From positions 513,490 to 577,489 of the forward strand of contig CP174360.1 in the NCBI GenBank assembly GCA_045401155.1: a stretch of DNA of 64,000 nt. The letters run 5' to 3'. This DNA comes from Candidatus Minusculum obligatum. Lineage in GTDB: Bacteria > Patescibacteriota > Minisyncoccia > Phycocordibacterales > Phycocordibacteraceae. A program made the translations under genes and the position numbers. This document shows, piece by piece, positions 1-64,000 of the stretch (the first letter of the stretch is position 1; each line of letters starts with the position of its first letter). The notes beneath the pieces are model-generated. The model did no database searches and had not been told where the DNA came from. It saw only the letters and a list, made by a program, of their open reading frames with translations.

Positions 1-2258
1 TTCTCGTGATCTTCACTTTCATGTGTAGCAAATCCAATTGAACTCATGCGATCAATAAATTCTGCTCCTACATTTGAGGTAAGAATCACAATTGTATTCT
101 TAAAGTTTACCTTTCTTCCCTTTCCATCTGTAAGGTGACCACTATCAAGTACCTGAAGAAGAATATTAAATACCTCAGGATGCGCCTTCTCAATCTCATC
201 AAATAGAATTACTGAGTATGGACGATGCCGCACCTTCTCTGTAAGAGTTCCACTCTCTTCATGTCCAACGTATCCAGGAGGCGCTCCCACCATCTTAGAT
301 ACTGAGTGCTTCTCCATAAACTCACTCATATCTACACGAATAAGGTTATCCGGATCATTAAACATGAACTCAGCAAGACGCCGTGCAAGCTCTGTCTTAC
401 CAACTCCTGTTGGCCCGAGGAACATAAATGAACCAATTGGTCGGTTAGGATCTGAAATTCCCACACGTGAGCGCTTCACTGCATTTGAAATAGCTTCGAT
501 AGCCTCATCCTGTCCAACGATGTTATCTTTAAGCGCCACTTCCATACGTGCAAGCTTCTCAGCCTCTTCTTCAAGCATTTTTGAAACAGGAACTCCAGTC
601 CAGCGAGAAACCACTGATGCAATATCCGCTTCAGTAACCTCTTCTTTTAGAATACGTCGAGACTTTTGAAGTGTCTTCATGCGCTTCATTTTTGCCTCAA
701 GCTCCTTTTGCACCTCTGGAATCTGCCCATATCTAATCTCAGCAGCTGTTCCAAGATCTGCAACAGCCTCAGCATTATCCGCCTTTACCTTAAGCTCATC
801 GAGCTGATTTTTCATTGCACGAATAGACTCAAGCACTTCTTTCTCATTCTTCCACTTAAGCTCAAGCTCACTTGTCTTCTCCCGAAGATTAGCAATTTCT
901 TTCTCTACCTTTCGGATACGAGTATTAATTTGCTTCTTCGTATCATCATCTTCCAGATCCTTTTCAAGCGCTGCTTTTTCAATCTCAAGACGCCGAATCT
1001 TTCGGTCAGTGTCCTCAAGCTCAGCGGGCTTATTCTCAAGCGCAATACGAAGTGTAGATCCTGATTCATCAATAAGGTCAACTGCCTTATCTGGAAGATA
1101 TCGCTCAGTAAGATAACGAGAAGAAAGTTCTACTGCCGCGACAATCGCATCATCTGTAATACGCACGCCATGATATAGCTCATACTTGTCTCGAAGACCT
1201 CGAAGAATTGCAATCGCATCTTCAATACTTGGTTCATGCACATATACGGGCTGAAAACGCCGTGTAAGTGCCCCGTCTTTTTCAATATATTTTTGATACT
1301 CCTTGAGCGTAGTTGCACCAATGGTTCTAATCTCACCCCGGGCAAGCGCCGGCTTTAACATCTCACTTGCACTTACCGCACCTTCAGCGGAACCTGCACC
1401 TACAAGCGTGTGAAGCTCATCAATAAACAGAAGCACCTTTCCTTCAGATTTTTCAACCTCTTTCATGATGTTTTTCATGCGATCTTCAAACTCTCCACGG
1501 TACTTTGTTCCCGCAATCATCATTCCCAAATCAAGAGAAAGAAGCTCCTTCTCTTTTAAGGACTCTGGAATGTCTCCACTTGCAATACGCTGTGCCAAAC
1601 CTTCTGCGATAGCAGTCTTTCCAACTCCTGCCTCTCCAATGAGTACTGGATTATTTTTTGTACGCCTTGAAAGAATCTGGATCACACGATTAATTTCTTC
1701 ATCTCGCCCAATAACAGGATCAAGCTTATTCTCTTGCGCCATTTGCGTAAGGTTCCGTGTGTATTTAGTTAGTGCGCGGAACTTCTTTGGAGCTTCTACC
1801 TCTCCATCATTATTTTGCTTAATCTCAGTAAGTACTGAAAGCACCGTCTCCTGGTCAATCTTAAATCGATTAAGCAGCTCTTGCGCCTGTCCTGGATTCT
1901 CAATAAGCGCTACAAATAAATGCTCGGTGCCAATGAAAGAATCTCCAAGGTCTGCAGCAATAGCGCCAGCACTCTCAAGAGCCTGTGCTAGATCAGGAGT
2001 TAGATACAACTGGTAACTTGGAGAGAGTGTTGAGGAGCTTTCAGGAGACTCGAGCATCTCAAGCAAAGAGTCTGCAAGCAAAATGGCATCAATGTCCATT
2101 CGATCGAGCATTGAAAATACGAGACTCTCTTCTTGTAATACAAGTGCAGCTAAAAGATGCGCTGGGTTTACATGATTTTGCCCACGCTCAATAGCAAGCT
2201 CGTGCGCCTTACGCACCGCTTCCTTTGCTTTTGTTGTGAAATTCTTAAATGGTTGCAT
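1..2258 (-). CDS. clpB: ATP-dependent chaperone ClpB (C-terminal ~100 aa cut by window edge)
   Basis: Reverse-strand translation gives N-domain (MQPFKNF...), two AAA+ modules (GEAGVGKT, Walker B), a coiled-coil middle domain and the C-terminal GYVGHEESGTLTE motif. It is not in the ORF track because it runs off the edge; the +strand ORFs in this span are antisense shadows. Confidence 0.85.
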   Translation of the reverse strand, partial: MQPFKNFTTKAKEAVRKAHELAIERGQNHVNPAHLLAALVLQEESLVFSMLDRMDIDAILLADSLLEMLESPESSSTLSPSYQLYLTPDLAQALESAGAIAADLGDSFIGTEHLFVALIENPGQAQELLNRFKIDQETVLSVLTEIKQNNDGEVEAPKKFRALTKYTRNLTQMAQENKLDPVIGRDEEINRVIQILSRRTKNNPVLIGEAGVGKTAIAEGLAQRIASGDIPESLKEKELLSLDLGMMIAGTKYRGEFEDRMKNIMKEVEKSEGKVLLFIDELHTLVGAGSAEGAVSASEMLKPALARGEIRTIGATTLKEYQKYIEKDGALTRRFQPVYVHEPSIEDAIAILRGLRDKYELYHGVRITDDAIVAAVELSSRYLTERYLPDKAVDLIDESGSTLRIALENKPAELEDTDRKIRRLEIEKAALEKDLEDDDTKKQINTRIRKVEKEIANLREKTSELELKWKNEKEVLESIRAMKNQLDELKVKADNAEAVADLGTAAEIRYGQIPEVQKELEAKMKRMKTLQKSRRILKEEVTEADIASVVSRWTGVPVSKMLEEEAEKLARMEVALKDNIVGQDEAIEAISNAVKRSRVGISDPNRPIGSFMFLGPTGVGKTELARRLAEFMFNDPDNLIRVDMSEFMEKHSVSKMVGAPPGYVGHEESGTLTEKVRHRPYSVILFDEIEKAHPEVFNILLQVLDSGHLTDGKGRKVNFKNTIVILTSNVGAEFIDRMSSIGFATHESEDHE

Positions 2259-3054
2259 TTTCTTCTTCAGGTTCTTCCGAAGACGTGAATGCATTTAGTA
2301 CAGAAACAATTTCATCGGCACTTATAAACCGTGCTCCTGATCCTTCTGCAACTTTTACGTGCATTCCAATTATGTCTCCGAGCGTTGTAATAAGTGTTGT
2401 TCCATACGGAAGTCTTGATTGTGCAATATTTGTATCAATATTTGCTCCCGTAATCAGTGAGACGATACCTGTCTCAACTGCCCCCTTCTTTGCAAGTGCA
2501 AAGACACTCTGTCCTCGACGAACGTTCTCCATGCTTGCAAACTCATATCCCGTAATCTTAGGCAGCACCTGCCCTTCTTTCAAGACCGGTTGCAATAGTG
2601 CCACTCCATTCTCTGCCTCATCTACCACCTCTGCTGAAACCACAGTTCCTTCATGGAAGGCAATGAGTAGATTCTCTTTCTGCACCCCATCAACTCCAGT
2701 TGCGATAAGCCCTTGCTTTGGCAAGAACAGACCTGATGCAATTGCTGGAGTTGTAGTTGCTGCAGAGTAGATTGAAACAACGCGTGGTGCATGTGCTTGC
2801 ACAGAATCTCCTAGCACATCTTCTTCCTTTACCACCACGGTTGTCTCTCGAGTAACAACAGCTGCTCCACCACCCTCCACTTGCTCAACCTTCTCAATTG
2901 TTCGTTCAACTACACGGTTTACAGTCTGCGTAACAGTCTGTGGAGTCTCCTCCAAAAGACTTACAGTTAATACTCCAGTTGCAGTTGAAGTAACAAACGA
3001 TACAAGAAGCGTTAGAAGTAAAAGTTGTGATTTTGAGAGCTGTTCGATATCCAT
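2245..3054 (-). CDS. Trypsin-like (HtrA/S1C-family) protease homolog with N-terminal TM anchor and no PDZ domain; catalytic triad apparently not conserved
   Basis: Blocks collinear with the HtrA protease domain (GSGF..TNNHVV / DLALL / GNSGG regions), but the His, Asp and Ser positions appear substituted (ATGVDGV / ENGVALL / PYGTT). Overlaps the clpB start by ~14 nt on the same strand. Confidence 0.5.
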   Translation of the reverse strand: MDIEQLSKSQLLLLTLLVSFVTSTATGVLTVSLLEETPQTVTQTVNRVVERTIEKVEQVEGGGAAVVTRETTVVVKEEDVLGDSVQAHAPRVVSIYSAATTTPAIASGLFLPKQGLIATGVDGVQKENLLIAFHEGTVVSAEVVDEAENGVALLQPVLKEGQVLPKITGYEFASMENVRRGQSVFALAKKGAVETGIVSLITGANIDTNIAQSRLPYGTTLITTLGDIIGMHVKVAEGSGARFISADEIVSVLNAFTSSEEPEEENATI

Positions 3055-3142
3055 ATCCTAAGTATACGAAGCAAGCGAAAGAAAGACAAATTACAACGCT
3101 TGAACTAATAGAAATGTACGACTAATCACTACCTAGGTCAAC

Positions 3143-4813
3143 CTATTTTTCTTTTTCAAAATCAAGATACGCGAATGGGTCCACATCACCTCGAAGCACT
3201 TTCTTTCCTGGATTAAAAATATCTATCGGGTCCATTATTTTCTCTACTTTTTCAAAGAGATCCATCATCTCACTACCGAACATACGCTCTACATACGGAG
3301 TACGCACATATCCATCATTGTGCTCTCCTGAGATTGATCCATTGTATGAGAGCACTAACTCATATACACGCTCGCTCATCTCCTCAATAATTTGCCGAGC
3401 ATCTTTCCTCTTAGGATCCATAAGTGGAATGATATGGAAATTCCCATCCCCCACATGACCTGCAATTGTATACGTAAGGTCATACTCATTAAGAATTGCA
3501 TTTAACTTCGGAAGAAATTCCGTAAGTGTCTTTGGTGGCACCACAAAGTCTTCAATAAATGGCGCAGTTCGCTTCCCGCGCACCTTTTTGCGCAGCAAGT
3601 TAAAACTCTCTCGACGTACGGTCCAGTATTTTTGTGCAGCCTTTTTGTCTTTTGCAAAAAATGTTCCAATCTCTTTATTATCTTTTTTAATCTCCTCAAG
3701 AAGCTTCTTTGCTTTCTCTTGTACTTCTTTTTGATCATGAGACGTAAACTCAACCAAAAGCACAAGCTTGGGCACTCCTGATGTAAGAAGTCGTATAACC
3801 TCAGGAAGAAAAGAGATCCCTAGAGAAATAATGTTACTTCGCATCTGCACCGCAAACTCTGGAAAGTACTTTGTCGCAAGTTTAAATGTGTTGTCATCGT
3901 ATGACTCAAATGAATCTGGAGCGTGTTTTAAAATCTTTGGAATAAGAGATCCAAGATCATTTAGATCTTTTACAAAGAACACTGCCATCGAAGACTTTTC
4001 CTTTGGTGGAATAAGTGCAAACTTTATCTTCGTCACAATTCCCATGGTTCCCTGACTTCCAACTAAAAGCCGTGCAAGATTTAGAGAATGGGACCCATCT
4101 CCAATGTCCCAAAGCGCATACCCTGAAGAGTTCTTCTCTACTCCGGGCTTCTTCTTCTCAATAAGATCTTTATTCTCCGCTATAAGATTTCCAATCTCTC
4201 TATAGAGCGCACCCTCAAACGTATCTTCTTTTTTCTTTTGAGAGAGAAGGTCTCCTTCTAGATTTTTAAATGTATATACCTCTCCATCTGCAAGCACCAC
4301 CTCAAGCTCTTTTACGTATCGTGCCGTCTTCCCATATTTTAAATTCTTCTCACCCCCTGAATCATTTCCAACCATTCCTCCCACTGTACAAATTTCTCGA
4401 GATGCCGTGTATGAAGGGAGCTCAAGATTATGTTTTTTGGACTCTCTATCGAAATCTCTGAAATATACTCCCGGTTCTACGTACGCAAAATCATCCCCAA
4501 ATGCCAAAATCTTTGAAAAATGCGGAAGCATATCAACCACAATTGAATCAGTAAGCGGTCCACCACTCATATCAGTCCCTGCAGCTCGAGGTGTGAGATC
4601 TATGTCTCTACCCTTTTCTTTTTCTGCTTTTACAAAACGAACAAGCTTCTGCAGATCCTCTACATTTTTAGGAGCAACAACTACAGACGGCTTACGTACA
4701 AAAAGGCTCGCATCTCGACTATATTTTTCTAACGTTTCTTTTGAGTCATCAACATCTCCGTCGATGACATTTTTGAGTTCCTCGGCAAGAGTCATATGCC
4801 GAAATTGTATCAC
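3143..4813 (-). CDS. FAD-binding oxidoreductase (FAD-linked oxidase / GlcD-like, PCMH-type FAD domain)
   Basis: PSVVVAPKNVEDLQKLVRF and downstream G-rich FAD-binding motifs; 556 aa. Confidence 0.6.
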   Translation of the reverse strand: MIQFRHMTLAEELKNVIDGDVDDSKETLEKYSRDASLFVRKPSVVVAPKNVEDLQKLVRFVKAEKEKGRDIDLTPRAAGTDMSGGPLTDSIVVDMLPHFSKILAFGDDFAYVEPGVYFRDFDRESKKHNLELPSYTASREICTVGGMVGNDSGGEKNLKYGKTARYVKELEVVLADGEVYTFKNLEGDLLSQKKKEDTFEGALYREIGNLIAENKDLIEKKKPGVEKNSSGYALWDIGDGSHSLNLARLLVGSQGTMGIVTKIKFALIPPKEKSSMAVFFVKDLNDLGSLIPKILKHAPDSFESYDDNTFKLATKYFPEFAVQMRSNIISLGISFLPEVIRLLTSGVPKLVLLVEFTSHDQKEVQEKAKKLLEEIKKDNKEIGTFFAKDKKAAQKYWTVRRESFNLLRKKVRGKRTAPFIEDFVVPPKTLTEFLPKLNAILNEYDLTYTIAGHVGDGNFHIIPLMDPKRKDARQIIEEMSERVYELVLSYNGSISGEHNDGYVRTPYVERMFGSEMMDLFEKVEKIMDPIDIFNPGKKVLRGDVDPFAYLDFEKEK

Positions 4814-4816
4814 GCT

Positions 4817-5998
4817 CTATAGGAAGGCTTTCCCTTCTTCATCTAGAAATGCGACGCATTTAATAAGTGCCGCAACAAATGCTTCCATATCTTTTTTCTT
4901 TGTATCTGGCCCAAGCGTAATACGAAGCGTAGAAAGCGCCCTTCCCTCATCTTGTGTTAGTACACGTACAACATCTGAGCCTTTACCTGCTCCTGAGTCA
5001 CAGGTAATCTTGGTTGAAACCGCAAACCCTTCTTTATCTAAAAGTGCTGCAAGGTACTCACTGTCTCGTCCCACAAATGACATATTTATATTATTTGGGC
5101 TTCGTTCTTCTTTATCTCCATTTAAAAATACATTTGAAATATTCTTTTCAATTTCATTGATCGTCCAATTCCGCAAAAGTGCGATTTCTTCTGCACGCTT
5201 CTCGTATAATTTCTGAGCCTTCTTTAAAGCCTCTGCAAACCCAACTGCAAGAAACACGTTCTCTGTACCTGGCCTATACCCCCACTCTTGCTTCCCTCCA
5301 AACACAATTGGAAAAAGTTCTACATTTTTTTTCTTTATCAAAACGCCACTACCTCGTGGTCCACCAAACTTTTGTCCATCTAGCACGAGCATGTCGACAC
5401 CCACACGCTCCATAAGCACTGAGTGGAATAGTGCAGCTTGAGCAGCATCTGCATGCACCGCGATACTTTCATTATATTTTGCAACCACCTTCTTTATCTT
5501 CCGAAGCGGCATCACGGTACCAATCTCACTATTTACATACTGTACTGATACGAGCACTGTTTTATCCTGGAGCTCTTTCTCAATACTCTCTGGGGTAATG
5601 ATTCCTGCTTCATTTGGGAATACCACGCTCACATGCACACCCTTCTCCTTAAGCGCCTCAATGCTCTTAAGTACATTTACATGCTCAATAGCAGAAGTGA
5701 TTACGTGCATATCTTTATATGTACGCCCTTTTTTCTTTAATCCTTCAATGTGCCCGATAATGGCAAGTGTGTTTGCTTCAGTTGCTCCTGACGCAAAGAT
5801 AATCTCCTCAGGTTTTACCTTAAGTGCGTCTGCGACAGATCTACGCGCTTCTTCAAGCACTTCTTTCGCCTCTCTGCCTTCGGTGTGATTTGCACCAGGA
5901 TTTCCATACACATCGAGCATGTACGGACGCATCTTTAAAAACACGTCTTTATCCATTGGCATGGCACTCGCGTAATCTAAATAGACTCTCTTCTTCAT
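4817..5998 (-). CDS. Cysteine desulfurase (class V aminotransferase, IscS/NifS-like)
   Basis: Starts at internal Met MKKRVYLDYASAMP. PLP-fold motifs, active-site region and C-terminal TCDSGAG-like loop. The upstream part of the long ORF is an unlikely extension. Confidence 0.75.
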   Translation of the reverse strand: MKKRVYLDYASAMPMDKDVFLKMRPYMLDVYGNPGANHTEGREAKEVLEEARRSVADALKVKPEEIIFASGATEANTLAIIGHIEGLKKKGRTYKDMHVITSAIEHVNVLKSIEALKEKGVHVSVVFPNEAGIITPESIEKELQDKTVLVSVQYVNSEIGTVMPLRKIKKVVAKYNESIAVHADAAQAALFHSVLMERVGVDMLVLDGQKFGGPRGSGVLIKKKNVELFPIVFGGKQEWGYRPGTENVFLAVGFAEALKKAQKLYEKRAEEIALLRNWTINEIEKNISNVFLNGDKEERSPNNINMSFVGRDSEYLAALLDKEGFAVSTKITCDSGAGKGSDVVRVLTQDEGRALSTLRITLGPDTKKKDMEAFVAALIKCVAFLDEEGKAFL

Positions 5999-6016
5999 AT
6001 ATATTGTTGTACGCTC

Positions 6017-6541
6017 TTGTTTGCAAAAGAGCAAGTAAGCGACTACCATAGCTCCATGACTGAGCTTTTTGGATTTTCTATCACTGCCGAGATGATGATC
6101 ACCGCACTTGCGGGACTTTTTATCTTGAATCTTATTCTTCTGACGCTTGTAATTGTTCTCTTTGTTCGCCTTGGAAAAGTGTTTAAAGGAAAAGGTGCGC
6201 AAAACTTTGAAGATGTGATCGCAACACTTGTAAAACACAAGGGTTCTGTAGAGGAATTTCAAAAAGAAGTGGTAAAAACATTTGAAAACCACAAACTCCG
6301 TATTGCAAAGTCCATTAAAAACCCAGAAGTACTACGCTTTGACGCCTTTCACGGCACAGGCGAAGGTGGGAAGCAAAGTTTTGCTACCGCGCTTGTAAGT
6401 GAAGATGGTAATGGTATGGTGCTCTCAAGCCTATATATGCGCGATAAAATGCGCATCTACGCAAAGCCAATTACTGGCTTTACCTCAACCTTTGAACTCA
6501 CTGAAGAGGAGCAACAGGCACTAGCTAATGCAAAGAAATAA
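6017..6541 (+). CDS. DUF4446-like small membrane protein
   Basis: One N-terminal TM helix then a conserved KGAQNFEDVIATLVKHKGSVEEF region typical of the DUF4446 family; the true start may be the internal Met at ~6056. Confidence 0.45.
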   Translation: MFAKEQVSDYHSSMTELFGFSITAEMMITALAGLFILNLILLTLVIVLFVRLGKVFKGKGAQNFEDVIATLVKHKGSVEEFQKEVVKTFENHKLRIAKSIKNPEVLRFDAFHGTGEGGKQSFATALVSEDGNGMVLSSLYMRDKMRIYAKPITGFTSTFELTEEEQQALANAKK

Positions 6542-6542
6542 T

Positions 6543-8030
6543 ATGAGCGACAAAAATACAGTACGACCTCCAGTAGTAGCCGTAATGGGACACATTGACC
6601 ACGGTAAGTCTTCACTGCTTGATTACATTCGTAAAAGTAACATCGTAGAAGGAGAAGCAGGCGGTATCACCCAGCATGTTTCAGCATATGAAGTACTACA
6701 CAGTACTGATGATGGAGAGAAAAAGATTACCTTCCTTGATACACCAGGACATGAAGCCTTCCAGGCAATGCGCTCAAGTGGAGCAACCATTGCAGACATT
6801 GCCATTCTTGTTGTTGCTGCAGATGACGGTGTAAAACCTCAAACCCTTGAGGCGCTTGCTGCAATTAAAGATGCATCTATTCCCTACATTGTCGCTATCA
6901 CAAAAACAGATAAGCCAGATGCAAATATAGAGAAAGTAAAGACATCTCTACTTGAGAATGAGATCTATCTTGAGGGACTTGGAGGAGATGTGCCGTACAC
7001 TCCAGTATCTTCTAAGACTGGAGATGGTATTCCTGAACTTCTTGATCTTATTCTTCTTGCAGCAGACCTGCAGGAGCTTACGGGAGATGCCTCAGCTCCA
7101 GCTGAAGGTATTGTGCTTGAAGCTACACGAGATAAGCAGCGTGGAGACTCAGCGACACTTATCATCAAGAACGGAAGCCTCTCTACTGGATCATTTATCG
7201 TTGCAGGAAGCTCTATTGCCCCTGTACGCTTCATTGAGGACTTTATGGGAGAGCGCGTAGATTCTGCCACATTCTCTTCTCCTGTGCGCATTGTAGGCTT
7301 CTCAGAGCTACCTCCAGTTGGAGCTCTATTTACAACCGTAGATAAGAAGAAAGAGGCCGAGAAACTTGCAAAGGAAGGGGGTGTAACAATCGAGAAAGTC
7401 TCAATGGAGCAAAAGAGCGAGACTGGAGAAATTCTCCCTCTTATTATCAAAGCGGACGTGGCAGGAAGTATCCCAGCTATCGTACACGAGCTTGAAAAAA
7501 TCTCACACGACAATATCGGCATCAAGGTACTTGATAGCGGATTAGGAGCCATCAATGAAAACGATATTAAAACAGCCATTGCTGCTCCAAACGGAATCTG
7601 TGTAGGGTTTAATACAAAGATCGACTCAGCTGCAGCCGATCTTGCAGATCGCATGGAGATTGATGCAAAAACATTTACCATTATCTATGAGCTTGCTGAG
7701 TATGTAGAGGAAGTGCTAAATGCCCGCGCACCAAAAGTGAAAAAGGAAGAAATACTTGGACGAGCTAAGATTCTTCGACTCTTTAATAAAAATGGAAACA
7801 AGCAGGTGTTTGGAGGAAAAGTAAAAGAAGGAGAAATTAAGGTGAAGCACAATGTACGTGTATATCGTCGTGATGTGCTTCTTGGAGAAGGAAAACTTAC
7901 AAACCTTCAGAGTATGCGCGCAGATGTGGATAGCGTACCTACAGATACTGAGTTTGGAGCAGAAATTGAAAGTAAGGTTGAACTTGCTGAAGGAGACTAC
8001 ATTGAGGCGTATACTATAGTTGAATCATGA
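6543..8030 (+). CDS. infB: Translation initiation factor IF-2, short form lacking N-terminal domains
   Basis: G domain [25 protein letters not shown], then domains II-IV; ~495 aa. Confidence 0.9.
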
Positions 8031-8350
8031 CCGAGAGACAGCAAAAGGTGCGCGAGGAGATCATCAAGATAAGTGGTGAGTTTATTGCTCGTGAAGCAAA
8101 CCGCAATAACCTCATCACAGTGACTGATGCAAACATTTCTCCTGACCTAAAGCAGGCAACCATTTTCATCAGTGTCTTTCCTACAGATAATGAAGAGGGT
8201 GCGCTTGCCTTCTTAAAGCGACACCGAAATGATTTTCGAAGTTTTGTAAAAAAGCGAATTTCATTTAAAGTACTTCCATTCGTTGATTTCAAGATTGATT
8301 ACGGGGAGAAAAATCGTCAACGAATTGATACACTCTCTTCGGAGGGGTAA
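8027..8350 (+). CDS. rbfA: Ribosome-binding factor A
   Basis: RbfA-family sequence (KQATIFISVFPTD...); ATGA overlap with the infB stop; conserved infB-rbfA order. Confidence 0.85.
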   Translation: MTERQQKVREEIIKISGEFIAREANRNNLITVTDANISPDLKQATIFISVFPTDNEEGALAFLKRHRNDFRSFVKKRISFKVLPFVDFKIDYGEKNRQRIDTLSSEG

Positions 8351-8353
8351 GAT

Positions 8354-8425
8354 GGCCTGATGGCGAAGTGGTAACGCTGCGGTTTGCAAAACCGCCATGC
8401 GCGGGTTCGATTCCCGCTCAGGCCT
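8354..8425 (+). tRNA. tRNA-Cys (GCA)
   Basis: Cloverleaf by eye: acceptor ggcctga/tcaggcc, anticodon stem gcggt/accgc with loop ttGCAaa, T-arm gcggg-ttcgatt-cccgc, discriminator U. No encoded CCA. Confidence 0.85.
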
Positions 8426-8432
8426 CAATTTT

Positions 8433-8519
8433 GCCGGGATGGTGGAATTGGTAGACACGAGGGACTTAAACTCCCTTGATCAATTTATGATCGTGCGGGT
8501 TCGATTCCCGCTCCCGGCA
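8433..8519 (+). tRNA. tRNA-Leu (TAA), long variable arm
   Basis: Acceptor gccggga/tcccggc, anticodon stem aggga/tccct with loop ctTAAac, variable hairpin, T-arm gcggg-ttcgatt-cccgc. Confidence 0.85.
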
Positions 8520-8568
8520 CAAACATCTATTGCAAAATCTCGATAGTTCGATACTATCTCCCCTATAT

Positions 8569-8641
8569 CCGCCTATAGCTCAGCTGGTAGAGCAACTGCC
8601 TCTTAAGCAGTGGGTCCTAGGTTCGAGTCCTAGTGGGCGGA
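8569..8641 (+). tRNA. tRNA-Lys (CTT)
   Basis: D-arm gctcagctggtagagc, anticodon stem actgc/gcagt with loop ctCTTaa, T-arm ctagg-ttcgagt-cctag, acceptor ccgccta/tgggcgg (apparent C1:G72). Confidence 0.75.
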
Positions 8642-8660
8642 CACGCATTTGCGTAGCCAC

Positions 8661-8742
8661 GGGGATGTGGCGGAATTGGTAGACGCGCTAGTCTTAGGAA
8701 CTAGTAGGGCAACCTGTGGGGGTTCAAGTCCCCCCATCCCCA
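8661..8742 (+). tRNA. tRNA-Leu (TAG), long variable arm
   Basis: Acceptor ggggatg/catcccc, anticodon stem ctagt/actag with loop ctTAGga, T-arm ggggg-ttcaagt-ccccc. Confidence 0.85.
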
Positions 8743-8756
8743 CAAGTGTATGAATG

Positions 8757-8784
8757 AAGCCGCTTTATTAAGCGGTTTTATTCT
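8757..8784 (+). terminator. Rho-independent terminator after the infB-rbfA-tRNA cluster
   Basis: Hairpin gccgcttt-atta-aagcggt followed by a T-run. Confidence 0.6.
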
Positions 8785-8811
8785 TGACTATTGACATGTT
8801 TATGGTATAAT
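8784..8811 (+). promoter_or_regulatory. Sigma70-like promoter (TTGACT-16 nt-TATAAT) for the SPFH operon
   Basis: Near-consensus -35 and -10 hexamers with 16-nt spacer upstream of 8869. Confidence 0.55.
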
Positions 8812-8868
8812 AAATCTAGACACGTTGTTTGTCATCAAAACCTAGCAAAACAGAAAGGGGGTTCCTCC

Positions 8869-9870
8869 ATGTGGTGGAGCACATCTCTTTGGATCACTGG
8901 AGGAGTCCTCCTCTTGCTGATCATCGCGTTTTTCCTTTCCAAGAAAGGAACTACGCTTTCATTGGCTGTTGGTGTCGCTTTTAGCGTCCTCATCGGTCTT
9001 CTCATCTATGGAACAATCATCTATGCGCTTCGGCTCGAGATGTTCGTTCCGTCTTGGTTCGCGCAAATAGCCGCTCAAGTCATAGCGGCGGCAGCTGGCT
9101 TTCAAGTCTATCGGTTTGGAAGCGTTCTTGTGCCCCTAAAGCACAAGGCCGTGATCACCATCTTCGAAGAACGTCGGGATGAATGTCCGACCCTCGAAGA
9201 AGGCGCTGCCTGGCTTTTCCCCGGATTCATGAATGCCATCGCGGTCGATGCTCGGAAGTTCAATATTGATATTCCGCCTTTTTTCGTCTTCACAGAAGAC
9301 CTTATTAAGGTGGAGCTCAATCTTTCGAGCATCCTCTCGGTTGAGTGCCCAAACAAATATCTAAATGTCGATGCTGCAGAAAATATGATTCAGCAGCTCG
9401 CACGGCGCGCAGCGCGTGCCTGCTCAAACGACATTGGCGTAAGAGACATTGTCAAGCAAGACGACAAGATCTCCACCGCCATTCATGAAGAAGTTCAGGG
9501 TATTGTCTCTGATTGGGGCCTGAAGGTCCACTATATCAAGGCGGAGAATATCACGCCGCCTGATGAGATCGCGATGGAAGCTCAGCGCAAAGTGATCGAA
9601 GAGATCCAGCGCGAGGCGGAAGAGTATGAGGCGGAAACGCTTCAGCGGAAAATTTCCATTCTCGTCGACAAGTTCGAAAAGTATGGAATGACGCCGGACA
9701 AGGCCGCAAACCTGATCCAAGCAGAATCCAGCAAGATCACGCGTACGGCGTTTGACCTTGAGGGCATTGACAGTGTTAATGTCCTTCAGGCAGTCATCGC
9801 TTTCGCCGAAGCTCTGAAGGGCAAGGGATCGAAAGATACTGCTGGTACGGAAGAGGAGAGTGCGTCATGA
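8869..9870 (+). CDS. SPFH/band-7 domain membrane protein (HflK/HflC-stomatin family)
   Basis: Start MWWSTSLW preceded by an AAGGGGG Shine-Dalgarno. N-terminal TM segments, then a region collinear with HflK (VELNLSSILSVECPNKYLNV ... ITPPDEIAMEAQRKVIEEIQREAEEYEAE vs VEMNVQYRVTNPEKYLYSV ... RPPEEVKAAFDDAI..EAEAY). Gene body is markedly GC-richer than surrounding DNA. Confidence 0.75.
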   Translation: MWWSTSLWITGGVLLLLIIAFFLSKKGTTLSLAVGVAFSVLIGLLIYGTIIYALRLEMFVPSWFAQIAAQVIAAAAGFQVYRFGSVLVPLKHKAVITIFEERRDECPTLEEGAAWLFPGFMNAIAVDARKFNIDIPPFFVFTEDLIKVELNLSSILSVECPNKYLNVDAAENMIQQLARRAARACSNDIGVRDIVKQDDKISTAIHEEVQGIVSDWGLKVHYIKAENITPPDEIAMEAQRKVIEEIQREAEEYEAETLQRKISILVDKFEKYGMTPDKAANLIQAESSKITRTAFDLEGIDSVNVLQAVIAFAEALKGKGSKDTAGTEEESAS

Positions 9871-10307
9871 GCATGCCAACATCCCGTGCCGTTGAACACG
9901 GCCGCAATGCAACACCGCGAATGCTCTGGCTCTGGCTCATCATCGCGGCAATCATCGTTGGAAACGGGATCTATCACGTTCAGAAAATCGAACGCTCTCC
10001 CCTTTCCCAGCTCGCGCAAACGTCGAGAGACGCTACTTCGTTACCTGCCCAAGATACACCATGGGAGAACCAGGTTCTTGCAGCCGGCGAAGATACCCGC
10101 ATTCAATATGTGCCTGGTGGCTACCGGGTCTGCGTCAGCTCCTGGAGCGATCGTCAACGGTACTTCTGGTACGATGACGATCTTGAAGGAGATCTGAGGC
10201 CCCATGGTGGCGGAGACGTGACCATTGAACGTTTCCAGTTTCGGAACAGTTCGGACAACGAACTCCCGGTCCGCTTTCGGCTCATACCGTATGCACAAAC
10301 TTGCTAG
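9867..10307 (+). CDS. Membrane protein, possible NfeD-like partner of the SPFH protein
   Basis: ATGA-coupled to the SPFH gene. N-terminal TM helix plus a C-terminal ~70-aa soluble beta-rich region. SPFH genes are classically paired with nfeD; assignment is by context only. Confidence 0.4.
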   Translation: MSMPTSRAVEHGRNATPRMLWLWLIIAAIIVGNGIYHVQKIERSPLSQLAQTSRDATSLPAQDTPWENQVLAAGEDTRIQYVPGGYRVCVSSWSDRQRYFWYDDDLEGDLRPHGGGDVTIERFQFRNSSDNELPVRFRLIPYAQTC

Positions 10308-10321
10308 GTGTTGATACTAGC

Positions 10322-10358
10322 AAAACGGCGACCCCTCGGGGCCGCCGTTTTCTTTTTC
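10322..10358. terminator. GC-rich bidirectional rho-independent terminator between convergent genes
   Basis: aacggcgacccc-tc-ggggccgccgtt hairpin with T-run on + and A-run before it. Confidence 0.7.
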
Positions 10359-10359
10359 T

Positions 10360-10626
10360 TTACTGCAGATCTATCGGGGCATCGAGCCCAAATAGATTAA
10401 GAGTGATTCGCAACAATCCGAACACACCAATCATTATGGCAAGTCCGACAATTCCCCAAATCATATGACCCCTTCCTTTTGCACGCGTATCTTCACTTTG
10501 TCCAAAGGTGCCAATAAACTCAAGCACACCGTAAATAAAGATAACTGACGCAACACCAACAAGAAGTAAGATTAGAGGATTTACTATCTCTCGAACAATA
10601 CCATCAAGTAATCCGTCTAGATTCAT
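10360..10626 (-). CDS. Small two-helix membrane protein, paralog 1 of 4 (VirB2/TrbC-pilin-like architecture)
   Basis: 88 aa; TM1 - SEDTRAKGRG loop - MIWGIVGLAIMIGVFGLL TM2; shares a conserved motif with the next three ORFs. Confidence 0.55.
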   Translation of the reverse strand: MNLDGLLDGIVREIVNPLILLLVGVASVIFIYGVLEFIGTFGQSEDTRAKGRGHMIWGIVGLAIMIGVFGLLRITLNLFGLDAPIDLQ

Positions 10627-10630
10627 TTAA

Positions 10631-11026
10631 CTAGCGAATGTCCACTTCTGGAGGAGTAATAGTCTCTCCTTCAAGACCAAATGTTCCTACAAGAATGTTT
10701 ACAAGTCCCCATACTGATACCATCACGAAGAATGCAATGATTCCCCAAAGCATCAGCTGCTGACCTTCTTTTCGCTTGTCTTCTGAAGTTCCTCCAAGAA
10801 TAAAGCTTGTGAAAAGTCCCCAAACAAACACAATAAGTGCAAGCGCAAATACAAGCGGCACTAGTGTTCCATTAATAAAATTAATAACCGCATCTGCAAG
10901 ACCTTCAATGCTTCCAGCATTTTCAAACTGTGCAGCTGCAAGCAGTGGTGTAACCGCTACTGCGTACAGCGCAAGTCCACTTAGTGTTCCTGCTCCTAAA
11001 ATTCGTGTGTTCTTTTTCATACCCAT
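10631..11026 (-). CDS. Small two-helix membrane protein, paralog 2 of 4, with Sec-type signal peptide
   Basis: 131 aa; signal peptide ending AAA-Q, then TM1 - SEDKRKEGQQ loop - MLWGIIAFFVMVSVWGLV TM2. Confidence 0.55.
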   Translation of the reverse strand: MGMKKNTRILGAGTLSGLALYAVAVTPLLAAAQFENAGSIEGLADAVINFINGTLVPLVFALALIVFVWGLFTSFILGGTSEDKRKEGQQLMLWGIIAFFVMVSVWGLVNILVGTFGLEGETITPPEVDIR

Positions 11027-11083
11027 ACATAATACCGACCATATAGGTCGGCATCTAGATAAGTGAGTATTTAATGTGGATAT

Positions 11084-11329
11084 CTAAATACCAAATGATT
11101 TAAGTATAATGCGCACCAATCCCCACATAGAAACCACAACCGCAAACCCTATAATCCCCCACAACATGAACTGCGCACCCTCACTCCTAGACTTCGCATC
11201 ATCATATTTAACAAAGAAGTAGTTAAATATTCCCCACAAAAATAGCAAAAGCATTATTGCCAGCAACATAGGAATGATGCTGTTATTAAATATTTTTATG
11301 AGATATGTAACGAATTCTCGAAATGTCAT
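11084..11329 (-). CDS. Small two-helix membrane protein, paralog 3 of 4
   Basis: 81 aa; TM1 - DDAKSRSEGAQ loop - MLWGIIGFAVVVSMWGLV TM2. Confidence 0.55.
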   Translation of the reverse strand: MTFREFVTYLIKIFNNSIIPMLLAIMLLLFLWGIFNYFFVKYDDAKSRSEGAQFMLWGIIGFAVVVSMWGLVRIILKSFGI

Positions 11330-11751
11330 GATCCGCTTCCTATAGCTTCTACGGTCGCTTTAATAGCCTCTGCAATGATTTGCGCACCAATTAATATTAC
11401 TGCCCCTACAAGTGTCCAAAGTAGTGCTGCGCGAGCAGTCTTAATTGCCTCTGGATTTCCACGTGCATTTACAAACATAAACCCAACCACAACAATCATC
11501 ACAATCACCACCAATGTACCTAGGCGAACAATAAACTCTAAAATGTCAGTTAAAAACTCTTCCAGAGAATCAGCTTTTAGGGGGTTTTGAAGCTGGAACG
11601 TTGTGTTTCCAGGATTACCACCAGGAGTACCTACGCTGCCAGGATTACCTCCCGGGCTTCCTGTGCCACCAGGATTGCCTCCCTGCGCAAGAACCGCAAC
11701 CGGCGTCAAAACAAGAGAGAGTCCAAATAGAAATGAGAATAGTGTTTTCAT
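11326..11751 (-). CDS. Divergent paralog 4: signal peptide + GGNPG tandem-repeat linker + two-helix hairpin (VirB2/TrbC-like)
   Basis: 141 aa; signal peptide ..AVLA-QGG; three imperfect 10-aa repeats GGNPGxxGxP encoded by a ~30-nt tandem DNA repeat (11610-11700); then TM1 - NARGNPEAIKTAR loop - TM2. Confidence 0.5.
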   Translation of the reverse strand: MKTLFSFLFGLSLVLTPVAVLAQGGNPGGTGSPGGNPGSVGTPGGNPGNTTFQLQNPLKADSLEEFLTDILEFIVRLGTLVVIVMIVVVGFMFVNARGNPEAIKTARAALLWTLVGAVILIGAQIIAEAIKATVEAIGSGS

Positions 11752-13007
11752 AATTGTCGTAATAGTCGTTGTGCTTTTGTTAATGCTCCTATCGCATCTT
11801 CTCTACCACTTACTACATCATCAACCATAGCAGAGAAGATCTCGCCCACCTGCTCTGGCTGTGGAGAGAGCCATGCTTTTGCAATAAACGCTTCGTTATA
11901 TGCAAGATCTAGTACAGGATCTGCCTGTCGATTTGAAAGCAGTGTGCGCAGTACTGGAGCAATGTTTGATGCACTTGAAAATGCGTATGCATTGTTTTGA
12001 TTAATAAATGCAAATGCTGCAGTCTGAGATCCACTTACACTACGAGCTGCTTTTGGCACCGCAAATACATACACACTTCCGTATACAACCGGCACCCCAC
12101 CTTCAAGCTGTGGGAATGGAGCTGCTGCAAATGAGAGGTTTGGGTTTAATCCAGAAAGCACCTTTCCTTCGCTTGCTGGCGCAAAGTATAGCGTTAGATC
12201 TCCAAGCAAAAACGCCTTCTGATCCTCTTCTAAACTTTTATTCCATGAATACGCACTTGTATTTGGATTTGCAAACTCTGTATAGAAGCGAAGCGCACTC
12301 TCTGTGTCCTCACTATCTCCTCCAATAAGCTCTATCTGCCCTCTTGTATCACGAATGGGTGACCCTACTTGGAATAAGAAGCTTGCGAGCACCTTTTCTG
12401 CATGACGGATATTGCTATACGCACCAAGCGCTACAAAACTTTTATTGATTGAAAAACTTCCTGTTGTCTCAACAAAACGCGGCACAAGACCAACAAACTG
12501 CTCCCAAAACGCAGGTGCCTGACTTACGCGAGCACTATTAAGATGTGTCTTGTTATAAAACATCACAAGTGGGTCTACACCAACTGGAATACCAAGGTAC
12601 CCGTTTTGTGTAATCACCACATCTGCAACATCAACAAACGTGTCATCAAAGGTACGTGCTGGATATGTTTCAAAACTAATCGGCGCAAGTGTTTCTGAAA
12701 TTGATCCCAAAAGCTCATGCGGTACTAAAACCATGTCTGGCCCACGATCTGCAGCGAGCGCCTGGATATATGAATCATAAAAATCACTTTGATCTACCTC
12801 TACATAACTCACCCGATCAAAATCATCACGTCGATCTCGTACATTTCCAAGTGCTGCGCGCACCTCCTCCTTTGGAAGCGTTCCCCAAATAACAACTTCT
12901 CCAATAGTATTTTTATTATTTGAAGGATTTGCACCCGCAAAGACTAAAAGTCCGACGATAGCAAAAATCGCAAACCCCGCTGTTAAAATTAATTGAAATG
13001 GCTTCAT
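11748..13007 (-). CDS. Extracellular solute-binding protein (ABC-type family 1, MalE-like), membrane-anchored, orphan
   Basis: N-terminal TM anchor; VVIWGTLPKEE, LVPHELLGS, YLGIPVGVDPLVMFYNKTHL blocks typical of SBP_bac_1. No permease or ATPase adjacent. Confidence 0.5.
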   Translation of the reverse strand: MKPFQLILTAGFAIFAIVGLLVFAGANPSNNKNTIGEVVIWGTLPKEEVRAALGNVRDRRDDFDRVSYVEVDQSDFYDSYIQALAADRGPDMVLVPHELLGSISETLAPISFETYPARTFDDTFVDVADVVITQNGYLGIPVGVDPLVMFYNKTHLNSARVSQAPAFWEQFVGLVPRFVETTGSFSINKSFVALGAYSNIRHAEKVLASFLFQVGSPIRDTRGQIELIGGDSEDTESALRFYTEFANPNTSAYSWNKSLEEDQKAFLLGDLTLYFAPASEGKVLSGLNPNLSFAAAPFPQLEGGVPVVYGSVYVFAVPKAARSVSGSQTAAFAFINQNNAYAFSSASNIAPVLRTLLSNRQADPVLDLAYNEAFIAKAWLSPQPEQVGEIFSAMVDDVVSGREDAIGALTKAQRLLRQL

Positions 13008-13546
13008 GCTGGTTTCTTAAATACTAACGCATAATGGTGCGGTCCCGCACGAAATGCTTTCTCCTTGTGAAATCCCATATCGAGGAACAGGCGCTCTGCC
13101 TTATACTCCTCAATTACATTTTCCTGACGAGGACCAATGTTCCCATAGCTCCCTGCCCAATCAACTACGAGCACCTTTCCTCCTGGTTTTAAGATACGCC
13201 TGATCTCTGTAAGCGCGGCATTTGTATCCTCAATCTGAAACAGTACATTTCCTAAAATAACTGCATCGGCAGTCTCTGCTTTTAGTTTTGTGCCAAACTG
13301 CACCTCAATATCTCCCCATACGGTAGTGATATTAGAGAACCCATGCTCTACCGCCTCACGCTTAAGCGCCTTAAGTACATCCTCTTGTACATCAAGTGCA
13401 TACACGCGACCATCCGCACCAACAACAGGTGCTGCTGCAAGCGCGTAGTGCCCTACACCACTTCCAACATCAACAACGCGCATACCCTCACGCAGCCCCA
13501 TTTGTAGGATATTTGATTGCGGATTAGAAAATTCCATTACCCTCAA
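13004..13546 (-). CDS. Class I SAM-dependent methyltransferase
   Basis: VVDVGSGVGHYAL motif I, acidic motif II (ALDVQED), KPGGKVLVVD. Confidence 0.7.
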   Translation of the reverse strand: MRVMEFSNPQSNILQMGLREGMRVVDVGSGVGHYALAAAPVVGADGRVYALDVQEDVLKALKREAVEHGFSNITTVWGDIEVQFGTKLKAETADAVILGNVLFQIEDTNAALTEIRRILKPGGKVLVVDWAGSYGNIGPRQENVIEEYKAERLFLDMGFHKEKAFRAGPHHYALVFKKPA

Positions 13547-13577
13547 GTATAGCAGGGCTTAATATAAAAAAGAGAGA

Positions 13578-16052
13578 TTACTCAACAGTTAGAAGAACAA
13601 TTGAAGCAACCGCGTCTCCTGCTCGAAGCTTCATGATGCGCACTCCTTGTGTGCTTCGTCCTTGTGATGGGATTTCTGATACTCCCGTACGGATCACCTG
13701 CCCCTTCTTAGAGATAGCAACAAGCTCATACTGCTTAAGATCACCAATTAACATGCGTCCTCCCACGATCTTCCCTGTCTTGTCGGTAACTCCTGCAGTC
13801 TTAATTCCAGAACCTGCGCGCTTTTGCTGCTTATATTCCTTAAGCGGCGTGTGCTTTCCATACCCTGTCTCACTCACCACAAGAAGCTCTGCTTCTTTCT
13901 CCTTCCCTGCAGGAAGAATATGTCCTGAGACAACACGATCATCTTTAGAAAGCTTGATACCACGAACTCCAGCTGCAGTCCGCCCCATCTCGCGCGCATC
14001 TGCTTCTGGGAAGCGAATTGCCTGACCATTTTCTGTCACAATCACTACATCATCTCCCTCCGCAATAAAGTGCGCTACCACAAGCTTGTCTCCATCCTTT
14101 AGATTGATGGCGATAATTCCACTTCGACGCACATCTGAGAAGCTTTTTGCAGATACCTTCTTAATAGTTCCATCTCGTGTAATAAACAGGAGACTCATTG
14201 CTTCAAGCTCAGCACCCTTAGGTACCGCAAGTGCTCCAGTTACATGCTCATCTCCCGCAAGTGCTAGGAAGTTTGCAATACTCTTTCCTTTTGTGGCGCG
14301 ACGTCCCTCTGGAATGTCATACATTTTCACCTGATATGCTTTACCAGCATCTGTAAAGAAGAGTAGGTTTGCATGTGTTGAGGCTGTAATAAAGGTGTGC
14401 ACCACATCCTCCTCCTTTGTAGAAAGGTCAATCACACCAACACCACCGCGCTTTTGCTTCTTGTACTCATTTGGATTGGTTCGCTTTACATACCCACCCT
14501 TGGTAAGCACCAACACGCTCTCCTCCTCTGGCACAAGATCTTCTACTGAAATATTCTTAACTCCTCCCTTTACGATCTTGGTACGACGATCATCTCCATG
14601 CTTTTCAGATAGATCTGCAAGCTCTTTCTTAATAACCGTCAGCATCTTCTTTTCACTTGCAAGAATAGCCTTAAGCTCTGCAATAAGCTTTTGTACCTCA
14701 AGAAGCTCATCCTCAATCTTTTTACGCTCAAGTCCTGCAAGCTTCTGTAGACGCATCTCAAGAATCGCAGTCGCCTGGCGATCTGAGAACTTAAACTTCT
14801 TCATTAAATTGGCATGCGCCTCTGGCACATCCTTTGCTGCACGAATAATCTTGATGATCTCATCGATGTGATCAAGCGCCTTCTTAAGTCCAAGCAAGAT
14901 GTGTTCTCGCTCCTCTGCCTTATTTAAATCAAATTGTGTTCGGCGCTTTACAACCTCCTTTCGGTGTCCCAAAAATGCCTCAAGCATCTCCTTAAGAGAA
15001 AGTGTCTGTGGCACACCATCTACCAAAGCAACCATGTTGTAGTGGAACGTATCTTCAAGCTGCGTGTACTTATAGATATTATTTAGAACAGTTTGAGGGT
15101 GCGCTGTTCCCTTCAGCTCAATGATCACACGAATATCATCAGTAGACTCATCTCGAATATCTCTAATACCTTCAATCTTCTTATCTCGCGCAAGATCAGC
15201 GATCTTCATAATAAGATCAGCTTTATTTACACGAAATGGAATTGAAGAAATGACAATATGGAATCCCTTCTTCTCCTCTACGATCTCAGCCTCTCCTCGC
15301 ACCACAACTCCACCGCGTCCATTTGAGTACGCGTGTACGATGTCTTTTTGATTAAAAGCAATACCTCCAAGTGGGAAATCAGGACCTTTAACAAACTGCA
15401 GAAGATCTTCGGTTGTTGCCTTTGGATTATCTGCAAGATACACAATGGCATCGATAAGCTCTCGCAAGTTGTGTGGAGGGATATTTGTTGCCATTCCAAC
15501 GGCAATACCAAGGGTTCCATTTAGAAGAAGGTTCGGTGCGACAGTAGGAAGCACCACAGGCTCTTTGCGAGTCGCATCATAGTTTGGTCGCCACGCAACA
15601 GTATCCTTATCAATATCACGAAGCATTTCCTCAGCGATCTTATCCATCTTTGCTTCGGTATATCGCATAGCAGCTGGAGAGTCTCCATCAACAGATCCGA
15701 AGTTTCCCTGCCCATTTACAAGTGTGTAGCGCGTTGTAAAATCCTGCGCCAATTTTGCCATAGCATCATACACAGCGGTATCACCATGCGGGTGGTACTT
15801 TCCGAGCACATCTCCTACCACCGCAGCACTCTTTCTGAAGCGTGCGCTTGGTGTAAGTCCCATCTCCTTCATTACAAAAAGAATACGGCGATGTACCGGC
15901 TTAAGTCCGTCTCGCACGTCAGGAAGTGCACGCATGGTAATAACGCTCATTGCATAATCAAGGTATGCAGTACGCATCTCCTCTACAATGCTTTGGTCAA
16001 TTACATTTGAAGCAACTACCTTCTCCTCATTTTCTTCCTTTTTCTTTGCCAT
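13578..16052 (-). CDS. gyrA: DNA gyrase subunit A
   Basis: [25 protein letters not shown], active-site Tyr region, C-terminal beta-pinwheel repeats; 824 aa. Confidence 0.92.
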
Positions 16053-16053
16053 A

Positions 16054-16407
16054 TTAGAATGTCAGTACGGTATCACGCTCCTTCTCCTCAATCGTAGATG
16101 AACGATCTGTCTCTACAATCTCAAGACGAGCCTCTCCTTCATATTGCCCCGGAGCCTCTTGCGAAAGATCTTCAAAAGAAGCTGCGGCACCCGCAAATCC
16201 AGCCTGGAATGTATTAGCAAGATCAGAAATTGGGTGTGTATTACTCTCCTGCTCTCCCACTGGCTTATATGCAAGTGGCTTTGCAACAACCATAGTCACA
16301 CCCCAGATCATAAAAATAGAAAGGCTAATTGCTGCAGCAGAAGTGTACGCATACTTCTTACGTACATGCTCTGGCTTTTGTCTTATTTCGTGGAGTGTTT
16401 TTCTCAT
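16054..16407 (-). CDS. Hypothetical membrane-anchored protein
   Basis: ORF with one TM helix; 4-nt overlap with the upstream gene; no recognisable family. Confidence 0.35.
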
Positions 16408-17015
16408 ACCTTTAGTACCATAATAGCACCTTTTGCCTCACTTACATCCTTCTTTTTAAGGGTCAGTTTGTCTGTTGGCTTTTCAGCTCCCTCCTTGCAG
16501 AAGGTCTTGAGCGCATCCTTATCCCCCATTCCTTCATAGTGCATTGGAATGATGACATTGGCCTCAAGCTTTGTTGCAAGCTTATGTGCTTTATCTGCAT
16601 CTAGCACACCAGCCCCTCCAATTGGCACAAAAAGAATATCAACTTCATCGAGCGCCTCCCTAGCATCTGCAGGAAGATTCTCATCACTTAGTGCTCCAAG
16701 AAACACAAGTGTCATACCCTCAAGCTCAACCACATACATAGTATTAAGTCCTTCAGGACCTCCATGCTCACTCTTTGTCTGGTATCCACGAATCGCAACA
16801 CCATTCTTCTCATATGCTCCAGGACCTGCGATAACAAAAGAATCATCTTTTGCGCCATTAAAATCAGAATGAATCTTTGAGATAAGGGTAATATCCGCAC
16901 CAAACTTAACTGCAGGAAGCTTTGAATCCTTACTTGGTGGATCAAATACAAGTGTCGTGTCACCAAAACTAACCTTAAAACATTGCCCTCCGTGATGCGT
17001 AATAACCATAGTCAA
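16404..17015 (-). CDS. MBL-fold metallo-hydrolase
   Basis: Metallo-beta-lactamase-like His/Asp spacing (ITHHGGQCF..., IPMHYEG). Confidence 0.55.
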   Translation of the reverse strand: MTMVITHHGGQCFKVSFGDTTLVFDPPSKDSKLPAVKFGADITLISKIHSDFNGAKDDSFVIAGPGAYEKNGVAIRGYQTKSEHGGPEGLNTMYVVELEGMTLVFLGALSDENLPADAREALDEVDILFVPIGGAGVLDADKAHKLATKLEANVIIPMHYEGMGDKDALKTFCKEGAEKPTDKLTLKKKDVSEAKGAIMVLKV

Positions 17016-17149
17016 AACAGTATATCACCTTGTCCAAAATAGACAATATTTCCTTTTGTTAAGCCATATTCTATATATTTTGCAAGACCACATTTTAAAA
17101 CTATTGACAAGTTTTATATTTGTAGTACTATCCTTTCATCCCTAGAGGA

Positions 17150-17745
17150 GAGTTATGGGCTGCTCGTAATCACGAGCCTTGAAAGTGCCGACGCGACTGT
17201 CGGTGGAAAATTCTCTCAAACAATGATCCTTCAAATCCCACGAGGTTTGAACATGACCAATCGTCACATCCGGGGTTCGACCGTCAATGGTCCGGCTTAT
17301 GAAAATACGAGCTCGACCCTGGACATCGATTCCGCGCCGACGTGCGGCTGGCGGTCGGCCTGATCGGCCGGCCAGGCCGGGAGGCAGTCACCGTGTGACG
17401 TGACTCCCGCCTGAGACCAGAGCAACCACCGCGATACAAGCTGCGCGCTTGGGGAGGTACTCATGTTTGTATTTCGACTTATGTCCCCGTACGCTACGGC
17501 GTGCGGGTAACATAGCCCTCTAAAATTTCGGGCAATACCCTGGTCCGGGCAGGACCACTTGAGATCGAGAAAGAGGCGTATAAGATTAATATCGCGTGCT
17601 GTGCACCGATCACTTTATCAGAATACACGCCTACCTAGGGAGCGTACTCCCAAGATCTCTATGACTTGCGGCTGTGGAGCTTGCGCGCAAATGCGCTCTC
17701 TACAGCCCGGTCCCAACCGTCTCTCTTGAGACGGTTTTTCTTTAC
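17150..17745 (+). ncRNA. Unclassified GC-rich structured-RNA candidate (~570-600 nt; strand tentative)
   Basis: 850-nt gap with no ORF of 60 aa or more. An abrupt GC-rich core (17150-17720) in an AT-rich genome, multiple internal hairpins (e.g. GCUCGU-aauc-ACGAGC; GGGAG..GUCAC-cgu-GUGAC..CUCCC), an upstream TTGACA box (17104) and a hairpin+T-run at 17716-17745. No CR-I or CR-V RNase P motifs in canonical order, no tRNA-like end and no clean SRP domain IV were found. Confidence 0.5.
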
Positions 17746-17869
17746 ATTTCACACATTTACCGCTATATTCTCCCTACTTCAGTACGGAGTTTTTTATTAC
17801 CTGTATGTCGGCTAACACTGCACTCTTAACGCAGTACCGAATACACAACTCCCGAACAAGAAAATACAT

Positions 17870-18949
17870 ATGTTTGGAAACAATAAAGAAGTGGAACATC
17901 CACTTCATCATTTGGTTGAAGAGGCTCCAGAACCACCACAAGTTGGTGACACTATTGAGGGAGAGATCGTAGCGATCGATCGCGGACGTGTATACATTGA
18001 CCTGCCACCATTTGGTACAGGAATCATTTACGGACGTGAGTACCTTTCTGCTGCTGACATTCTTCGAAAGAGTAATATTGGAGATTCAATCTCAGCAAAA
18101 GTAGTAGACGCTTCAGGACTTGAGGGATACATCGAGCTATCTCTTAAGGAGGCGCGTCAGGCTGCTATCTGGGGAGAAGCTGAGCAGGCTATTGCAGCTG
18201 AGTCTATCTACACTCTAAACGTAGAGGATGCGAACAAGGGAGGACTTATCCTTCGTTGGCAAGGAATCGATGGATTCCTTCCAGCATCTCAACTTAAGAG
18301 CGAGCACTACCCACGTGTACAAGATGGAGATAAGGATGAGATTCTTGGAGAGCTTAAGAAGCTTATCGGAACACCTCTATCAGTACGTATCATCACTGCT
18401 GATCCTAAGGAAGGAAAACTTATCTTCACTGAGAAGTCTTCTGAAGAGGAGGAGGCAAAGACTGATGCCGTTGATAAGTACACTGTAGGTGATGTTGTAG
18501 AAGGAAAGATCACCGGAGGTGTTGAGTTTGGTCTCTTTGTAGAGATTGAACCAGGGCTTGAGGGACTTGTGCACATTTCAGAGATTGATTGGGCACTTGT
18601 TGAAGATCCTGCAGCACTATACCCAGTTGGAACTGAGGTTAAGGTGAAAGTTATCGATGTGAAGGATGGAAAGGTTTCTCTTTCTATCAAGGCACTTAAG
18701 GAGAATCCTTGGGATGCTGCAGCAAAGAACTACAAGAAGGATCAAGAGGTTACAGGAGTGGTTATTAAGTACAACAAGCATGGTGCACTTATCTCAATTG
18801 AGGAAGGTGTTGCAGGTCTTGTACATGTTTCAGAATTTGAGAGCATGACAGACCTTCGCGAGAAGCTAGAGCTTGGAAAGACATATCCATTCACTATTAC
18901 ACTCTTTGAACCAAAGGAGCAGCGCATGACCCTTGCATTCAAGGGATAA
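17870..18949 (+). CDS. rpsA: 30S ribosomal protein S1, short 4-domain form
   Basis: Four tandem S1/OB RNA-binding repeats (GDTIEGEIV..., GDVVEGKITG..., GTEVKVKVIDV..., VTGVVIKYNKHGALI...); 359 aa. Confidence 0.8.
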   Translation: MFGNNKEVEHPLHHLVEEAPEPPQVGDTIEGEIVAIDRGRVYIDLPPFGTGIIYGREYLSAADILRKSNIGDSISAKVVDASGLEGYIELSLKEARQAAIWGEAEQAIAAESIYTLNVEDANKGGLILRWQGIDGFLPASQLKSEHYPRVQDGDKDEILGELKKLIGTPLSVRIITADPKEGKLIFTEKSSEEEEAKTDAVDKYTVGDVVEGKITGGVEFGLFVEIEPGLEGLVHISEIDWALVEDPAALYPVGTEVKVKVIDVKDGKVSLSIKALKENPWDAAAKNYKKDQEVTGVVIKYNKHGALISIEEGVAGLVHVSEFESMTDLREKLELGKTYPFTITLFEPKEQRMTLAFKG

Positions 18950-18954
18950 ACAAA

Positions 18955-18978
18955 AGGGCCCCTCTCGGGGCTTTTTTG
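18955..18978 (+). terminator. Rho-independent terminator after rpsA
   Basis: gggcccc-tct-cggggc hairpin + TTTTTT. Confidence 0.7.
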
Positions 18979-19034
18979 TTTGACAGCAACTTCTTAGAAG
19001 TGTTTAGTGTTACAGGGGCAATTGGAGGAGCGTG

Positions 19035-19169
19035 ATGATACATCCGGAAAAAAGCCGCATCGTTCAAAGCCAGGGGCGACGGCGTCTGGGAAAGTATGTT
19101 CTCGGCGCCGTAATCGCAATATCCATGATCGGCGGACTCATATACGCCTGGCCTTGGCCGGAAATGTGA
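19035..19169 (+). CDS. Small hydrophobic peptide (44 aa, one TM helix)
   Basis: Strong SD (ATTGGAGGAG 7 nt upstream); MIHPEKSRIVQSQGRRRLGKYVLGAVIAISMIGGLIYAWPWPEM; sits in a GC-elevated patch; followed by a perfect hairpin terminator. Confidence 0.4.
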   Translation: MIHPEKSRIVQSQGRRRLGKYVLGAVIAISMIGGLIYAWPWPEM

Positions 19170-19174
19170 GAATT

Positions 19175-19213
19175 GACCCGCGTGCATAAGTGCACGCGGG
19201 TCTTCACGTTTTT
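19175..19213 (+). terminator. Rho-independent terminator
   Basis: gacccgcgtgca-taa-gtgcacgcgggtc perfect 12-bp hairpin followed by TTCACGTTTTT. Confidence 0.7.
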
Positions 19214-19247
19214 AGGAGTATACTTTTATTGGAAGGAGGTGATCCAC

Positions 19248-19358
19248 ATGCCCCGACTTGCACACGAGCACAGAAGCGGCTTCTGGGTAATCGCCACCAT
19301 TGTGGTGGTAGGCCTTATTATTGCCGGCATCATTGTCGTGAAGAACTCTGGCGCCTAG
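19248..19358 (+). CDS. Small hydrophobic peptide (36 aa, one TM helix)
   Basis: Perfect SD GGAAGGAGGTGATCC then ATG; MPRLAHEHRSGFWVIATIVVVGLIIAGIIVVKNSGA; GC-rich codon usage. Overlaps the pth stop on the opposite strand. Confidence 0.4.
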   Translation: MPRLAHEHRSGFWVIATIVVVGLIIAGIIVVKNSGA

Positions 19359-19948
19359 CGCCAAGAGTTCACTTCATTCTGTGCTTTCACATGACCCTCG
19401 GCGAGGATAAGCTCTACCGCTTCCCTCGCCTTTTTCTTTGCCTTGGTCCAAACAGCCGAATCTTTCCCAAAGTCACTCATCAGATACTTGATGACCCCCT
19501 CCTCCCCTTTTGGTTTTTTTACCTTCCCTTTTGGAGTTGCAGAAGAGATACCAACACGAAGTCGAATAAAATCTTTTGTCTTAATACCACGTGCGATAGA
19601 TTCAACACCCTTGTGCCCCCCTGAGCCTCCACCAAATGAGATTTTTATCTTCCCAAGCGGCATATCAAGGTCGTCATAGATCACAATCATTTTCTTTGCG
19701 GCATTCACGCTCTTCACCACCTTTGAAACTGCAGACCCGGACTTATTCATGAAGGTGTTTGGATTTAGGAGTGTTACTTTTTCTCCTGCGATCACTCCTG
19801 TTCCTTTTTCAGAATTACTTGCCTTGTGTTCTTTTAGCTTAATGTCATTTTCATCTGCCAAAAGAGACACCATCATGCGTCCTACATTGTGTTTTGTTTT
19901 CTCATACTCCCCTCCTGGGTTTCCAAGTCCTACGATTGTGTATGCCAT
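19355..19948 (-). CDS. pth: Peptidyl-tRNA hydrolase
   Basis: MAYTIVGLGNPG...KHNVG, FGGGSGGHKGV motifs. Confidence 0.9.
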   Translation of the reverse strand: MAYTIVGLGNPGGEYEKTKHNVGRMMVSLLADENDIKLKEHKASNSEKGTGVIAGEKVTLLNPNTFMNKSGSAVSKVVKSVNAAKKMIVIYDDLDMPLGKIKISFGGGSGGHKGVESIARGIKTKDFIRLRVGISSATPKGKVKKPKGEEGVIKYLMSDFGKDSAVWTKAKKKAREAVELILAEGHVKAQNEVNSWR

Positions 19949-20011
19949 ATCTCCTCGATTGTATCAAAAATTTGCATCAAGCACTTTAAGTAAGTACAAT
20001 AGTGCCCACGT

Positions 20012-20551
20012 ATGGCCTTTATTAAGTTTGTTCTACGAGAGATTGTCGTATTCCTACTGTTGGCCGTTCTCATTGTGGTTCCATTTAGGCTGTTCATCGC
20101 GCAGCCTTTTATTGTGCAAGGCGCATCTATGGAGCCAACCTACGTAAATGGTGAGTACCTTGTGATTGATCAACTTACCTATCATTTTAATGAACCTAAG
20201 CGTGGAGATGTAATCACCTTCCGCTATCCAAATGACCCTTCTGTCTTCTTTATTAAGAGAATCATCGGTCTCCCTGGGGAAACAGTAGTCGTAGATGATG
20301 AAACAGTAACAATTACTGACCCAGGTGTAGGCACCTTTGAGCTTGTGGAGCCGTATGCAAAGTTTGATGGCCCACTTTTTGGTCGCCAGAGCGTAACGCT
20401 TGGGGAGGATGAGTACTTTGTACTAGGAGATAACCGACCACGGAGCTCAGACTCTAGAGTCTGGGGCGCGCTTCCCAAAGAAAATATCTTAGGGCGCGCG
20501 TACCTTCGATTATTACCACTTTCACACATAGATTACCTACCAGGAAAATAG
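20012..20551 (+). CDS. lepB: Signal peptidase I (S26)
   Basis: GASMEPT catalytic Ser box, KRGDVI, IKRIIGLPGE, GDNR motifs. Confidence 0.88.
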   Translation: MAFIKFVLREIVVFLLLAVLIVVPFRLFIAQPFIVQGASMEPTYVNGEYLVIDQLTYHFNEPKRGDVITFRYPNDPSVFFIKRIIGLPGETVVVDDETVTITDPGVGTFELVEPYAKFDGPLFGRQSVTLGEDEYFVLGDNRPRSSDSRVWGALPKENILGRAYLRLLPLSHIDYLPGK

Positions 20552-20552
20552 T

Positions 20553-21716
20553 ATGGGACAAAACGACATTTTAATCACAATTGATCCAGATACGCTTCTA
20601 AAGCGCACACATGCGATCGCCTCATACTACGGCTTTGAGTACGTGCCTCAATTCTTAGATGCGCGAAAGGACAGAAAAGTGAAAGCAACGTACCCGGATG
20701 GCATTGATCCAAAGGTAATGGATCCGGTGAGCTCTACCTTTGCCCAATTCTTACGACAGATGAAAGAGTACGATGTAAATCCAGCAGGGCGCGCCCGCTT
20801 CCTGTGGCACTCAAACATCACTCCTGGGCGGAAAGCACCAAAGCAAATTTCAGTACACTTCCATATTCTTGGAGTTGAAAAAGCAATTGCAGACGCACTT
20901 ATGGTGCGCACAATGAAAGCACTCGTGGAAGACCTTACGAAAGAGTCTCCCAAAGTGCGTGTGAACTCTATGGGAGATGCAGATACTCTTACTCGTTACT
21001 CACGAGAACTCGGGAACTTCTTTAAGCGAAATATGTCTGAGCTATCTCCACAGTGCCAAACACATTTACGAAACGATCCACTTGAGGCATTAGATCACCT
21101 GCTTCGCTATGAAGATGGATTGGGGTATAGAGCACCTTCTCCGCTTGATTATCTTTCTGAAGGATCTCGTGGACAGCTTAAAGAGCTTCTTGAGTACCTT
21201 GAATCTACAAAGACAGAGTACGAACTAGCGCCACACCTCTTTGATCGAAAAGGAAACCTTTCAGAGACAAACTTCGAGCTTGTTACAAGCGAGGGACCAA
21301 TCGTACGCGGAGGACGATACAACACACTAATCAGCAAGTTCTATAAAGAAGGAGGGCATGCGATTGGAAGCGTGCTGCGCGCAAACGCTAAAGAAGAAGT
21401 CTCTTGCAAAAGAATTCCAAAAAAACGTGCCGCAGCACCTATTGTATTTGTGCAAGTTGGCCCTGAAGCAAAGCGTCTATCGCTCTCTCTTCTTGAGGAT
21501 CTGCGCGCAGCAAATGTAAAGATGGCACAGACTGTAGGTATTGAATCTCTTATGGATCAAATGGCTGTAGCAGACAGCATTGATTCTCCATACCTTATGA
21601 TCATGGGTCACAAAGAAGCTCTTGAAAATAGCGTGATCATTCGAGACCGTCGCACCAACTCACAAACCGTAATCCCTATTGCATCCCTTGTAGATGAGCT
21701 TGGAAGACTTGCGTAG
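20553..21716 (+). CDS. Histidyl-tRNA synthetase-like class II aaRS paralog (HisS/HisZ family) with anticodon-binding domain
   Basis: HisRS-like blocks YYGFEYV, HFHILGVE (cf. REFHQLGVE), RGGRYNTLISKF...GGHAIGSVL (cf. GGRYDGL...PAVGFA), and a C-terminal class II anticodon-binding domain (PIVFVQVG...IIRDRRTNSQ). The motif 2 arginine positions appear substituted. Confidence 0.55.
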   Translation: MGQNDILITIDPDTLLKRTHAIASYYGFEYVPQFLDARKDRKVKATYPDGIDPKVMDPVSSTFAQFLRQMKEYDVNPAGRARFLWHSNITPGRKAPKQISVHFHILGVEKAIADALMVRTMKALVEDLTKESPKVRVNSMGDADTLTRYSRELGNFFKRNMSELSPQCQTHLRNDPLEALDHLLRYEDGLGYRAPSPLDYLSEGSRGQLKELLEYLESTKTEYELAPHLFDRKGNLSETNFELVTSEGPIVRGGRYNTLISKFYKEGGHAIGSVLRANAKEEVSCKRIPKKRAAAPIVFVQVGPEAKRLSLSLLEDLRAANVKMAQTVGIESLMDQMAVADSIDSPYLMIMGHKEALENSVIIRDRRTNSQTVIPIASLVDELGRLA

Positions 21717-21759
21717 TTCAGAGACCTTGTGTACGTTACATATAGATTAGGAGGCGCAC

Positions 21760-22080
21760 ATGAGCGTTTTTATAGGAATGCTGCAAGGGCTATATCATCG
21801 CCCCGCAGACAACCTCGCAGAAGCAATTCTTTTGCGATTTGGCGCAGTAACCGGACTCGTGGCTACGTGTACGGTTATCTTCATTCTTTCTTTCGGAGGA
21901 TATGGGCTCTTTACTGTCTTAAATGAGACTATTACAACCATGACAGAGAGCACCCTTGAACTTGTTCTTGCCGTGATCTTTTACGCAGGAATGACTGTGT
22001 TTCCCTTATACGTCTTGGGATTAACGGCCCTCAAGCTCTGGAAAGACTTCTTCGACGAAGACGACTTCTCCAAAGAGTGA
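21760..22080 (+). CDS. Hypothetical small membrane protein (3 TM)
   Basis: ATG with AGGAGG SD; hydrophobic; followed by a GC hairpin terminator; mildly GC-elevated. Confidence 0.4.
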   Translation: MSVFIGMLQGLYHRPADNLAEAILLRFGAVTGLVATCTVIFILSFGGYGLFTVLNETITTMTESTLELVLAVIFYAGMTVFPLYVLGLTALKLWKDFFDEDDFSKE

Positions 22081-22085
22081 TTTCT

Positions 22086-22120
22086 CGCCCCGCTATCAAA
22101 TGCGGGGCTTCACTTTTTTA
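22086..22120 (+). terminator. Rho-independent terminator
   Basis: ccccgc-tatcaaat-gcgggg + TTCACTTTTTT. Confidence 0.65.
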
Positions 22121-22146
22121 CCCCCCTATGGTACATTCTTCCCACT

Positions 22147-22404
22147 ATGAATAACGCAACACGCGTAGAAGTTTCAAAGAAAGGAAGCGAGAACACCTCG
22201 TCTCTTATTCGGCGTTTCTCTCGAAAAGCTATGGGAGCTGCAATTGTGCGCACCATGCGAAATCGTCGATTCTTTGACCGCCCACTTTCAAAGAACGTAC
22301 AGCGAAAGAAGAAGCTGCACTCACTTGATAAGCGAGCGAACTATGAGCAAATGGTAAAACTTGGTAAAATTGATCCTGCCGCCCGACGTGGTCGCCGCCG
22401 CTAA
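22147..22404 (+). CDS. rpsU: 30S ribosomal protein S21
   Basis: VEVSKKGSENTSSLIRRFSRK...RRFFDRPLSK; basic C-terminal tail. Confidence 0.75.
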   Translation: MNNATRVEVSKKGSENTSSLIRRFSRKAMGAAIVRTMRNRRFFDRPLSKNVQRKKKLHSLDKRANYEQMVKLGKIDPAARRGRRR

Positions 22405-22784
22405 TGGATACAACTTTTACAGTAGGTGGAACGTCGCGGAGTAACCCTCCGCGATTTCCATATGCAAAGATAAAGGATGACATTCTTGGGAAAAATTTTT
22501 CTGTCTCGTTAGCATTTGTTGGCGACACGCTCTCTACACGACTAAATAAAGAACGAAGAAACAAAGACTATACCCCAAACGTACTCACCTTCCCCCTTAC
22601 AGAAAATTCTGGAGAAATTTACATAAATCTTGCTGAAGCAAAACGTCAAGCAAAAAAATACGGCATTACATATAAAAAGTGGGTGCTGCAGCTGTTTATC
22701 CACGGCCTACTACACTTGGAGGGAATGCCACACGGGGATACAATGGAAAACAAGGAGCAGCAGCTTGTAAAGAAATACGCATAG
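22404..22784 (+). CDS. ybeY: rRNA maturation endoribonuclease YbeY
   Basis: HGLLHLEGMPHGD zinc-binding H..H..H motif; stop/start overlap with rpsU. Confidence 0.8.
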   Translation: MDTTFTVGGTSRSNPPRFPYAKIKDDILGKNFSVSLAFVGDTLSTRLNKERRNKDYTPNVLTFPLTENSGEIYINLAEAKRQAKKYGITYKKWVLQLFIHGLLHLEGMPHGDTMENKEQQLVKKYA

Positions 22785-22804
22785 ACTGCTGCTGGCATTT
22801 GAAA

Positions 22805-23977
22805 ATGGCACGCCGTATTGCAACAGGTATAGATATTGGTACCCACCAAGTGAAGGTGGTTATTGCTGAGGTCGTGCAAAACAAAGGAGGATCTACCTAC
22901 CCTAAAATCCTTGGAACTGGAATCTCTGAGAGCAAAGGACTTCGCCATGGATATATCGTAAATAGCACTGACGTTTCTAAGAGCGTTATGGAGGCGCACG
23001 AGCAAGCGCAGACCGCGGCTGGTGTGCATACAAAAAAAGCATTTCTTTCAATTGGAGGTATTGGTATTGATGAGATAAAGACAAGCGGAGAAACCATCAT
23101 CCAGCGCGCTGACTCTGAGGTAACCGATTTAGATGTAGAAAAGGCCGTAGAGGCTGCACGAATGCTCGCAGAGCCAAATCTAACCAACAGAAGAATTCTG
23201 CACCAAGTCCCTCTCACCTATTCTCTAGATGGACACAAGATCCACGGGAACCGCCCACAAGGAATGACGGGGACAAAACTTGAGGTTGAGGTGCTTTTCA
23301 TAACAACCCTAAAACAACATCATGATGACCTTGTATCTGCAGTAGAAGAAACTGGTATTGAAGTATTAGACGAGATGGCCTCACCGCTTGCAGGAAGCTT
23401 TGTAACCCTTTCAAAAGAACAAAAGATGAAAGGATGTGTCCTTGCAAACATTGGAGCTGAAACAGTGTCTATTGTTATCTACGACCACAACATTCCTGTA
23501 TCGGTAAAAGTATTTGATATTGGAAGCGCAAACATTACAGATGATCTTGCGCTCGCACTACGTATTCCTCCAGAGGATGCTGAGAAGCTAAAGCTAAATA
23601 AACTTGCAGGAGAAGGATATCCTGAGAAGCGTGTGCAATCTATTATCCAACAACGACTAAAAGCAATCTTCGCGCTTATCGATACACACCTAAAAGAGAT
23701 TGGTAAAAACCAGATGCTCCCTGCAGGAATTATTCTTGCTGGAGGAGGTGCAGGTATTGGAGAGATTCGTGACATTGCACGAAGCTGTCTAAAACTTCCC
23801 TCTCGAACTGCACAATTACATGTGCCAGAAAAAACTCAAATTAAGGATTCTTCATGGGCAGTGGCATATGGACTAACCATCTGGGGCCTTACAAGCGAGC
23901 AAGAGACACCCACAGGTACCATGGTACGCGGCATGGGAAATTCATTCACAAAATTCTTTAAGCAGTTCCTTCCATAG
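22805..23977 (+). CDS. ftsA: Cell division protein FtsA
   Basis: MARRIATGIDIGTHQVKVV actin-fold N-terminus; immediately upstream of ftsZ. Confidence 0.88.
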   Translation: MARRIATGIDIGTHQVKVVIAEVVQNKGGSTYPKILGTGISESKGLRHGYIVNSTDVSKSVMEAHEQAQTAAGVHTKKAFLSIGGIGIDEIKTSGETIIQRADSEVTDLDVEKAVEAARMLAEPNLTNRRILHQVPLTYSLDGHKIHGNRPQGMTGTKLEVEVLFITTLKQHHDDLVSAVEETGIEVLDEMASPLAGSFVTLSKEQKMKGCVLANIGAETVSIVIYDHNIPVSVKVFDIGSANITDDLALALRIPPEDAEKLKLNKLAGEGYPEKRVQSIIQQRLKAIFALIDTHLKEIGKNQMLPAGIILAGGGAGIGEIRDIARSCLKLPSRTAQLHVPEKTQIKDSSWAVAYGLTIWGLTSEQETPTGTMVRGMGNSFTKFFKQFLP

Positions 23978-24063
23978 GACACACATACGCCTTTAATGTC
24001 AACGCTTTGCAAGCGTTGTTTTGTTTCTGTATGATAGGTACCACTAGTTAACGCGCGTAAGAT

Positions 24064-25263
24064 ATGGCAAGAAAAGTACAGCCCGACGTAGAATCATTCG
24101 CTCGAATCCGAGTGGTTGGAGTTGGAGGATCAGGAAATAATGCGGTTAATCACATGATTAACTCAAAAGTTAAAGGGGTCGAGTTTATTGCAATTAATAC
24201 CGATGCCCAAGACCTTCATCGCTCACTTGCGAAGAAGAAGATTCATATTGGAAAGAACGTGACTCGTGGTCTTGGAGCTGGAGGACACCCCGAGACAGGT
24301 CAGAGGGCAGCTGAGGAAACTCGTGAGGAAATTCAGGAGGCTCTAAAGGGATCAGACATGGTATTTGTTACCTGTGGAATGGGAGGTGGAACCGGAACAG
24401 GAGCCGCACCTGTAATCGCACGCATTGCCCAAGAGGTAGGGGCACTTACTGTTGCTGTGGTTACAAAACCATTTGCCTTTGAGGGACAGCAGCGAACTCG
24501 AACTGCAGAGCACGGGCTTGCAAACCTAAAAGATGCTGTAGACGCGTACATCGTTATTCCAAACGATAAACTTCTAACTATTGTTGATCAGAACACTACG
24601 AGCCGAAACGCATTTGCTATGTGTGACGATATTCTTCGACAGGCTGTTGAGGGTGTATCTGACATCATTACAACTCCAGGAGAGATCAATACTGACTTTA
24701 ACGACATTAAGTCTGTAATGGAGGCAGCAGGGCCTGCACTTATGGGTATTGGTATTGCAGATGGCGATACACGCGCAAAGGATGCTGCGGAGATTGCGAT
24801 CAATTCCCCACTTCTTGATGTGTCTATCTCAGGAGCCAAAGGAGTCCTTCTTGCCGTTTCAGGAAGCGACGACCTTGGAATTCTTGAAGTGCAAGATGCT
24901 GCAAAGGTAGTTACTGAAGCAGTAGACTCTGATGCGAAGATCATCTTCGGTATCATGAAGGATGAGAAACTTAAGAAGGGCCACATCCGCGTGATCGTAA
25001 TTGCTACAGGATTCCCTGAGAAAGGAGCATCTGTGACTCCAGAGCGAAGCACATCATCTTCTCTATTCTCTCTTCCACGAAAGGAACAGGAGGATGAGCG
25101 AGACCGTATCTACAACACGGTAATTCCAAAGACAAAAGAGGAACCAGAAGAAGAGGTTGAGGAGAAAACTCCTGAACCAGCGATGAAGGAAGAGGAAGAA
25201 GAGGAGGAGCCAAAGGAAAACCTGGGAGGCGCAATCCCCTCATTCCTTCGACGCCACAAATAA
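24064..25263 (+). CDS. ftsZ: Cell division protein FtsZ
   Basis: [24 protein letters not shown] tubulin signature, acidic C-terminal tail. Confidence 0.95.
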
Positions 25264-25322
25264 GCAAAGATATTCTAACTAATGTATACTGGGTCCTATT
25301 AAGGGCTCAGTATTCATTTTGT

Positions 25323-26243
25323 ATGCAGTATGATCTTGTAATTATTGGAGGTGGACCAGCAGGAGTAGCAGCTGGAGTATATGCGGCACGTAAAAAACTA
25401 AAGACCGCACTTATTACAAAAGACTTTGAAGGACAGAGCGTTGTCTCAGAAGGCATTCAAAACTGGATTGGAGAAGTTTCTATTCCCGGACCTGAACTTG
25501 TAAAGAAGTTTAGAGAACATCTTGATGCATACAAAGATGATGTTGTTGAAATACATGAGGGACATTGGGCAGAAAAACTAGAAAAGAAAGGTGATCAGAA
25601 CTTCCTTCTAACTACAGACAAGGGAGAGTTCTCTTCTAAAGCGGTGATTATTTGCTCAGGTGCAACAAGGAGAAGACTTGAGGTTCCTGGCGCAGATATT
25701 TTTGAACACAAAGGAGTTACATACTGTGCTTCATGTGATGGACCACTCTTTAGCGGGATGGATGTAGTTGTTGTCGGTGGAGGGAACGCTGGATTTGAAA
25801 CAGCAGCCCAACTTCTTGCGTATGCAAAAAGTGTAACGCTTCTACACCGCGGAGAAACTTTCAAAGCAGATCCTATAACTGTGGAGCGTGTACTCTCACA
25901 CGAGAATATGACCGGAATCACAAATGCCAATATTAAAAAGGTAAATGGTGAGAAATTTGTAACTGGCATTACATACGAAGTAAACGGTGAGGAAAAAGAA
26001 CTTCCTACAGCTGGTGTATTTATTGAAATTGGAATGGTTCCTTCTACAGACTTTGCAGCAAACCTTGTAGAGCTTGATGACTACAAACGAATTAAAGTGG
26101 ATGGAAAATCTCAGCAGACAACCACTCCCGGTGTCTGGGCTGCAGGAGATTGTACAAATGAGCTGTATCACCAAAACAATATTGCTGCAGGAGATGCAGT
26201 AAAAGCTCTAGAGGATGCATACGTGCACCTTAAGGCAAAGTGA
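25323..26243 (+). CDS. trxB: Thioredoxin-disulfide reductase-like FAD/NAD(P) oxidoreductase
   Basis: DLVIIGGGPAG, CASCDG redox-active disulfide, GGGNAG NAD(P) site. Confidence 0.8.
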   Translation: MQYDLVIIGGGPAGVAAGVYAARKKLKTALITKDFEGQSVVSEGIQNWIGEVSIPGPELVKKFREHLDAYKDDVVEIHEGHWAEKLEKKGDQNFLLTTDKGEFSSKAVIICSGATRRRLEVPGADIFEHKGVTYCASCDGPLFSGMDVVVVGGGNAGFETAAQLLAYAKSVTLLHRGETFKADPITVERVLSHENMTGITNANIKKVNGEKFVTGITYEVNGEEKELPTAGVFIEIGMVPSTDFAANLVELDDYKRIKVDGKSQQTTTPGVWAAGDCTNELYHQNNIAAGDAVKALEDAYVHLKAK

Positions 26244-26665
26244 TGCAGAATATCCGTACAGCCCCTCAGCTACTCGTACGAATCTTTATTCGTCCTCTAT
26301 TTCCCTTCTTTCAATGGCTTGTGCTTAGTCTTGGAATTGTAAAAGCACCAAAAGAACGACAACAGTTTCTATTAGGATCTCTTAAAAAAGAATTATCTAT
26401 CTCTGACGCAAAACAACATCTTCATACGCAAGGGTTCTTTTTAAATCGTATTGCATTTAATGACCCTGGACAAACCTTAAGTATGCGAAAGCTTTCTTTA
26501 GAGAATCCCCGGTGGCAATACCACGTACGTATTTTTGAAGATGGAGAAGTTCGTGGACACTTTGAAAGAACTCCAGAAGACTATCCTTTACGGCACCTAA
26601 AAGCCGATGGGCAAATTAAAAAAGAAGAAGACTTTGCCTTCTTCTTAAAAGAAATTTTGGAGTAA
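26240..26665 (+). CDS. Hypothetical protein
   Basis: ORF only; start uncertain; convergent with the AOX-like gene. Confidence 0.25.
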   Translation: MMQNIRTAPQLLVRIFIRPLFPFFQWLVLSLGIVKAPKERQQFLLGSLKKELSISDAKQHLHTQGFFLNRIAFNDPGQTLSMRKLSLENPRWQYHVRIFEDGEVRGHFERTPEDYPLRHLKADGQIKKEEDFAFFLKEILE

Positions 26666-27352
26666 TTACGAGCGCGGTACAGAAATACGCTCAATTGATT
26701 TATTTCTGTGAATTAACTCATCGTCTCGAATTGAGCAAAATAGCTCATATTCATTCAGACATTCACGTCCATAAAATTTTAAAAACTCGCTTTCTACTGT
26801 TTTCTTTTTCATTTCTTCCCCACACTGCTCAATAAACTCACTGTACTGCTGATACGCGTGTGACTCAAAAAGATAATTGAGTTCAAGTGCTGACTTTCTT
26901 TTCACCGTATAAAGAATAGAGCTTACGATGTAATAAAAGAAAGAAAACAGAAGCGGGATAAGGTAGTGTCGAAATGGCCCTCCAAGACCCTCTCTTTTTG
27001 CAATCTGGCTCATTACCACCACGTGCATCGTTTCATTATCTTGGGCGATTCTTCCAAAACGAGATGTATATGTAAGATTAATTGCTTTCTTCTCATCTCC
27101 ATACATGGCGGTTAAAAACATGTATGAGACCCACTCCCATGCCTGGTATGGAATACGTGCAATAACTTCTACTGCCTTAAATTTCTCGTATGAAGGCTTC
27201 TTTCCATATACAAAATTTCCAGCGCCAACAAGTATTGTTCCAAAAATCTTTGCGGTTAAACCAACCTTGTAGTCGTTACATTTATTCTCGTATTTTTTCT
27301 TAAATTCAGGGTCTTTCAGCTTCTCTAGGAGCTCTTCGTGTTTTGGATCCAT
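26666..27352 (-). CDS. Alternative oxidase (AOX/PTOX)-like di-iron carboxylate protein
   Basis: Four AOX-type iron-ligand motifs in order: VEVIARIP (cf. LETVAGVP), DNETMHV (cf. NERMHL), LFESHAYQQY (cf. LEEEAxHSY), IRDDELIHRN (cf. RADEAHHRD). Confidence 0.55.
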   Translation of the reverse strand: MDPKHEELLEKLKDPEFKKKYENKCNDYKVGLTAKIFGTILVGAGNFVYGKKPSYEKFKAVEVIARIPYQAWEWVSYMFLTAMYGDEKKAINLTYTSRFGRIAQDNETMHVVVMSQIAKREGLGGPFRHYLIPLLFSFFYYIVSSILYTVKRKSALELNYLFESHAYQQYSEFIEQCGEEMKKKTVESEFLKFYGRECLNEYELFCSIRDDELIHRNKSIERISVPRS

Positions 27353-27426
27353 ATACGCACAATTCTAGCAAAATTATATTCATACTGGCGTTTTACCCTC
27401 AGCATGCTACAATCGCCGCTACTTAC

Positions 27427-27498
27427 GGCCCTATCGTCTAACGGCTAGGACGCCACCCTTTCACGGTGGAAATCGGGGTTCGATTCCCCGTAGGGTCA
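27427..27498 (+). tRNA. tRNA-Glu (TTC)
   Basis: Acceptor ggcccta/tagggtc, anticodon stem ccacc/ggtgg with loop ctTTCac, T-arm cgggg-ttcgatt-ccccg. Confidence 0.85.
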
Positions 27499-28497
27499 CA
27501 CAAATTCAGGCTCATGCACGAGCTCTACATTTAAATTAAACCTGACCCTCTCAACAACATGTTGGTAGATATTTTTAATATCTTCTGAAGAAGCATTTCC
27601 TTTATTAATAAGCATGTTCGCCTGCACAGAAGAAACACATGCGTCATTTATACAAAATCCTTTGAGCCCCACATGTTCAATAAGTGCTCCTGCAGGAATT
27701 TTATAGCCACTCTCCATCTCAAAACACTTCTTCTGAACCTCCTCTGGAAGAAAACTAATATCCTTAACTTCTACGTTTTTAAAGAAAGATCCAACACTAA
27801 AAACCCTTTCTGGGTCAAGATCTTTTTCTTTTCTAATTGTAATAACTGTGTCTCGTATATTTTTCTGAGAAACTTCACCTACTCGATCCTGAAGTCCTCT
27901 GTATGTAAGTATCGGATGCTCTGTTTTAGAAAGGCGTAATTCGACGTGCGTAATAATATATCGACCCTTTTTCTTTGTATTAAAAATGCTTTTTCTATAT
28001 CCGAAGCTACACTCCTTATTATCGAGCACTCCATACACCCCATCTTTTGTATCAAATATATGTACACGTTCTATATATGAAGATGCCTCTACTCCATATG
28101 CACCGACATTCTGAACCGCAAGACCTGCAACAAGTCCTGGAATCCAAGAAAGATTTTCAAGACCCCACCAACCTTTATCTACCGTATGCTGTATAAAATT
28201 GTCTAACACCTCAGATCCACCAACCTTCACCAAGACACTTTCATCACTCTCCTCTAGCACAGAAGTACCTAAAAATTTTGGGGAAATGACAACCGCATCT
28301 ATTTCTCCATCAGGCAGCACGATATTGCTTCCACCACCTAAAACAAAAACTGGTAGATCTTTTTCTTTTGCAAAAGAAACTGCGCTCTCAAGATCATCCG
28401 TATCTATAAAATATCTCGCAGAACCACCAACCTTAAGGGTTGTTTTTTCTTTTAGCGAATAGCGCTCGTGTATCTCCATCATATTGAATAGTACCAA
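27496..28497 (-). CDS. murB: UDP-N-acetylenolpyruvoylglucosamine reductase
   Basis: FAD-binding PCMH domain (PVFVLGGGSNIV), MurB C-terminal domain. Confidence 0.85.
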   Translation of the reverse strand: MVLFNMMEIHERYSLKEKTTLKVGGSARYFIDTDDLESAVSFAKEKDLPVFVLGGGSNIVLPDGEIDAVVISPKFLGTSVLEESDESVLVKVGGSEVLDNFIQHTVDKGWWGLENLSWIPGLVAGLAVQNVGAYGVEASSYIERVHIFDTKDGVYGVLDNKECSFGYRKSIFNTKKKGRYIITHVELRLSKTEHPILTYRGLQDRVGEVSQKNIRDTVITIRKEKDLDPERVFSVGSFFKNVEVKDISFLPEEVQKKCFEMESGYKIPAGALIEHVGLKGFCINDACVSSVQANMLINKGNASSEDIKNIYQHVVERVRFNLNVELVHEPEFV

Positions 28498-28518
28498 TAA
28501 ATACGCTACGCTTCATGC

Positions 28519-29676
28519 ATGAAGATACTTGCTATCGAAACCTCATGTGACGAAACAGCCGTTTCAGTCATTGAAGCATCTGGAGATGAAGCTGCGGCTC
28601 ATTTTAACGTACTTGGAAATGCGCTCCTTTCACAAATTGAGCTCCACCGAGAATACGGTGGCGTATTCCCTACACTTGCTAAGCGTGAGCATGCAAAGAA
28701 CCTCGTGCCTATTGCACGCGCGACGCTCACTGAAGCAGACATGATCAAGAGCAATTACACAGAACTTCCTGAGAGTCTTGAAAATCACATCATCGAACTT
28801 CTCGAAAGAGAGCCTGAGATGACCACAAATCTCATTGAATTTCTAAAGGAAGTAGAAACTCCAGATATTGATGCCATAGCCGTGACAAAAGGACCAGGAC
28901 TTGAACCTGCTCTTTGGGTTGGTATTAACTTTGCAAAAGCACTTTCTCTTGCCTGGGATAAACCACTTATTCCTGTAAATCATATGGAGGGGCACATTTT
29001 CTCTTCGCTACTTAAAGATGATGCCATCGAGCATACAAAACTCCCTCTTCTTGCCCTTTTGATCTCTGGAGGACATACAGAGCTTGTACTTATGAAAGAC
29101 TGGCTCTCATATGAACTTATTGGAGAGACACAGGACGATGCTGTAGGAGAGGCCTTTGATAAAGTGGCACGCATGATGGACCTTCCATATCCTGGAGGAC
29201 CTGAAATCAGTAAGCTTGCAGAGATTGCACGAAGTGAAAAACTAGAAGAAGTATTTAAACTTCCTCGTCCAATGCTTGATAAAGACAATTGTGATTTCTC
29301 ATTCGCAGGACTTAAAACCGCAGTGCTCTATACCCTAAAAAATATTGAAAATATATCTGAAACAGATAAAAAGAATATTGCGCATGCATTTGAAAATGCT
29401 GCAGCTGAAGTGCTCCTAAAAAAGACTTTGCGGGCAATTAGTGAACATAACGCACAAACACTCGTACTTGGTGGCGGAGTATCAGCAAACCATCACATAC
29501 GACGCGTGTTTGAAGAGACAATAACTACAGAGCACCCAGAAGTAGATCTTTGTCTCCCTGATCCAAAACTAACCACAGACAATGCAATCATGATTGGCAT
29601 CGCCGGATACTACAGAGCTCTCAAAGAAGAATTTGAAAAAGACTTCTCTGCTGATGGAAACCTAAAGGTGCACTAA
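28519..29676 (+). CDS. tsaD: tRNA N6-adenosine threonylcarbamoyltransferase TsaD (Kae1/YgjD family)
   Basis: MKILAIETSCDETAVSVIE, HMEGH..., GGGVSAN motifs. Confidence 0.88.
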   Translation: MKILAIETSCDETAVSVIEASGDEAAAHFNVLGNALLSQIELHREYGGVFPTLAKREHAKNLVPIARATLTEADMIKSNYTELPESLENHIIELLEREPEMTTNLIEFLKEVETPDIDAIAVTKGPGLEPALWVGINFAKALSLAWDKPLIPVNHMEGHIFSSLLKDDAIEHTKLPLLALLISGGHTELVLMKDWLSYELIGETQDDAVGEAFDKVARMMDLPYPGGPEISKLAEIARSEKLEEVFKLPRPMLDKDNCDFSFAGLKTAVLYTLKNIENISETDKKNIAHAFENAAAEVLLKKTLRAISEHNAQTLVLGGGVSANHHIRRVFEETITTEHPEVDLCLPDPKLTTDNAIMIGIAGYYRALKEEFEKDFSADGNLKVH

Positions 29677-29677
29677 A

Positions 29678-29706
29678 ATAACCGCTTCAAAAGCGGTTAT
29701 TTTTCT
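29678..29706 (+). terminator. Rho-independent terminator after tsaD
   Basis: aaccgcttc-a-aaagcggtt + ATTTTTCT. Confidence 0.6.
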
Positions 29707-29724
29707 GGTACTCTCTACATACAT

Positions 29725-31905
29725 ATGGACGAAAAATTTAATACACCGTACAACCCACAGGAGACAGAATCACGCATCTATCAGATGTGGGAAGATTCAA
29801 AACTATTTAATCCTGATGAAGCTGTTGCCCAGGGTCACACTGATGAGAATGCTGAGTCATATACAATCGTCCTTCCCCCACCAAACGTAACTGGAGTGCT
29901 TCACATGGGACACGCTTCAATGCTTGCAATTGAAGATACATTTATTCGATACAATCGAATGCAAGGAAAGAAAACTCTTTGGATTCCTGGAACAGACTCT
30001 GCATCTATTGCCACACAAAACGTGGTTGAGAAGAAACTAAAGAAAGAAGAGAAGCTTTCTCGGCATGATATTGGACGAGAAGGACTTCTTGAAAAAATTG
30101 CTGAGTTTGTGGAAGAGAGTAAAAACACCATCATTTCTCAAATCAAAGGTATGGGAGCGTCTCTTGATTGGTCTCGATATGCCTTCACCATGGATGAGAA
30201 ACGATACGCTGCCGTAAACGAAGCATTCATCCGCATGTTTAACGCAGGACTTATTGTGCGAGGACACCGAAGCGTAAACTGGGATCCAAAAGGACAAACA
30301 GTAATCTCAGATGACGAGCTTGATTACAAAGAAGAAAAAACAAAATTCTACTATCTAAAATATGGTCCATTTACCATTGGTACTGCACGACCCGAAACAA
30401 AGTTTGGAGATAAATACGTAGTAATGCACCCAGATGATGAACGATACAAGGAGTACGAGCATGGTCAGAAAATTGAAGTTGAGTGGATCAATGGACCAAT
30501 CACTGCAACCATCATCAAAGATGAAGCGGCAAATCCTGAGTTTGGATCTGGAGTAATGACTATTACCCCATGGCACTCTCAAATCGACTTTGAAATTGCA
30601 CAGCGGCATAATCTAGAGTATGAACAAATTATTGATTTTTATGGAAAGCTTCTTCCTGTTGCAGGAGAAGAATTTGCAGGAATGAAGATTGCTGATGCTC
30701 GAGAAAAAATTATTGAAAAACTTGAGAGCAAAGGACTTGTTGAAAAGATCGACGACAATTACGTACACAATATTGCAACAGGAGATCGAACAGGTGCTGT
30801 TATCGAACCACAAATCATGGAGCAGTGGTTTATTGATGTAAATAAGAAGTTTACCCTTCCTCACTCAAATATAAACGGAATTACTGCTGGATCAGAAGTA
30901 ACACTCAAAGAACTTATGATCGCGGCAGTTAAGAATGAAAATATTGAAATCCTTCCTGAACGATTTAATAAAATTTACTTCCACTGGGTAGAGAATCTAC
31001 GCCCATGGTGTATCTCTCGCCAGATCTGGTACGGACATCGTATTCCTGTTTGGTATAAGGGAGATGAGATTAAAGCTCAAGTTGAATCTCCAGGAGACGA
31101 TTGGAAGCAAGACGAAGATACGCTTGATACGTGGTTCTCTTCAGGGCTTTGGACGCTCTCTACACTTGGATGGCCAGAGAAGACAAAAGATCTAGAGACA
31201 TATCACCCAACAAGCATGCTTGAGACTGGGTATGACATTATCTTCTTCTGGGTAGCCCGAATGATTTTGATGACTACATTCCTTACAGGAGATGTACCAT
31301 TTAAGAAAGTATTCCTACATGGAATGGTGCGCGATAACAAGGGACAGAAAATGAGCAAGAGTAAAGGAAACGGTATTGATCCACTTGATCTTATTTCTGA
31401 ATACGGAGCAGATGCTGCGCGCTTTGCACTTATCACTGGAGCCGCGCCAGGAAATGATATTCCCCTTGATGTACAGCAAGTAAAAGGATACAAACGCTTC
31501 ACAAATAAAATCTGGAACGCGTCACGTTTTGTACTTATGAATACAGAAGGTATAGATATCACAAACAAGCCAGAACTTTCTACTGAAGACCAAAAAGATA
31601 TTGACGAGCTTCACGAAATGGTTGCTGAGGTAGAAAAGCATATCGATACATACCGACTCGATCTTGCCGCAGACCGTGCATACCATTACTTCTGGCACAC
31701 ATTCGCTGATATTATTATTGAGAAGAGTAAGAAAGATCTTGAAGGAGACAATAAGGAAGCAGTTGCGTGGAAGCTGCATTACATCCTTAGAACATCTCTA
31801 AAGACCCTTCACCCCTTCATGCCATTTGTTACTGAAGAAGTTTGGCAATCTCTCCCAGAGACAGATAGTAAATACCTTCTCGTTGCAAAGTGGCCAAAAG
31901 CCTAA
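29725..31905 (+). CDS. valS: Valine--tRNA ligase, short form
   Basis: PPPNVTGVLHMGHA (HIGH), KMSKSKGN (KMSKS); 726 aa suggests the C-terminal coiled-coil extension is absent. Confidence 0.85.
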   Translation: MDEKFNTPYNPQETESRIYQMWEDSKLFNPDEAVAQGHTDENAESYTIVLPPPNVTGVLHMGHASMLAIEDTFIRYNRMQGKKTLWIPGTDSASIATQNVVEKKLKKEEKLSRHDIGREGLLEKIAEFVEESKNTIISQIKGMGASLDWSRYAFTMDEKRYAAVNEAFIRMFNAGLIVRGHRSVNWDPKGQTVISDDELDYKEEKTKFYYLKYGPFTIGTARPETKFGDKYVVMHPDDERYKEYEHGQKIEVEWINGPITATIIKDEAANPEFGSGVMTITPWHSQIDFEIAQRHNLEYEQIIDFYGKLLPVAGEEFAGMKIADAREKIIEKLESKGLVEKIDDNYVHNIATGDRTGAVIEPQIMEQWFIDVNKKFTLPHSNINGITAGSEVTLKELMIAAVKNENIEILPERFNKIYFHWVENLRPWCISRQIWYGHRIPVWYKGDEIKAQVESPGDDWKQDEDTLDTWFSSGLWTLSTLGWPEKTKDLETYHPTSMLETGYDIIFFWVARMILMTTFLTGDVPFKKVFLHGMVRDNKGQKMSKSKGNGIDPLDLISEYGADAARFALITGAAPGNDIPLDVQQVKGYKRFTNKIWNASRFVLMNTEGIDITNKPELSTEDQKDIDELHEMVAEVEKHIDTYRLDLAADRAYHYFWHTFADIIIEKSKKDLEGDNKEAVAWKLHYILRTSLKTLHPFMPFVTEEVWQSLPETDSKYLLVAKWPKA

Positions 31906-32622
31906 ATGATTGAACTACAAACGATTATATACGCAGCGCTTGGCGGTATTTTACCTGCTCTTATTTGGCTGTACTTTTGGCTTAAGGAAGACTCTCGATG
32001 TCCTGAGCCACGACACTTAATTATCCTTGCTTTTATTGCAGGAATGATTGCGGTACCACTTGTGCTTCCTTTCCAAAAATGGGCACTCGCGCACTATGGA
32101 GAACTGAGTATTGCACTTGTATTTGTCTGGGCTGCGGTTGAAGAACTTATGAAGTATGGAGTGGCTGCGGTTGCCGTACTTTGGCGCCGAGAAGTAAATG
32201 AGCCAATAGACGCCATGATGTATATGGTTACTGCAGCGCTTGGATTTGCGGCACTTGAAAACACCCTCTTCCTCCTCTCTCCTATTGCTGACGGAAGCTT
32301 AGTCGATAGCTTTGTTACAGGAAATCTTCGATTCCTTGGAGCAACATTGCTTCACGTACTAGCTTCTGCTCTTGTTGGATTTGCAATGGCAATATCATTT
32401 TATGCGCACAAAAAACTCATGCCGCTATATACCAGCATCGGACTTATCCTCGCGATTGCATTGCATACCATCTTTAACCTTCTTATAATTTCAAATACAG
32501 GACAGAACACACTTGCAGCGTTTTTCTTTGTTTGGATTGGCGTAGTGGTACTTCTTGTGTTGTTCGAAGTAGCGCGTGTTATCCGATTCAAAAAACCTAA
32601 GAAAAAAGGTGTGCGAAACTAA
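31906..32622 (+). CDS. PrsW-family intramembrane metalloprotease
   Basis: Multi-TM; AAVEELMKYG (EExxK), GFAALEN (FxxxEN), LLHVLASAL (H) motifs. Confidence 0.65.
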   Translation: MIELQTIIYAALGGILPALIWLYFWLKEDSRCPEPRHLIILAFIAGMIAVPLVLPFQKWALAHYGELSIALVFVWAAVEELMKYGVAAVAVLWRREVNEPIDAMMYMVTAALGFAALENTLFLLSPIADGSLVDSFVTGNLRFLGATLLHVLASALVGFAMAISFYAHKKLMPLYTSIGLILAIALHTIFNLLIISNTGQNTLAAFFFVWIGVVVLLVLFEVARVIRFKKPKKKGVRN

Positions 32623-32624
32623 TT

Positions 32625-33158
32625 ATGTTTGGAAAAAAGAAAAAACAATCTCTATTTGAAAAGCTTACAGGAAGCGTAAGCTTAAGTGAGGACTATGATG
32701 CATTTGAAGATGACTTCAAACCAGAGGCTCCTGAAGAAACGCCTGTAGCCCCTAGAAAGATGATGGTAAATGAACATGACGAACCACTACCCCCTGAGCT
32801 TGAAGAGGAGCTTGAAGAGGAAGAAGGGTCAGGACAACTTCCTGTAGATGTATACCAGAGTCCAAATGAGATTGTTATTCGTGCATTTGTAGCAGGTGTA
32901 CGCTCAGACATGCTTGATATCTCAATCACTCGAGACATGGTAACGATCTCAGGAGCTCGAGAAGTGCGTGAAGAAGTAGACAATTCTGACTATTTCCATA
33001 AAGAACTGTACTGGGGATCATTTTCTCGAACTATCCTCCTTCCTCAAGAAGTTGATGTAGATGGGTCATCTGCTTCAGCAAAAGACGGACTTCTTACCCT
33101 TATCCTTCCAAAACTAGATAAAGCACGGCAAACAAAACTCAAGGTAAAGAATGGATAA
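32625..33158 (+). CDS. Hsp20/alpha-crystallin family small heat-shock protein
   Basis: Acidic N-terminal extension then an alpha-crystallin domain (PVDVYQSPNEIVIRAFVAGV...GLLTLILPK). Confidence 0.8.
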   Translation: MFGKKKKQSLFEKLTGSVSLSEDYDAFEDDFKPEAPEETPVAPRKMMVNEHDEPLPPELEEELEEEEGSGQLPVDVYQSPNEIVIRAFVAGVRSDMLDISITRDMVTISGAREVREEVDNSDYFHKELYWGSFSRTILLPQEVDVDGSSASAKDGLLTLILPKLDKARQTKLKVKNG

Positions 33159-33162
33159 ATAA

Positions 33163-33196
33163 AAAGAACCCGGTATCGGGTTCTTTTTATTTTTGT
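33163..33196. terminator. Bidirectional rho-independent terminator
   Basis: agaacccg-gtat-cgggttct flanked by A-run and T-run. Confidence 0.65.
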
Positions 33197-33268
33197 GCTG
33201 AGAGGCAGATTCGAACTGCCGACCCCTTGTGCTTCAAACAAGTGCTCTAACCAACTGAGCTACCTCAG
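33195..33268 (-). tRNA. tRNA-Phe (GAA)
   Basis: Reverse complement folds: acceptor gctgagg/tctcagc, D-arm gctcagttggttagagc, anticodon loop ttGAAgc, T-arm ggcag-ttcgaat-ctgcc. Confidence 0.85.
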
Positions 33269-33270
33269 CA

Positions 33271-33591
33271 TTATTCCCCTGCCTGGTGATTCTCAAGCGC
33301 CCCTTGCACCTGATCTAGTCCAGGAATCTTGATCAACCCTTCAAAAATACTTGCGTCTCCTGACTTAATACTTTCAAACGTATTGGTTGCTCCGTCAACG
33401 TATGGCTTTAGAAGTGCAAAGTAGATAATGATTGGTAGGCCAAGAATAACTGCCCATACCAAGAAACGAATGATACCGCTCACGAACATGCCTCGCTGTA
33501 TACTCCTGATACGGCGATTGTTCTCCTTTGCAAGTCTAAGGTTCTCTTTTACCAGCCTTTCTAGTCTCTGGTCATCATCCATACGATGCAC
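33271..33591 (-). CDS. Hypothetical small membrane protein
   Basis: ORF with central TM helix, between two tRNA genes. Confidence 0.35.
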   Translation of the reverse strand: MHRMDDDQRLERLVKENLRLAKENNRRIRSIQRGMFVSGIIRFLVWAVILGLPIIIYFALLKPYVDGATNTFESIKSGDASIFEGLIKIPGLDQVQGALENHQAGE

Positions 33592-33625
33592 CTTAATATA
33601 GCAAATATAAAGGATTTTAAAAGTG

Positions 33626-33697
33626 TGTCCCCACCAGGAGTCGAACCCAGATTTTTTCCTTAGGACGGAACTGTTCTATCCATTGAACTACAGGGAC
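33626..33697 (-). tRNA. tRNA-Arg (CCT) candidate
   Basis: Reverse complement: acceptor gtccctg/tggggac (two G.U), D-arm gttcaatggatagaac, anticodon loop gtCCTaa on a 4-bp stem, T-arm ctggg-ttcgact-cctgg (two G.U). Confidence 0.6.
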
Positions 33698-33753
33698 AAT
33701 AGGAAAAACATACCATAGCAATCAAAAAACCGCCTCAAGAGGCGGCTTTTTGA

Positions 33754-33999
33754 TTAAAGACCCAGAAGCTCTTTAAGACGATCCTCATCATATCCGATTA
33801 CCATCTCTTCTCCGATGAAAATAACAGGTACCCCCATCTGTCCACTCTTTTCAATCATCTCTGCACGCTTCTCCTGATCAACAGAAACATCATGCTCTGT
33901 ATACTCAACGCCATTTTCTTTGAAAAACTCTTTTGAAGTTTGGCAGAAATGACATGTTGGTGTGCTGTAGATTGTTACTTGCTTATCCATGTGTATCAA
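33754..33999 (-). CDS. Glutaredoxin-family protein (NrdH/GrxC-like)
   Basis: CHFC redox motif after beta-1 (VTIYSTPTCHFCQ), thioredoxin fold; ~80 aa. Confidence 0.75.
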   Translation of the reverse strand: MIHMDKQVTIYSTPTCHFCQTSKEFFKENGVEYTEHDVSVDQEKRAEMIEKSGQMGVPVIFIGEEMVIGYDEDRLKELLGL

Positions 34000-34030
34000 T
34001 TTCTATTATGTAATTAGAGGCAGTATACCA

Positions 34031-34399
34031 CTACTCAAATAAACGCAAAAACCAACCAAAAATACCCTCTTTATTCACTTGTTCGGTTGTTGTTGCGGGC
34101 AATGCGTCAAGCACCACAATTACCTCCTCTCCCTCTTTTGCAACATCAAACGTACTCCGCACAAGCGCCTCTTGCCCTCTTTTTGTACTAAGCACTTCAA
34201 GATCTTCAGTAAGGATAGCTTCGCGCTCCTTCACGCTCTCAAACTCTCGAACAGCTTCTGCACGCTTACTTGCCGCCTCCCGCTCCTTACCAAGCAAATT
34301 AAAAACTGTAACCCCTAAAAACCCCACTAAAAGCACTAAAACAAACAGCGTAATACGATTATATATTGGAGAAATTCCTCTTTTCGCACGTCGTGCCAT
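34031..34399 (-). CDS. Septum-formation initiator-like (FtsB/DivIC-like) protein
   Basis: N-terminal TM helix followed by a coiled-coil-prone region. Confidence 0.4.
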   Translation of the reverse strand: MARRAKRGISPIYNRITLFVLVLLVGFLGVTVFNLLGKEREAASKRAEAVREFESVKEREAILTEDLEVLSTKRGQEALVRSTFDVAKEGEEVIVVLDALPATTTEQVNKEGIFGWFLRLFE

Positions 34400-34521
34400 A
34401 TGTGCTAGTATAGCACCATGTTATTTGACCCCAAGGTTCGAAAAGTGCTACGTGTAGTCTTTATTGTGGTTGCCGTACTACTTATTCTCTCAATGACCAT
34501 CGCTTTCACTCCTATTTTCTA

Positions 34522-36309
34522 CTAGGAGTCACTCTTAATCATTTTCATAAACACCTCCTCTGGGATATCTACTTTTGCATTAGCAAGAGCCTTTTTCTTT
34601 CCCTTTTTCTGCTTTTCAAGAAGCTTACGTTTACGCGTAATATCTCCTCCATAAAGATGCCCTGTAACATCCTTTCGAAGGGCTGAGAGTGATTTAGATG
34701 AGAGAACACGACCCATAGCTTGCGCCTGGATCTTTGTAACAAACTGCTGCCGAGGAAGAATCTCGTGCAACTTCTCTACAAGCTTCTCTGCATCTTCTTG
34801 CGCTCTTCGCCTTGAAACAATACGTGTAAATGCAGGCACCACCTCCTCTGCCACAAGTACATCAAGACGAACCACATCTGCATTTCGCATCTCAAGCATC
34901 TCATAACTAAGGGATGCATATCCGCTTGATACACTCTTCACACGATCAAAAAATCCACGCATAAGCTCACGAAGCGGCATCTCCGCAAGAATCTCCATAC
35001 GCCCATCTCCAAACGTCTCTGTGGCTCCTACAGCAGCCTCGTGCTCATACAGAAGCTTTAGAATATTATCAATCGTCTCAGGCGTGGTGATAAGCGTGAT
35101 TAATACCCACGGCTCAGATACTGATGCAACGTCACCATGCTCAGGGAACTTAGATGGTGTGTACACGGTAATTGCCTCTCCCTTTTTATTTGTTACCTCG
35201 TAGGTAATTGTTGGCATCGTAACAATAAGTGCCAAATTAAACTCACGTCGCAAACGCTCCGTAATAATCTCAAGGTGTAGCATTCCCAAAAACCCACACC
35301 TAAATCCACGCCCAAGAACTCCTGAAGCCTCCTCCTCAAATGAGATAGATGAGTCTGTAAGCTGCAATCGCTCAAGCGCCTGGCGAAGCAGCGGCAGATC
35401 ATCCTGACTCTCAGGATATACAGATGCCCACACTACAGGTGAAGCCTCCTTGTATCCAGCAAGACTCTCTAGCTTTCCATCCTTTTTACCTACCGTATCT
35501 CCGACATTTACAACTCCTGGCTCCTTAATACCGGTCACAATATATCCAATCTCTCCAACTTCCAGAGAATCTGCCGGTGTTTCCTTTGGCGTAAATACTC
35601 CAACCTCTTGTGCAATAAATCCTTTGCCTGCCTGCTTAAAGTAAAGCTGATCCCCTTTCTTTACCTTCCCATCAAAAAGTCGTGTATAGAGAATAATTCC
35701 CCGGTGATTTGAATAATCAAAATCAAAAATAAGCGCCCGCGGTTCATTTGCCTCTCTATTCTCTGGAGCAGGCACACGCTCAATAAGGGCGTTTAGAAGG
35801 TCTTCTGAACCCTCTCCTGTCTTTCCTGATGTATGGATAATGTCTTCTTTAGAACAATCAATAAGACGAACGATCTCATCTGAAATCTCATCAATGCGCG
35901 CATATGGAGAATCAATCTTTGAAAGCACCGGGATAATCACACACCCCTGCTCTCGCGCCATCGCGAGCGTTGAAAGTGTCTGCGCCTGCACACCCTGCGT
36001 ACTATCCACCAAAAGCACCACCCCCTCTACCGCCTTAAGCGCTCGGGATACCTCATATGCAAAATCAATGTGCCCTGGAGTATCAATAAGATTAATGATG
36101 TACGAAACCCCATCCTTTTCGTACTTCATGCGCGCAGGCTGCATCTTGATTGTAATACCGCGCTCACGCTCAAGGTCCATCTGATCAAGCACCTGATCCT
36201 TCATCTCTCGCTGCGTAATGGTCCCGGTACGCTCAAGAAGCCGATCTGCAAGCGTCGACTTCCCATGATCAATATGGGCAATGATTGAAAAATTTCGTAT
36301 CTCTTCCAT
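34522..36309 (-). CDS. lepA: Elongation factor 4
   Basis: IRNFSIIAHIDHGKSTLADRLL G domain, LepA-specific C-terminal domain. Confidence 0.92.
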   Translation of the reverse strand: MEEIRNFSIIAHIDHGKSTLADRLLERTGTITQREMKDQVLDQMDLERERGITIKMQPARMKYEKDGVSYIINLIDTPGHIDFAYEVSRALKAVEGVVLLVDSTQGVQAQTLSTLAMAREQGCVIIPVLSKIDSPYARIDEISDEIVRLIDCSKEDIIHTSGKTGEGSEDLLNALIERVPAPENREANEPRALIFDFDYSNHRGIILYTRLFDGKVKKGDQLYFKQAGKGFIAQEVGVFTPKETPADSLEVGEIGYIVTGIKEPGVVNVGDTVGKKDGKLESLAGYKEASPVVWASVYPESQDDLPLLRQALERLQLTDSSISFEEEASGVLGRGFRCGFLGMLHLEIITERLRREFNLALIVTMPTITYEVTNKKGEAITVYTPSKFPEHGDVASVSEPWVLITLITTPETIDNILKLLYEHEAAVGATETFGDGRMEILAEMPLRELMRGFFDRVKSVSSGYASLSYEMLEMRNADVVRLDVLVAEEVVPAFTRIVSRRRAQEDAEKLVEKLHEILPRQQFVTKIQAQAMGRVLSSKSLSALRKDVTGHLYGGDITRKRKLLEKQKKGKKKALANAKVDIPEEVFMKMIKSDS

Positions 36310-37979
36310 TAGAATTCAGATTGCGGCTCTAGCTTTCGTTTATTGAAAAAGCTCATAACTCCAGCCTGTATCTCCTTATACTCCCTATTTGAGAGTCCCC
36401 AGAGTACAAACAAGAACGCTGCAAGACCCAGAGTACCAGCAAGTGCGCCTTGTGCAAGTACGGCAGGCAATGAGGTGAGCGCAAAAATACCACCCAAAAG
36501 CGTAAGCGTTGTATATGCTGTTGCCCCCGCAATAATAGATGCTGCAAAGCTTTGGAAAAATACAGGGATGATTTCTTTTGCAAAACCAGCATACCTACTC
36601 GCGAACAAGAAAAACGCTAGCAACCCTGCTCCAATTTGCCCCAACGCAACCCCAAGAGAAATAGATGCAATCTCAGTTCCTGGCACAAATGACACGCGGA
36701 GCAATGACTCCATAAAGTACGTATACACGGGAACATGTGTATGCACCATAAGCAATAGAACCGCTGCACCAATAGAGACAACCGCACCAATTCCTTGGAT
36801 AACAAGCGGTGTAAATGTTTTCCCAGCCGCATAGTATGCGCGCGCAATAAGAAGAATAAGTGCCTGCCCCACAATAGAAGTCATAAGAAGTGCAAGCACA
36901 GCAGCGGTAAGACGTGTGTCGTCCCACGTAAACTCTCCTGTACCAAACACCACGCGCACAATATGCGCACGTAGCACCACAAATAACACGAGAGAAAGCA
37001 TTGACCACAAAATGAGGTGTCGCGCTGCATCTGATACACGACGCACAAAATTCTCTATATCATTTGCTGCATAGAGTGTGGCAAGTGTAGGAAATGCAAC
37101 AACCGCATACGACGCTCCAATAAGTGCAAGCGGCACTCCCTGCAAATTGTACGCGAAGCTAAAAATTGTAATTGATCCCTCCTTTAAAGGGGCTGCGAGC
37201 ACCGTAACCGCAACTCCAATAACAATAGGAGCAGACAGTGCGAGCGCTCGCGGGAATGAGTGCATTACAATATTTCTAATACGCGTAAAACTTGGGACCT
37301 TTAGATATGGAGTAAGCTTTGCACTAACAACAATTGGTAAGTGGATCACCATGTGCAAGAAAGCACCAAGCACCACTCCAAACCCAAGCCCTGCCATACC
37401 ATAAATAGGTTCTAGGAAAAGAATTCCGAGGATAATTCCGACATTGTAGAACACTCCAGAGAGCGCATAAAGCAAGAATCTCTTCTCAAGCTGCGTCACG
37501 CTACTTACAACACTTGAAAGCCCCAGCAAGATTGGCTGCAATAGAAGAATTCTTGTAAGTAACACGAAATCAGAAAATACCTCTGTGTCTGCAAAACTTG
37601 GATAGAGTGCCTCTAGTATCTGTGGCGTGTAAACCGCAACCACAATGCCAACTGCACCTAATGTAATCGTTAAAAACAAAAGTGCATCAGAGAGAAGCTC
37701 TTTTGCTTTTTGTTTTGATTCTTCACTCGCCCTTGCGATAAGCGGAATCAAAATGTAGGCAGATACAAGAGATGCAATGAGTGCGAAGAGAAGGTCTGGC
37801 AATTTAAACGCTGCATAGTACACATCAAGTAACTCACTTGCTCCAAAACTATGTGCAAGTATACGATCACGCAAAAGCGCAAGCAATTGCGCTAAAAACG
37901 TGAATATCGCTACTGTATATGCCGCGGCATGTAGATTCGCTACTTCTTTGCGAATGATGCGGAAGAAGGAACGAACCAT
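36309..37979 (-). CDS. murJ: Lipid II flippase MurJ (MviN family)
   Basis: 14-TM MOP-superfamily profile, LAQLLALLRDRILAHSFGASELLDVYYAAFKLPD N-terminal signature. Confidence 0.8.
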   Translation of the reverse strand: MVRSFFRIIRKEVANLHAAAYTVAIFTFLAQLLALLRDRILAHSFGASELLDVYYAAFKLPDLLFALIASLVSAYILIPLIARASEESKQKAKELLSDALLFLTITLGAVGIVVAVYTPQILEALYPSFADTEVFSDFVLLTRILLLQPILLGLSSVVSSVTQLEKRFLLYALSGVFYNVGIILGILFLEPIYGMAGLGFGVVLGAFLHMVIHLPIVVSAKLTPYLKVPSFTRIRNIVMHSFPRALALSAPIVIGVAVTVLAAPLKEGSITIFSFAYNLQGVPLALIGASYAVVAFPTLATLYAANDIENFVRRVSDAARHLILWSMLSLVLFVVLRAHIVRVVFGTGEFTWDDTRLTAAVLALLMTSIVGQALILLIARAYYAAGKTFTPLVIQGIGAVVSIGAAVLLLMVHTHVPVYTYFMESLLRVSFVPGTEIASISLGVALGQIGAGLLAFFLFASRYAGFAKEIIPVFFQSFAASIIAGATAYTTLTLLGGIFALTSLPAVLAQGALAGTLGLAAFLFVLWGLSNREYKEIQAGVMSFFNKRKLEPQSEF

Positions 37980-37983
37980 AGTA

Positions 37984-40371
37984 CTACTGACCTAGACCTC
38001 CAAGCTCCTCAAATGGATTCTCACCATTTTCAAGTGCTGTAATTTGATCTGCGACAAGCTCAGCATTTTGCTCTGAAAGACTCGCAACAGTATTAAGTAC
38101 CTCGATAGCCTCCTCATACTGCCCATCCTCTGCAAGGAATGTTGCAAGAACATAGTGCCCATTTGCAAATGAAGGATTTACATTTGTTGCTCGTGTAAGT
38201 GCCGCGATAGCGCCATCAAGATCTCCTGTTGCTTCTCGCAGAATAGCAAGCTGGAATAGGATGTTTGCATTATTTGGCTGGAAGAATGCAGCTGCCTCAG
38301 CACTCTCAAGTGCTTCCTGCGTATTTCCTTCTTGCACCTCAAGCTGAGATAGAAGGAAGATTGCGTCTACATAATCCTGCTTTAGAGAAATTGCTTCTTG
38401 CAATAGCTCTCGAGCAGCTTCTGTATCCTGATTTGCAATCTCAAGCTGCGCCATAATCAGAGGAATCTCTGGATTTTGAGGGTTTAGCTTTTGCGCCTCC
38501 TCATACGCAGCTTTCGCATTGTCATACGCTCCCTCAACCCGAAGCGGCACTACCAACTGATATACATTTCCAAGTGTCAGCCAGTTCTGATAATTCTCTC
38601 CTCGAACCTGTGTTGCAAAAAGCGCTGCCTCCACAGTACTTCCAAGAGCTGCTTGGAATGCTTGAGATCGCTCCTCCTGACTTAGAGACTCATCATTTAC
38701 GATTGTGTTTAGGTCACTTTGTCCAAGCCCTGCTCCAAGACGATAGAATCGATCACTTTGGTTAAGTGTAAGCGCTTGATTAAGTGCATCTCCTGATCCT
38801 GCACGATCTCCATTTTGTGCATACACAACTGCCTGATTGTAGAAAACACTTGCAAGATATCGCTCTCCTGCAAAGAAGATTGTCACAATACTTGAAAGCA
38901 ATACAAGTGTAAGTGTGAATACCAACATAAATCCAATACGCGGACTTCGTGAGAAGAAGATTCCCCACTCTCGCTTCTGATTTCCACTAAAGCGAAGTGT
39001 GGCAATAAAGATTCCCGTCATTGCAAATGCCAAGAATAATACTGAAGGTCCAGGTACATGTAGTACTGAGAATGTCCATAGGTATAGGGCTACCACGTAA
39101 CTTCCAAGAGAAAGCGCAAACATTCCTTGATGCTGTGCTCGTGAGAAGATAAGCGCTCTAAATCCTACATAAATAAAGAAGACAAAGAACGCAAGCCACG
39201 CAAGAGCCCCAAGAATTCCTGTCACTGCAATCATAGATGGCACATACCCAATTCCTGCAGAGAAATCTACATTCCAGAAGATAGTGTTATTAATCTCAGC
39301 TGGCTTTGTAAGAAGCCACTGACTTCCAAATGTAGTTGGTCCTGTACCAAAGATTGGGTTTTGCGCGTATGCATTTGCAGCAACATCAAGCGTTGCCTGC
39401 CATGATGGACGAACTGCAACCTGCTCAAACCCAAGGGCATTTGAAAGAATGTTCCCTAGTGAAGAACTACCAATCACCATGATGATAGAAGCCGCAAGTA
39501 CAATGAGTGAGAGCACAAGGTTGTTTCCACCTTGAACCGGTGCATTCATATCATTCATTGACTGCTGTCCCTGCTCTCCTTCTCCAGAATATAAAGCAGT
39601 AACTCCTTCAATATCATCGTGCACTCCTCCACTTTGCTTTAGCATTCCATGAATAAATACTCCTAGCGCAAACAGGCCTAGCACGATCCACACAAGTGTG
39701 AAGTTTGCTCCCGCAAGGAAGATAAGTGAAAGTGCAAGAAATACATACAGCCATCGCTTTGTTTTCTTACTTGGACGTCCAAGCAAAAGTGCCATTAGGA
39801 TTCCAAGCACAGACGCTCCAAGGAATACCGCAAAGTCGCTAATGCTTCCAAGCGTGTTTACTCCATCTCCTGCGGTTACCCCAATACCCTGAAGAATTCC
39901 TGTGTTGAGGATAAAGAAAATGATTTGCGCCAAAAGCACAAGACCAACACCAACAAATGATGCCTTTATAACGTGTGAGAATTGCTCTGCCTTGCGAAGC
40001 GTAAGTGCTAGCACTGATGCAAACACTGTACCTGCAAGGACAAACCCTACCGTACTTGCCTCAATCTGATTTCCAAAGATAGAGAATCCGAGATTTCCTC
40101 CTGAAAATACTGCTGAGAGTAAATATGCGGCTGGAATACCCCAAAGCACTCCAAGCAACATAAGCGGCGGCATAATGATACTCCCACGACGAAGTCGCGT
40201 AAGAATATACAAAGCAAGCCCAAGTACTGCGGCAATAACGATTGCAATTGTTTTTGTAAATCCAAATGGGATTGATGCCATTGGAATAAGAAGTACAGGA
40301 ATAATCGCAAGTGCTGCTGCTGCAACAGTTACGGTCCCCGACTCAAGTGTAAACGGTAGTTTTCTTTCCAT
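37984..40371 (-). CDS. Large polytopic membrane protein with O-antigen-ligase-like (Wzy_C) core and C-terminal TPR repeats
   Basis: Many TM helices in the N-terminal 500 aa; the C-terminal ~280 aa form repeated TPR-like 34-aa units. Confidence 0.55.
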   Translation of the reverse strand: MERKLPFTLESGTVTVAAAALAIIPVLLIPMASIPFGFTKTIAIVIAAVLGLALYILTRLRRGSIIMPPLMLLGVLWGIPAAYLLSAVFSGGNLGFSIFGNQIEASTVGFVLAGTVFASVLALTLRKAEQFSHVIKASFVGVGLVLLAQIIFFILNTGILQGIGVTAGDGVNTLGSISDFAVFLGASVLGILMALLLGRPSKKTKRWLYVFLALSLIFLAGANFTLVWIVLGLFALGVFIHGMLKQSGGVHDDIEGVTALYSGEGEQGQQSMNDMNAPVQGGNNLVLSLIVLAASIIMVIGSSSLGNILSNALGFEQVAVRPSWQATLDVAANAYAQNPIFGTGPTTFGSQWLLTKPAEINNTIFWNVDFSAGIGYVPSMIAVTGILGALAWLAFFVFFIYVGFRALIFSRAQHQGMFALSLGSYVVALYLWTFSVLHVPGPSVLFLAFAMTGIFIATLRFSGNQKREWGIFFSRSPRIGFMLVFTLTLVLLSSIVTIFFAGERYLASVFYNQAVVYAQNGDRAGSGDALNQALTLNQSDRFYRLGAGLGQSDLNTIVNDESLSQEERSQAFQAALGSTVEAALFATQVRGENYQNWLTLGNVYQLVVPLRVEGAYDNAKAAYEEAQKLNPQNPEIPLIMAQLEIANQDTEAARELLQEAISLKQDYVDAIFLLSQLEVQEGNTQEALESAEAAAFFQPNNANILFQLAILREATGDLDGAIAALTRATNVNPSFANGHYVLATFLAEDGQYEEAIEVLNTVASLSEQNAELVADQITALENGENPFEELGGLGQ

Positions 40372-40451
40372 ATTAATTAATTCTCACACGCGAATAATAC
40401 TTACTATGATAGCACCTCTATAAAAGGTGCTCTCTAGTTTTCCAAAGGGAT

Positions 40452-41486
40452 TTAGAACTCCCAATCCCCCTTTAGTCCTGTTGACTGAGTGTAGTTCACT
40501 ACAGTCGTCTCAAAAAAGTTACTCTTGTCATTATCTGTATCTTGTAGTCGCTCAAGGTGCACGTACGGATTCTTTTCTGCCTCAGGATAAATTGGATCGA
40601 TACCAATACGAGCCATACGCTCATTTGCAAGCCACTGTGTGTACTCACGGATTGTATCCTTACTAATTCCTGGAATATCCTCTCCCATAATGTGATTGCT
40701 CCACATAATCTCTTGATCAACCGCAGCCTTTGTCATATCGATGATTACCTGCTCATCAAACATCTCTGGAAACTCTTTCTTAATTTCATTAAGAATATTT
40801 GCAAACATCACCACGTGCGTAAGCTCGTCCCGACGAATATACGCGATCATTCGTCCTGTTGCGAGCATCTTCATATTGTCTACAAGCGTATCGAAAAATG
40901 CGAACCCGTTGTAGAAATAAAGTCCCTCAAGAAGATAGTCGGCAACAAGTGTCTCAAAGAAATTCTTATCGCTTGGATCATCAATAAAGCGCTGGTAGAT
41001 ATCTCCAATGTATCTATTACGCTCAAGAAGCGTTTTGTCCGTCTTCCAGAAATAGTAAATTTCATTTCGCTCCTTTGAGTCCACCACTGACTCAAGAATA
41101 GTTGCATAACTTTGTGAATGAATAGCCTCCTGGTACGCCTGAATAGCAAAAAGAAGATTTACCTCAGGAGCCGTAATGTAATCTGAAATATTTGGAAGGT
41201 TTACGGTCTGCACTGAATCGAGGAAGATAAGGAATGAAAGAATTCCCTTATATGCCTTTTGCTCTGCAGGAGAAAGATCACTATGAAATGCATTAGCATC
41301 CTCCTTAAGTCCCATTACCTTCTCTGGAATCCAGAAGTTTCCAACCATGACAGGATAAAGCTTCTTTGCCCAACTATACTTTGTCGCATTAAGCTGAAAC
41401 AGTCCTGTGGTTGAACCCTTGATAATAGTTCGATTGGCAACAGTATCATCCCCTTCCGGATTAAAAATCCTATTTTCTTGAATCAT
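40452..41486 (-). CDS. nrdB: Ribonucleoside-diphosphate reductase beta subunit (class I R2)
   Basis: Di-iron ligands (EAIHSQSY, ExxH), radical-Tyr region, C-terminal DWEF tail. Confidence 0.88.
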   Translation of the reverse strand: MIQENRIFNPEGDDTVANRTIIKGSTTGLFQLNATKYSWAKKLYPVMVGNFWIPEKVMGLKEDANAFHSDLSPAEQKAYKGILSFLIFLDSVQTVNLPNISDYITAPEVNLLFAIQAYQEAIHSQSYATILESVVDSKERNEIYYFWKTDKTLLERNRYIGDIYQRFIDDPSDKNFFETLVADYLLEGLYFYNGFAFFDTLVDNMKMLATGRMIAYIRRDELTHVVMFANILNEIKKEFPEMFDEQVIIDMTKAAVDQEIMWSNHIMGEDIPGISKDTIREYTQWLANERMARIGIDPIYPEAEKNPYVHLERLQDTDNDKSNFFETTVVNYTQSTGLKGDWEF

Positions 41487-41499
41487 ATTTCTTACTTAC

Positions 41500-44262
41500 T
41501 TATCCGCTACAACTTTCACACACATTATATTTTGGCTTCTCTGGAGCAGGACTTGCCGCCATCTTTGGAGCCTCCTTTTTTGTAGATGGCTCATTATCTA
41601 CCTTTGCTGAGAGACTCCGCACGTAGTACACCGTCTTAATTCCCTTTTCATGCGCACGAATGTAATACTGGTACAGCTGCTGTGGTGAGGTTCGTTCTGG
41701 ATTAATCATCCATTCGAAACTAATTGACTGGTCAATCCACTGATAGATTTCTGCGATCAGATCGATCACATCCTCCATATTCATGTTGATGTACTCCTTG
41801 TAGTACGGGAAGTTGTCTTTATCTAGCTGCGGCGCAACACGAATCGTTGGAGATGAAAGATTGTTCTCCACAAAGTATCGCTTATAGATTGGAAGAAGTG
41901 CGGCTGTAGTTCCTACCACTCCAGCAGTTGAAGTGTTTGGTGCAGGACCAGTGTGGTACCCAAATCTAAATCCACTTGTGGTCATATCAGCAAATAGCTC
42001 TTCCCACTGCTGTGCACGATTTGGATTATTCTCCATGAACCACTCCTTCTCACGTCCAAGTAAGATTCCTTTACTATACTGAGATCCCGGGAATAGCTCG
42101 TAGTGCCCACGCTCCTTAGCAAGATCTGCACTTGCTCGATACATATGATATGAGTATCGCTCAAAGAGCTTATTTACCTCCTTCTTTGCCTCCTCTGAAT
42201 CATAGGCAATGTGATTTGTTGCCAGATACTCAGCAAGACCAAGGTACCCAACACCAACTGGACGGTACCGCTTTGCAGTACGCTCTGACTCCTTAATTGG
42301 GTAGTAGTTAAGCGTAATCACGTTATCAAGCGCACGCATAAGAACGGGATACACTTCTTTAACGGTCTTCTCATCATTTACTTTTGCAACGTTTACTGAA
42401 GCTAGATTACACACCACAGTATCTCCTGCCTTGTACTTAAGTGTAATGGTTCCATCTTCGTGAGACTCTTCTTGGAACTTAGATGGCGAAGTATTTTGAC
42501 AAATCTCAGTACATAGCTGTGTTGAATATACATTTCCAGCGTGTTGGTTTGGATTTAATCTGTTTACAGTATCTCGGAAGAAGATGTACGGCATTCCTGT
42601 CTCCACCACTGTCTTAAGGTGCTTCTTAAATAGCTCCTTTGCATTTACTGTCTTCTTAAGCTTTAGACGATCATCTCGTTCAAGCTCCTCATAGAAGGCG
42701 TCAAACTCTTCATTAAAGTGGTCTTGGAGTCGCTTCCCATAGAGTGTCTCAACCTCGTGCGGATCAAAGAGTGTCCAATCTGCATTCTCTTTCATACGTC
42801 GCATGAATAGATCTGGAACTGAGATAGCCGGAAATACATCAAAAGCCTTGTTTCGAATATCCCCTGTCTCAGTCTGAAGATCTAGGAAGTCATAGATATC
42901 TCGATGCCACATATCAAGTGTCACAGAAATAGCACCCATACGAGCCCCAAGCTGATTTACAGCCACACCGGTATCATTAATAACCTTCAGCCATGGATTT
43001 ACTCCTCCTGAAGCCTTTTCTACTCCTCGGATAGCAGCTTCTCGCGAACGAATGTGCCCCCAATACATTCCAACTCCCCCTCCAAACTTAGAAATCTGTG
43101 CAACATTCTCAATTGCATGGTAAATCGCACGAAGATCATCATCCACATTTAGTTTGAAACAACTTGAAAGCTGGTGGTAGTTTGTTCGTGAGTTAAGAAG
43201 TGTTGGTGTTGGAAGAGAAATCTTCTGTGTAGAACACGCATCATATAGCTTAAATGCATATTGAAGACGATTCTCACTTGCCTCAGGAATCGCAAGGAAC
43301 AAGGCTACAGACATATATAGCTCCTGTGGAAGCTCCTTTACTACTCCATTTGGATTTAGAAGGTATCGCTTTGAAAGCGACAGTACAGTAGTGTACTGAT
43401 AGCTATCATCGTAACTTTGCTTTAGATACTCACCTGCTTTTTTAATGTCCTCCTTTGTGTAGTACTTAAAGAAGTCTTTATAGTAGAGCCCTTTCTCTAC
43501 GTACTCCTCAAAGAGCGCAAGATATGTATCTGGAGTATAAATATCCTTAATATCAATTTTTCGATTCTTTGTAGCCTGCTTATATAGATTCTCAAGAAGT
43601 AGTCGTGCCGCAATATGCTGCCACCATGTATTTTCGATGGTCACCATATCAATCGCAGTCTTAATCATGAAGCGATTAATATCTTTTGTCTCCATGTCAT
43701 TTGCGAGATTTCGCTTAAATGCCTCTAGAAAATCCTCAAAGTGACATTTATTCTCATATCCTCGACATACACGATTAAATACACGCTTAATCTTTGTAAG
43801 CTCAAATGTCTCAATCTCTCCATTTGCTTTTTTTACTGAGAATTTCTTCTCATCTAGCTGTGCTAGAAGATCATAGTGATTCTTCTTTCTTGCCTGCGCT
43901 CGCTCATCTCGATACAAAATGTAGTGCTTTGCAACATCAAAACGCTTTGCTTCCATGAGCGCGTTCTCAACTGCATCCTGCACCTGCTCAACAGTAAGAA
44001 GTTTTACCCCCTCAGTATGCGCATGCCGCTCAAGATTAATGAGCATCTCATCAACAAGCCCTGAAATGAAGCTCGTGTCGTCTACTCCTACAGCAGTACA
44101 CGCCTTTGCAATGGCTTCTTCAATCCGCCGACGATTAAATGGAACAACACGCCCATCTCTTTTTTCAATATTCGCGAGTACCGCATCTCCCGGCACAATA
44201 CGAGGCCCTTCGGCGCTACTAGGTGGTGTTCCTATGACCGTTTTCGTCGGCAGTTTATCCAT
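41500..44262 (-). CDS. nrdA: Ribonucleoside-diphosphate reductase alpha subunit (class I) with N-terminal ATP-cone
   Basis: Start at MDKLPTK. ATP-cone (VEKRDGRVVPFNRRRIEEAI), catalytic-Cys regions, C-terminal CESCSG redox tail. Confidence 0.9.
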   Translation of the reverse strand: MDKLPTKTVIGTPPSSAEGPRIVPGDAVLANIEKRDGRVVPFNRRRIEEAIAKACTAVGVDDTSFISGLVDEMLINLERHAHTEGVKLLTVEQVQDAVENALMEAKRFDVAKHYILYRDERAQARKKNHYDLLAQLDEKKFSVKKANGEIETFELTKIKRVFNRVCRGYENKCHFEDFLEAFKRNLANDMETKDINRFMIKTAIDMVTIENTWWQHIAARLLLENLYKQATKNRKIDIKDIYTPDTYLALFEEYVEKGLYYKDFFKYYTKEDIKKAGEYLKQSYDDSYQYTTVLSLSKRYLLNPNGVVKELPQELYMSVALFLAIPEASENRLQYAFKLYDACSTQKISLPTPTLLNSRTNYHQLSSCFKLNVDDDLRAIYHAIENVAQISKFGGGVGMYWGHIRSREAAIRGVEKASGGVNPWLKVINDTGVAVNQLGARMGAISVTLDMWHRDIYDFLDLQTETGDIRNKAFDVFPAISVPDLFMRRMKENADWTLFDPHEVETLYGKRLQDHFNEEFDAFYEELERDDRLKLKKTVNAKELFKKHLKTVVETGMPYIFFRDTVNRLNPNQHAGNVYSTQLCTEICQNTSPSKFQEESHEDGTITLKYKAGDTVVCNLASVNVAKVNDEKTVKEVYPVLMRALDNVITLNYYPIKESERTAKRYRPVGVGYLGLAEYLATNHIAYDSEEAKKEVNKLFERYSYHMYRASADLAKERGHYELFPGSQYSKGILLGREKEWFMENNPNRAQQWEELFADMTTSGFRFGYHTGPAPNTSTAGVVGTTAALLPIYKRYFVENNLSSPTIRVAPQLDKDNFPYYKEYINMNMEDVIDLIAEIYQWIDQSISFEWMINPERTSPQQLYQYYIRAHEKGIKTVYYVRSLSAKVDNEPSTKKEAPKMAASPAPEKPKYNVCESCSG

Positions 44263-44423
44263 ACCAATTACATGAGTGTTACTACTAATTTGATATAGAG
44301 ATAGTAGCACTGTAAACAATGTAAAGACCTGTGGATATCCCCTCAAAACAAGACTCCGAAACATATTTTACTACGTAGGCAATACCCTCCTTCTGTCGCC
44401 CTTTTGTTTGGCCCTCAAATAGA

Positions 44424-44460
44424 AAACACTCGGGTTTTATCCCGAGTGTTTTCATTTTTT
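44424..44460. terminator. Palindromic rho-independent terminator immediately downstream of rnpB
   Basis: aaaacactcggg-ttttat-cccgagtgtttt, a 12-bp hairpin flanked by A-run and T-run. Confidence 0.7.
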
Positions 44461-44778
44461 ATATCGTGGCTATAAGCCGGATTCTGTACCATCTCTGGTG
44501 ACAATCATTTACCTTGCCATTTTGTTACCAAAATGATCTTTGCGGCACTCTCTAGAAACTAGAGTACGGCCTTGCACGCAGATAGGAATTTAGCCGTTTC
44601 ACCCATATGTTGCCATATGATTATCCCACAAGGGGTCCCTCTCATCTCTGATCAGGCGTCACTGCTCGCATCCCTAAGATTGCTCTCGACGGGCGTTACC
44701 CGCTACCCTGCTACTGAAAAATCAGTGCGTGTCCGGACTTTCCTCACATATTGCGCGATTGTCCACCACGACAAGCAC
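44460..44778 (-). ncRNA. rnpB: RNase P RNA (bacterial-type rnpB)
   Basis: Reverse complement contains GAGGAAAGUCCGGAC (CR-I/P4 5' strand), CAGGGUAGCGGGUAACGCCCGUC (P5-P5.1-P7 region, cf. CAGGGUGCCAGGUAACGCCUGG), AUGGGUGAAACGG (CR-II-like) and ACAGAAUCCGGCUUAU (CR-V/P4 3' strand). P1 pairs GUCGUGGU with AGCCACGAU. Length ~320 nt. Confidence 0.85.
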
Positions 44779-44792
44779 TATTATACAATCTT

Positions 44793-45293
44793 TTAATCTT
44801 TCGTAAAGAGTCCGCCGAAGTTAAATACAGCAGGTCGGTATGAGATGAGCTTTAGCTTTGAGCGCTCTCCTACGCCATGCTCCTCAATAAATCCTGCATT
44901 TGTCTCAAGTACATACCGAGCATTTGTTGGAGGATAAAAAATCTTTGGATAACTACTTGTGGGCACGTTTGCCTTATAATACACAACCCTAAAATCCTCA
45001 TTGAGCCACATGATATCTATTGGAAAATTCATTCCTTTCATCCAAATACCGTACTTTTCATTCTCATCAAATACAAAAAGGAGTCCGTGACTTTGCGGCA
45101 AACTCTCAAGACCTGAGAGTCCTTTTGCGCGTGTCTCTGGAGTGTTTGCAATCGCCACTTTAAGCGGCGTGTTATTTACGTACGCGTAGTAGATCTTTGT
45201 ACTATCTAACTGGTTGTTAAAGAGCACAGAGCCAGCATAAAAGAACATGGCCCCGAATCCAGCTAGAAGGATTGTATAAAAGATTATTTTCAT
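44793..45293 (-). CDS. DUF192 (COG1430) family protein with N-terminal TM helix
   Basis: LKVAIANTPETRAKGLSG...GLLFVF...GIWMKGMNFPIDIMWL...YVLE conserved DUF192 blocks. Confidence 0.65.
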   Translation of the reverse strand: MKIIFYTILLAGFGAMFFYAGSVLFNNQLDSTKIYYAYVNNTPLKVAIANTPETRAKGLSGLESLPQSHGLLFVFDENEKYGIWMKGMNFPIDIMWLNEDFRVVYYKANVPTSSYPKIFYPPTNARYVLETNAGFIEEHGVGERSKLKLISYRPAVFNFGGLFTKD

Positions 45294-45315
45294 CGGGAAA
45301 CACCCCTAGTATACC

Positions 45316-45702
45316 CTACTCACTTGTTTCTCCGTCAAAGTGTTCGTGGGTTTCTTCTGCCTTTGTCTTGTGCACTGTCCCGTGCTTATGCTCTGGAGGC
45401 ATGTAAAGAGAATATAGCTTCATCACTTCCTTCCCTGTATTAATTACATTGTGACAAGCTCCAGCCGGAATAATAAATGCAAAATCATCTTCTACTTCAT
45501 GCTCTACACCATCAATAATCACTTTCCCACTTCCTTGTTCTAGGCGAATAAATTGATCTAGATGATGTGTTTCCTCACCAATCTCATCTCCAGCTTGTAT
45601 CGCCATTAACACCAACTGACTATGCTTTGTTGTATAAAGCACACGACGATAGTCCTCATTTTCCAGTGTCTCTTTTTCTATATTTGCCACGTATCCTTTC
45701 AT
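45316..45702 (-). CDS. Cupin-domain protein
   Basis: Start at MKGYV. Two-His/Glu cupin motifs (GEETHHLDQFIRLEQG ... IPAGACHNV). Confidence 0.6.
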   Translation of the reverse strand: MKGYVANIEKETLENEDYRRVLYTTKHSQLVLMAIQAGDEIGEETHHLDQFIRLEQGSGKVIIDGVEHEVEDDFAFIIPAGACHNVINTGKEVMKLYSLYMPPEHKHGTVHKTKAEETHEHFDGETSE

Positions 45703-45931
45703 ATAAAATAAGTATATCAAAAAACACAAGAGGCGACCGATGTTGGTCGCCTCAAGGTCCTGAAAGAGCGAGAATGCGCTCTTTTTCAACTAGGAAGCCA
45801 GCAGCTCACGCGACTGGAATCACCTCCTTTCCATGCCACGTTTGCGTGCTCATTGAATCACACGATCGGTCATGATCGCCTCCCTAGGTTGCCTAATTCC
45901 AATATACTCCGTAAATAAACCGCCGCAACAT

Positions 45932-46819
45932 TTATCCCCTTAGCGCCTTCACCCGCTCTTCAATTGGAGGATGCGTAGAAAACAGCTTTGCCATATGCTT
46001 CCCAACAGCCGCCTTCCCAAATGGATTGCTAATAAATAGATGTGCCGTTGCATTGTTTGCCCGCTTCATAGGAGCAGCATATCCACCAATTTTCTCAAGT
46101 GCTGTTGCTAGTCCTTCCGGATACCTTGTAAGTAGCCCTGCTGAAGCATCCGCCAAAAACTCTCGCTTACGAGAAATTGCTAGATGAATAAGCTGGGCCG
46201 CAATAGGAGCTAGGATCGCAAATACAATACCAGCAATCGCAATTGCGCCGTTGCCTCCTCGATCATTACTCTTCATACCTCCATAAAAACTCATGCGCAT
46301 AAACATATCTGCAAGAATTGTGATAAATCCAAGCAATACTACTGTCACCGTCATCACGAGCATGTCTTTATTTTTAATATGTGAAAGCTCATGTGCAATA
46401 ACTCCCTCAAGCTCATTCTTTTCAAGCATTCCCAAAAGCCCTGTGGTCACCGCAACTACCGCATGTTTTTCATCTCGCCCTGTCGCAAATGCATTTGGCG
46501 CATTATCTTCAATCACATACAGCTTTGGCATTGGAAGTCCTGCCGTAATTGAAAGATTCTCTGTAATATTCCAAAGATCAAAATACTCTTCTCGTGTTAC
46601 TTTCTTTGCGCCATTCATTGAAAGCGCGATCTTATCTGAGAACCAGAAGCTTCCCACATTCATCACAAGCGCAAACGCCACCGCAATGAAGAGAATAAAC
46701 TGTGCATCGTAGTAGTACGAGAAGAACCACCCAAGCCCAATCACTACCAACGCAAACGTGATCATCAAAAACCACGTTTTATACACATTTTTACTCTGCT
46801 GACTATATAGTGATGCCAT
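45932..46819 (-). CDS. htpX: Zinc metalloprotease HtpX (M48)
   Basis: HELSHIKNKD (HExxH) with TM helices flanking. Confidence 0.85.
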   Translation of the reverse strand: MASLYSQQSKNVYKTWFLMITFALVVIGLGWFFSYYYDAQFILFIAVAFALVMNVGSFWFSDKIALSMNGAKKVTREEYFDLWNITENLSITAGLPMPKLYVIEDNAPNAFATGRDEKHAVVAVTTGLLGMLEKNELEGVIAHELSHIKNKDMLVMTVTVVLLGFITILADMFMRMSFYGGMKSNDRGGNGAIAIAGIVFAILAPIAAQLIHLAISRKREFLADASAGLLTRYPEGLATALEKIGGYAAPMKRANNATAHLFISNPFGKAAVGKHMAKLFSTHPPIEERVKALRG

Positions 46820-46866
46820 ATGTGGTGTATGATTCTCTCTTCAGTTCTTTAAGACAGGAGGAGAGC

Positions 46867-46977
46867 ATGTGGGATTTCATATCCGCAACCGACCTTCGCT
46901 TTGTCTTTGCAGTTGCTGGAGTTGTAATAGCTCTCGCACTTGCAGTTTGGAGCTCGATACAGAGCAAGCCAAGATAA
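46867..46977 (+). CDS. Small membrane peptide (36 aa)
   Basis: SD GACAGGAGGAGAG then ATG; MWDFISATDLRFVFAVAGVVIALALAVWSSIQSKPR; followed by a gcgcaccggtgcgc hairpin + TTTT terminator. It lies between two minus-strand genes. Confidence 0.4.
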   Translation: MWDFISATDLRFVFAVAGVVIALALAVWSSIQSKPR

Positions 46978-47013
46978 GGAGAAGAAGCGCGCCGCACCGG
47001 TGCGCTTTTCTCG

Positions 47014-47595
47014 TTAGATAGAGACCTTTACAGGATCCTTTGCTGCCTCTTCCTCAAGCTCAAAGAACTCTCGAGAAGAGAAATTGAACATTCCTGCAAT
47101 AAGATTTGTTGGGAATACCTCAAGTGCGGTATTTAGATCTCGTACAACAGTGTTGTAGAAACGTCGAGCTGCCTGAATCTTATTTTCTGTATCCGTAAGC
47201 TCGTTTTGTAGATTAAGGAAATTCTCATTTGCCTTAAGATCTGGATATGCCTCAGAGACCGCAAAGAGTGACTTAAGTGCCCCACTAAGCATATTCTCAG
47301 CCTCAGCCTGATCATGTGCTCCATCTGCATTCATTGCAGCTGTTCGCGCTTTTGTAACCTCTTCAAATACAGACTTCTCGTGTGCCGCGTAACCCTTTAC
47401 AGTCTCTACAAGATTTGGAATAAGGTCGTATCGACGCTTAAGCTGTACATCAATATCTGCCCATGCCTCCTTACCACGATTAACAAGCCCAACAAGGCGG
47501 TTAAATGTGAAAATAACCCAAAGAATAAGTGCCCCTACGATTCCTAGTGCGATATATAGTGCTGTCATATGTAGAGCATTGTACCAAAGGTTCAT
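47014..47595 (-). CDS. LemA-family protein
   Basis: N-terminal TM then the LemA core (RLVGLVNRGKEAWADIDVQLKRRYDLIPNLVE...). Confidence 0.75.
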   Translation of the reverse strand: MNLWYNALHMTALYIALGIVGALILWVIFTFNRLVGLVNRGKEAWADIDVQLKRRYDLIPNLVETVKGYAAHEKSVFEEVTKARTAAMNADGAHDQAEAENMLSGALKSLFAVSEAYPDLKANENFLNLQNELTDTENKIQAARRFYNTVVRDLNTALEVFPTNLIAGMFNFSSREFFELEEEAAKDPVKVSI

Positions 47596-47607
47596 TTTTA
47601 CGTTATA

Positions 47608-47635
47608 TTGACTTTATATATAAAAATGGTATAAT
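47608..47635 (+). promoter_or_regulatory. Sigma70-like promoter (TTGACT-16-TATAAT)
   Basis: Near-consensus hexamers 45 nt upstream of the 47680 ATG. Confidence 0.55.
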
Positions 47636-47679
47636 ACAAATAAGTTGATCTTTCACACCTACAGCCTGAGGAGGGCACC

Positions 47680-48105
47680 ATGTTTAAACAAATCACGTTC
47701 ATCGCGGTTATGATGATTCTTTTCGCCATGATCGGCGCCACATATCTGGCGCTCGGCAACTACCTCATCGTTGGGGCAGGTGCCGCGCACGACCCGGCGT
47801 TCGAACGCTTCACGTTCCTCGGCGCCCTATACGTCATAGCGTACTGCGCCAGTATGGGCGTCGGCCTGCTGATCTCGGCTACATTCAAAAAGCGCCGAGA
47901 TCGCGATAACAATCCGGGAGAGGTCGTCATGGCGACCACGATCATCCAAATGGTCATCTTCTTCGTCGGCCTGGCCCTCATGGGCGCCATGGCGCTCGAA
48001 ATGACGGAGCAGTCAATCATCGCCGGCGTCGGCGCCATGATGATCTCGAATGTCCTGGTAGTCCGCTTCTCCTTCGAAGGAGGAAAGCAGATCGCCACGG
48101 CCTAA
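47680..48105 (+). CDS. Hypothetical 4-TM membrane protein encoded in a high-GC patch
   Basis: ORF with SD GAGGAGGG, strongly GC3-rich codons (~57% GC vs ~41% flanks), own promoter and terminator. Confidence 0.55.
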   Translation: MFKQITFIAVMMILFAMIGATYLALGNYLIVGAGAAHDPAFERFTFLGALYVIAYCASMGVGLLISATFKKRRDRDNNPGEVVMATTIIQMVIFFVGLALMGAMALEMTEQSIIAGVGAMMISNVLVVRFSFEGGKQIATA

Positions 48106-48125
48106 TCGAGCCCTCAGGCAAAACC

Positions 48126-48172
48126 AAAACCCCCGGCAAGACACCATGTCTTGCCGGGGGTTTCTCATTTTT
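48126..48172. terminator. Bidirectional rho-independent terminator
   Basis: cccccggcaagaca-ccatg-tcttgccggggg, a 14-bp hairpin + TTTCTCATTTTT. Confidence 0.75.
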
Positions 48173-48184
48173 ATATTGAGAATA

Positions 48185-50135
<1,951 letters not shown>

Positions 50136-50232
50136 ATTTTTACGCTCAAATTACCTATAAATTGTGGACGTAGTATAAAGAAACGAAATATCTCTTGCAA
50201 ACAGATAATCTCATGGTATCTTTCTAGTAACG

Positions 50233-50463
50233 ATGGAAGCAGTAGCTAATATCCTGCCATACGCGCAGATCATTCTCTCTATCCTTCTTATTGTGAGCAT
50301 TTTGCTACAACAGCGAGGTGCAAGCATTGGAGGGGCTTTTGGTACAGATAATTTTTCTTCTACCTTCTACAAGCGACGAGGAATTGAGAAAGTGCTATTC
50401 CAAGCGACAATTGGTATCGCTATTCTTTTCGTATTATCAGCAATTCTTGCACTTGTTATCTAA
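50233..50463 (+). CDS. secG: Preprotein translocase subunit SecG
   Basis: Two TM helices with the LLQQRGASIGGAFGTDN...FYKRRGIE loop typical of SecG. Confidence 0.7.
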   Translation: MEAVANILPYAQIILSILLIVSILLQQRGASIGGAFGTDNFSSTFYKRRGIEKVLFQATIGIAILFVLSAILALVI

Positions 50464-50468
50464 GCAAC

Positions 50469-52178
50469 ATGGAAACGCGACCCCTTCGCGACACACTTAA
50501 CAAAAGCTTCTCCCTTCCCCTAGCAAATAAAGCAACTCAGGTTATTCGTTCGCTTTCTCCCGGGGACAAGGTGATTTTTACAATACTTGCAGTACTTATG
50601 AGTATTGGTGCACTTTTTGCACTTACTGACCTTAAGGATCAGATTGTGGAAGAAGTTCCAGCACACGGCGGAACACTAACTGAAGGGGTTGTAGGATCTC
50701 CACGATTCGTAAACCCACTTCTTGCACTCTCTGATACAGACCGTGATCTTGTAGAACTTACCTTCGCAGGACTTATGGGAGTAGACGAGAAAGGAAATCT
50801 TGTTCCTGAGCTAGCTGAAAGCTATGAGATATCAGAAGACGGGAAGATTTACACATTTACTCTTAAAGAAGGAGTAATATTCCACGATGGAGAGCCTGTA
50901 ACCGCAGAGGATATTGCCTTTACTGTATCTAAGGTGCAGGACCCTCTTATTAAGAGTCCAAAGATTGCTAACTGGCTTGGCGTGCAAACTGAAGTGGAGG
51001 ATGATCGAACTATTTCATTTATCCTTTCAGATCCATACGCGCCATTTCTTGAGAACGCGACACTTGGCATTCTTCCAAAACACATCTGGGCAGATGTCCC
51101 AAGTGAAGAATTTCCTTTCTCTCAATTTGTAGTTGAACCAATTGGCGCAGGTCCATACAAAGTGACGAACGTGAAGCGAGATAGCTCTGGAATCTTGAAA
51201 GAATACAACCTCCGATCATTTAGTGATTACGCACTTGGGAAACCCTATATCAATGCAATTACTATAAAGTTCTATGGAAACGAAAGTGCACTGCAAAAGG
51301 CACTTACTCGTGGAGAGGTAGAGAGCGCCCACTCCCTTATCCCTGAGAATATTGGAGATAGTTTCCAAGTAGTCAAAGGAGCGTACTTGCGAGTATTTGG
51401 AGTATTCTTAAACCAAAACGAAAATGAGGTGCTTGCTGACAAGGAAGTGCGACAGGCCCTCTTCACCTCTGTTGATAGACAAATGATTATTGATGAGGTA
51501 CTTTCTGGGTACGGAACGGCACTCACCTCTCCACTTCCAGGTGTTGCAGATGATCTTCCAGAAGATCCAACAGCAGAGGCAATCCAAATCCTTGAGAATG
51601 ATGGATGGGAGTTTAGTGTCGAAAATCGTGTTTGGGAAAAAGGAAATGATGTAATTCGCATCACCCTTAGAACCAGTAACGTGCCTGAACTTGCGCAGAC
51701 CGCGCAGATCATAAAACAAAACTTTGAGGCAATTGGCGTGCCTACAAGCCTTGAGTTATATGATACGGGTGAGCTGAGCCAGGGAGTAATTCGTCCAAGA
51801 AATTATCAAGGACTACTCTTTGGTATGGTGCTAGGTCGGGTTCCAGATCTATACGCATTTTGGCATTCAAGCCAGCGTAATGATCCGGGTCTTAACGTGG
51901 CACTATATGCGAACGTAGATGCAGATGATGCACTTGAACGTTTGCGTGAGACACAAAATGCAGAAGATCGCGAGGAGTATCTTGAGCAGTTCCTAACTGA
52001 GGTTGCTGCTGACATTCCTGCAATCTTCACACATGCACCAGAACTTACATACTTTATGCCAAAGGATGTGAAGGGTGTGTCATTGCCGCCACTTACTACT
52101 GCAAGTGACCGCTTCTCTAGCGTACACACGTGGTATCGAGAGACTGAAAAGGTTTGGCCATTTTTAGTACAACAGTAA
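50469..52178 (+). CDS. ABC-type substrate-binding protein family 5 (oligopeptide/nickel-like), membrane-anchored
   Basis: N-terminal TM anchor and SBP_bac_5-like blocks; no adjacent permease genes. Confidence 0.55.
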   Translation: METRPLRDTLNKSFSLPLANKATQVIRSLSPGDKVIFTILAVLMSIGALFALTDLKDQIVEEVPAHGGTLTEGVVGSPRFVNPLLALSDTDRDLVELTFAGLMGVDEKGNLVPELAESYEISEDGKIYTFTLKEGVIFHDGEPVTAEDIAFTVSKVQDPLIKSPKIANWLGVQTEVEDDRTISFILSDPYAPFLENATLGILPKHIWADVPSEEFPFSQFVVEPIGAGPYKVTNVKRDSSGILKEYNLRSFSDYALGKPYINAITIKFYGNESALQKALTRGEVESAHSLIPENIGDSFQVVKGAYLRVFGVFLNQNENEVLADKEVRQALFTSVDRQMIIDEVLSGYGTALTSPLPGVADDLPEDPTAEAIQILENDGWEFSVENRVWEKGNDVIRITLRTSNVPELAQTAQIIKQNFEAIGVPTSLELYDTGELSQGVIRPRNYQGLLFGMVLGRVPDLYAFWHSSQRNDPGLNVALYANVDADDALERLRETQNAEDREEYLEQFLTEVAADIPAIFTHAPELTYFMPKDVKGVSLPPLTTASDRFSSVHTWYRETEKVWPFLVQQ

Positions 52179-52188
52179 TTAGAAATAT

Positions 52189-54039
52189 ATGAACGATAAT
52201 AGAAAACCAAATACACGAGGACGACGTCCTCATGGTAAGCGACGGGAAGCTCCTGACCTTACTGGAAACAAGACAGTTCGCAGCAAGCGAAATGCACGCA
52301 TGGACATGCGTCGAAATGCTCCTCCAATTCCACGGCGAGCACCAGATTATTTCCCTGAATTACCTGGGAAAGATGTGGCCCGAATTATTCCTCTTGGAGG
52401 AGTAGAGGAAGTGGGACGAAACTGTACCGTAGTAGATATCAACGGAGACATTTTCATTATGGACGTAGGATTCCAGTTTGTTTCAGAAGATGGAGCCCCT
52501 GGAATTGACTATGTGCTGCCAAACACAAAATATCTTGAAAAAAACATTGACCGTATTAAGGGTGTGATTATCACTCACGGTCACCTTGACCACATTGGGG
52601 GAATTCCATTCATCATGGGACGAATTGGAAACCCAACCATTTACACACAGAACCTAACATCTGTGATGATCAAGAAGCGACAAGAGGAATATCCTGATGC
52701 GCCAAAACTTGATATACAAGAGGTAAAGGTTGGAGATCGAATTAAAGTTGGAAATACTTTCATTAAATTCTTCCCCGTAACACACTCTATTCCGGACTCA
52801 ATGGGAGTATCACTTGAGACACCACATGGAAACATTGTGATCTCAGGAGACCTTAAGCTTGAGCACGAGGATGGAAAGCCAAGTGATAAAGAAGAGAAGA
52901 TTTGGGGAAAGCTCTCAGAAGATAAAAACATCTTCTTTATGGGAGACTCTACAAATGCTGAGCGTGATGGATTCTCAATGCCTGAAACAAAGGTGCATCA
53001 AACTATTGAGGACATTATTAAGACCGTAAAAGGACGACTTATCATCGGAACCTTCGCGTCTCAGTTTGAGCGAATGGTGAAAATTCTTGAAATGGCTGAA
53101 AAGCTTGGAAAGAAAGTGGTACTTGAAGGACGAAGTATTAAAACAAACGTAGAGATCGCAAACCAAGTAGGACTTCTGAACATTGCGAAGAACGTGATCA
53201 TCCCATCTGGAGATATTGATAAGTATCCACCAGATAAAATCATTATCGTCGCTACGGGAGCCCAGGGAGAGGAGTTTGCCGCCCTTATGCGTATTGCTAC
53301 AAACAAGCATAAGTTTGTAAAACTTACACCACGAGACACTATTGTCTTCTCTTCATCTGTGATTCCAGGAAACGAAGTTTCTGTACAGAAACTAAAAGAC
53401 AATCTGTACCGACACGACATTACCCTGCTGCACTATAGAACAAGTGACGTGCACTCAACCGGACACGGTAATACGGGAGAGCTCGTGTGGATTAATAAGA
53501 AAGTAAACCCTACATTCTTCATGCCGGGGTACGGATACCACACCATGCTTCGATGTCATGCTCGAGCTGTAGAGCAATCTGGATTCCCTAAGGAGAACAT
53601 TATTATCCCTGATAATGGAACAATCATTGATATCCATGAAGGAAAGAAACTACAGATCCACAAGGAAAAAGTTCCAGCAGCGCCGCTACTTGTAGATGGT
53701 ATTGCAATTGGAGACATGCAGGAAGTTGTGATCCGAGATCGACAGATGCTTGCAAAGGATGGAATCTTCGTAGTGATCGCAACAGTACAACTTAAAACTG
53801 GGAAACTACGAAAGTCTCCTGACATTATTTCTCGAGGATTTGTATACATTCGAGAGAATCAAGAAATGTTCCAACAGGCCCGCATCCTCATCAAGAAGAG
53901 TGTTGAGGACACCACAAGAAACATGCATCCAATAGATCTTGATCTTGTGAAAAAAGAGCTTACAGAAACACTTGAAAGCTATCTATTCCAAAAAACGAAC
54001 AAAACACCTATCGTTATCCCCGTTCTAATCGGTGTGTAG
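52189..54039 (+). CDS. rnj: Ribonuclease J (beta-CASP metallo-beta-lactamase RNase) with basic N-terminal extension
   Basis: VIITHGHLDHIGG (HxHxDH), beta-CASP motifs and C-terminal domain; the first ~45 aa are Arg/Lys-rich. Confidence 0.85.
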   Translation: MNDNRKPNTRGRRPHGKRREAPDLTGNKTVRSKRNARMDMRRNAPPIPRRAPDYFPELPGKDVARIIPLGGVEEVGRNCTVVDINGDIFIMDVGFQFVSEDGAPGIDYVLPNTKYLEKNIDRIKGVIITHGHLDHIGGIPFIMGRIGNPTIYTQNLTSVMIKKRQEEYPDAPKLDIQEVKVGDRIKVGNTFIKFFPVTHSIPDSMGVSLETPHGNIVISGDLKLEHEDGKPSDKEEKIWGKLSEDKNIFFMGDSTNAERDGFSMPETKVHQTIEDIIKTVKGRLIIGTFASQFERMVKILEMAEKLGKKVVLEGRSIKTNVEIANQVGLLNIAKNVIIPSGDIDKYPPDKIIIVATGAQGEEFAALMRIATNKHKFVKLTPRDTIVFSSSVIPGNEVSVQKLKDNLYRHDITLLHYRTSDVHSTGHGNTGELVWINKKVNPTFFMPGYGYHTMLRCHARAVEQSGFPKENIIIPDNGTIIDIHEGKKLQIHKEKVPAAPLLVDGIAIGDMQEVVIRDRQMLAKDGIFVVIATVQLKTGKLRKSPDIISRGFVYIRENQEMFQQARILIKKSVEDTTRNMHPIDLDLVKKELTETLESYLFQKTNKTPIVIPVLIGV

Positions 54040-54088
54040 TAAAAATCCCCACTTCGGTGGGGATTTTTAGTGATACTATAGTCGGTAA

Positions 54089-55246
54089 ATGGATGCTCAA
54101 GCAAAAGGTATTACAATCACCAACTTTTTTGGTGCACTTCACTATTTCCTTACGGTCTATATCACAGCGCCGTATCTTGCCCAGTTCGTAAGTGAAGCGA
54201 TGGTGGGACTTATTTTCTCTGCAGGAGCACTTCTCTCTCTTGCAGGATTTCTTCTGATTCCAAAACTACTAAAGCTCACGACACTTAAACGGCTTGCCCA
54301 GATCATAAGCTTAGTACAACTTGGCGTGCTTGTGGGGCTTGCGGTGCAACCACCTCTTCCCTTGATACTGATATTTGTTGCAATGCTTACTGCACTTCCA
54401 GCACTTATTGGATATGCATTTGATATCTTTCTTGAACAAGCCACAAAAGATGAAGGCAGTACCGGAAATATACGGGGACTTTTTATTACCGTTGGAAATG
54501 TTGCGCTCGTGATATCACCTCTCGCAATTGGATATATCCTTGGAGACACGAATCTTTATGAGCGCATCTTTGCACTTGCCGCTGCAACACTTGTGCCCTT
54601 TACTCTACTTCTTGCAACGCTTATAAAAAACCCAAAACCAAAAGACGTGGGAGCACTGTCTCTTAGGAGCACACTAAAGTGCCTAATGCATTCAAAAGAT
54701 GTAATGCTTGGAGCTGCTGCACATTTCACCATGCTCCTATTCTTTTCTTGGGTATCAATTTATATCCCCCTGTACCTACACACCGAACTTGGTATCGCAT
54801 GGGAAAGTCTCGGGTGGGTATTTAGCATCATGCTTCTTCCATATGTGTTCCTTGAGTACCCTATTGGTGTTATCGCAGATAGGTGGTTTGGAGAGCGTGA
54901 GCTTATGATGCTTGGATTTGGCGTTATGGGAATAACCATGGCGGCTATAAGCTTTATTACATCTCCACTTGTTTCCCTTTTCCTTATTGTGGTACTTGTT
55001 GGAACCCGTGTAGGAGGCGCCATAACTGAAATTACGACAGAGACGTATTTCTTTAAACATGTTGATGGAAACGACATAAATTCAATTAGTCTCTTTAGAA
55101 CACTTCGTCCACTTGGTGCACTTATCGGACCACTTATTGGAAGCTTGGGACTTCTTTTTGTGCCTCTTCAAAGCCTCTTTATGATTCTTGGAGGAATTTG
55201 CCTCATTGGTATTCCGATTGCCTTTTTCCTAAGAGACACGCGCTAG
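54089..55246 (+). CDS. MFS transporter
   Basis: 12 predicted TM helices in a 6+6 arrangement. Confidence 0.6.
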   Translation: MDAQAKGITITNFFGALHYFLTVYITAPYLAQFVSEAMVGLIFSAGALLSLAGFLLIPKLLKLTTLKRLAQIISLVQLGVLVGLAVQPPLPLILIFVAMLTALPALIGYAFDIFLEQATKDEGSTGNIRGLFITVGNVALVISPLAIGYILGDTNLYERIFALAAATLVPFTLLLATLIKNPKPKDVGALSLRSTLKCLMHSKDVMLGAAAHFTMLLFFSWVSIYIPLYLHTELGIAWESLGWVFSIMLLPYVFLEYPIGVIADRWFGERELMMLGFGVMGITMAAISFITSPLVSLFLIVVLVGTRVGGAITEITTETYFFKHVDGNDINSISLFRTLRPLGALIGPLIGSLGLLFVPLQSLFMILGGICLIGIPIAFFLRDTR

Positions 55247-56025
55247 GTAGCAAGTGCCAAACCACGACCCTTTTTTACAACCATCCCTTCTTTTTTTAAT
55301 TTTTCTACTTGAGCCATCATGCGCTCCTTTTCATATGAGAGGTCTTTGATCTTCCCACCTTTAGAAAGAACCCTTACGATCGCGCCACGTATTTCTCTAT
55401 CTGAACCCTTAAACTTTGATTGCTTTACGTAATGCTTACTCTTGCTGTTTACCTGAACACCTTGCTGCTTAAGATATGAACCATGGTCCATAAGCGCCCA
55501 ATACCACTCTCTGGGATTATTTTTATCAAGCGTTTCTTCTACAATCTTTAAAATCTCTTTGTCTGTCACGTCTTTTTTGTCTTCAAAAAAATAGTGCGTA
55601 TACACCGTACGTATATTTGTCTCTATACACGGAATCGCCTTATTAAAAGCAAACGCTTGTATTGCAGCTTCAGTATACGGACCAATACCAGAAATTTTTT
55701 GTAAATCATTTTTTGGAAAAATTCCTTTATATTCTTTTTCTATATACTTAGCACCCTCATGCAGTAATTTCGCACGGCGATTGTACCCAAGACCCTGCCA
55801 CGTTATAAGCACGTCTTTAAGTGGCGCCTTTGCGAGAGCGTTAATGGTTGGAAACTTTTTTAAAAACTCTTTATATTTTGGAATAACTCGAGATACCTGT
55901 GTCTGCTGAAGCATAACTTCCGATACCCATATCCTATATGGGTTTTTTGTCCTCCTCCACGGCAAATCTCTTCCTTCTTTTTTATAAAAAGAATAGATTT
56001 TCTTTTTAAACGTCTTCTGCTCCAT
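55243..56025 (-). CDS. MutY-family A/G-specific adenine glycosylase-like HhH-GPD protein lacking the 4Fe-4S cysteine motif
   Basis: LPWRRTKNPYRIWVSEVMLQQTQV (MutY N-terminal signature) and an HhH-GPD core; no C-x6-C-x2-C-x5-C cluster. Start ambiguous (M1 at 56064 or M14 at 56025), overlapping pspC. Confidence 0.6.
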   Translation of the reverse strand: MEQKTFKKKIYSFYKKEGRDLPWRRTKNPYRIWVSEVMLQQTQVSRVIPKYKEFLKKFPTINALAKAPLKDVLITWQGLGYNRRAKLLHEGAKYIEKEYKGIFPKNDLQKISGIGPYTEAAIQAFAFNKAIPCIETNIRTVYTHYFFEDKKDVTDKEILKIVEETLDKNNPREWYWALMDHGSYLKQQGVQVNSKSKHYVKQSKFKGSDREIRGAIVRVLSKGGKIKDLSYEKERMMAQVEKLKKEGMVVKKGRGLALAT

Positions 56026-56212
56026 CAGCCTCTGGCACAATAAACAAACCAAGAACGTAGGCAATCATTCCTGGGAAAATACCTGTAAACAAAGTCATTA
56101 CGACATACCCAAATCGAAACACTACCGGATCAATGTCTACATACTCCCCAATACCACCAAAAATTCCTGCGAACACCTTATTCTTTTTACTTCTTCGTAG
56201 ATACTTTTTCAT
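56006..56212 (-). CDS. PspC-domain protein
   Basis: KVFAGIFGGIGEYVDIDPVVFRFGYVV PspC-domain signature followed by a TM helix. Confidence 0.7.
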   Translation of the reverse strand: MKKYLRRSKKNKVFAGIFGGIGEYVDIDPVVFRFGYVVMTLFTGIFPGMIAYVLGLFIVPEADGAEDV

Positions 56213-56235
56213 TGCAGGTACTATAGCACAAACAA

Positions 56236-56481
56236 AAAGCCGCTGAGAAACTCAGCGGCAACGAGTGGATCCAGGGACCTTACTTTCCTGAAGTAGGTAC
56301 CAGCTCGTGAACTGCGCATCGACACGAGATACTAGGCGCTCTGGGACGAGGGTTCTATCAGGACATTCAAGTTATCCGACCCCGAAAGGTCAGAACGAGA
56401 TAGTCGCAACAAGATACCCCACGATCACCGTTAAGGAACGTTCCCAATCGGGTCCCCGTGGATTTGGGTGCCCCGGATCCA
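56236..56481 (-). ncRNA. Unclassified GC-rich structured-RNA candidate (~245 nt) with paired 5'/3' ends and terminator
   Basis: GC-rich ORF-free block between pspC and the nth-like gene. On the minus strand there is a TTGACA-17-TATTTT promoter (56488-56515). The RNA starts near GGAUCCGGGGCACCC, which pairs with the 3' GGUCCCUGGAUCC, and contains internal hairpins (GGAACGUUCC; GACCU-UUCG-GGGUC). A terminator gccgctgag-ttt-ctcagcggc + U-run lies at 56239-56259. Confidence 0.5.
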
Positions 56482-56511
56482 AAAAGAAAATACTCAATTT
56501 CTAAAGTGCTG

Positions 56512-57180
56512 TCAACCTTTGTGCCACCCAACCGCCGCTTCAGGATATATCTTTATGAGCGGATCCTCTGAGGTATCGTACCTCCTTGCAGGAGCAATGT
56601 TTCTCCCATACTCAATAGCAAGATACGTAAAATTAAACCAATCTTTTTTAGGAATCACTTCCATCAAATCTTTTTCTATTTTTTCTGGAGTCGTATGATC
56701 TGTGAGATCAAATCGTATTGCAAAGCGCTTCACATGCGTATCTACTGCAATCCCCTCTACAATCCCATATGCATTCCCCAATACAACATTTGCGGTCTTC
56801 CTCCCCACTCCAGGGATCGTAATCATTTCCTCAATAGTTTTTGGAATTTTTCCATCAAAATCCTCCTTTACAACCTTTGCAGCGGCAAGAATATTTTTTG
56901 CTTTGTTTTTATAAAACCCTGTTGATTTAATATCTTGCTCAAACTCTTTAAGATCTGCTCGAACGTAATCATCTAATTTCTTATACTTCTTAAAAAGCTT
57001 CTCGGTAACCTTATTTACCATCTTGTCTGTACATTGTGCAGAGAGCGCAACCGCAACCACAAGTTCCCAGTTATTAGAATACTTTAAAATCATCCCTGCC
57101 TCAGGAAAAATGCTTTTTAGTTTTTTAATTAGGTTTTTTGCTCGAACCTTTCTCTCCTCCATAGTATTACTGTAGTTCAT
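56512..57180 (-). CDS. Endonuclease III-like HhH-GPD glycosylase lacking the 4Fe-4S cysteine motif
   Basis: HhH motif (ITIPGVGRKTANVVL), catalytic Lys/Asp region (VDTHVKR); C-terminus has no Cys cluster. Confidence 0.65.
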   Translation of the reverse strand: MNYSNTMEERKVRAKNLIKKLKSIFPEAGMILKYSNNWELVVAVALSAQCTDKMVNKVTEKLFKKYKKLDDYVRADLKEFEQDIKSTGFYKNKAKNILAAAKVVKEDFDGKIPKTIEEMITIPGVGRKTANVVLGNAYGIVEGIAVDTHVKRFAIRFDLTDHTTPEKIEKDLMEVIPKKDWFNFTYLAIEYGRNIAPARRYDTSEDPLIKIYPEAAVGWHKG

Positions 57181-57631
57181 CTAGATCCTTCAAAACCTCC
57201 TCTGCGTGCAGCTTTGGCTTTACATTTTCATACACTTTCATAATCTTTCCTTCTGGATTAATTAAGAAAGAATTTCTAAAAACTCCTTGATATACTCTTC
57301 CCATAAACTTCTTTTCACCCCAAACCTTGTAGGCATCAATTATTTTTCTATCCTCATCTACTAAAAGTGGGAACGAAAGATCAAACTTTTCTGCAAACTT
57401 CTTATGACTCTCTAATGAATCCGGAGATACTCCAAGAACCACTGTATTTCTTTTTTCAAAATCTTTCTTATACTCTTCAAAAACCTGCCCCTCTACTGTA
57501 CACCCGGGAGTATTATCTTTTGGGTAAAAATATAAAAGCACCCAACCACCTCTGTAATCTTCTAGACTGTGCTCCTTTTCGTTTTGGTCTATTGCCGTAA
57601 ACTTTGGCGCTTTTTTATGCAGCAGATCCAT
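57167..57631 (-). CDS. Thiol peroxidase / peroxiredoxin (Bcp-like, AhpC/TSA family)
   Basis: Start at MDLLHKKAPKF. FTAIDQNEKEHSL...PKDNTPGCTVEGQ peroxidatic Cys motif. Confidence 0.8.
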   Translation of the reverse strand: MDLLHKKAPKFTAIDQNEKEHSLEDYRGGWVLLYFYPKDNTPGCTVEGQVFEEYKKDFEKRNTVVLGVSPDSLESHKKFAEKFDLSFPLLVDEDRKIIDAYKVWGEKKFMGRVYQGVFRNSFLINPEGKIMKVYENVKPKLHAEEVLKDLDELQ

Positions 57632-58337
57632 TTTCTTGTTTTTCTTTTGCCTCCTCAAGCCTCTTTTCTTCTTTTTTAACAACTTTTTCTGCAACCTTGC
57701 GCTTTGTATAAAGGTTCATAAGCGCAAAGATAAGCATGCTTGAAAATACAATTCCTAGAACATTTACAAGATATAGCGTAAATGCACCTGAAATAACTTT
57801 GATATCAAGATTTGCAAGCCCAACTCCAATAGTTGCAAGCGGTGGAATAAGCGCCACCGAAACTGCAATCCCCGGAAGCGTAGCTGAGAGTGCTGGCTGC
57901 GCTAGTGAATACGAAACAGCAAGGCCTGCAACGATTGCAACACCGACATAAATAAGAGATGGCTCTGTGCGAAGCAGAATCTCATCTGTAAGCGGCGCAA
58001 ATGGAGAAAATATCAGAGTTGCAAGTGCTGCTGTAGCAACGGCCGCGGCAGACGCTTGCAAAAACGTCATGATCGAACGAGCAATAAGCGGACCATCAGA
58101 CATAATGATAGATAGCGAAATAGAAAGAATTGGAAACAGAATTGGAGCCAAAAGCATTGATCCAATTACAACTGCTGGGTTATTTGCAACAAGACCAAGT
58201 GTGGCCATAAGCACTGAAAGTACAATGAAAAAGAAGAAATCAAAGTCTCCTGTGCTCTCTCGAATCAAAAGATCAACCGCTTTGGTCTTGTCTGAATCGT
58301 TAATCGTCCGCAGGTGTGCAATAAAGTTAAATACCAT
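57615..58337 (-). CDS. DUF389-family polytopic membrane protein
   Basis: Repeated hydrophobic segments with the DUF389/TIGR00341-like pattern (LLAPILFPIL...PLATIGVGLAN). Confidence 0.45.
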   Translation of the reverse strand: MVFNFIAHLRTINDSDKTKAVDLLIRESTGDFDFFFFIVLSVLMATLGLVANNPAVVIGSMLLAPILFPILSISLSIIMSDGPLIARSIMTFLQASAAAVATAALATLIFSPFAPLTDEILLRTEPSLIYVGVAIVAGLAVSYSLAQPALSATLPGIAVSVALIPPLATIGVGLANLDIKVISGAFTLYLVNVLGIVFSSMLIFALMNLYTKRKVAEKVVKKEEKRLEEAKEKQENGSAA

Positions 58338-58357
58338 ATGTGTAGACTATAGCATTT

Positions 58358-58834
58358 TTACCCTTCCTCTCTTCGCATCATTGGTGGAATAAGATCTGTA
58401 TATCGAGGCGCTTCCTTTGGAATTCTAATGATAAGCAACGCAACAATAATAAGAAGTGTTGCCAGAATTGCTGAAAGCATGCAGTACATGCACACCGCAC
58501 CAATTACAAAGAACTGTAGGTAGACGAAATACAGGGACGCGAGAAATCCAATTGATGCTCCCAGGGTAAATAGTTGAGATAACATGCGCACGCGCACCAT
58601 AAGCATAGTTGCCGCCAACACAAACATTCCAAAATAGAAAAGTACACCCCACGATGCAAGTGGCACCCCAAGCACAATTGAGTACGGACTTGCTGCAACA
58701 GCGTTACATCCATTTAAAATACTGCAGTTAAGAGGCTCTCCTGATACGTGCGACTGCACAAGGTAAAAAGAATTTGTTAGTCCGATAAAAGAAAGAATTA
58801 CTCCTGCCCACACCAATCCAATATATTTTTTCAT
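58358..58834 (-). CDS. Vitamin K epoxide reductase (VKOR) family protein
   Basis: Start at MKKYIGL. Four TM helices, loop Cys pair (CSILNGC) and an active-site CMYC (CxxC) in the last TM. Confidence 0.7.
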   Translation of the reverse strand: MKKYIGLVWAGVILSFIGLTNSFYLVQSHVSGEPLNCSILNGCNAVAASPYSIVLGVPLASWGVLFYFGMFVLAATMLMVRVRMLSQLFTLGASIGFLASLYFVYLQFFVIGAVCMYCMLSAILATLLIIVALLIIRIPKEAPRYTDLIPPMMRREEG

Positions 58835-58856
58835 ATCTAATATCCTATAGAATTTC

Positions 58857-59087
58857 TTACAGTTTCTCAAATCGAGGAGATCCCTCATGCAGCTCCAAAA
58901 ATCGATCTATACTCTGTACCCAAACAAGATCTTTATTAGCAACATCTTGATACACCACAACTTCCTCAAGCTCATCTTTTTCAGATGACCGCCCCACAAA
59001 AAGCACATCGTACTCATTTCCCTTGTAGTGGCGATACCTCCCAAGCTCTAGGGTTTTTGCCTTTTCTGAGTATTCAAGATCCGCCAT
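58857..59087 (-). CDS. DUF1653-family protein
   Basis: Start at MADLEY. GRYRHYKGNEYDVLFVGRSSEKDELEEVVVYQDV matches the DUF1653 signature. Confidence 0.6.
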   Translation of the reverse strand: MADLEYSEKAKTLELGRYRHYKGNEYDVLFVGRSSEKDELEEVVVYQDVANKDLVWVQSIDRFLELHEGSPRFEKL

Positions 59088-59088
59088 A

Positions 59089-59280
59089 TTATTCTCCCTT
59101 CTTCCAATTTCTAATAACAAGACGCTTTCTCTTCTCATCCACTTCGACAACAAGCTTTTGTCGATCCTTCCATTTAAATTTTCTAACTGCCTCAATCGGC
59201 ATTGTTACGCTGTAGCTTGCACCTCCTGCAATCTTAGTGAGCGCACGCACATGCCGTTTTTCTAGATCTTTTCCTACCAT
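59089..59280 (-). CDS. AbrB/MazE/SpoVT-family swapped-hairpin DNA-binding protein
   Basis: ALTKIAGGASYSVTMPIEAVRKF resembles the AbrB-N / MazE motif (GGSLxVTIPKEI); 63 aa. Confidence 0.5.
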   Translation of the reverse strand: MVGKDLEKRHVRALTKIAGGASYSVTMPIEAVRKFKWKDRQKLVVEVDEKRKRLVIRNWKKGE

Positions 59281-59321
59281 ACAGGAGAGAGTATAGCATA
59301 TTTAACTACGTAGTTTAAACC

Positions 59322-60056
59322 CTATGGCAACGCGATATCTTTCTTTTCACCACACATAATATCACGACACACATTTGTGTTTGGTCGTGGAATTTTTGCA
59401 AAAAATACTGCAGAAAATACATAGAAAAGCATGTGAAAGATTAAGGCATAGATTATTCCTCCTGACACGTACAAAATGAGAAATGGAATAGCAAACCCAC
59501 CTGCAAGCGCAATAGTGCTGTAATGAAGACCCCACATAAGTCCTGAGGTGAAAAATAGGTATATATGAGAGAGTGCAAAAATTGCTACAAAAATAAGTAC
59601 AATTGCTGGATAGTTTACACCCGCAATCGCAAGCTGGTGCACCAATATTCCTGCCACAAGCTGCTGAGAGAATACGTCCCCTGCTTTTGCAACAATATAC
59701 CGCTCTTCAAGAGAAAGCATTGTTTGCCCAGGAAATAAGGCAACAAGCCATCCGGGACTCCCAATAGTTCCTCGCAAATATGAAAAGACTGCCGGAAACA
59801 ATACAAAGAAACAAAAGATGAGTGCCAGCCACCCAACAAGCTTTACCTCACTAAACAAAAGTGAAACTTCTTTTTGAAAAAGTATTAAAAAAATTACAGA
59901 CCATGCTCCAAAATACAAAAGCGCTCTTGCTGGAGCCGCAACAAATGTGAGTTTAAACATTTGCTTGAAAAGCAAAACATAGCCAACTCGAACAATAGTC
60001 GCAAGCGCGAGTACAATCCAAAACGCTAAAGGAATGGTTAAAAGCACTTCGTACAT
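59322..60056 (-). CDS. CPBP-family (CAAX/Abi) intramembrane metalloprotease-like protein
   Basis: Multi-TM; SLEERYIVAK (EExxxR-like), FALSH (FxxxH), HMLFYVFSA (H) motifs. Confidence 0.45.
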   Translation of the reverse strand: MYEVLLTIPLAFWIVLALATIVRVGYVLLFKQMFKLTFVAAPARALLYFGAWSVIFLILFQKEVSLLFSEVKLVGWLALIFCFFVLFPAVFSYLRGTIGSPGWLVALFPGQTMLSLEERYIVAKAGDVFSQQLVAGILVHQLAIAGVNYPAIVLIFVAIFALSHIYLFFTSGLMWGLHYSTIALAGGFAIPFLILYVSGGIIYALIFHMLFYVFSAVFFAKIPRPNTNVCRDIMCGEKKDIALP

Positions 60057-60121
60057 TAAAAATAGTGTACCGCAATGGTGTACATATCACTAAATTATGA
60101 CAAAATTAATCCAAAGAAAAT

Positions 60122-61027
60122 ATGTCATACATTGGCTTCCCAAAAGAACTTATACCATCGCTGATTTGTCAAAAATGTGAATCTGCTTTGGGCTTGGAAG
60201 TAAAGCAAGAGAATAAAGATAGAATAGTTTCCGGAAATTTAAAGTGTTCAAAGTGTGAGAAAACATACGCCATAAGGAAAGGAGTGGTTTTATTTTTAGA
60301 AAAAGAAGAAGTAAAAAGCGAAATTCAAAAAAAAGAAATTGAAGAGCGCGATAAACAAGCGCAAGGTTATGATAAACGTCTTGCTCCTAGATATTTTAGA
60401 GAAGTTGTGCCCACATTAAAATTTCTTGGAGATACATCTAATAAGAAACTAATTGAATATGCTTGCGGAACTGGACGTGTCACAACAGAGATCAAGGAAG
60501 GAACTCATATTCTAGCCATAGATTTTTCTGTTGAGTCTTTAGAGGTTTTATCGTCAAAAATTAAACCGGATTCTATCACTGGCCTGGTTTTGGCTGATGC
60601 TTCTAAATTTAAATCAGCAAATAATTTTTTTGATTTTGCCCTAGCTGCCCAGTTTATTGAACATTTACCAAGCATTAATGATAGAAAAGAATTTCTACTC
60701 AATGTTTCAAATTCAATAAAAAAAGAAGCTGTTTTTGTTTCAACAGTCTACTATCAGGACCTTAGAAGAAAACTAAAAGGCCTTAAACCTGAAGGCAGTC
60801 ATAAAGATGCTATATTCTTCCATTATTTTTCTATCAAGGAATCTAAGAAAGAATGGTCTGAATACTTTAAACACGTGGAAGTAGTTCCAATCGATATAGA
60901 ACTACCCCTACAAGCTCGATTATCTTTAAGCCCAGAGGTCTCTGGGTTCATATCAGAAAGACTTCAGAATATTTACCCACTTAATCTGTTTGGACACCTA
61001 CTCTGTGTCATAGCAAATAATAAATAG
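60122..61027 (+). CDS. Class I SAM-dependent methyltransferase with N-terminal Trm112-like zinc-ribbon
   Basis: C-x2-C ... C-x2-C (CQKCES...CSKCEK) then a methyltransferase fold (YACGTGRVT, LAIDFS). Confidence 0.6.
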   Translation: MSYIGFPKELIPSLICQKCESALGLEVKQENKDRIVSGNLKCSKCEKTYAIRKGVVLFLEKEEVKSEIQKKEIEERDKQAQGYDKRLAPRYFREVVPTLKFLGDTSNKKLIEYACGTGRVTTEIKEGTHILAIDFSVESLEVLSSKIKPDSITGLVLADASKFKSANNFFDFALAAQFIEHLPSINDRKEFLLNVSNSIKKEAVFVSTVYYQDLRRKLKGLKPEGSHKDAIFFHYFSIKESKKEWSEYFKHVEVVPIDIELPLQARLSLSPEVSGFISERLQNIYPLNLFGHLLCVIANNK

Positions 61028-61105
61028 AGAAGGCGAACATTATTCCAATACCCACTAAACAGAAAATCCGCCAAAGCGGATTTTCTGTTTAGATACTATA
61101 ACGTG

Positions 61106-61177
61106 CTGCCCAGCAGGGAATCGAACCCCGATTTTTGGTGCCAGAAACCAACGTCCTACCGTTAGACGACCGGGCAA
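61106..61177 (-). tRNA. tRNA-Gln (CTG)
   Basis: Reverse complement: U1:A72 acceptor tgcccgg/ctgggca, D-arm gtctaacggtaggac, anticodon stem ttggt/accaa with loop ttCTGgc, T-arm cgggg-ttcgatt-ccctg. Confidence 0.75.
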
Positions 61178-61256
61178 GTAATCCGTAGAATAGTCTAAAA
61201 TCTAATATAATTCAAACGAAATGGGGCGCACCATTTTCAGACACGCCCCAAAAAGA

Positions 61257-61610
61257 TCACAATACTTGAGAAGCACGGATGCTCTCAAACCCCCTCCTCT
61301 GACTATGAGGATCGAGGTTCGGAGTATTGACTCGATGGCCCTTCTCGTACGCCTGTCTGCGAAGCTGCAGATTATGCGGCGAAAGCACCCGCAAACAATC
61401 CATCGGAAGCTCATCAGCAACCTCAGTCAGATGGAAGTGAGCAAGGATTGCCTGACGCCCTTCTTCAGTGAGGCTTTCACTTTCCCAGCGGACGCCAACT
61501 TTTTGAGAAACAGTCCAGGTGTCCTGCTCCTCAAACGACCAATCCGCCTGAATGCATCCATACTCGTCGATATTCACCGAAAAGCAGGCTTTTTGATTTT
61601 CAGAGGACAT
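61257..61610 (-). CDS. Hypothetical protein encoded in a GC-elevated patch next to tRNA-Gln
   Basis: ORF with SD GGAGGAG; ~50% GC vs ~40% flanks; no recognisable family. Confidence 0.4.
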   Translation of the reverse strand: MSSENQKACFSVNIDEYGCIQADWSFEEQDTWTVSQKVGVRWESESLTEEGRQAILAHFHLTEVADELPMDCLRVLSPHNLQLRRQAYEKGHRVNTPNLDPHSQRRGFESIRASQVL

Positions 61611-61683
61611 TTTCTCCTCCCCTTTCTATTTCGAGCTCAATTACTCTTAATTTGAAGATATTCCTCAAATATAAAACTGTCAA

Positions 61684-62610
61684 CTATGACTTCAAGTACT
61701 TTTGTACTGCCAAGAAACTTGAGACTACTCCAAGGAAGATTCCAGAGATAAGGAGGATACCGAACACAAGCGCAAAATGAGACGTATAGTACTCAAAAAT
61801 GTTTACTCCCCCTAGCCATTCTTGCGTATATTCTGCAAAATAGAACGTAACTGGATAGAAAAATATTGCTGTAAGGATAGTTGCAGTAACTCCATAAAGA
61901 ATTCCTTCAACCACAAACGGTCCGCGCACGTACATGTTTGACGCTCCTACAAGGCGCATCACTTTAATCTCCTCTCGTGCTGAGTAAATCGCAAGACGAA
62001 TGGTATTAAAAGCAATAATAATTGAAGCGATAATGAATATTCCTGCAAGAATAATTCCAATACGCTCAACTGCGTCAGTAATACTATTCAATCTTTCAAT
62101 TACAATCTTGTTCTGGAAATAGTTAATATCATCAATGATTGATGTCCCTCCTGCCCCAAGAACGGGATCTGTCTCAAGAAATGCTGCAATACTCTCATAC
62201 TGAGATGGCTCAACAGCCTTAATTGCAAGAGAAGCCCCTAGGGGGTTCTCTCCAAGCTCATCAAGCGCCTGGAGTGTAAGCTGATCATCCTTGTGTCGCT
62301 CACGAAACTCCGCAAGCGCCTGATCCCTATTTGTATAAGTCACGTATGACACCTCTGGAAGACCTTCAATCTGATCCTTAAGTTCTAGAATCTCAGGCTC
62401 TGGAGCGTCTACAACAAAATATACGTTCACATCCACCTTGTCTCGCACCTGATCAAGCACGTTTGTAAGCGTGGTGTTCATAAACATGATAGACCCAATG
62501 ATCATAAGCGTTACCGTCATGATCAAAACGGTCGCAAAAGAAACAAGACTGTTTCTAAAGAAACTAATTGCACCTGCCTTACATACTCGTTTTATATTTG
62601 TGAAAAACAT
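61684..62610 (-). CDS. ftsX: Cell-division ABC transporter permease-like protein FtsX
   Basis: Four-TM FtsX topology with large periplasmic loop; directly downstream of ftsE. Confidence 0.8.
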   Translation of the reverse strand: MFFTNIKRVCKAGAISFFRNSLVSFATVLIMTVTLMIIGSIMFMNTTLTNVLDQVRDKVDVNVYFVVDAPEPEILELKDQIEGLPEVSYVTYTNRDQALAEFRERHKDDQLTLQALDELGENPLGASLAIKAVEPSQYESIAAFLETDPVLGAGGTSIIDDINYFQNKIVIERLNSITDAVERIGIILAGIFIIASIIIAFNTIRLAIYSAREEIKVMRLVGASNMYVRGPFVVEGILYGVTATILTAIFFYPVTFYFAEYTQEWLGGVNIFEYYTSHFALVFGILLISGIFLGVVSSFLAVQKYLKS

Positions 62611-62612
62611 AT

Positions 62613-63293
62613 CTATAGAATATATCGTCCATGCTTATCATCTCGCACCACCTTTCCATTCTCCATGGTAACCACACGACGACCAACTGCATCTACTACC
62701 CCTTTATTGTGTGTTGTTAGGATAACCGTTGTTCCAAGTTCATTAATCTTCTCAAGAATCTGCATGATCTCATGCGTGTTAATTGGATCTAGGTTCCCTG
62801 TTGGCTCATCTGCAATGATAACATCTGGCTGATTGATGATTGCGCGCCCAATCGCAACTCTCTGACGCTCTCCTCCTGAAAGCTCGTGTGGGAAGTGATC
62901 TCCCTTATCTCCAAGACCAACAAGGTCAAGAATGTGTGGCACATCAGATGCAATCTCCGCATCAGTTCTCCCTGCTGCCTCCATAGCAAAGGCAATATTT
63001 TCGTATGTGGTTTTATTATCAATCAAACGGAAGTCCTGAAATACAGTTCCCATTCGCTTTCGATAATTGTGAAGCTCTCCTCGTGGAAGCTCATTCACAC
63101 ACGTAGACTCAAAAAACACACTACCCTCACTTGGCCGCTCCTCTGCCAAAAGCATACGAAGCAGTGTTGTCTTACCTGCTCCTGACTGCCCCACAATAGA
63201 AACAAACTCTTTAGGTCCAATAGAAAGGGTCACACCCTCTACGGCATGTGAACCCTTTCCATACTTCTTGGTTACATTATCAAAATAGATCAT
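62613..63293 (-). CDS. ftsE: Cell-division ATP-binding protein FtsE
   Basis: Walker A GQSGAGKTT, LSGGERQRVAIGRA signature, Walker B IIADEPTGNLD. Confidence 0.9.
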   Translation of the reverse strand: MIYFDNVTKKYGKGSHAVEGVTLSIGPKEFVSIVGQSGAGKTTLLRMLLAEERPSEGSVFFESTCVNELPRGELHNYRKRMGTVFQDFRLIDNKTTYENIAFAMEAAGRTDAEIASDVPHILDLVGLGDKGDHFPHELSGGERQRVAIGRAIINQPDVIIADEPTGNLDPINTHEIMQILEKINELGTTVILTTHNKGVVDAVGRRVVTMENGKVVRDDKHGRYIL

Positions 63294-63311
63294 GGCTCAA
63301 TTCCCTCTATT

Positions 63312-64000
63312 CTACTTCCTCTGCCTCATTGCGTCTATAAAACTATCAAGGTTTCCAGAAAATACCTTTTCTGGGTCACGCACCTCAATGTCTGTACGAT
63401 GATCTTTCACCATTTTATATGGATGTAATACGTATGAACGAATCTGATTTCCCCACTCAATAGCAGTATCCTTTGTCGTTGAAAGATCACGAAGTTCACT
63501 CTTTTTCTCTTCCTCAAGCTTAGTTGCAAGTTTACCTCGAAGCATTGCAAGAGCCTTCTCCCTATTTGCAAGCTGAGAGCGCTCGCTTGAAACATGCACT
63601 GAAAGCCCTGTAGGTGTATGGGTTGCACGAACTGCCGTCTCTCTCTTATTTACATTCTGTCCTCCTGCGCCACCACTTTTTGCAAACGAAAGCTCTATAT
63701 CATCATCTGGAATAGATAGCGTCGTAGACTCTGTAATAACCGGTAACACCTCAACAAGCGCAAATGATGTCTGCCGCTTACCTGCTGAGTTAAATGGAGA
63801 GAGTCGTACAAGTCGATGTACGCCAGATTCATACTGAAGTGTCCCGTACGCGTTTTTACCCGCAACTTCAATTGAAATATTTCGATACCCTCCAAGATCA
63901 TTTGGAGAATCGTCTAATACAAATACATCCCAGCCCTTACTCTCTGCAAAGCTTCGATACATGCGATACAGCATACCTGTGAAATCCTCAGCATCATCTC
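63312..64000 (-). CDS. prfB: Peptide chain release factor 2 (N-terminus beyond window edge)
   Basis: GGQ motif (SGGAGGQNVNKRETAVR) and SPF tripeptide (VRLSPFNSAGKRQTSFA) diagnostic of RF2; the ORF continues past 64000. Confidence 0.85.
   Translation of the reverse strand, partial: DDAEDFTGMLYRMYRSFAESKGWDVFVLDDSPNDLGGYRNISIEVAGKNAYGTLQYESGVHRLVRLSPFNSAGKRQTSFALVEVLPVITESTTLSIPDDDIELSFAKSGGAGGQNVNKRETAVRATHTPTGLSVHVSSERSQLANREKALAMLRGKLATKLEEEKKSELRDLSTTKDTAIEWGNQIRSYVLHPYKMVKDHRTDIEVRDPEKVFSGNLDSFIDAMRQRK

Follow-up and report, generated by a model that had tools for sequence, protein, structure and literature searches.

Patescibacteria (CPR) are usually described as fermentative and lacking electron transport. 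Within such a reduced gene set, the first-pass annotation of a 64-kb stretch of the Candidatus Minusculum obligatum genome (64,000 nucleotides, hereafter the window) placed a di-iron protein resembling the alternative oxidase (AOX), with no respiratory-chain genes nearby. This raises the question of whether the protein belongs to the AOX family at all and, if so, what a putative quinol oxidase might do in a cell of this kind.

Family assignment and active-site conservation

The gene was recovered where it had been placed, at 26666–27352 on the minus strand, with an ATG start and a 228-aa product. Its designation as a predicted membrane di-iron oxidase of the AOX family, resembling the plastid terminal oxidase (PTOX), draws on the ORF, Pfam, fold, and dN/dS analyses. 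The Pfam search proposed earlier returned AOX (PF01786) at 33.3 bits against a curated gathering cut-off of 22.7 (E 4.9e-8), with the match spanning profile positions 44–209 of 216; all 24 of the 24 aligned relatives matched the same family (best E 1.4e-11). NCBIfam offered no model for the protein. An AF2 model was obtained with a pLDDT of 84.9 and a pTM of 0.85. When the model was searched against the PDB, ranks 1–13 were all trypanosomal AOX (TAO; probability 0.99–1.00), followed by a match at 0.12, although the TM-scores to TAO were just ~0.5–0.58 with an rmsd above 8 Å. Cyanophage PTOX headed the viral fold matches, with E as low as 7.7e-7 and TM reaching 0.66. As modeled, the protein adopts an AOX-type helical-bundle fold that matches solely AOX/PTOX structures. 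TAO was not reached among PDB sequences by either single-sequence phmmer or a family-profile search. Alignment of the family to TAO with hhalign gave the expected register, yet at a probability of 0.6% (E 0.1), which by itself carries no statistical weight.

A better match to another ferritin-like family, such as COQ7 or MiaE, had been named as the outcome that would count against this assignment; AOX proved the better match by both profile and fold. Pfam COQ7 weakly matched 5 of the 24 members (best E 2.6e-5), the COQ7 structure 7sss_E ranked 36 in the fold search (TM 0.34, probability 0.23), and ferritins were matched at TM 0.3–0.35 with probabilities of at most 0.4. The COQ7, MiaE, and ferritin readings were dropped on profile and fold rank. 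Membership in the AOX/PTOX superfamily is confirmed, and with it the core of the earlier reading: an AOX/PTOX-family di-iron protein with all of its ligands, encoded in a reduced gene set.

The motifs EVIARIP, NETMH, ESHAY, and RDDELIH are present in the order originally reported, all encoded on the minus strand and placed by alignment. In motif 1, E62-VIARIP (27149–27169), E62 aligns with TAO E123; five residues upstream lies an invariant K57, where TAO has R118. Motif 2, N106-E107-T-M-H110 (27023–27037), corresponds to TAO N161, E162, and H165. Motif 3 reads E163-S-H165-A-Y-Q-Q-Y170 (26843–26866), with E163 and Y170 aligned to TAO E213 and Y220; the His at its +2 position (H165) is common to the CPR clade and PTOX, whereas AOX has Glu. 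Motif 4, R209-D-D211-E212-L-I-H215 (26708–26728), matches TAO D265, E266, and H269. The six putative ligands (E62, E107, H110, E163, E212, and H215; order E / ExxH / E / ExxH) occupy columns that are 99–100% conserved among 86 distinct relatives. In the same alignment, Y170, N106, and D211, the equivalents of TAO Y220, N161, and D265, are invariant, and Y194, A65, and A166, which align with TAO Y246, A126, and A216, are 99–100% conserved. A loss of positional conservation at the ligands had been named as grounds for rejecting the assignment; instead, the E/H positions are conserved against both TAO and PTOX. The TAO ligand-pocket residue T219 corresponds to an invariant Gln, and W247, which is not conserved, to Gly in the window protein. 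Judged from its residues, the active site is intact.

The N-terminal extension (residues 1–30; 27263–27352, minus strand) was delimited by alignments and the model and forms two short predicted helices. Conservation reaches 98% or more at E6, L12, and Y21, H5 does not vary in the 24-sequence alignment, and the pLDDT across this segment of the AF2 model is 87–96. Two further predicted helices are candidates for membrane binding, in either a monotopic or a transmembrane arrangement, as both sit where AOX has its membrane-binding helices. The first, hydrophobic helix (residues 32–49; 27206–27259, minus strand; Kyte-Doolittle peak 1.47) would be the counterpart of AOX helix α1, and the second, strongly hydrophobic one (residues 126–150; 26903–26977, minus strand; peak 1.74) that of helix α4. 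By consensus scan only, a terminator-like hairpin (26622–26646, minus strand), consisting of an 11-bp stem and then a T run, was located ~20 nt beyond the stop codon of the oxidase, within the 3' end of a convergent ORF; an equivalent scan of the minus strand upstream of the gene detected no sigma-70-like promoter. The oxidase gene is under purifying selection (dN/dS = 0.02–0.06).

Position within the AOX/PTOX family

We compared the oxidase with the characterized branches of its family. The sequence scores 26–34 bits against PTOX and 1–3.5 against TAO, and the family profile scores 28–34 and 3.5 bits, respectively. The best sequence match is a PTOX at about 27% identity. In tblastn searches, 53 of 54 phage matches were cyanophage records and, among the matches listed, all fell on annotated PTOX genes. 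Within the family, the oxidase lies closer to PTOX than to mitochondrial AOX.

The plastid, cyanobacterial, and cyanophage PTOX proteins (IMMUTANS type) share with the window protein the Pfam family, the same four iron motifs, and the particular motif forms ARxPY, E-x-H-A-x-x-x-Y, and [DN]DE..H (EVIARIPY, ESHAYQQY, and RDDELIH in the window protein versus EEIARAPY, ECHAAETY, and KNDELHH in cyanophage PTOX). The protein is also close in size to the short phage and cyanobacterial forms. A phage-PTOX profile, built from three cyanophage PTOX sequences only, gave 100–160 bits to bona fide PTOX but 12–37 bits to core CPR-clade representatives, and this low score sets the CPR clade apart from PTOX proper. 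PTOX differs further in carrying Thr in place of the pocket Gln and in lacking the 30-residue N-terminal extension, to which cyanophage PTOX has no counterpart (PTOX alignments start at about residue 39–49). Unlike PTOX hosts, the CPR-clade host is non-photosynthetic, with no plastoquinone pathway in view.

Mitochondrial and proteobacterial AOX (TAO, PDB 3VV9) has the same fold, and its six Fe ligands, as well as Y220, N161, D265, Y246, A126, and A216, all have conserved counterparts in the CPR clade. Its motif 3 reads E-E-E-A (LEEEA-type) where the window protein has E-S-H-A, and sequence similarity between the two is essentially undetectable. Assignment to the mitochondrial-type subfamily was rejected on the score of 1–3.5 bits and on ESHAY standing in place of the LEEEA-type motif.

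The nearest outgroup, at profile scores of 60–130 bits, is a clade of AOX-family proteins from non-CPR bacteria characterized by the motif EDHAEHEY (e.g., P0139 and P0144). Its members resemble the CPR clade in size and motifs but occur in other hosts and gene contexts. In one non-CPR anaerobe, the gene is clustered with a Fur/PerR-type regulator, rubrerythrins, rubredoxin, and Msr. This is an oxidative-stress cluster, with which a role in O2 defense fits.

Distribution and genomic context

AOX-family proteins had been called rare in bacteria, a description that does not hold for Patescibacteria. Clustered at 90% identity, the clade comprises 1,009 matches, and no fewer than 126 species genomes carry it, nearly all labeled Patescibacteria; a few carrier MAGs bear non-CPR labels. 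On CPR contigs as long as 766 kb, the gene occupies six or more distinct housekeeping settings, and the synteny seen in the window is kept in the closest relatives. The oxidase is widely distributed in CPR.

The reported flanks, trxB on one side and tRNA-Glu/murB on the other, are present, with a conserved ORF intervening on the trxB side. The trxB-like gene (25323–26243, plus strand) matches TIGR01292 at 263 bits, below the model cut-off. It overlaps by 4 nt a conserved hypothetical ORF of 141 aa (26240–26665, plus strand), whose stop codon abuts that of the oxidase; this ORF has homologues at three other loci (L007, L008, and L010) and no Pfam match. On the other side lie tRNA-Glu (27427–27499, plus strand) and murB (27496–28497, minus strand; TIGR00179, 214 bits against a cut-off of 144.5). 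The G+C content is 0.39 at 26–28 kb, compared with about 0.42–0.45 in adjacent bins.

The genes that had suggested an oxygen-handling toolkit were all found in the window: class I ribonucleotide reductase (RNR; NrdA, 41500–44364; NrdB, 40452–41486), glutaredoxin (33754–33999), Bcp (57167–57694), and VKOR. The genes are real, but they are dispersed among housekeeping genes across more than 50 kb rather than clustered, so a toolkit is something that we infer from its parts. Among these, the class I RNR points to O2 exposure. The earlier remark that no respiratory-chain genes lie near the oxidase extends to the entire window, within whose 64 kb none are recognizable. Nor are quinone-biosynthesis genes recognizable there. 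A SAM methyltransferase (13004–13546) was considered as a candidate and rejected, as its matches to UbiE, MenG, and MpqE fall far below the cut-offs and it also matches many generic methyltransferase families.

Candidate electron donors

Two genes in the window could supply electrons to the oxidase. One encodes a VKOR-family membrane thiol oxidoreductase (58358–58888, minus strand; Pfam VKOR, 86 bits), 31 kb from the oxidase. Its loop Cys pair (C55 and C61) and its CxxC site (C133-M-Y-C136) can both be read in the sequence, by which measure the enzyme is catalytically intact. VKOR had been counted as part of the toolkit; it is better viewed as a possible quinone-reducing partner of the oxidase than as a detoxification gene, and we regard it as a candidate for that role. 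MdbA-like proteins and VKOR are widespread in CPR (PMC6744442). A family HMM and CxxC scan of the whole window identified no MdbA/DsbA-type gene, and the unannotated ORFs adjoining VKOR contain no CxxC. VKOR is also absent within 10 kb of the oxidase at 86 other loci.

The other candidate donor, identified by Pfam and BLAST, is a 556-aa FAD-linked 2-hydroxyacid dehydrogenase of the D-lactate/glycolate type (3143–4813, minus strand), 22 kb from the oxidase, with LctD, GlcD, and D-LDH as PDB relatives. It is 47–50% identical to a gene that lies beside the oxidase (cluster c2) in about 30 other CPR genomes. Of 86 loci, 17 have the orthologue directly beside the oxidase and 27 have it no more than three genes away; at one locus (L004), the two genes share a strand and the oxidase begins 18 bp after the dehydrogenase ends. 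We downgraded this adjacency because it derives from one conserved synteny block and is therefore close to a single evolutionary observation.

Proposed function and alternative explanations

We favor, with a probability of roughly 0.65, the reading that the protein is an active, membrane-bound quinol:O2 di-iron oxidase, from a clade specific to Patescibacteria and nearer to PTOX than to mitochondrial AOX, that serves as an oxygen sink. What we infer is its chemistry, and with it the use of quinol, the origin of the quinone, and the partner that feeds the oxidase. As in characterized relatives, the enzyme would accept two electrons apiece from two membrane quinols and reduce O2 to water, without proton pumping, at a di-iron centre held by E62, E107, H110, E163, E212, and H215, with Y170 alongside. 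In doing so, it would keep oxygen low and re-oxidize a small quinone pool. As neither a respiratory chain nor quinone synthesis can be recognized in the window, its role would not be energy conservation. Since no quinone-biosynthesis gene is visible in the window, the presumed substrate would need to be imported, and the pool would probably be scavenged from a host. CPR genomes have been reported that lack quinone synthesis yet encode quinone-dependent oxidases (PMC4508563). The quinone would be reduced by the few quinone-linked enzymes of the cell, the window candidates being VKOR, through disulfide-bond formation, and the FAD dehydrogenase. A functional analogue is the E. coli route from DsbB through ubiquinone to cytochrome bo/bd, in which a thiol oxidase reduces the quinone and a terminal oxidase re-oxidizes it with O2; the actinobacterial MdbA–VKOR pathway is another, and an intact VKOR is present in the window. 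In contrast to these pathways, electrons would here reach O2 through a di-iron enzyme that has no haem and pumps no protons, and the link of this terminal oxidase to the thiol oxidase is presumptive.

The same di-iron scaffold could instead perform other chemistry, as a COQ7- or MiaE-like hydroxylase or oxygenase, or as an oxidase with a non-quinone donor such as the neighboring flavoprotein dehydrogenase acting directly. This would account for an oxidase in quinone-less cells, and CPR genomes are indeed reported without quinone biosynthesis (PMC4508563). The 18-bp spacing of the dehydrogenase and oxidase at L004, the weak COQ7 matches in 5 of 24 members (best E 2.6e-5), the invariant Gln at the T219 position, and the clade-specific conserved N-terminal extension all lean the same way. 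We nonetheless consider it unlikely, given that the AOX match is stronger and universal (24/24), the COQ7 structure appears only at rank 36 (TM 0.34, probability 0.23), and the AOX-specific tyrosine (Y220 equivalent) is invariant along with the second-sphere Asn and Asp. Among characterized proteins, the PTOX quinol oxidases come closest in both sequence and fold, and the presence of VKOR in this genome implies that the cell has a quinone.

A sensory or storage role for the di-iron site, in O2/redox sensing or iron retention, seems scarcely credible. Sensors and iron stores do occur among ferritin-like four-helix bundles, and weak fold matches to ferritins were obtained (TM 0.3–0.35, probability at most 0.4), which is general support only; the oxidase carries no output or DNA-binding domain and retains its catalytic Tyr together with the residues that line the ligand pocket of AOX. 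Hardly more probable is that the gene reflects a recent transfer or mis-binning from cyanobacteria, cyanophage, or proteobacteria without a settled role, or a decaying remnant. The G+C dip to 0.39 at 26–28 kb and the non-CPR labels of a few carrier MAGs are compatible with such an origin. So is the only mention that we found in the literature on AOX/PTOX in CPR, where we met no description of the clade itself: a single hit in one survey, attributed to proteobacterial transfer (PMC9540462). Against this reading stand the dN/dS of 0.02–0.06, the core housekeeping neighbors, the six or more synteny contexts on long CPR contigs, and the window synteny retained in the closest relatives. The clade is, moreover, well separated from both PTOX and AOX, which argues against a recent import from either.

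Implications for CPR biology

The surveys of oxygen reductases in CPR that we consulted covered haem-copper and bd oxidases only (PMC7507113; PMC4508563), which one of them found in 0.6% of single-cell genomes (PMC7507113). Public databases already auto-annotate genes such as this one as alternative oxidase or ubiquinol oxidase, and the chemistry is that expected of a known family, so the advance would concern physiology and evolution, not a new type of enzyme. If the protein is a quinol oxidase, it would give CPR an added route for oxygen consumption, represented in at least 126 species genomes and not raised in the papers that we consulted, and would provide an outlet for the electrons of quinone-dependent VKOR, itself widespread in CPR (PMC6744442). 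More tentatively, the clade may be an overlooked terminal oxidase of many Paceibacteria-type CPR, in which electrons would pass from MdbA/VKOR and/or the D-2-hydroxyacid flavoprotein dehydrogenase to a host quinone, then to the oxidase and O2, along a minimal path that conserves no energy. Were this so, many CPR regarded as strictly anaerobic and free of a respiratory chain would consume oxygen and depend on host quinones, and oxygen use across CPR would be more extensive than surveys confined to haem-copper and bd oxidases suggest. The CPR clade and its EDHAEHEY sister would also constitute a third, deep-branching lineage relevant to how PTOX and AOX arose.

Identity and integrity of the oxidase

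The 228-residue oxidase is encoded on the minus strand (26666-27352) from an ATG start and carries four iron-binding motifs: E62 in EVIARIP, N106-E107-T-M-H110, E163-S-H165-A-Y, and R-D-D211-E212-L-I-H215. Position, length, and motif order are as given in the first-pass annotation, which also correctly named the flanks: a thioredoxin reductase-like gene (trxB, 25323-26243, plus strand) on one side and tRNA-Glu (27427-27499, plus) with murB (27496-28497, minus) on the other. A conserved hypothetical 141-aa ORF (26240-26665, plus), directly after the trxB-like gene, also lies between trxB and the oxidase. Genes are packed very closely here: the stop of murB and the 3′ end of the antisense tRNA-Glu share 4 nt (27496-27499), the 141-aa ORF overlaps trxB by 4 nt (26240-26243), and the stop codons of the 141-aa ORF and the convergent oxidase gene abut (26665/26666). 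Because of this abutment, a terminator-like hairpin ~20 nt beyond the oxidase stop codon falls inside the 141-aa ORF. Upstream of the oxidase, the minus strand yielded no sigma-70-like promoter.

Family membership was assessed by profile, alignment, and structure. The protein matches Pfam AOX (PF01786) at 33.3 bits (E = 4.9e-8; profile positions 44-209 of 216), over the gathering score of 22.7 bits, and has no NCBIfam model. The trypanosomal alternative oxidase (TAO) served as reference (T. brucei AOX; its 329 residues all match PDB 3VV9 chain A). In the PDB, TAO was reached by HMMER neither with the single protein nor with a 24-sequence family profile because sequence similarity is too low; hhalign gave a probability of just 0.6%, nonetheless in exactly the expected register. 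A MAFFT alignment of 86 sequences from the Patescibacteria radiation (CPR), TAO, and three cyanophage sequences of the plastoquinol terminal oxidase (PTOX) places E62, E107, H110, E163, E212, and H215 on TAO ligands E123, E162, H165, E213, E266, and H269. Likewise, N106, D211, Y170, Y194, A65, and A166 fall on TAO N161, D265, Y220, Y246, A126, and A216, and all 12 positions are 99-100% conserved among the CPR sequences. Counting without gaps from E62, the invariant K57 lines up with TAO R118 and with an Arg in PTOX.

AlphaFold2, run with the family alignment, gave an all-helical and confident model (pLDDT 84.9, pTM 0.85). Foldseek ranks 1-13 against the PDB are all TAO chains (probability 0.99-1.00, TM 0.47-0.58), with the first non-TAO match at probability 0.12. 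The di-iron hydroxylase COQ7 appears only at rank 36 (TM 0.34), and ferritin fold matches score about 0.3. COQ7 Pfam matches are weak and confined to 5 of 24 family members versus 24 of 24 for AOX. The first-pass annotation had named unconserved ligands or a better fit to another ferritin-like family such as COQ7/MiaE as grounds for abandoning its reading; neither was found, and that reading is essentially right. Values of dN/dS against relatives were 0.02-0.06, with 0.023 in the sole pair having unsaturated synonymous sites. The protein is a bona fide member of the AOX/PTOX superfamily, under selection and with its catalytic site intact.

A clade on the PTOX side of the superfamily

Within the superfamily, similarity points to PTOX rather than mitochondrial AOX. 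Using tblastn with the window protein against 50,697 phage records, we matched 54, of which 53 were cyanophages; each of the 15 rows listed fell on an annotated plastoquinol terminal oxidase gene, at ~27% identity over ~75% of the query. The CPR family profile scored 28-34 bits against three verified cyanophage PTOX sequences and 3.5 bits against TAO. Pairwise, the window protein scored 26-31 bits against PTOX and ~1 bit against TAO, and PTOX scored 0-4 bits against TAO. The best viral structure matches were PTOX models (E = 7.7e-7, TM 0.59/0.66), and the motifs of the window protein take the PTOX forms ARxPY, E-x-H-A...Y, and DDE..H.

An exhaustive HMMER search over 1.84 billion representatives returned 488 clusters at E ≤1e-3 and just 15 at ≤1e-30. 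Re-scoring full-length representatives on the CPR and phage-PTOX profiles resolved three tiers: a core CPR clade (>200 bits CPR, 12-37 bits PTOX), an unnamed intermediate clade with the motif EDHAEHEY (60-130 bits CPR), and bona fide PTOX (100-160 bits PTOX). None of the scored matches exceeded about 33 bits against TAO. By the phage-PTOX profile, built from three cyanophage sequences, the CPR clade is not PTOX proper (12-37 versus 100-160 bits). Judged by these scores, the Patescibacteria-wide clade to which the window protein belongs is PTOX-like, yet distinct from PTOX.

Distribution and gene neighborhoods

Searching 5.8 billion proteins with the window protein gave 1,009 matches. The best 120 share 55-93% identity at about 227-261 aa; those with a name in their source are called "alternative oxidase" or "ubiquinol oxidase" and come from Parcubacteria, Minisyncoccia, or Moraniibacteriota metagenome-assembled genomes (MAGs). 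With one genome taken per GTDB species, a pattern-seeded scan identified 126 genomes containing relatives. Among the 80 listed, almost all bear Patescibacteria labels (Paceibacterota, Moraniibacteriota, Wolfebacteria, Kaiserbacteria, "Patescibacteria group"), the nearest being UBA2103 and UBA3533 (84% identity) and a Wolfebacteria MAG (78%); automatic labels such as Saccharibacteria, Bdellovibrionales, or Flavobacteriales appear on a few. Several oxidase-carrying MAGs are labeled Bdellovibrionales, and a 1.9-kb contig in a "Flavobacteriales" MAG (L011) carries a relative. These non-CPR labels look like binning or automatic-naming artifacts. The closest long-contig relative keeps the window gene order MurJ, LepA, glutaredoxin, Hsp20, PrsW, aminoacyl-tRNA synthetase, TsaD, MurB, oxidase, TrxB, FtsZ, FtsA. 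Relatives and shared gene order therefore place the window in a CPR (Paceibacteria-type) genome.

Crude gene calls and clustering across 86 non-redundant loci revealed at least six distinct oxidase neighborhoods, all of housekeeping genes: GtrA, TerC, FAD oxidase, oxidase, RRM protein, and DUF1360; ArgS, histidine phosphatase, oxidase, and IleS; a nucleotidyl transferase divergent from the oxidase; UvrC, oxidase, and Ddl; a sigma factor, neighbor cluster c75, and the oxidase; and the window's own MurB ... TrxB arrangement. Neighborhoods of this kind are typical of a gene with a long residence, not of a recent island. Two local features stand out: G+C falls to 0.391 at 26001-28000, compared with about 0.42-0.45 in adjacent bins, and position 71, a column at least 98% single-residue in the family, is Ala in the window protein and Ser in aligned relatives. 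The synteny with relatives disfavors recent transfer. At one locus (L060), two adjacent ORFs belong to the oxidase cluster and may reflect either a gene split in two or a duplication in tandem.

Candidate electron donors

Pfam or NCBIfam scanning covered most long, non-overlapping ORFs of the 64 kb; one short ORF beside GroEL was left out, and FtsZ and TsaD were assigned via synteny with a relative's locus (L007). The scanned ORFs include nothing recognizable as a respiratory complex, a cytochrome oxidase, or a quinone-biosynthesis gene, so the earlier remark that no respiratory-chain genes are visible nearby holds. A SAM methyltransferase (13004-13546, minus, 180 aa) bears a weak resemblance to the quinone methyltransferases UbiE, MenG, and MpqE, but scores far under every curated cutoff and matches arsenite and generic methyltransferases equally. 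Elsewhere in the window, two small minus-strand ORFs (10631-11026 and 11326-11751) match type IV secretion pilins (T4SS_pilin, TrbC/VirB2) and adjoin a solute-binding protein gene, and a compact cluster of four tRNAs (Cys, Leu-taa, Lys-ctt, Leu-tag; 8354-8743, plus) is flanked by rbfA and an SPFH/Band 7 gene.

Two enzymes of kinds that normally pass electrons to membrane acceptors are present. VKOR homologs reduce quinone and oxidize DsbA/MdbA-type proteins; in the window VKOR (58358-58888), the loop cysteine pair and the CxxC site are both intact. Its flanking genes (59322-60056, 58857-59195, and 57615-58337, minus strand) encode a polytopic membrane protein of 244 aa that matches no family, a protein with DUF1653, and a membrane protein with DUF389. 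None contains a CxxC motif, and the VKOR thiol partner is therefore encoded elsewhere; no MdbA-like gene was found in the window. At the 86 other loci surveyed, VKOR never occurred within 10 kb of the oxidase. Méheust et al. described an MdbA-like family enriched in CPR, with 750 CPR genomes encoding both it and VKOR, in a text where the word "quinone" is absent (PMC6744442).

The second enzyme (3143-4813, 556 aa) has FAD_binding_4 and FAD-oxidase_C domains, and its closest relatives of solved structure are LctD, glycolate oxidase, and D-lactate dehydrogenase. The enzyme shares 47-50% identity, full length, with the D-lactate/glycolate-type dehydrogenases (cluster c2) found directly next to the oxidase at 17 of the 86 loci and at most three genes away at 27; at L004, just 18 bp separate the two genes, which share a strand. 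This adjacency is part of a single conserved synteny block. A Patescibacteria MAG (L006, 8683-9933) has a PQQ-type glucose/sorbosone dehydrogenase immediately upstream of the oxidase and in the same orientation, a second dehydrogenase kind in the slot held elsewhere by the FAD oxidase.

A proposed role in oxygen handling in CPR bacteria

The EDHAEHEY clade, an unnamed AOX-family sister clade in non-CPR bacteria (L091, L092, L093), offers context. In GCA_964621645.1 (L092, 3949-4833), its gene lies between a divergent Fur/PerR-type regulator, three rubrerythrins, a rubrerythrin-SpoIIE fusion, and rubredoxin upstream and an MsrA/B fusion downstream, an anaerobe oxidative-stress cluster. Another member (L093) neighbors G6PD, 6-phosphogluconolactonase, and rubrerythrin. 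The two contexts are independent hints of an oxygen-defense role. PTOX-side genes recur beside oxidative pentose-phosphate genes in L093 and in cyanophage S-SSM6b (L088, 274-1071), where the neighbor is 6-phosphogluconate dehydrogenase; NADPH supply may be linked to oxidase function. Class I RNR requires O2, and the window encodes one together with Bcp, a TrxB-like reductase, and glutaredoxin. Of the oxygen-handling toolkit proposed in the first-pass annotation, the RNR, Bcp, glutaredoxin, and VKOR genes are indeed present; they lie dispersed over >50 kb and are not clustered.

Nelson and Stegen reported bo3 or bd oxidases in three of eight Parcubacteria genomes and quinone biosynthesis in none (PMC4508563); one of their genomes, C7867-004, carries a member of the oxidase clade labeled "hypothetical protein" at NCBI. 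Beam et al. searched for heme-copper and bd oxidases only, with 0.6% of Patescibacteria single-cell genomes positive (PMC7507113), and the later studies of CPR oxygen adaptation consulted here leave AOX/PTOX unmentioned. A eukaryote-centered survey included one CPR AOX match, interpreted as proteobacterial transfer (PMC9540462); beyond that mention, our search for literature linking PTOX, AOX, or K17893 with CPR names found nothing. The clade is already auto-annotated in databases, and the CPR oxygen-reductase surveys consulted here, with their heme-copper/bd focus, leave it uncovered.

The most likely function is non-electrogenic quinol:O2 oxidoreduction, by which the enzyme would act as an oxygen sink and re-oxidize a pool of scavenged quinone to which VKOR and/or the D-2-hydroxyacid dehydrogenase would pass electrons. 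The analysis establishes the family, the active site, the fold, selection on the gene, its distribution, and the presence of these candidate partners; what the substrate is, where the quinone comes from, and how the partners are coupled to the oxidase we infer. Such a scheme would provide a directly testable explanation for oxygen handling and quinone-dependent thiol oxidation in CPR bacteria that lack a respiratory chain.

Follow-up and report, generated by a model that had tools for sequence, protein, structure and literature searches.

The block at positions 56213-56511 of the window (by which we mean the whole 64-kb stretch of DNA analysed here) lies between two minus-strand genes, nth and pspC, and raises the question of whether it holds the gene of a structured RNA and, if so, whether that RNA belongs to a known family. 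The initial annotation had described a GC-rich block with independent transcription signals and a structured minus-strand RNA whose termini pair, and all of these elements were found where it had placed them; GC content rises to 0.54-0.55 in the block, against ~0.43 across the window. On balance, and judging from sequence comparison, we lean towards a stand-alone gene for a structured RNA of ~215 nt (~250 nt with its terminator hairpin) that would act in trans and would fall outside the known families.

Transcription signals and predicted fold in the window

The TTGACA-17-TATTTT promoter that had been read on the minus strand is present (56515-56487), and the stop codon of nth, TGA (56514-56512), lies inside its -35 box. 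Transcription is predicted to start at G56480, 7 nt after the -10 box, which is the first G of the helix that closes the RNA. The terminator with its U-run is likewise in place ahead of pspC, and past it, outside the RNA, lies an extended -10 box that would serve pspC (Table 1). A plus-strand frame had been taken for the only ORF in the block; it exists, but it is not the sole one, as a minus-strand ORF and a second plus-strand ORF also overlap the block, and none of the window's ORFs over the block has a Pfam match.

The pairing of the two ends held up in part: the first 10 nt of the RNA form a clean helix (P1) with the last 10, but the pairing does not extend over the full 13-15 nt that had been quoted. 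Both the minimum-energy fold and the consensus fold of three sequences of the same form (type A, defined below) open from P1 into a multibranch domain of four or five hairpins. The type A interior is represented by three or four sequences only and its fold comes mostly from energy prediction; within that fold P1 alone appears well supported. In a candidate long-range helix inside P1 (P2), the three type A sequences differ by a single double change and by several G-U/A-U exchanges, which lends it slight support. The small hairpin GGGAACGUUCC contains pairs that go from G-U to G-C in locus L083, and its counterpart in L088 reads GGAA-CGCG-UUCC, and the UUCG-capped arm is shorter in L001 and different in L083. 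The best-conserved type A block is the CUCGUG...CACGAG hairpin, invariant in the window, L001 and L083; at the aligned place L090, a type B locus, carries CUGGUG-UGGAAUGUGCAGAU-CACCAG, a compensatory change relative to the type A hairpin. A UUGUUG-like motif, read by eye and thus a candidate, recurs in most type A and type B versions.

Table 1. Features of the nth-pspC interval and of the flanking genes, in window coordinates
Feature	Positions	Strand	Basis or remark
nth	56512-57180	minus	HhH-GPD, E 5e-25
-35 box TTGACA of the RNA promoter	56510-56515	minus	consensus scan
-10 box TATTTT, 17 nt past the -35 box	56487-56492	minus	consensus scan
RNA body, type A, 214 nt	56267-56480	minus	fold; homologues in L001 and L083
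P1, 5' strand GGAUCCGGGG	56471-56480	minus	pairs with 56267-56276
Candidate P2 (long-range helix within P1), 5' strand GGGGACC	56451-56457	minus	three-sequence type A consensus fold
Small hairpin GGGAACGUUCC	56435-56445	minus	energy and consensus fold
UUGUUG, predicted single-stranded	56407-56412	minus	read from sequences
UUCG-tetraloop hairpin UCUGACCU-UUCG-GGGUCGGA, variable arm	56375-56394	minus	minimum-energy fold
Hairpin CUCGUG-UCGAUGCGCAGUU-CACGAG, 13 nt between strands	56304-56328	minus	consensus fold
Candidate P2, 3' strand GGUACCU	56295-56301	minus	three-sequence type A consensus fold
P1, 3' strand CCCUGGAUCC	56267-56276	minus	pairs with 56471-56480
Intrinsic terminator GCCGCUGAG-UUU-CUCAGCGGC and U-run	56229-56259	minus	consensus scan; all related loci
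pspC extended -10 box TGCTATAGT	56220-56228	minus	scan; second promoter-like site
pspC, 68 aa, PspC domain	56006-56212	minus	PspC, E 1e-17
ORF	56307-56504	plus	named in the initial annotation
ORF, 54 aa	56367-56531	minus	overlaps the block
ORF	56468-56698	plus	overlaps the block

Taken by itself the window is weak evidence, because the promoter scan stays at shuffle level (2 sites against 1.7 expected) and the z-score of the fold is modest (-2.87 against shuffles; -2.83 for the opposite strand, so that the strands do not differ). The significance comes from comparison, since promoter spacing, end-closing stem and terminator are found again, with compensatory changes, in 12 distinct related loci.

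Distribution and conserved signals in related genomes

Syntenic loci came from scans of genomes and metagenomes for relatives of nth and from contigs that encode close homologues of it. JGI samples such as 3300010234 and 3300032373 are among the sources of the contigs, and L089 and L176 both come from 3300010234. The nth protein of the window is identical to one of 'Patescibacteria group bacterium UBA2103', and the arrangement nth-[~250-320 nt]-pspC-MutY-like gene was found in 12 distinct lineages of Patescibacteria, the window included, so that the locus is conserved in relatives, a point that the initial annotation had left to comparison. The RNAs at these loci fall into two groups: type A comprises the window, L001 (= L096), L083 and the shorter L088, and type B comprises L002, L084 (= L085-87, L097), L176, L094 (= L095), L090, L081 (= L082), L089 and L098. 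With nhmmer, homologues of the window RNA were recovered in L001 (E 5e-16) and L083.

The RNA is absent from five relatives (L091, L092/L093, L177/L178, L179 and L011), in which the gap between nth and pspC measures 18-50 nt. In L003, labelled Wolfebacteria, the site holds only a 74-nt hairpin (4680-4753); this version has the promoter, a 10-bp closing stem, a CUUGAA motif after the stem and the terminator, with an interior of ~50 nt, and is either a deletion remnant or a minimal type B. Loss in five relatives and decay to 74 nt in L003 show that the RNA is dispensable, and the gene is confined to one marine lineage of Patescibacteria.

TTGAC(A/G/T), with the stop codon of nth inside it, is retained in all 13 RNA-bearing loci; in the relatives without the RNA, nth ends in TAG or TAA and the -35 box is missing. 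Because the stop codon lies within the -35 box, the final codons of nth change as well when the RNA is gained or lost. Every related locus has a TAT(C/A/T)TT-like -10 hexamer at a spacing of 17-18 nt, across a spacer of unconserved sequence, and 3-8 nt (6-8 in the full-length versions) separate the -10 box from the start of the helix, which opens with GG (G in L002). A terminator follows in every related locus after a short linker, its stem different from locus to locus and always self-complementary. Judged by these conserved promoter and terminator signals, the RNA is an independent transcription unit.

A promoter, a complex fold, a terminator and genes on the same strand are also the layout of a transcriptional riboswitch, and the region could instead be a cis-acting leader (riboswitch or attenuator) whose terminator controls read-through into pspC and the MutY-like gene; in L090, moreover, one strand has two perfect alternative partners. 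Against this, the pspC promoter lies past the terminator, and its box, TGnTATACT, is kept with and without the RNA (RNA-less: L091, L092, L177 and L011), and therefore pspC is independent of the upstream unit. The type of RNA does not track the pspC leader sequence, inspection of the window and L001 by eye found no segment complementary to the 5' half of the terminator that could act as an antiterminator, and no riboswitch family was matched at E<=10 in the window and eight related loci. We rejected a transcriptional riboswitch on the extended -10 promoter that pspC retains in RNA-less loci, and consider a leader of any such type very unlikely because pspC has its own promoter and P1, at 10-17 perfect base pairs, is too long, too perfect and too stable to switch.

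Genes recurring in the neighbourhood across loci encode VKOR, DUF389, AhpC, DinB, Nth, PspC, the MutY-like glycosylase and an MFS transporter. In the window, the surroundings of the RNA (55243-57694) are made up of oxidative-damage genes, namely a Bcp/AhpC peroxiredoxin, Nth and a second HhH-GPD (MutY-like) glycosylase; the cluster in relatives additionally has a DinB polymerase and MsrB, and the gene content of the interval from DUF389 to nth varies among close lineages.

Public gene calls in L084, L086 and L087 stretch pspC, or place an ORF of 156-160 aa, over the RNA (~2663-3161 in L084/L086 coordinates; 2382-2852 in L087). They arise because this version happens to have no in-frame stops there, and they are probably an annotation artefact: L176, with an RNA 93% identical to that of L084, has stops that break the open frames of L084. 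No reading frame is open in all versions, and we rejected a coding region on the lack of Pfam matches to the ORFs and of a frame common to the versions.

Covariation of the end-closing stem

P1 is a perfect helix of 10-17 bp that joins the 5' and 3' ends; it is always kept, and almost every lineage has its own sequence for it. Counted over 10 distinct sequences, pairing holds in 97.5% of cells and both sides have changed in 11 of the 12 pairs, counts that are inflated by helix boundaries set by eye from the pairing itself. The observed values were reached by none of 500 shuffles, and sliding the partner by one column reduces pairing to ~60%. P1 contains 12 G-U wobbles, which on the opposite strand would give A-C mismatches; the transcribed strand is thereby fixed, and selection acts on an RNA read in the direction from nth to pspC.

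These same repeats, being terminal and inverted, could suggest that there is no RNA function at all and that the block is a decaying small mobile element or neutral spacer DNA, a reading that also fits the varying presence of the block in close relatives and the 74-nt version in L003 taken as a deletion remnant. The repeats, however, change in compensation and through G-U pairs that are sensible only in an RNA of one strand, the promoter and terminator are conserved, and the RNA shared by L081 and L089 is better conserved than its flanks (see below). The locus is moreover single-copy in the 64-kb window, and nhmmer searches, run from single sequences as well as from profiles, turned up no further copy in the window or the related loci (0.96 Mb in total). 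Covariation of the terminal repeats through G-U pairs, together with the single copy, makes a mobile-element remnant unlikely, and we regard the absence of any RNA function as quite improbable. A miniature inverted-repeat transposable element was rejected on the single copy and on terminal repeats that covary rather than stay conserved. An origin in a mobile element or phage was likewise rejected on the single copy and the lack of a viral, phage or plasmid counterpart: pattern scans of viral contigs (two) returned zero matches, blastn found none in phage records, and plasmids gave one 28-nt chance match.

Two forms of the RNA interior

The interiors occur in two forms that differ in sequence to the point of being unalignable to each other. 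Profiles of type A and type B each fail to find the other type, and local alignments of A against B stay at shuffle level, except for the window and L001 against L090. The idea that type A is an inverted type B was rejected, as nhmmer on both strands found nothing.

For type B, whose strands were located by hand and whose MAFFT seed alignment is poor in the middle, the interior comprises helices P2a (GCUUC/GAAGC) and P2b (GAUGUR/YRCAUC), a P4 hairpin (GAAC/GUUC) and a pseudoknot that pairs the P2a-P2b bulge with the P4 loop (CGGAG:CUCCG, CAGGG:CCCUG, UGGUG:CACCA, UAGGG:CCCUG). Over these helices and the pseudoknot 97.9% of cells are paired, with two-sided changes in 12 of 20 pairs, values that the choice of boundaries inflates in the same way as for P1; the pseudoknot itself is 100% paired, with two-sided changes in three of its five pairs. 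The layout is common to both types: P1, an internal loop, and P2 around several hairpins. L090 seems to combine the two as a mosaic, and types A and B are probably one plastic family.

Exchange of the RNA body between lineages

Pairs of related loci were compared by fractional DNA identity in the upstream flank, the RNA body and the downstream flank. For L001 (type A) and L002 (type B) the three values are 0.93, 0.41 and 0.94, and for L088 and L089 they are 0.87, 0.30 and 0.85, so that in both pairs unrelated bodies (30-41% identity) sit inside flanks that are 85-94% identical; in both, identity falls at the -35 box and recovers at the terminator. For L081 and L089 the RNA body (0.92) is better conserved than the coding flanks (0.81 upstream, 0.79 downstream), and for L084 and L176 the values are 0.91, 0.93 and 0.93. 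Types A and B are interspersed on the tree of the flanking proteins.

The RNA body has thus been exchanged between lineages as a unit, in a modular mode of evolution: either bodies moved between lineages, or old alleles persisted during homogenisation of the flanks by recombination. Shared RNA bodies are under purifying selection.

The pattern invites a further reading as a conflict or interaction system, in which a fixed promoter-terminator 'socket' would express interchangeable structured-RNA 'cassettes', their diversity kept by frequency-dependent selection; the bodies would be exchanged or be ancient alleles, and phage defence, anti-defence or interaction with the episymbiont's host cell might be the role. 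Sharp replacement limited to the RNA body in two independent pairs, the scatter of types over the flanking-protein tree, an RNA 92% identical between L081 and L089 in flanks only ~80% identical, the mosaic-like L090 and the patchy presence of the RNA among close relatives would all be expected of such a system. Ordinary homologous recombination in a recombining population could nevertheless give the same pattern; the viral contigs, phage records and plasmids held no counterpart, and within 2-4 kb none of the loci has a gene for a reverse transcriptase, nuclease, integrase or transposase, or a known defence gene. This reading is drawn from the evolutionary pattern alone, and we consider it unlikely.

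Searches for a known RNA family

At the gathering threshold, Rfam 15 returned nothing from the whole 64-kb window but RNase P RNA and eight tRNAs. At E<=10, the region 56100-56650 (551 nt) gave one chance snoRNA match, outside the RNA, and the intergenic region of the eight related loci gave no match. The 6S, SRP and tmRNA models that the initial annotation had named for comparison were thus unmatched at E<=10 in the window and in the eight related loci, and its reading of a novel small RNA is borne out by the lack of any Rfam assignment. It had also been right to doubt an SRP identity, as we read no AGCA/GGAA-type domain IV motif in the RNA, and SRP RNA was rejected on the unmatched covariance models; as regards the universality of an SRP-type gene, L091, L092, L177, L179 and L011 lack the RNA at this locus. 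ARAGORN found no tmRNA in the region or the window, and tmRNA was rejected with both ARAGORN and Rfam empty.

The 6S-like organisation proposed at the outset fared less well. A central bubble flanked by long stems had been anticipated, and the predicted folds are instead multibranched, with a pseudoknot in type B; 6S RNA was rejected on the covariance model (RF00013) and on the rod-with-bubble fold. The analogy is further unsupported because the gene is missing from close relatives and swapped wholesale between genomes with ~94% identical flanks, loss and swapping that would be unexpected of housekeeping genes such as those of 6S or SRP RNA. A 6S-type RNA that has diverged strongly and binds the RNA polymerase holoenzyme by open-promoter mimicry would account for the paired termini, and P1, the asymmetric internal loop and P2 loosely resemble a closing stem, a central bubble and an internal stem; to our knowledge the annotation of Patescibacteria genomes does not usually include a 6S gene, and the slot could be open. 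The apical 150 nt, however, would form a domain of several hairpins, with a pseudoknot in type B, where 6S RNA has a terminal stem-loop, and with the gene missing in close relatives and swapped between near-identical genomes we think this reading highly improbable.

We infer that the RNA is not 6S RNA, SRP RNA, tmRNA, RNase P RNA or a riboswitch. A search for a trans target within the 64 kb gave complementary matches of 9-14 nt only, which is chance level, and a literature search returned nothing relevant on 6S or structured RNAs of Patescibacteria.

Other features of the window and of related loci

The RNase P RNA of the window (44457-44774, minus strand) is of bacterial type A and reaches only 106 bits, where the gathering score is 100; several of its helices come out short or missing in the alignment, and reduced RNase P RNAs have been reported from CPR genomes. 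It may be the first unclassified RNA implied by the initial annotation, which called the present block the second. A second GC-rich ORF-free block (17615-17745, plus strand) contains two hairpins, one of them small (GGGAGCGUACUCCC) and one long (GGCUGUGGAGC...GCUCUCUACAGCC), followed in our list by a terminator, with a minimum free energy of -52.3 kcal/mol (z = -4.97), only chance-level Rfam matches and no ORF of at least 70 aa in 17015-17870; a further small RNA without a class, or else a structured 3' UTR, may lie here. A small ORF of ~36 aa (46868-46977, plus strand) has AGGAGG as its ribosome-binding site, codes for a hydrophobic core and carries a terminator of its own; the gap in which it lies had initially resembled one more RNA candidate. 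L100 has a more distantly related nth, downstream of which, at ~2290-2420, a TTGACG-17-TATACA promoter leads into a GC-rich segment that starts with GGGCAACAAAAGGGG, possibly an unrelated small RNA.

Proposed function and comparison with known systems

Patescibacteria genomes are ~0.6 Mb in size and keep very little non-coding DNA, so that a 300-bp locus with a promoter, a terminator, a covarying stem and, in type B, a pseudoknot likely has some role. For the stand-alone RNA that we favour, we propose that a sigma-70-type promoter overlapping the nth stop codon would drive transcription from the first G of the end-closing helix, and that an intrinsic terminator would end it after a short linker, with pspC using its own promoter. 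The interior would consist of several hairpins inside a second long-range helix, with a pseudoknot in type B. The pairing of the termini may serve mainly as a shield against exonucleases, as it does in further stable RNAs of bacteria, and the RNA, stable and recognised by its shape, would then act in trans; purely speculatively, service as a protein partner or decoy seems the most likely such role. On the sequence evidence the RNA represents a new family, narrow in range and unusual in its pattern of allele replacement. We know of no regulatory RNA characterised so far in Patescibacteria (CPR).

Among known systems, 6S RNA (ssrS, RF00013) is alike in being stand-alone, dispensable and ~200 nt long, with ends that pair and open into an asymmetric internal loop. 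It is apically one irregular stem-loop, whereas the RNA described here is predicted to carry a 150-nt multi-hairpin domain, pseudoknotted in type B, has no covariance-model match, is limited to one small lineage, is lost in sister lineages and has its body exchanged as a unit. The Y RNAs (YrlA, bound by the Ro protein Rsr) share a stem of the two ends that bears a multi-branched module, as well as stress or damage genes nearby. Y RNA genes normally adjoin rsr, whereas here no rsr (TROVE-domain) gene lies within 2-4 kb at any locus, inspection finds no tRNA-like T-arm, the interior is larger and Rfam gives no match; a Y RNA was rejected on the TROVE and Rfam results. Retron msr-msd RNAs are similar in length (~150-250 nt), in the inverted-repeat pairing of their ends, in strong variation between close strains and in patchy distribution. 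Their defining feature is an adjacent reverse transcriptase gene, and a retron was rejected because the Pfam families of the neighbours include no reverse transcriptase domain at any locus; a long msd-type hairpin was not identified here either.

The orphan GC-rich intergenic motifs, such as the raiA motif and the marine IMES RNAs, are likewise GC-rich ORF-free blocks in AT-rich genomes, with covariation-supported helices and a pseudoknot. The RNA described here has no Rfam 15 match to those families, is far narrower in distribution and, unlike them, occurs in two non-alignable forms at a single orthologous site. If ordinary recombination alone accounts for the replacement of the RNA body, the locus is one more narrow-range orphan small RNA. 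No structured-RNA gene known to us from bacteria behaves in the manner of a hypervariable surface or immunity locus with no associated protein gene nearby, and selection for diversity, if true, would be a new behaviour for a structured RNA gene.
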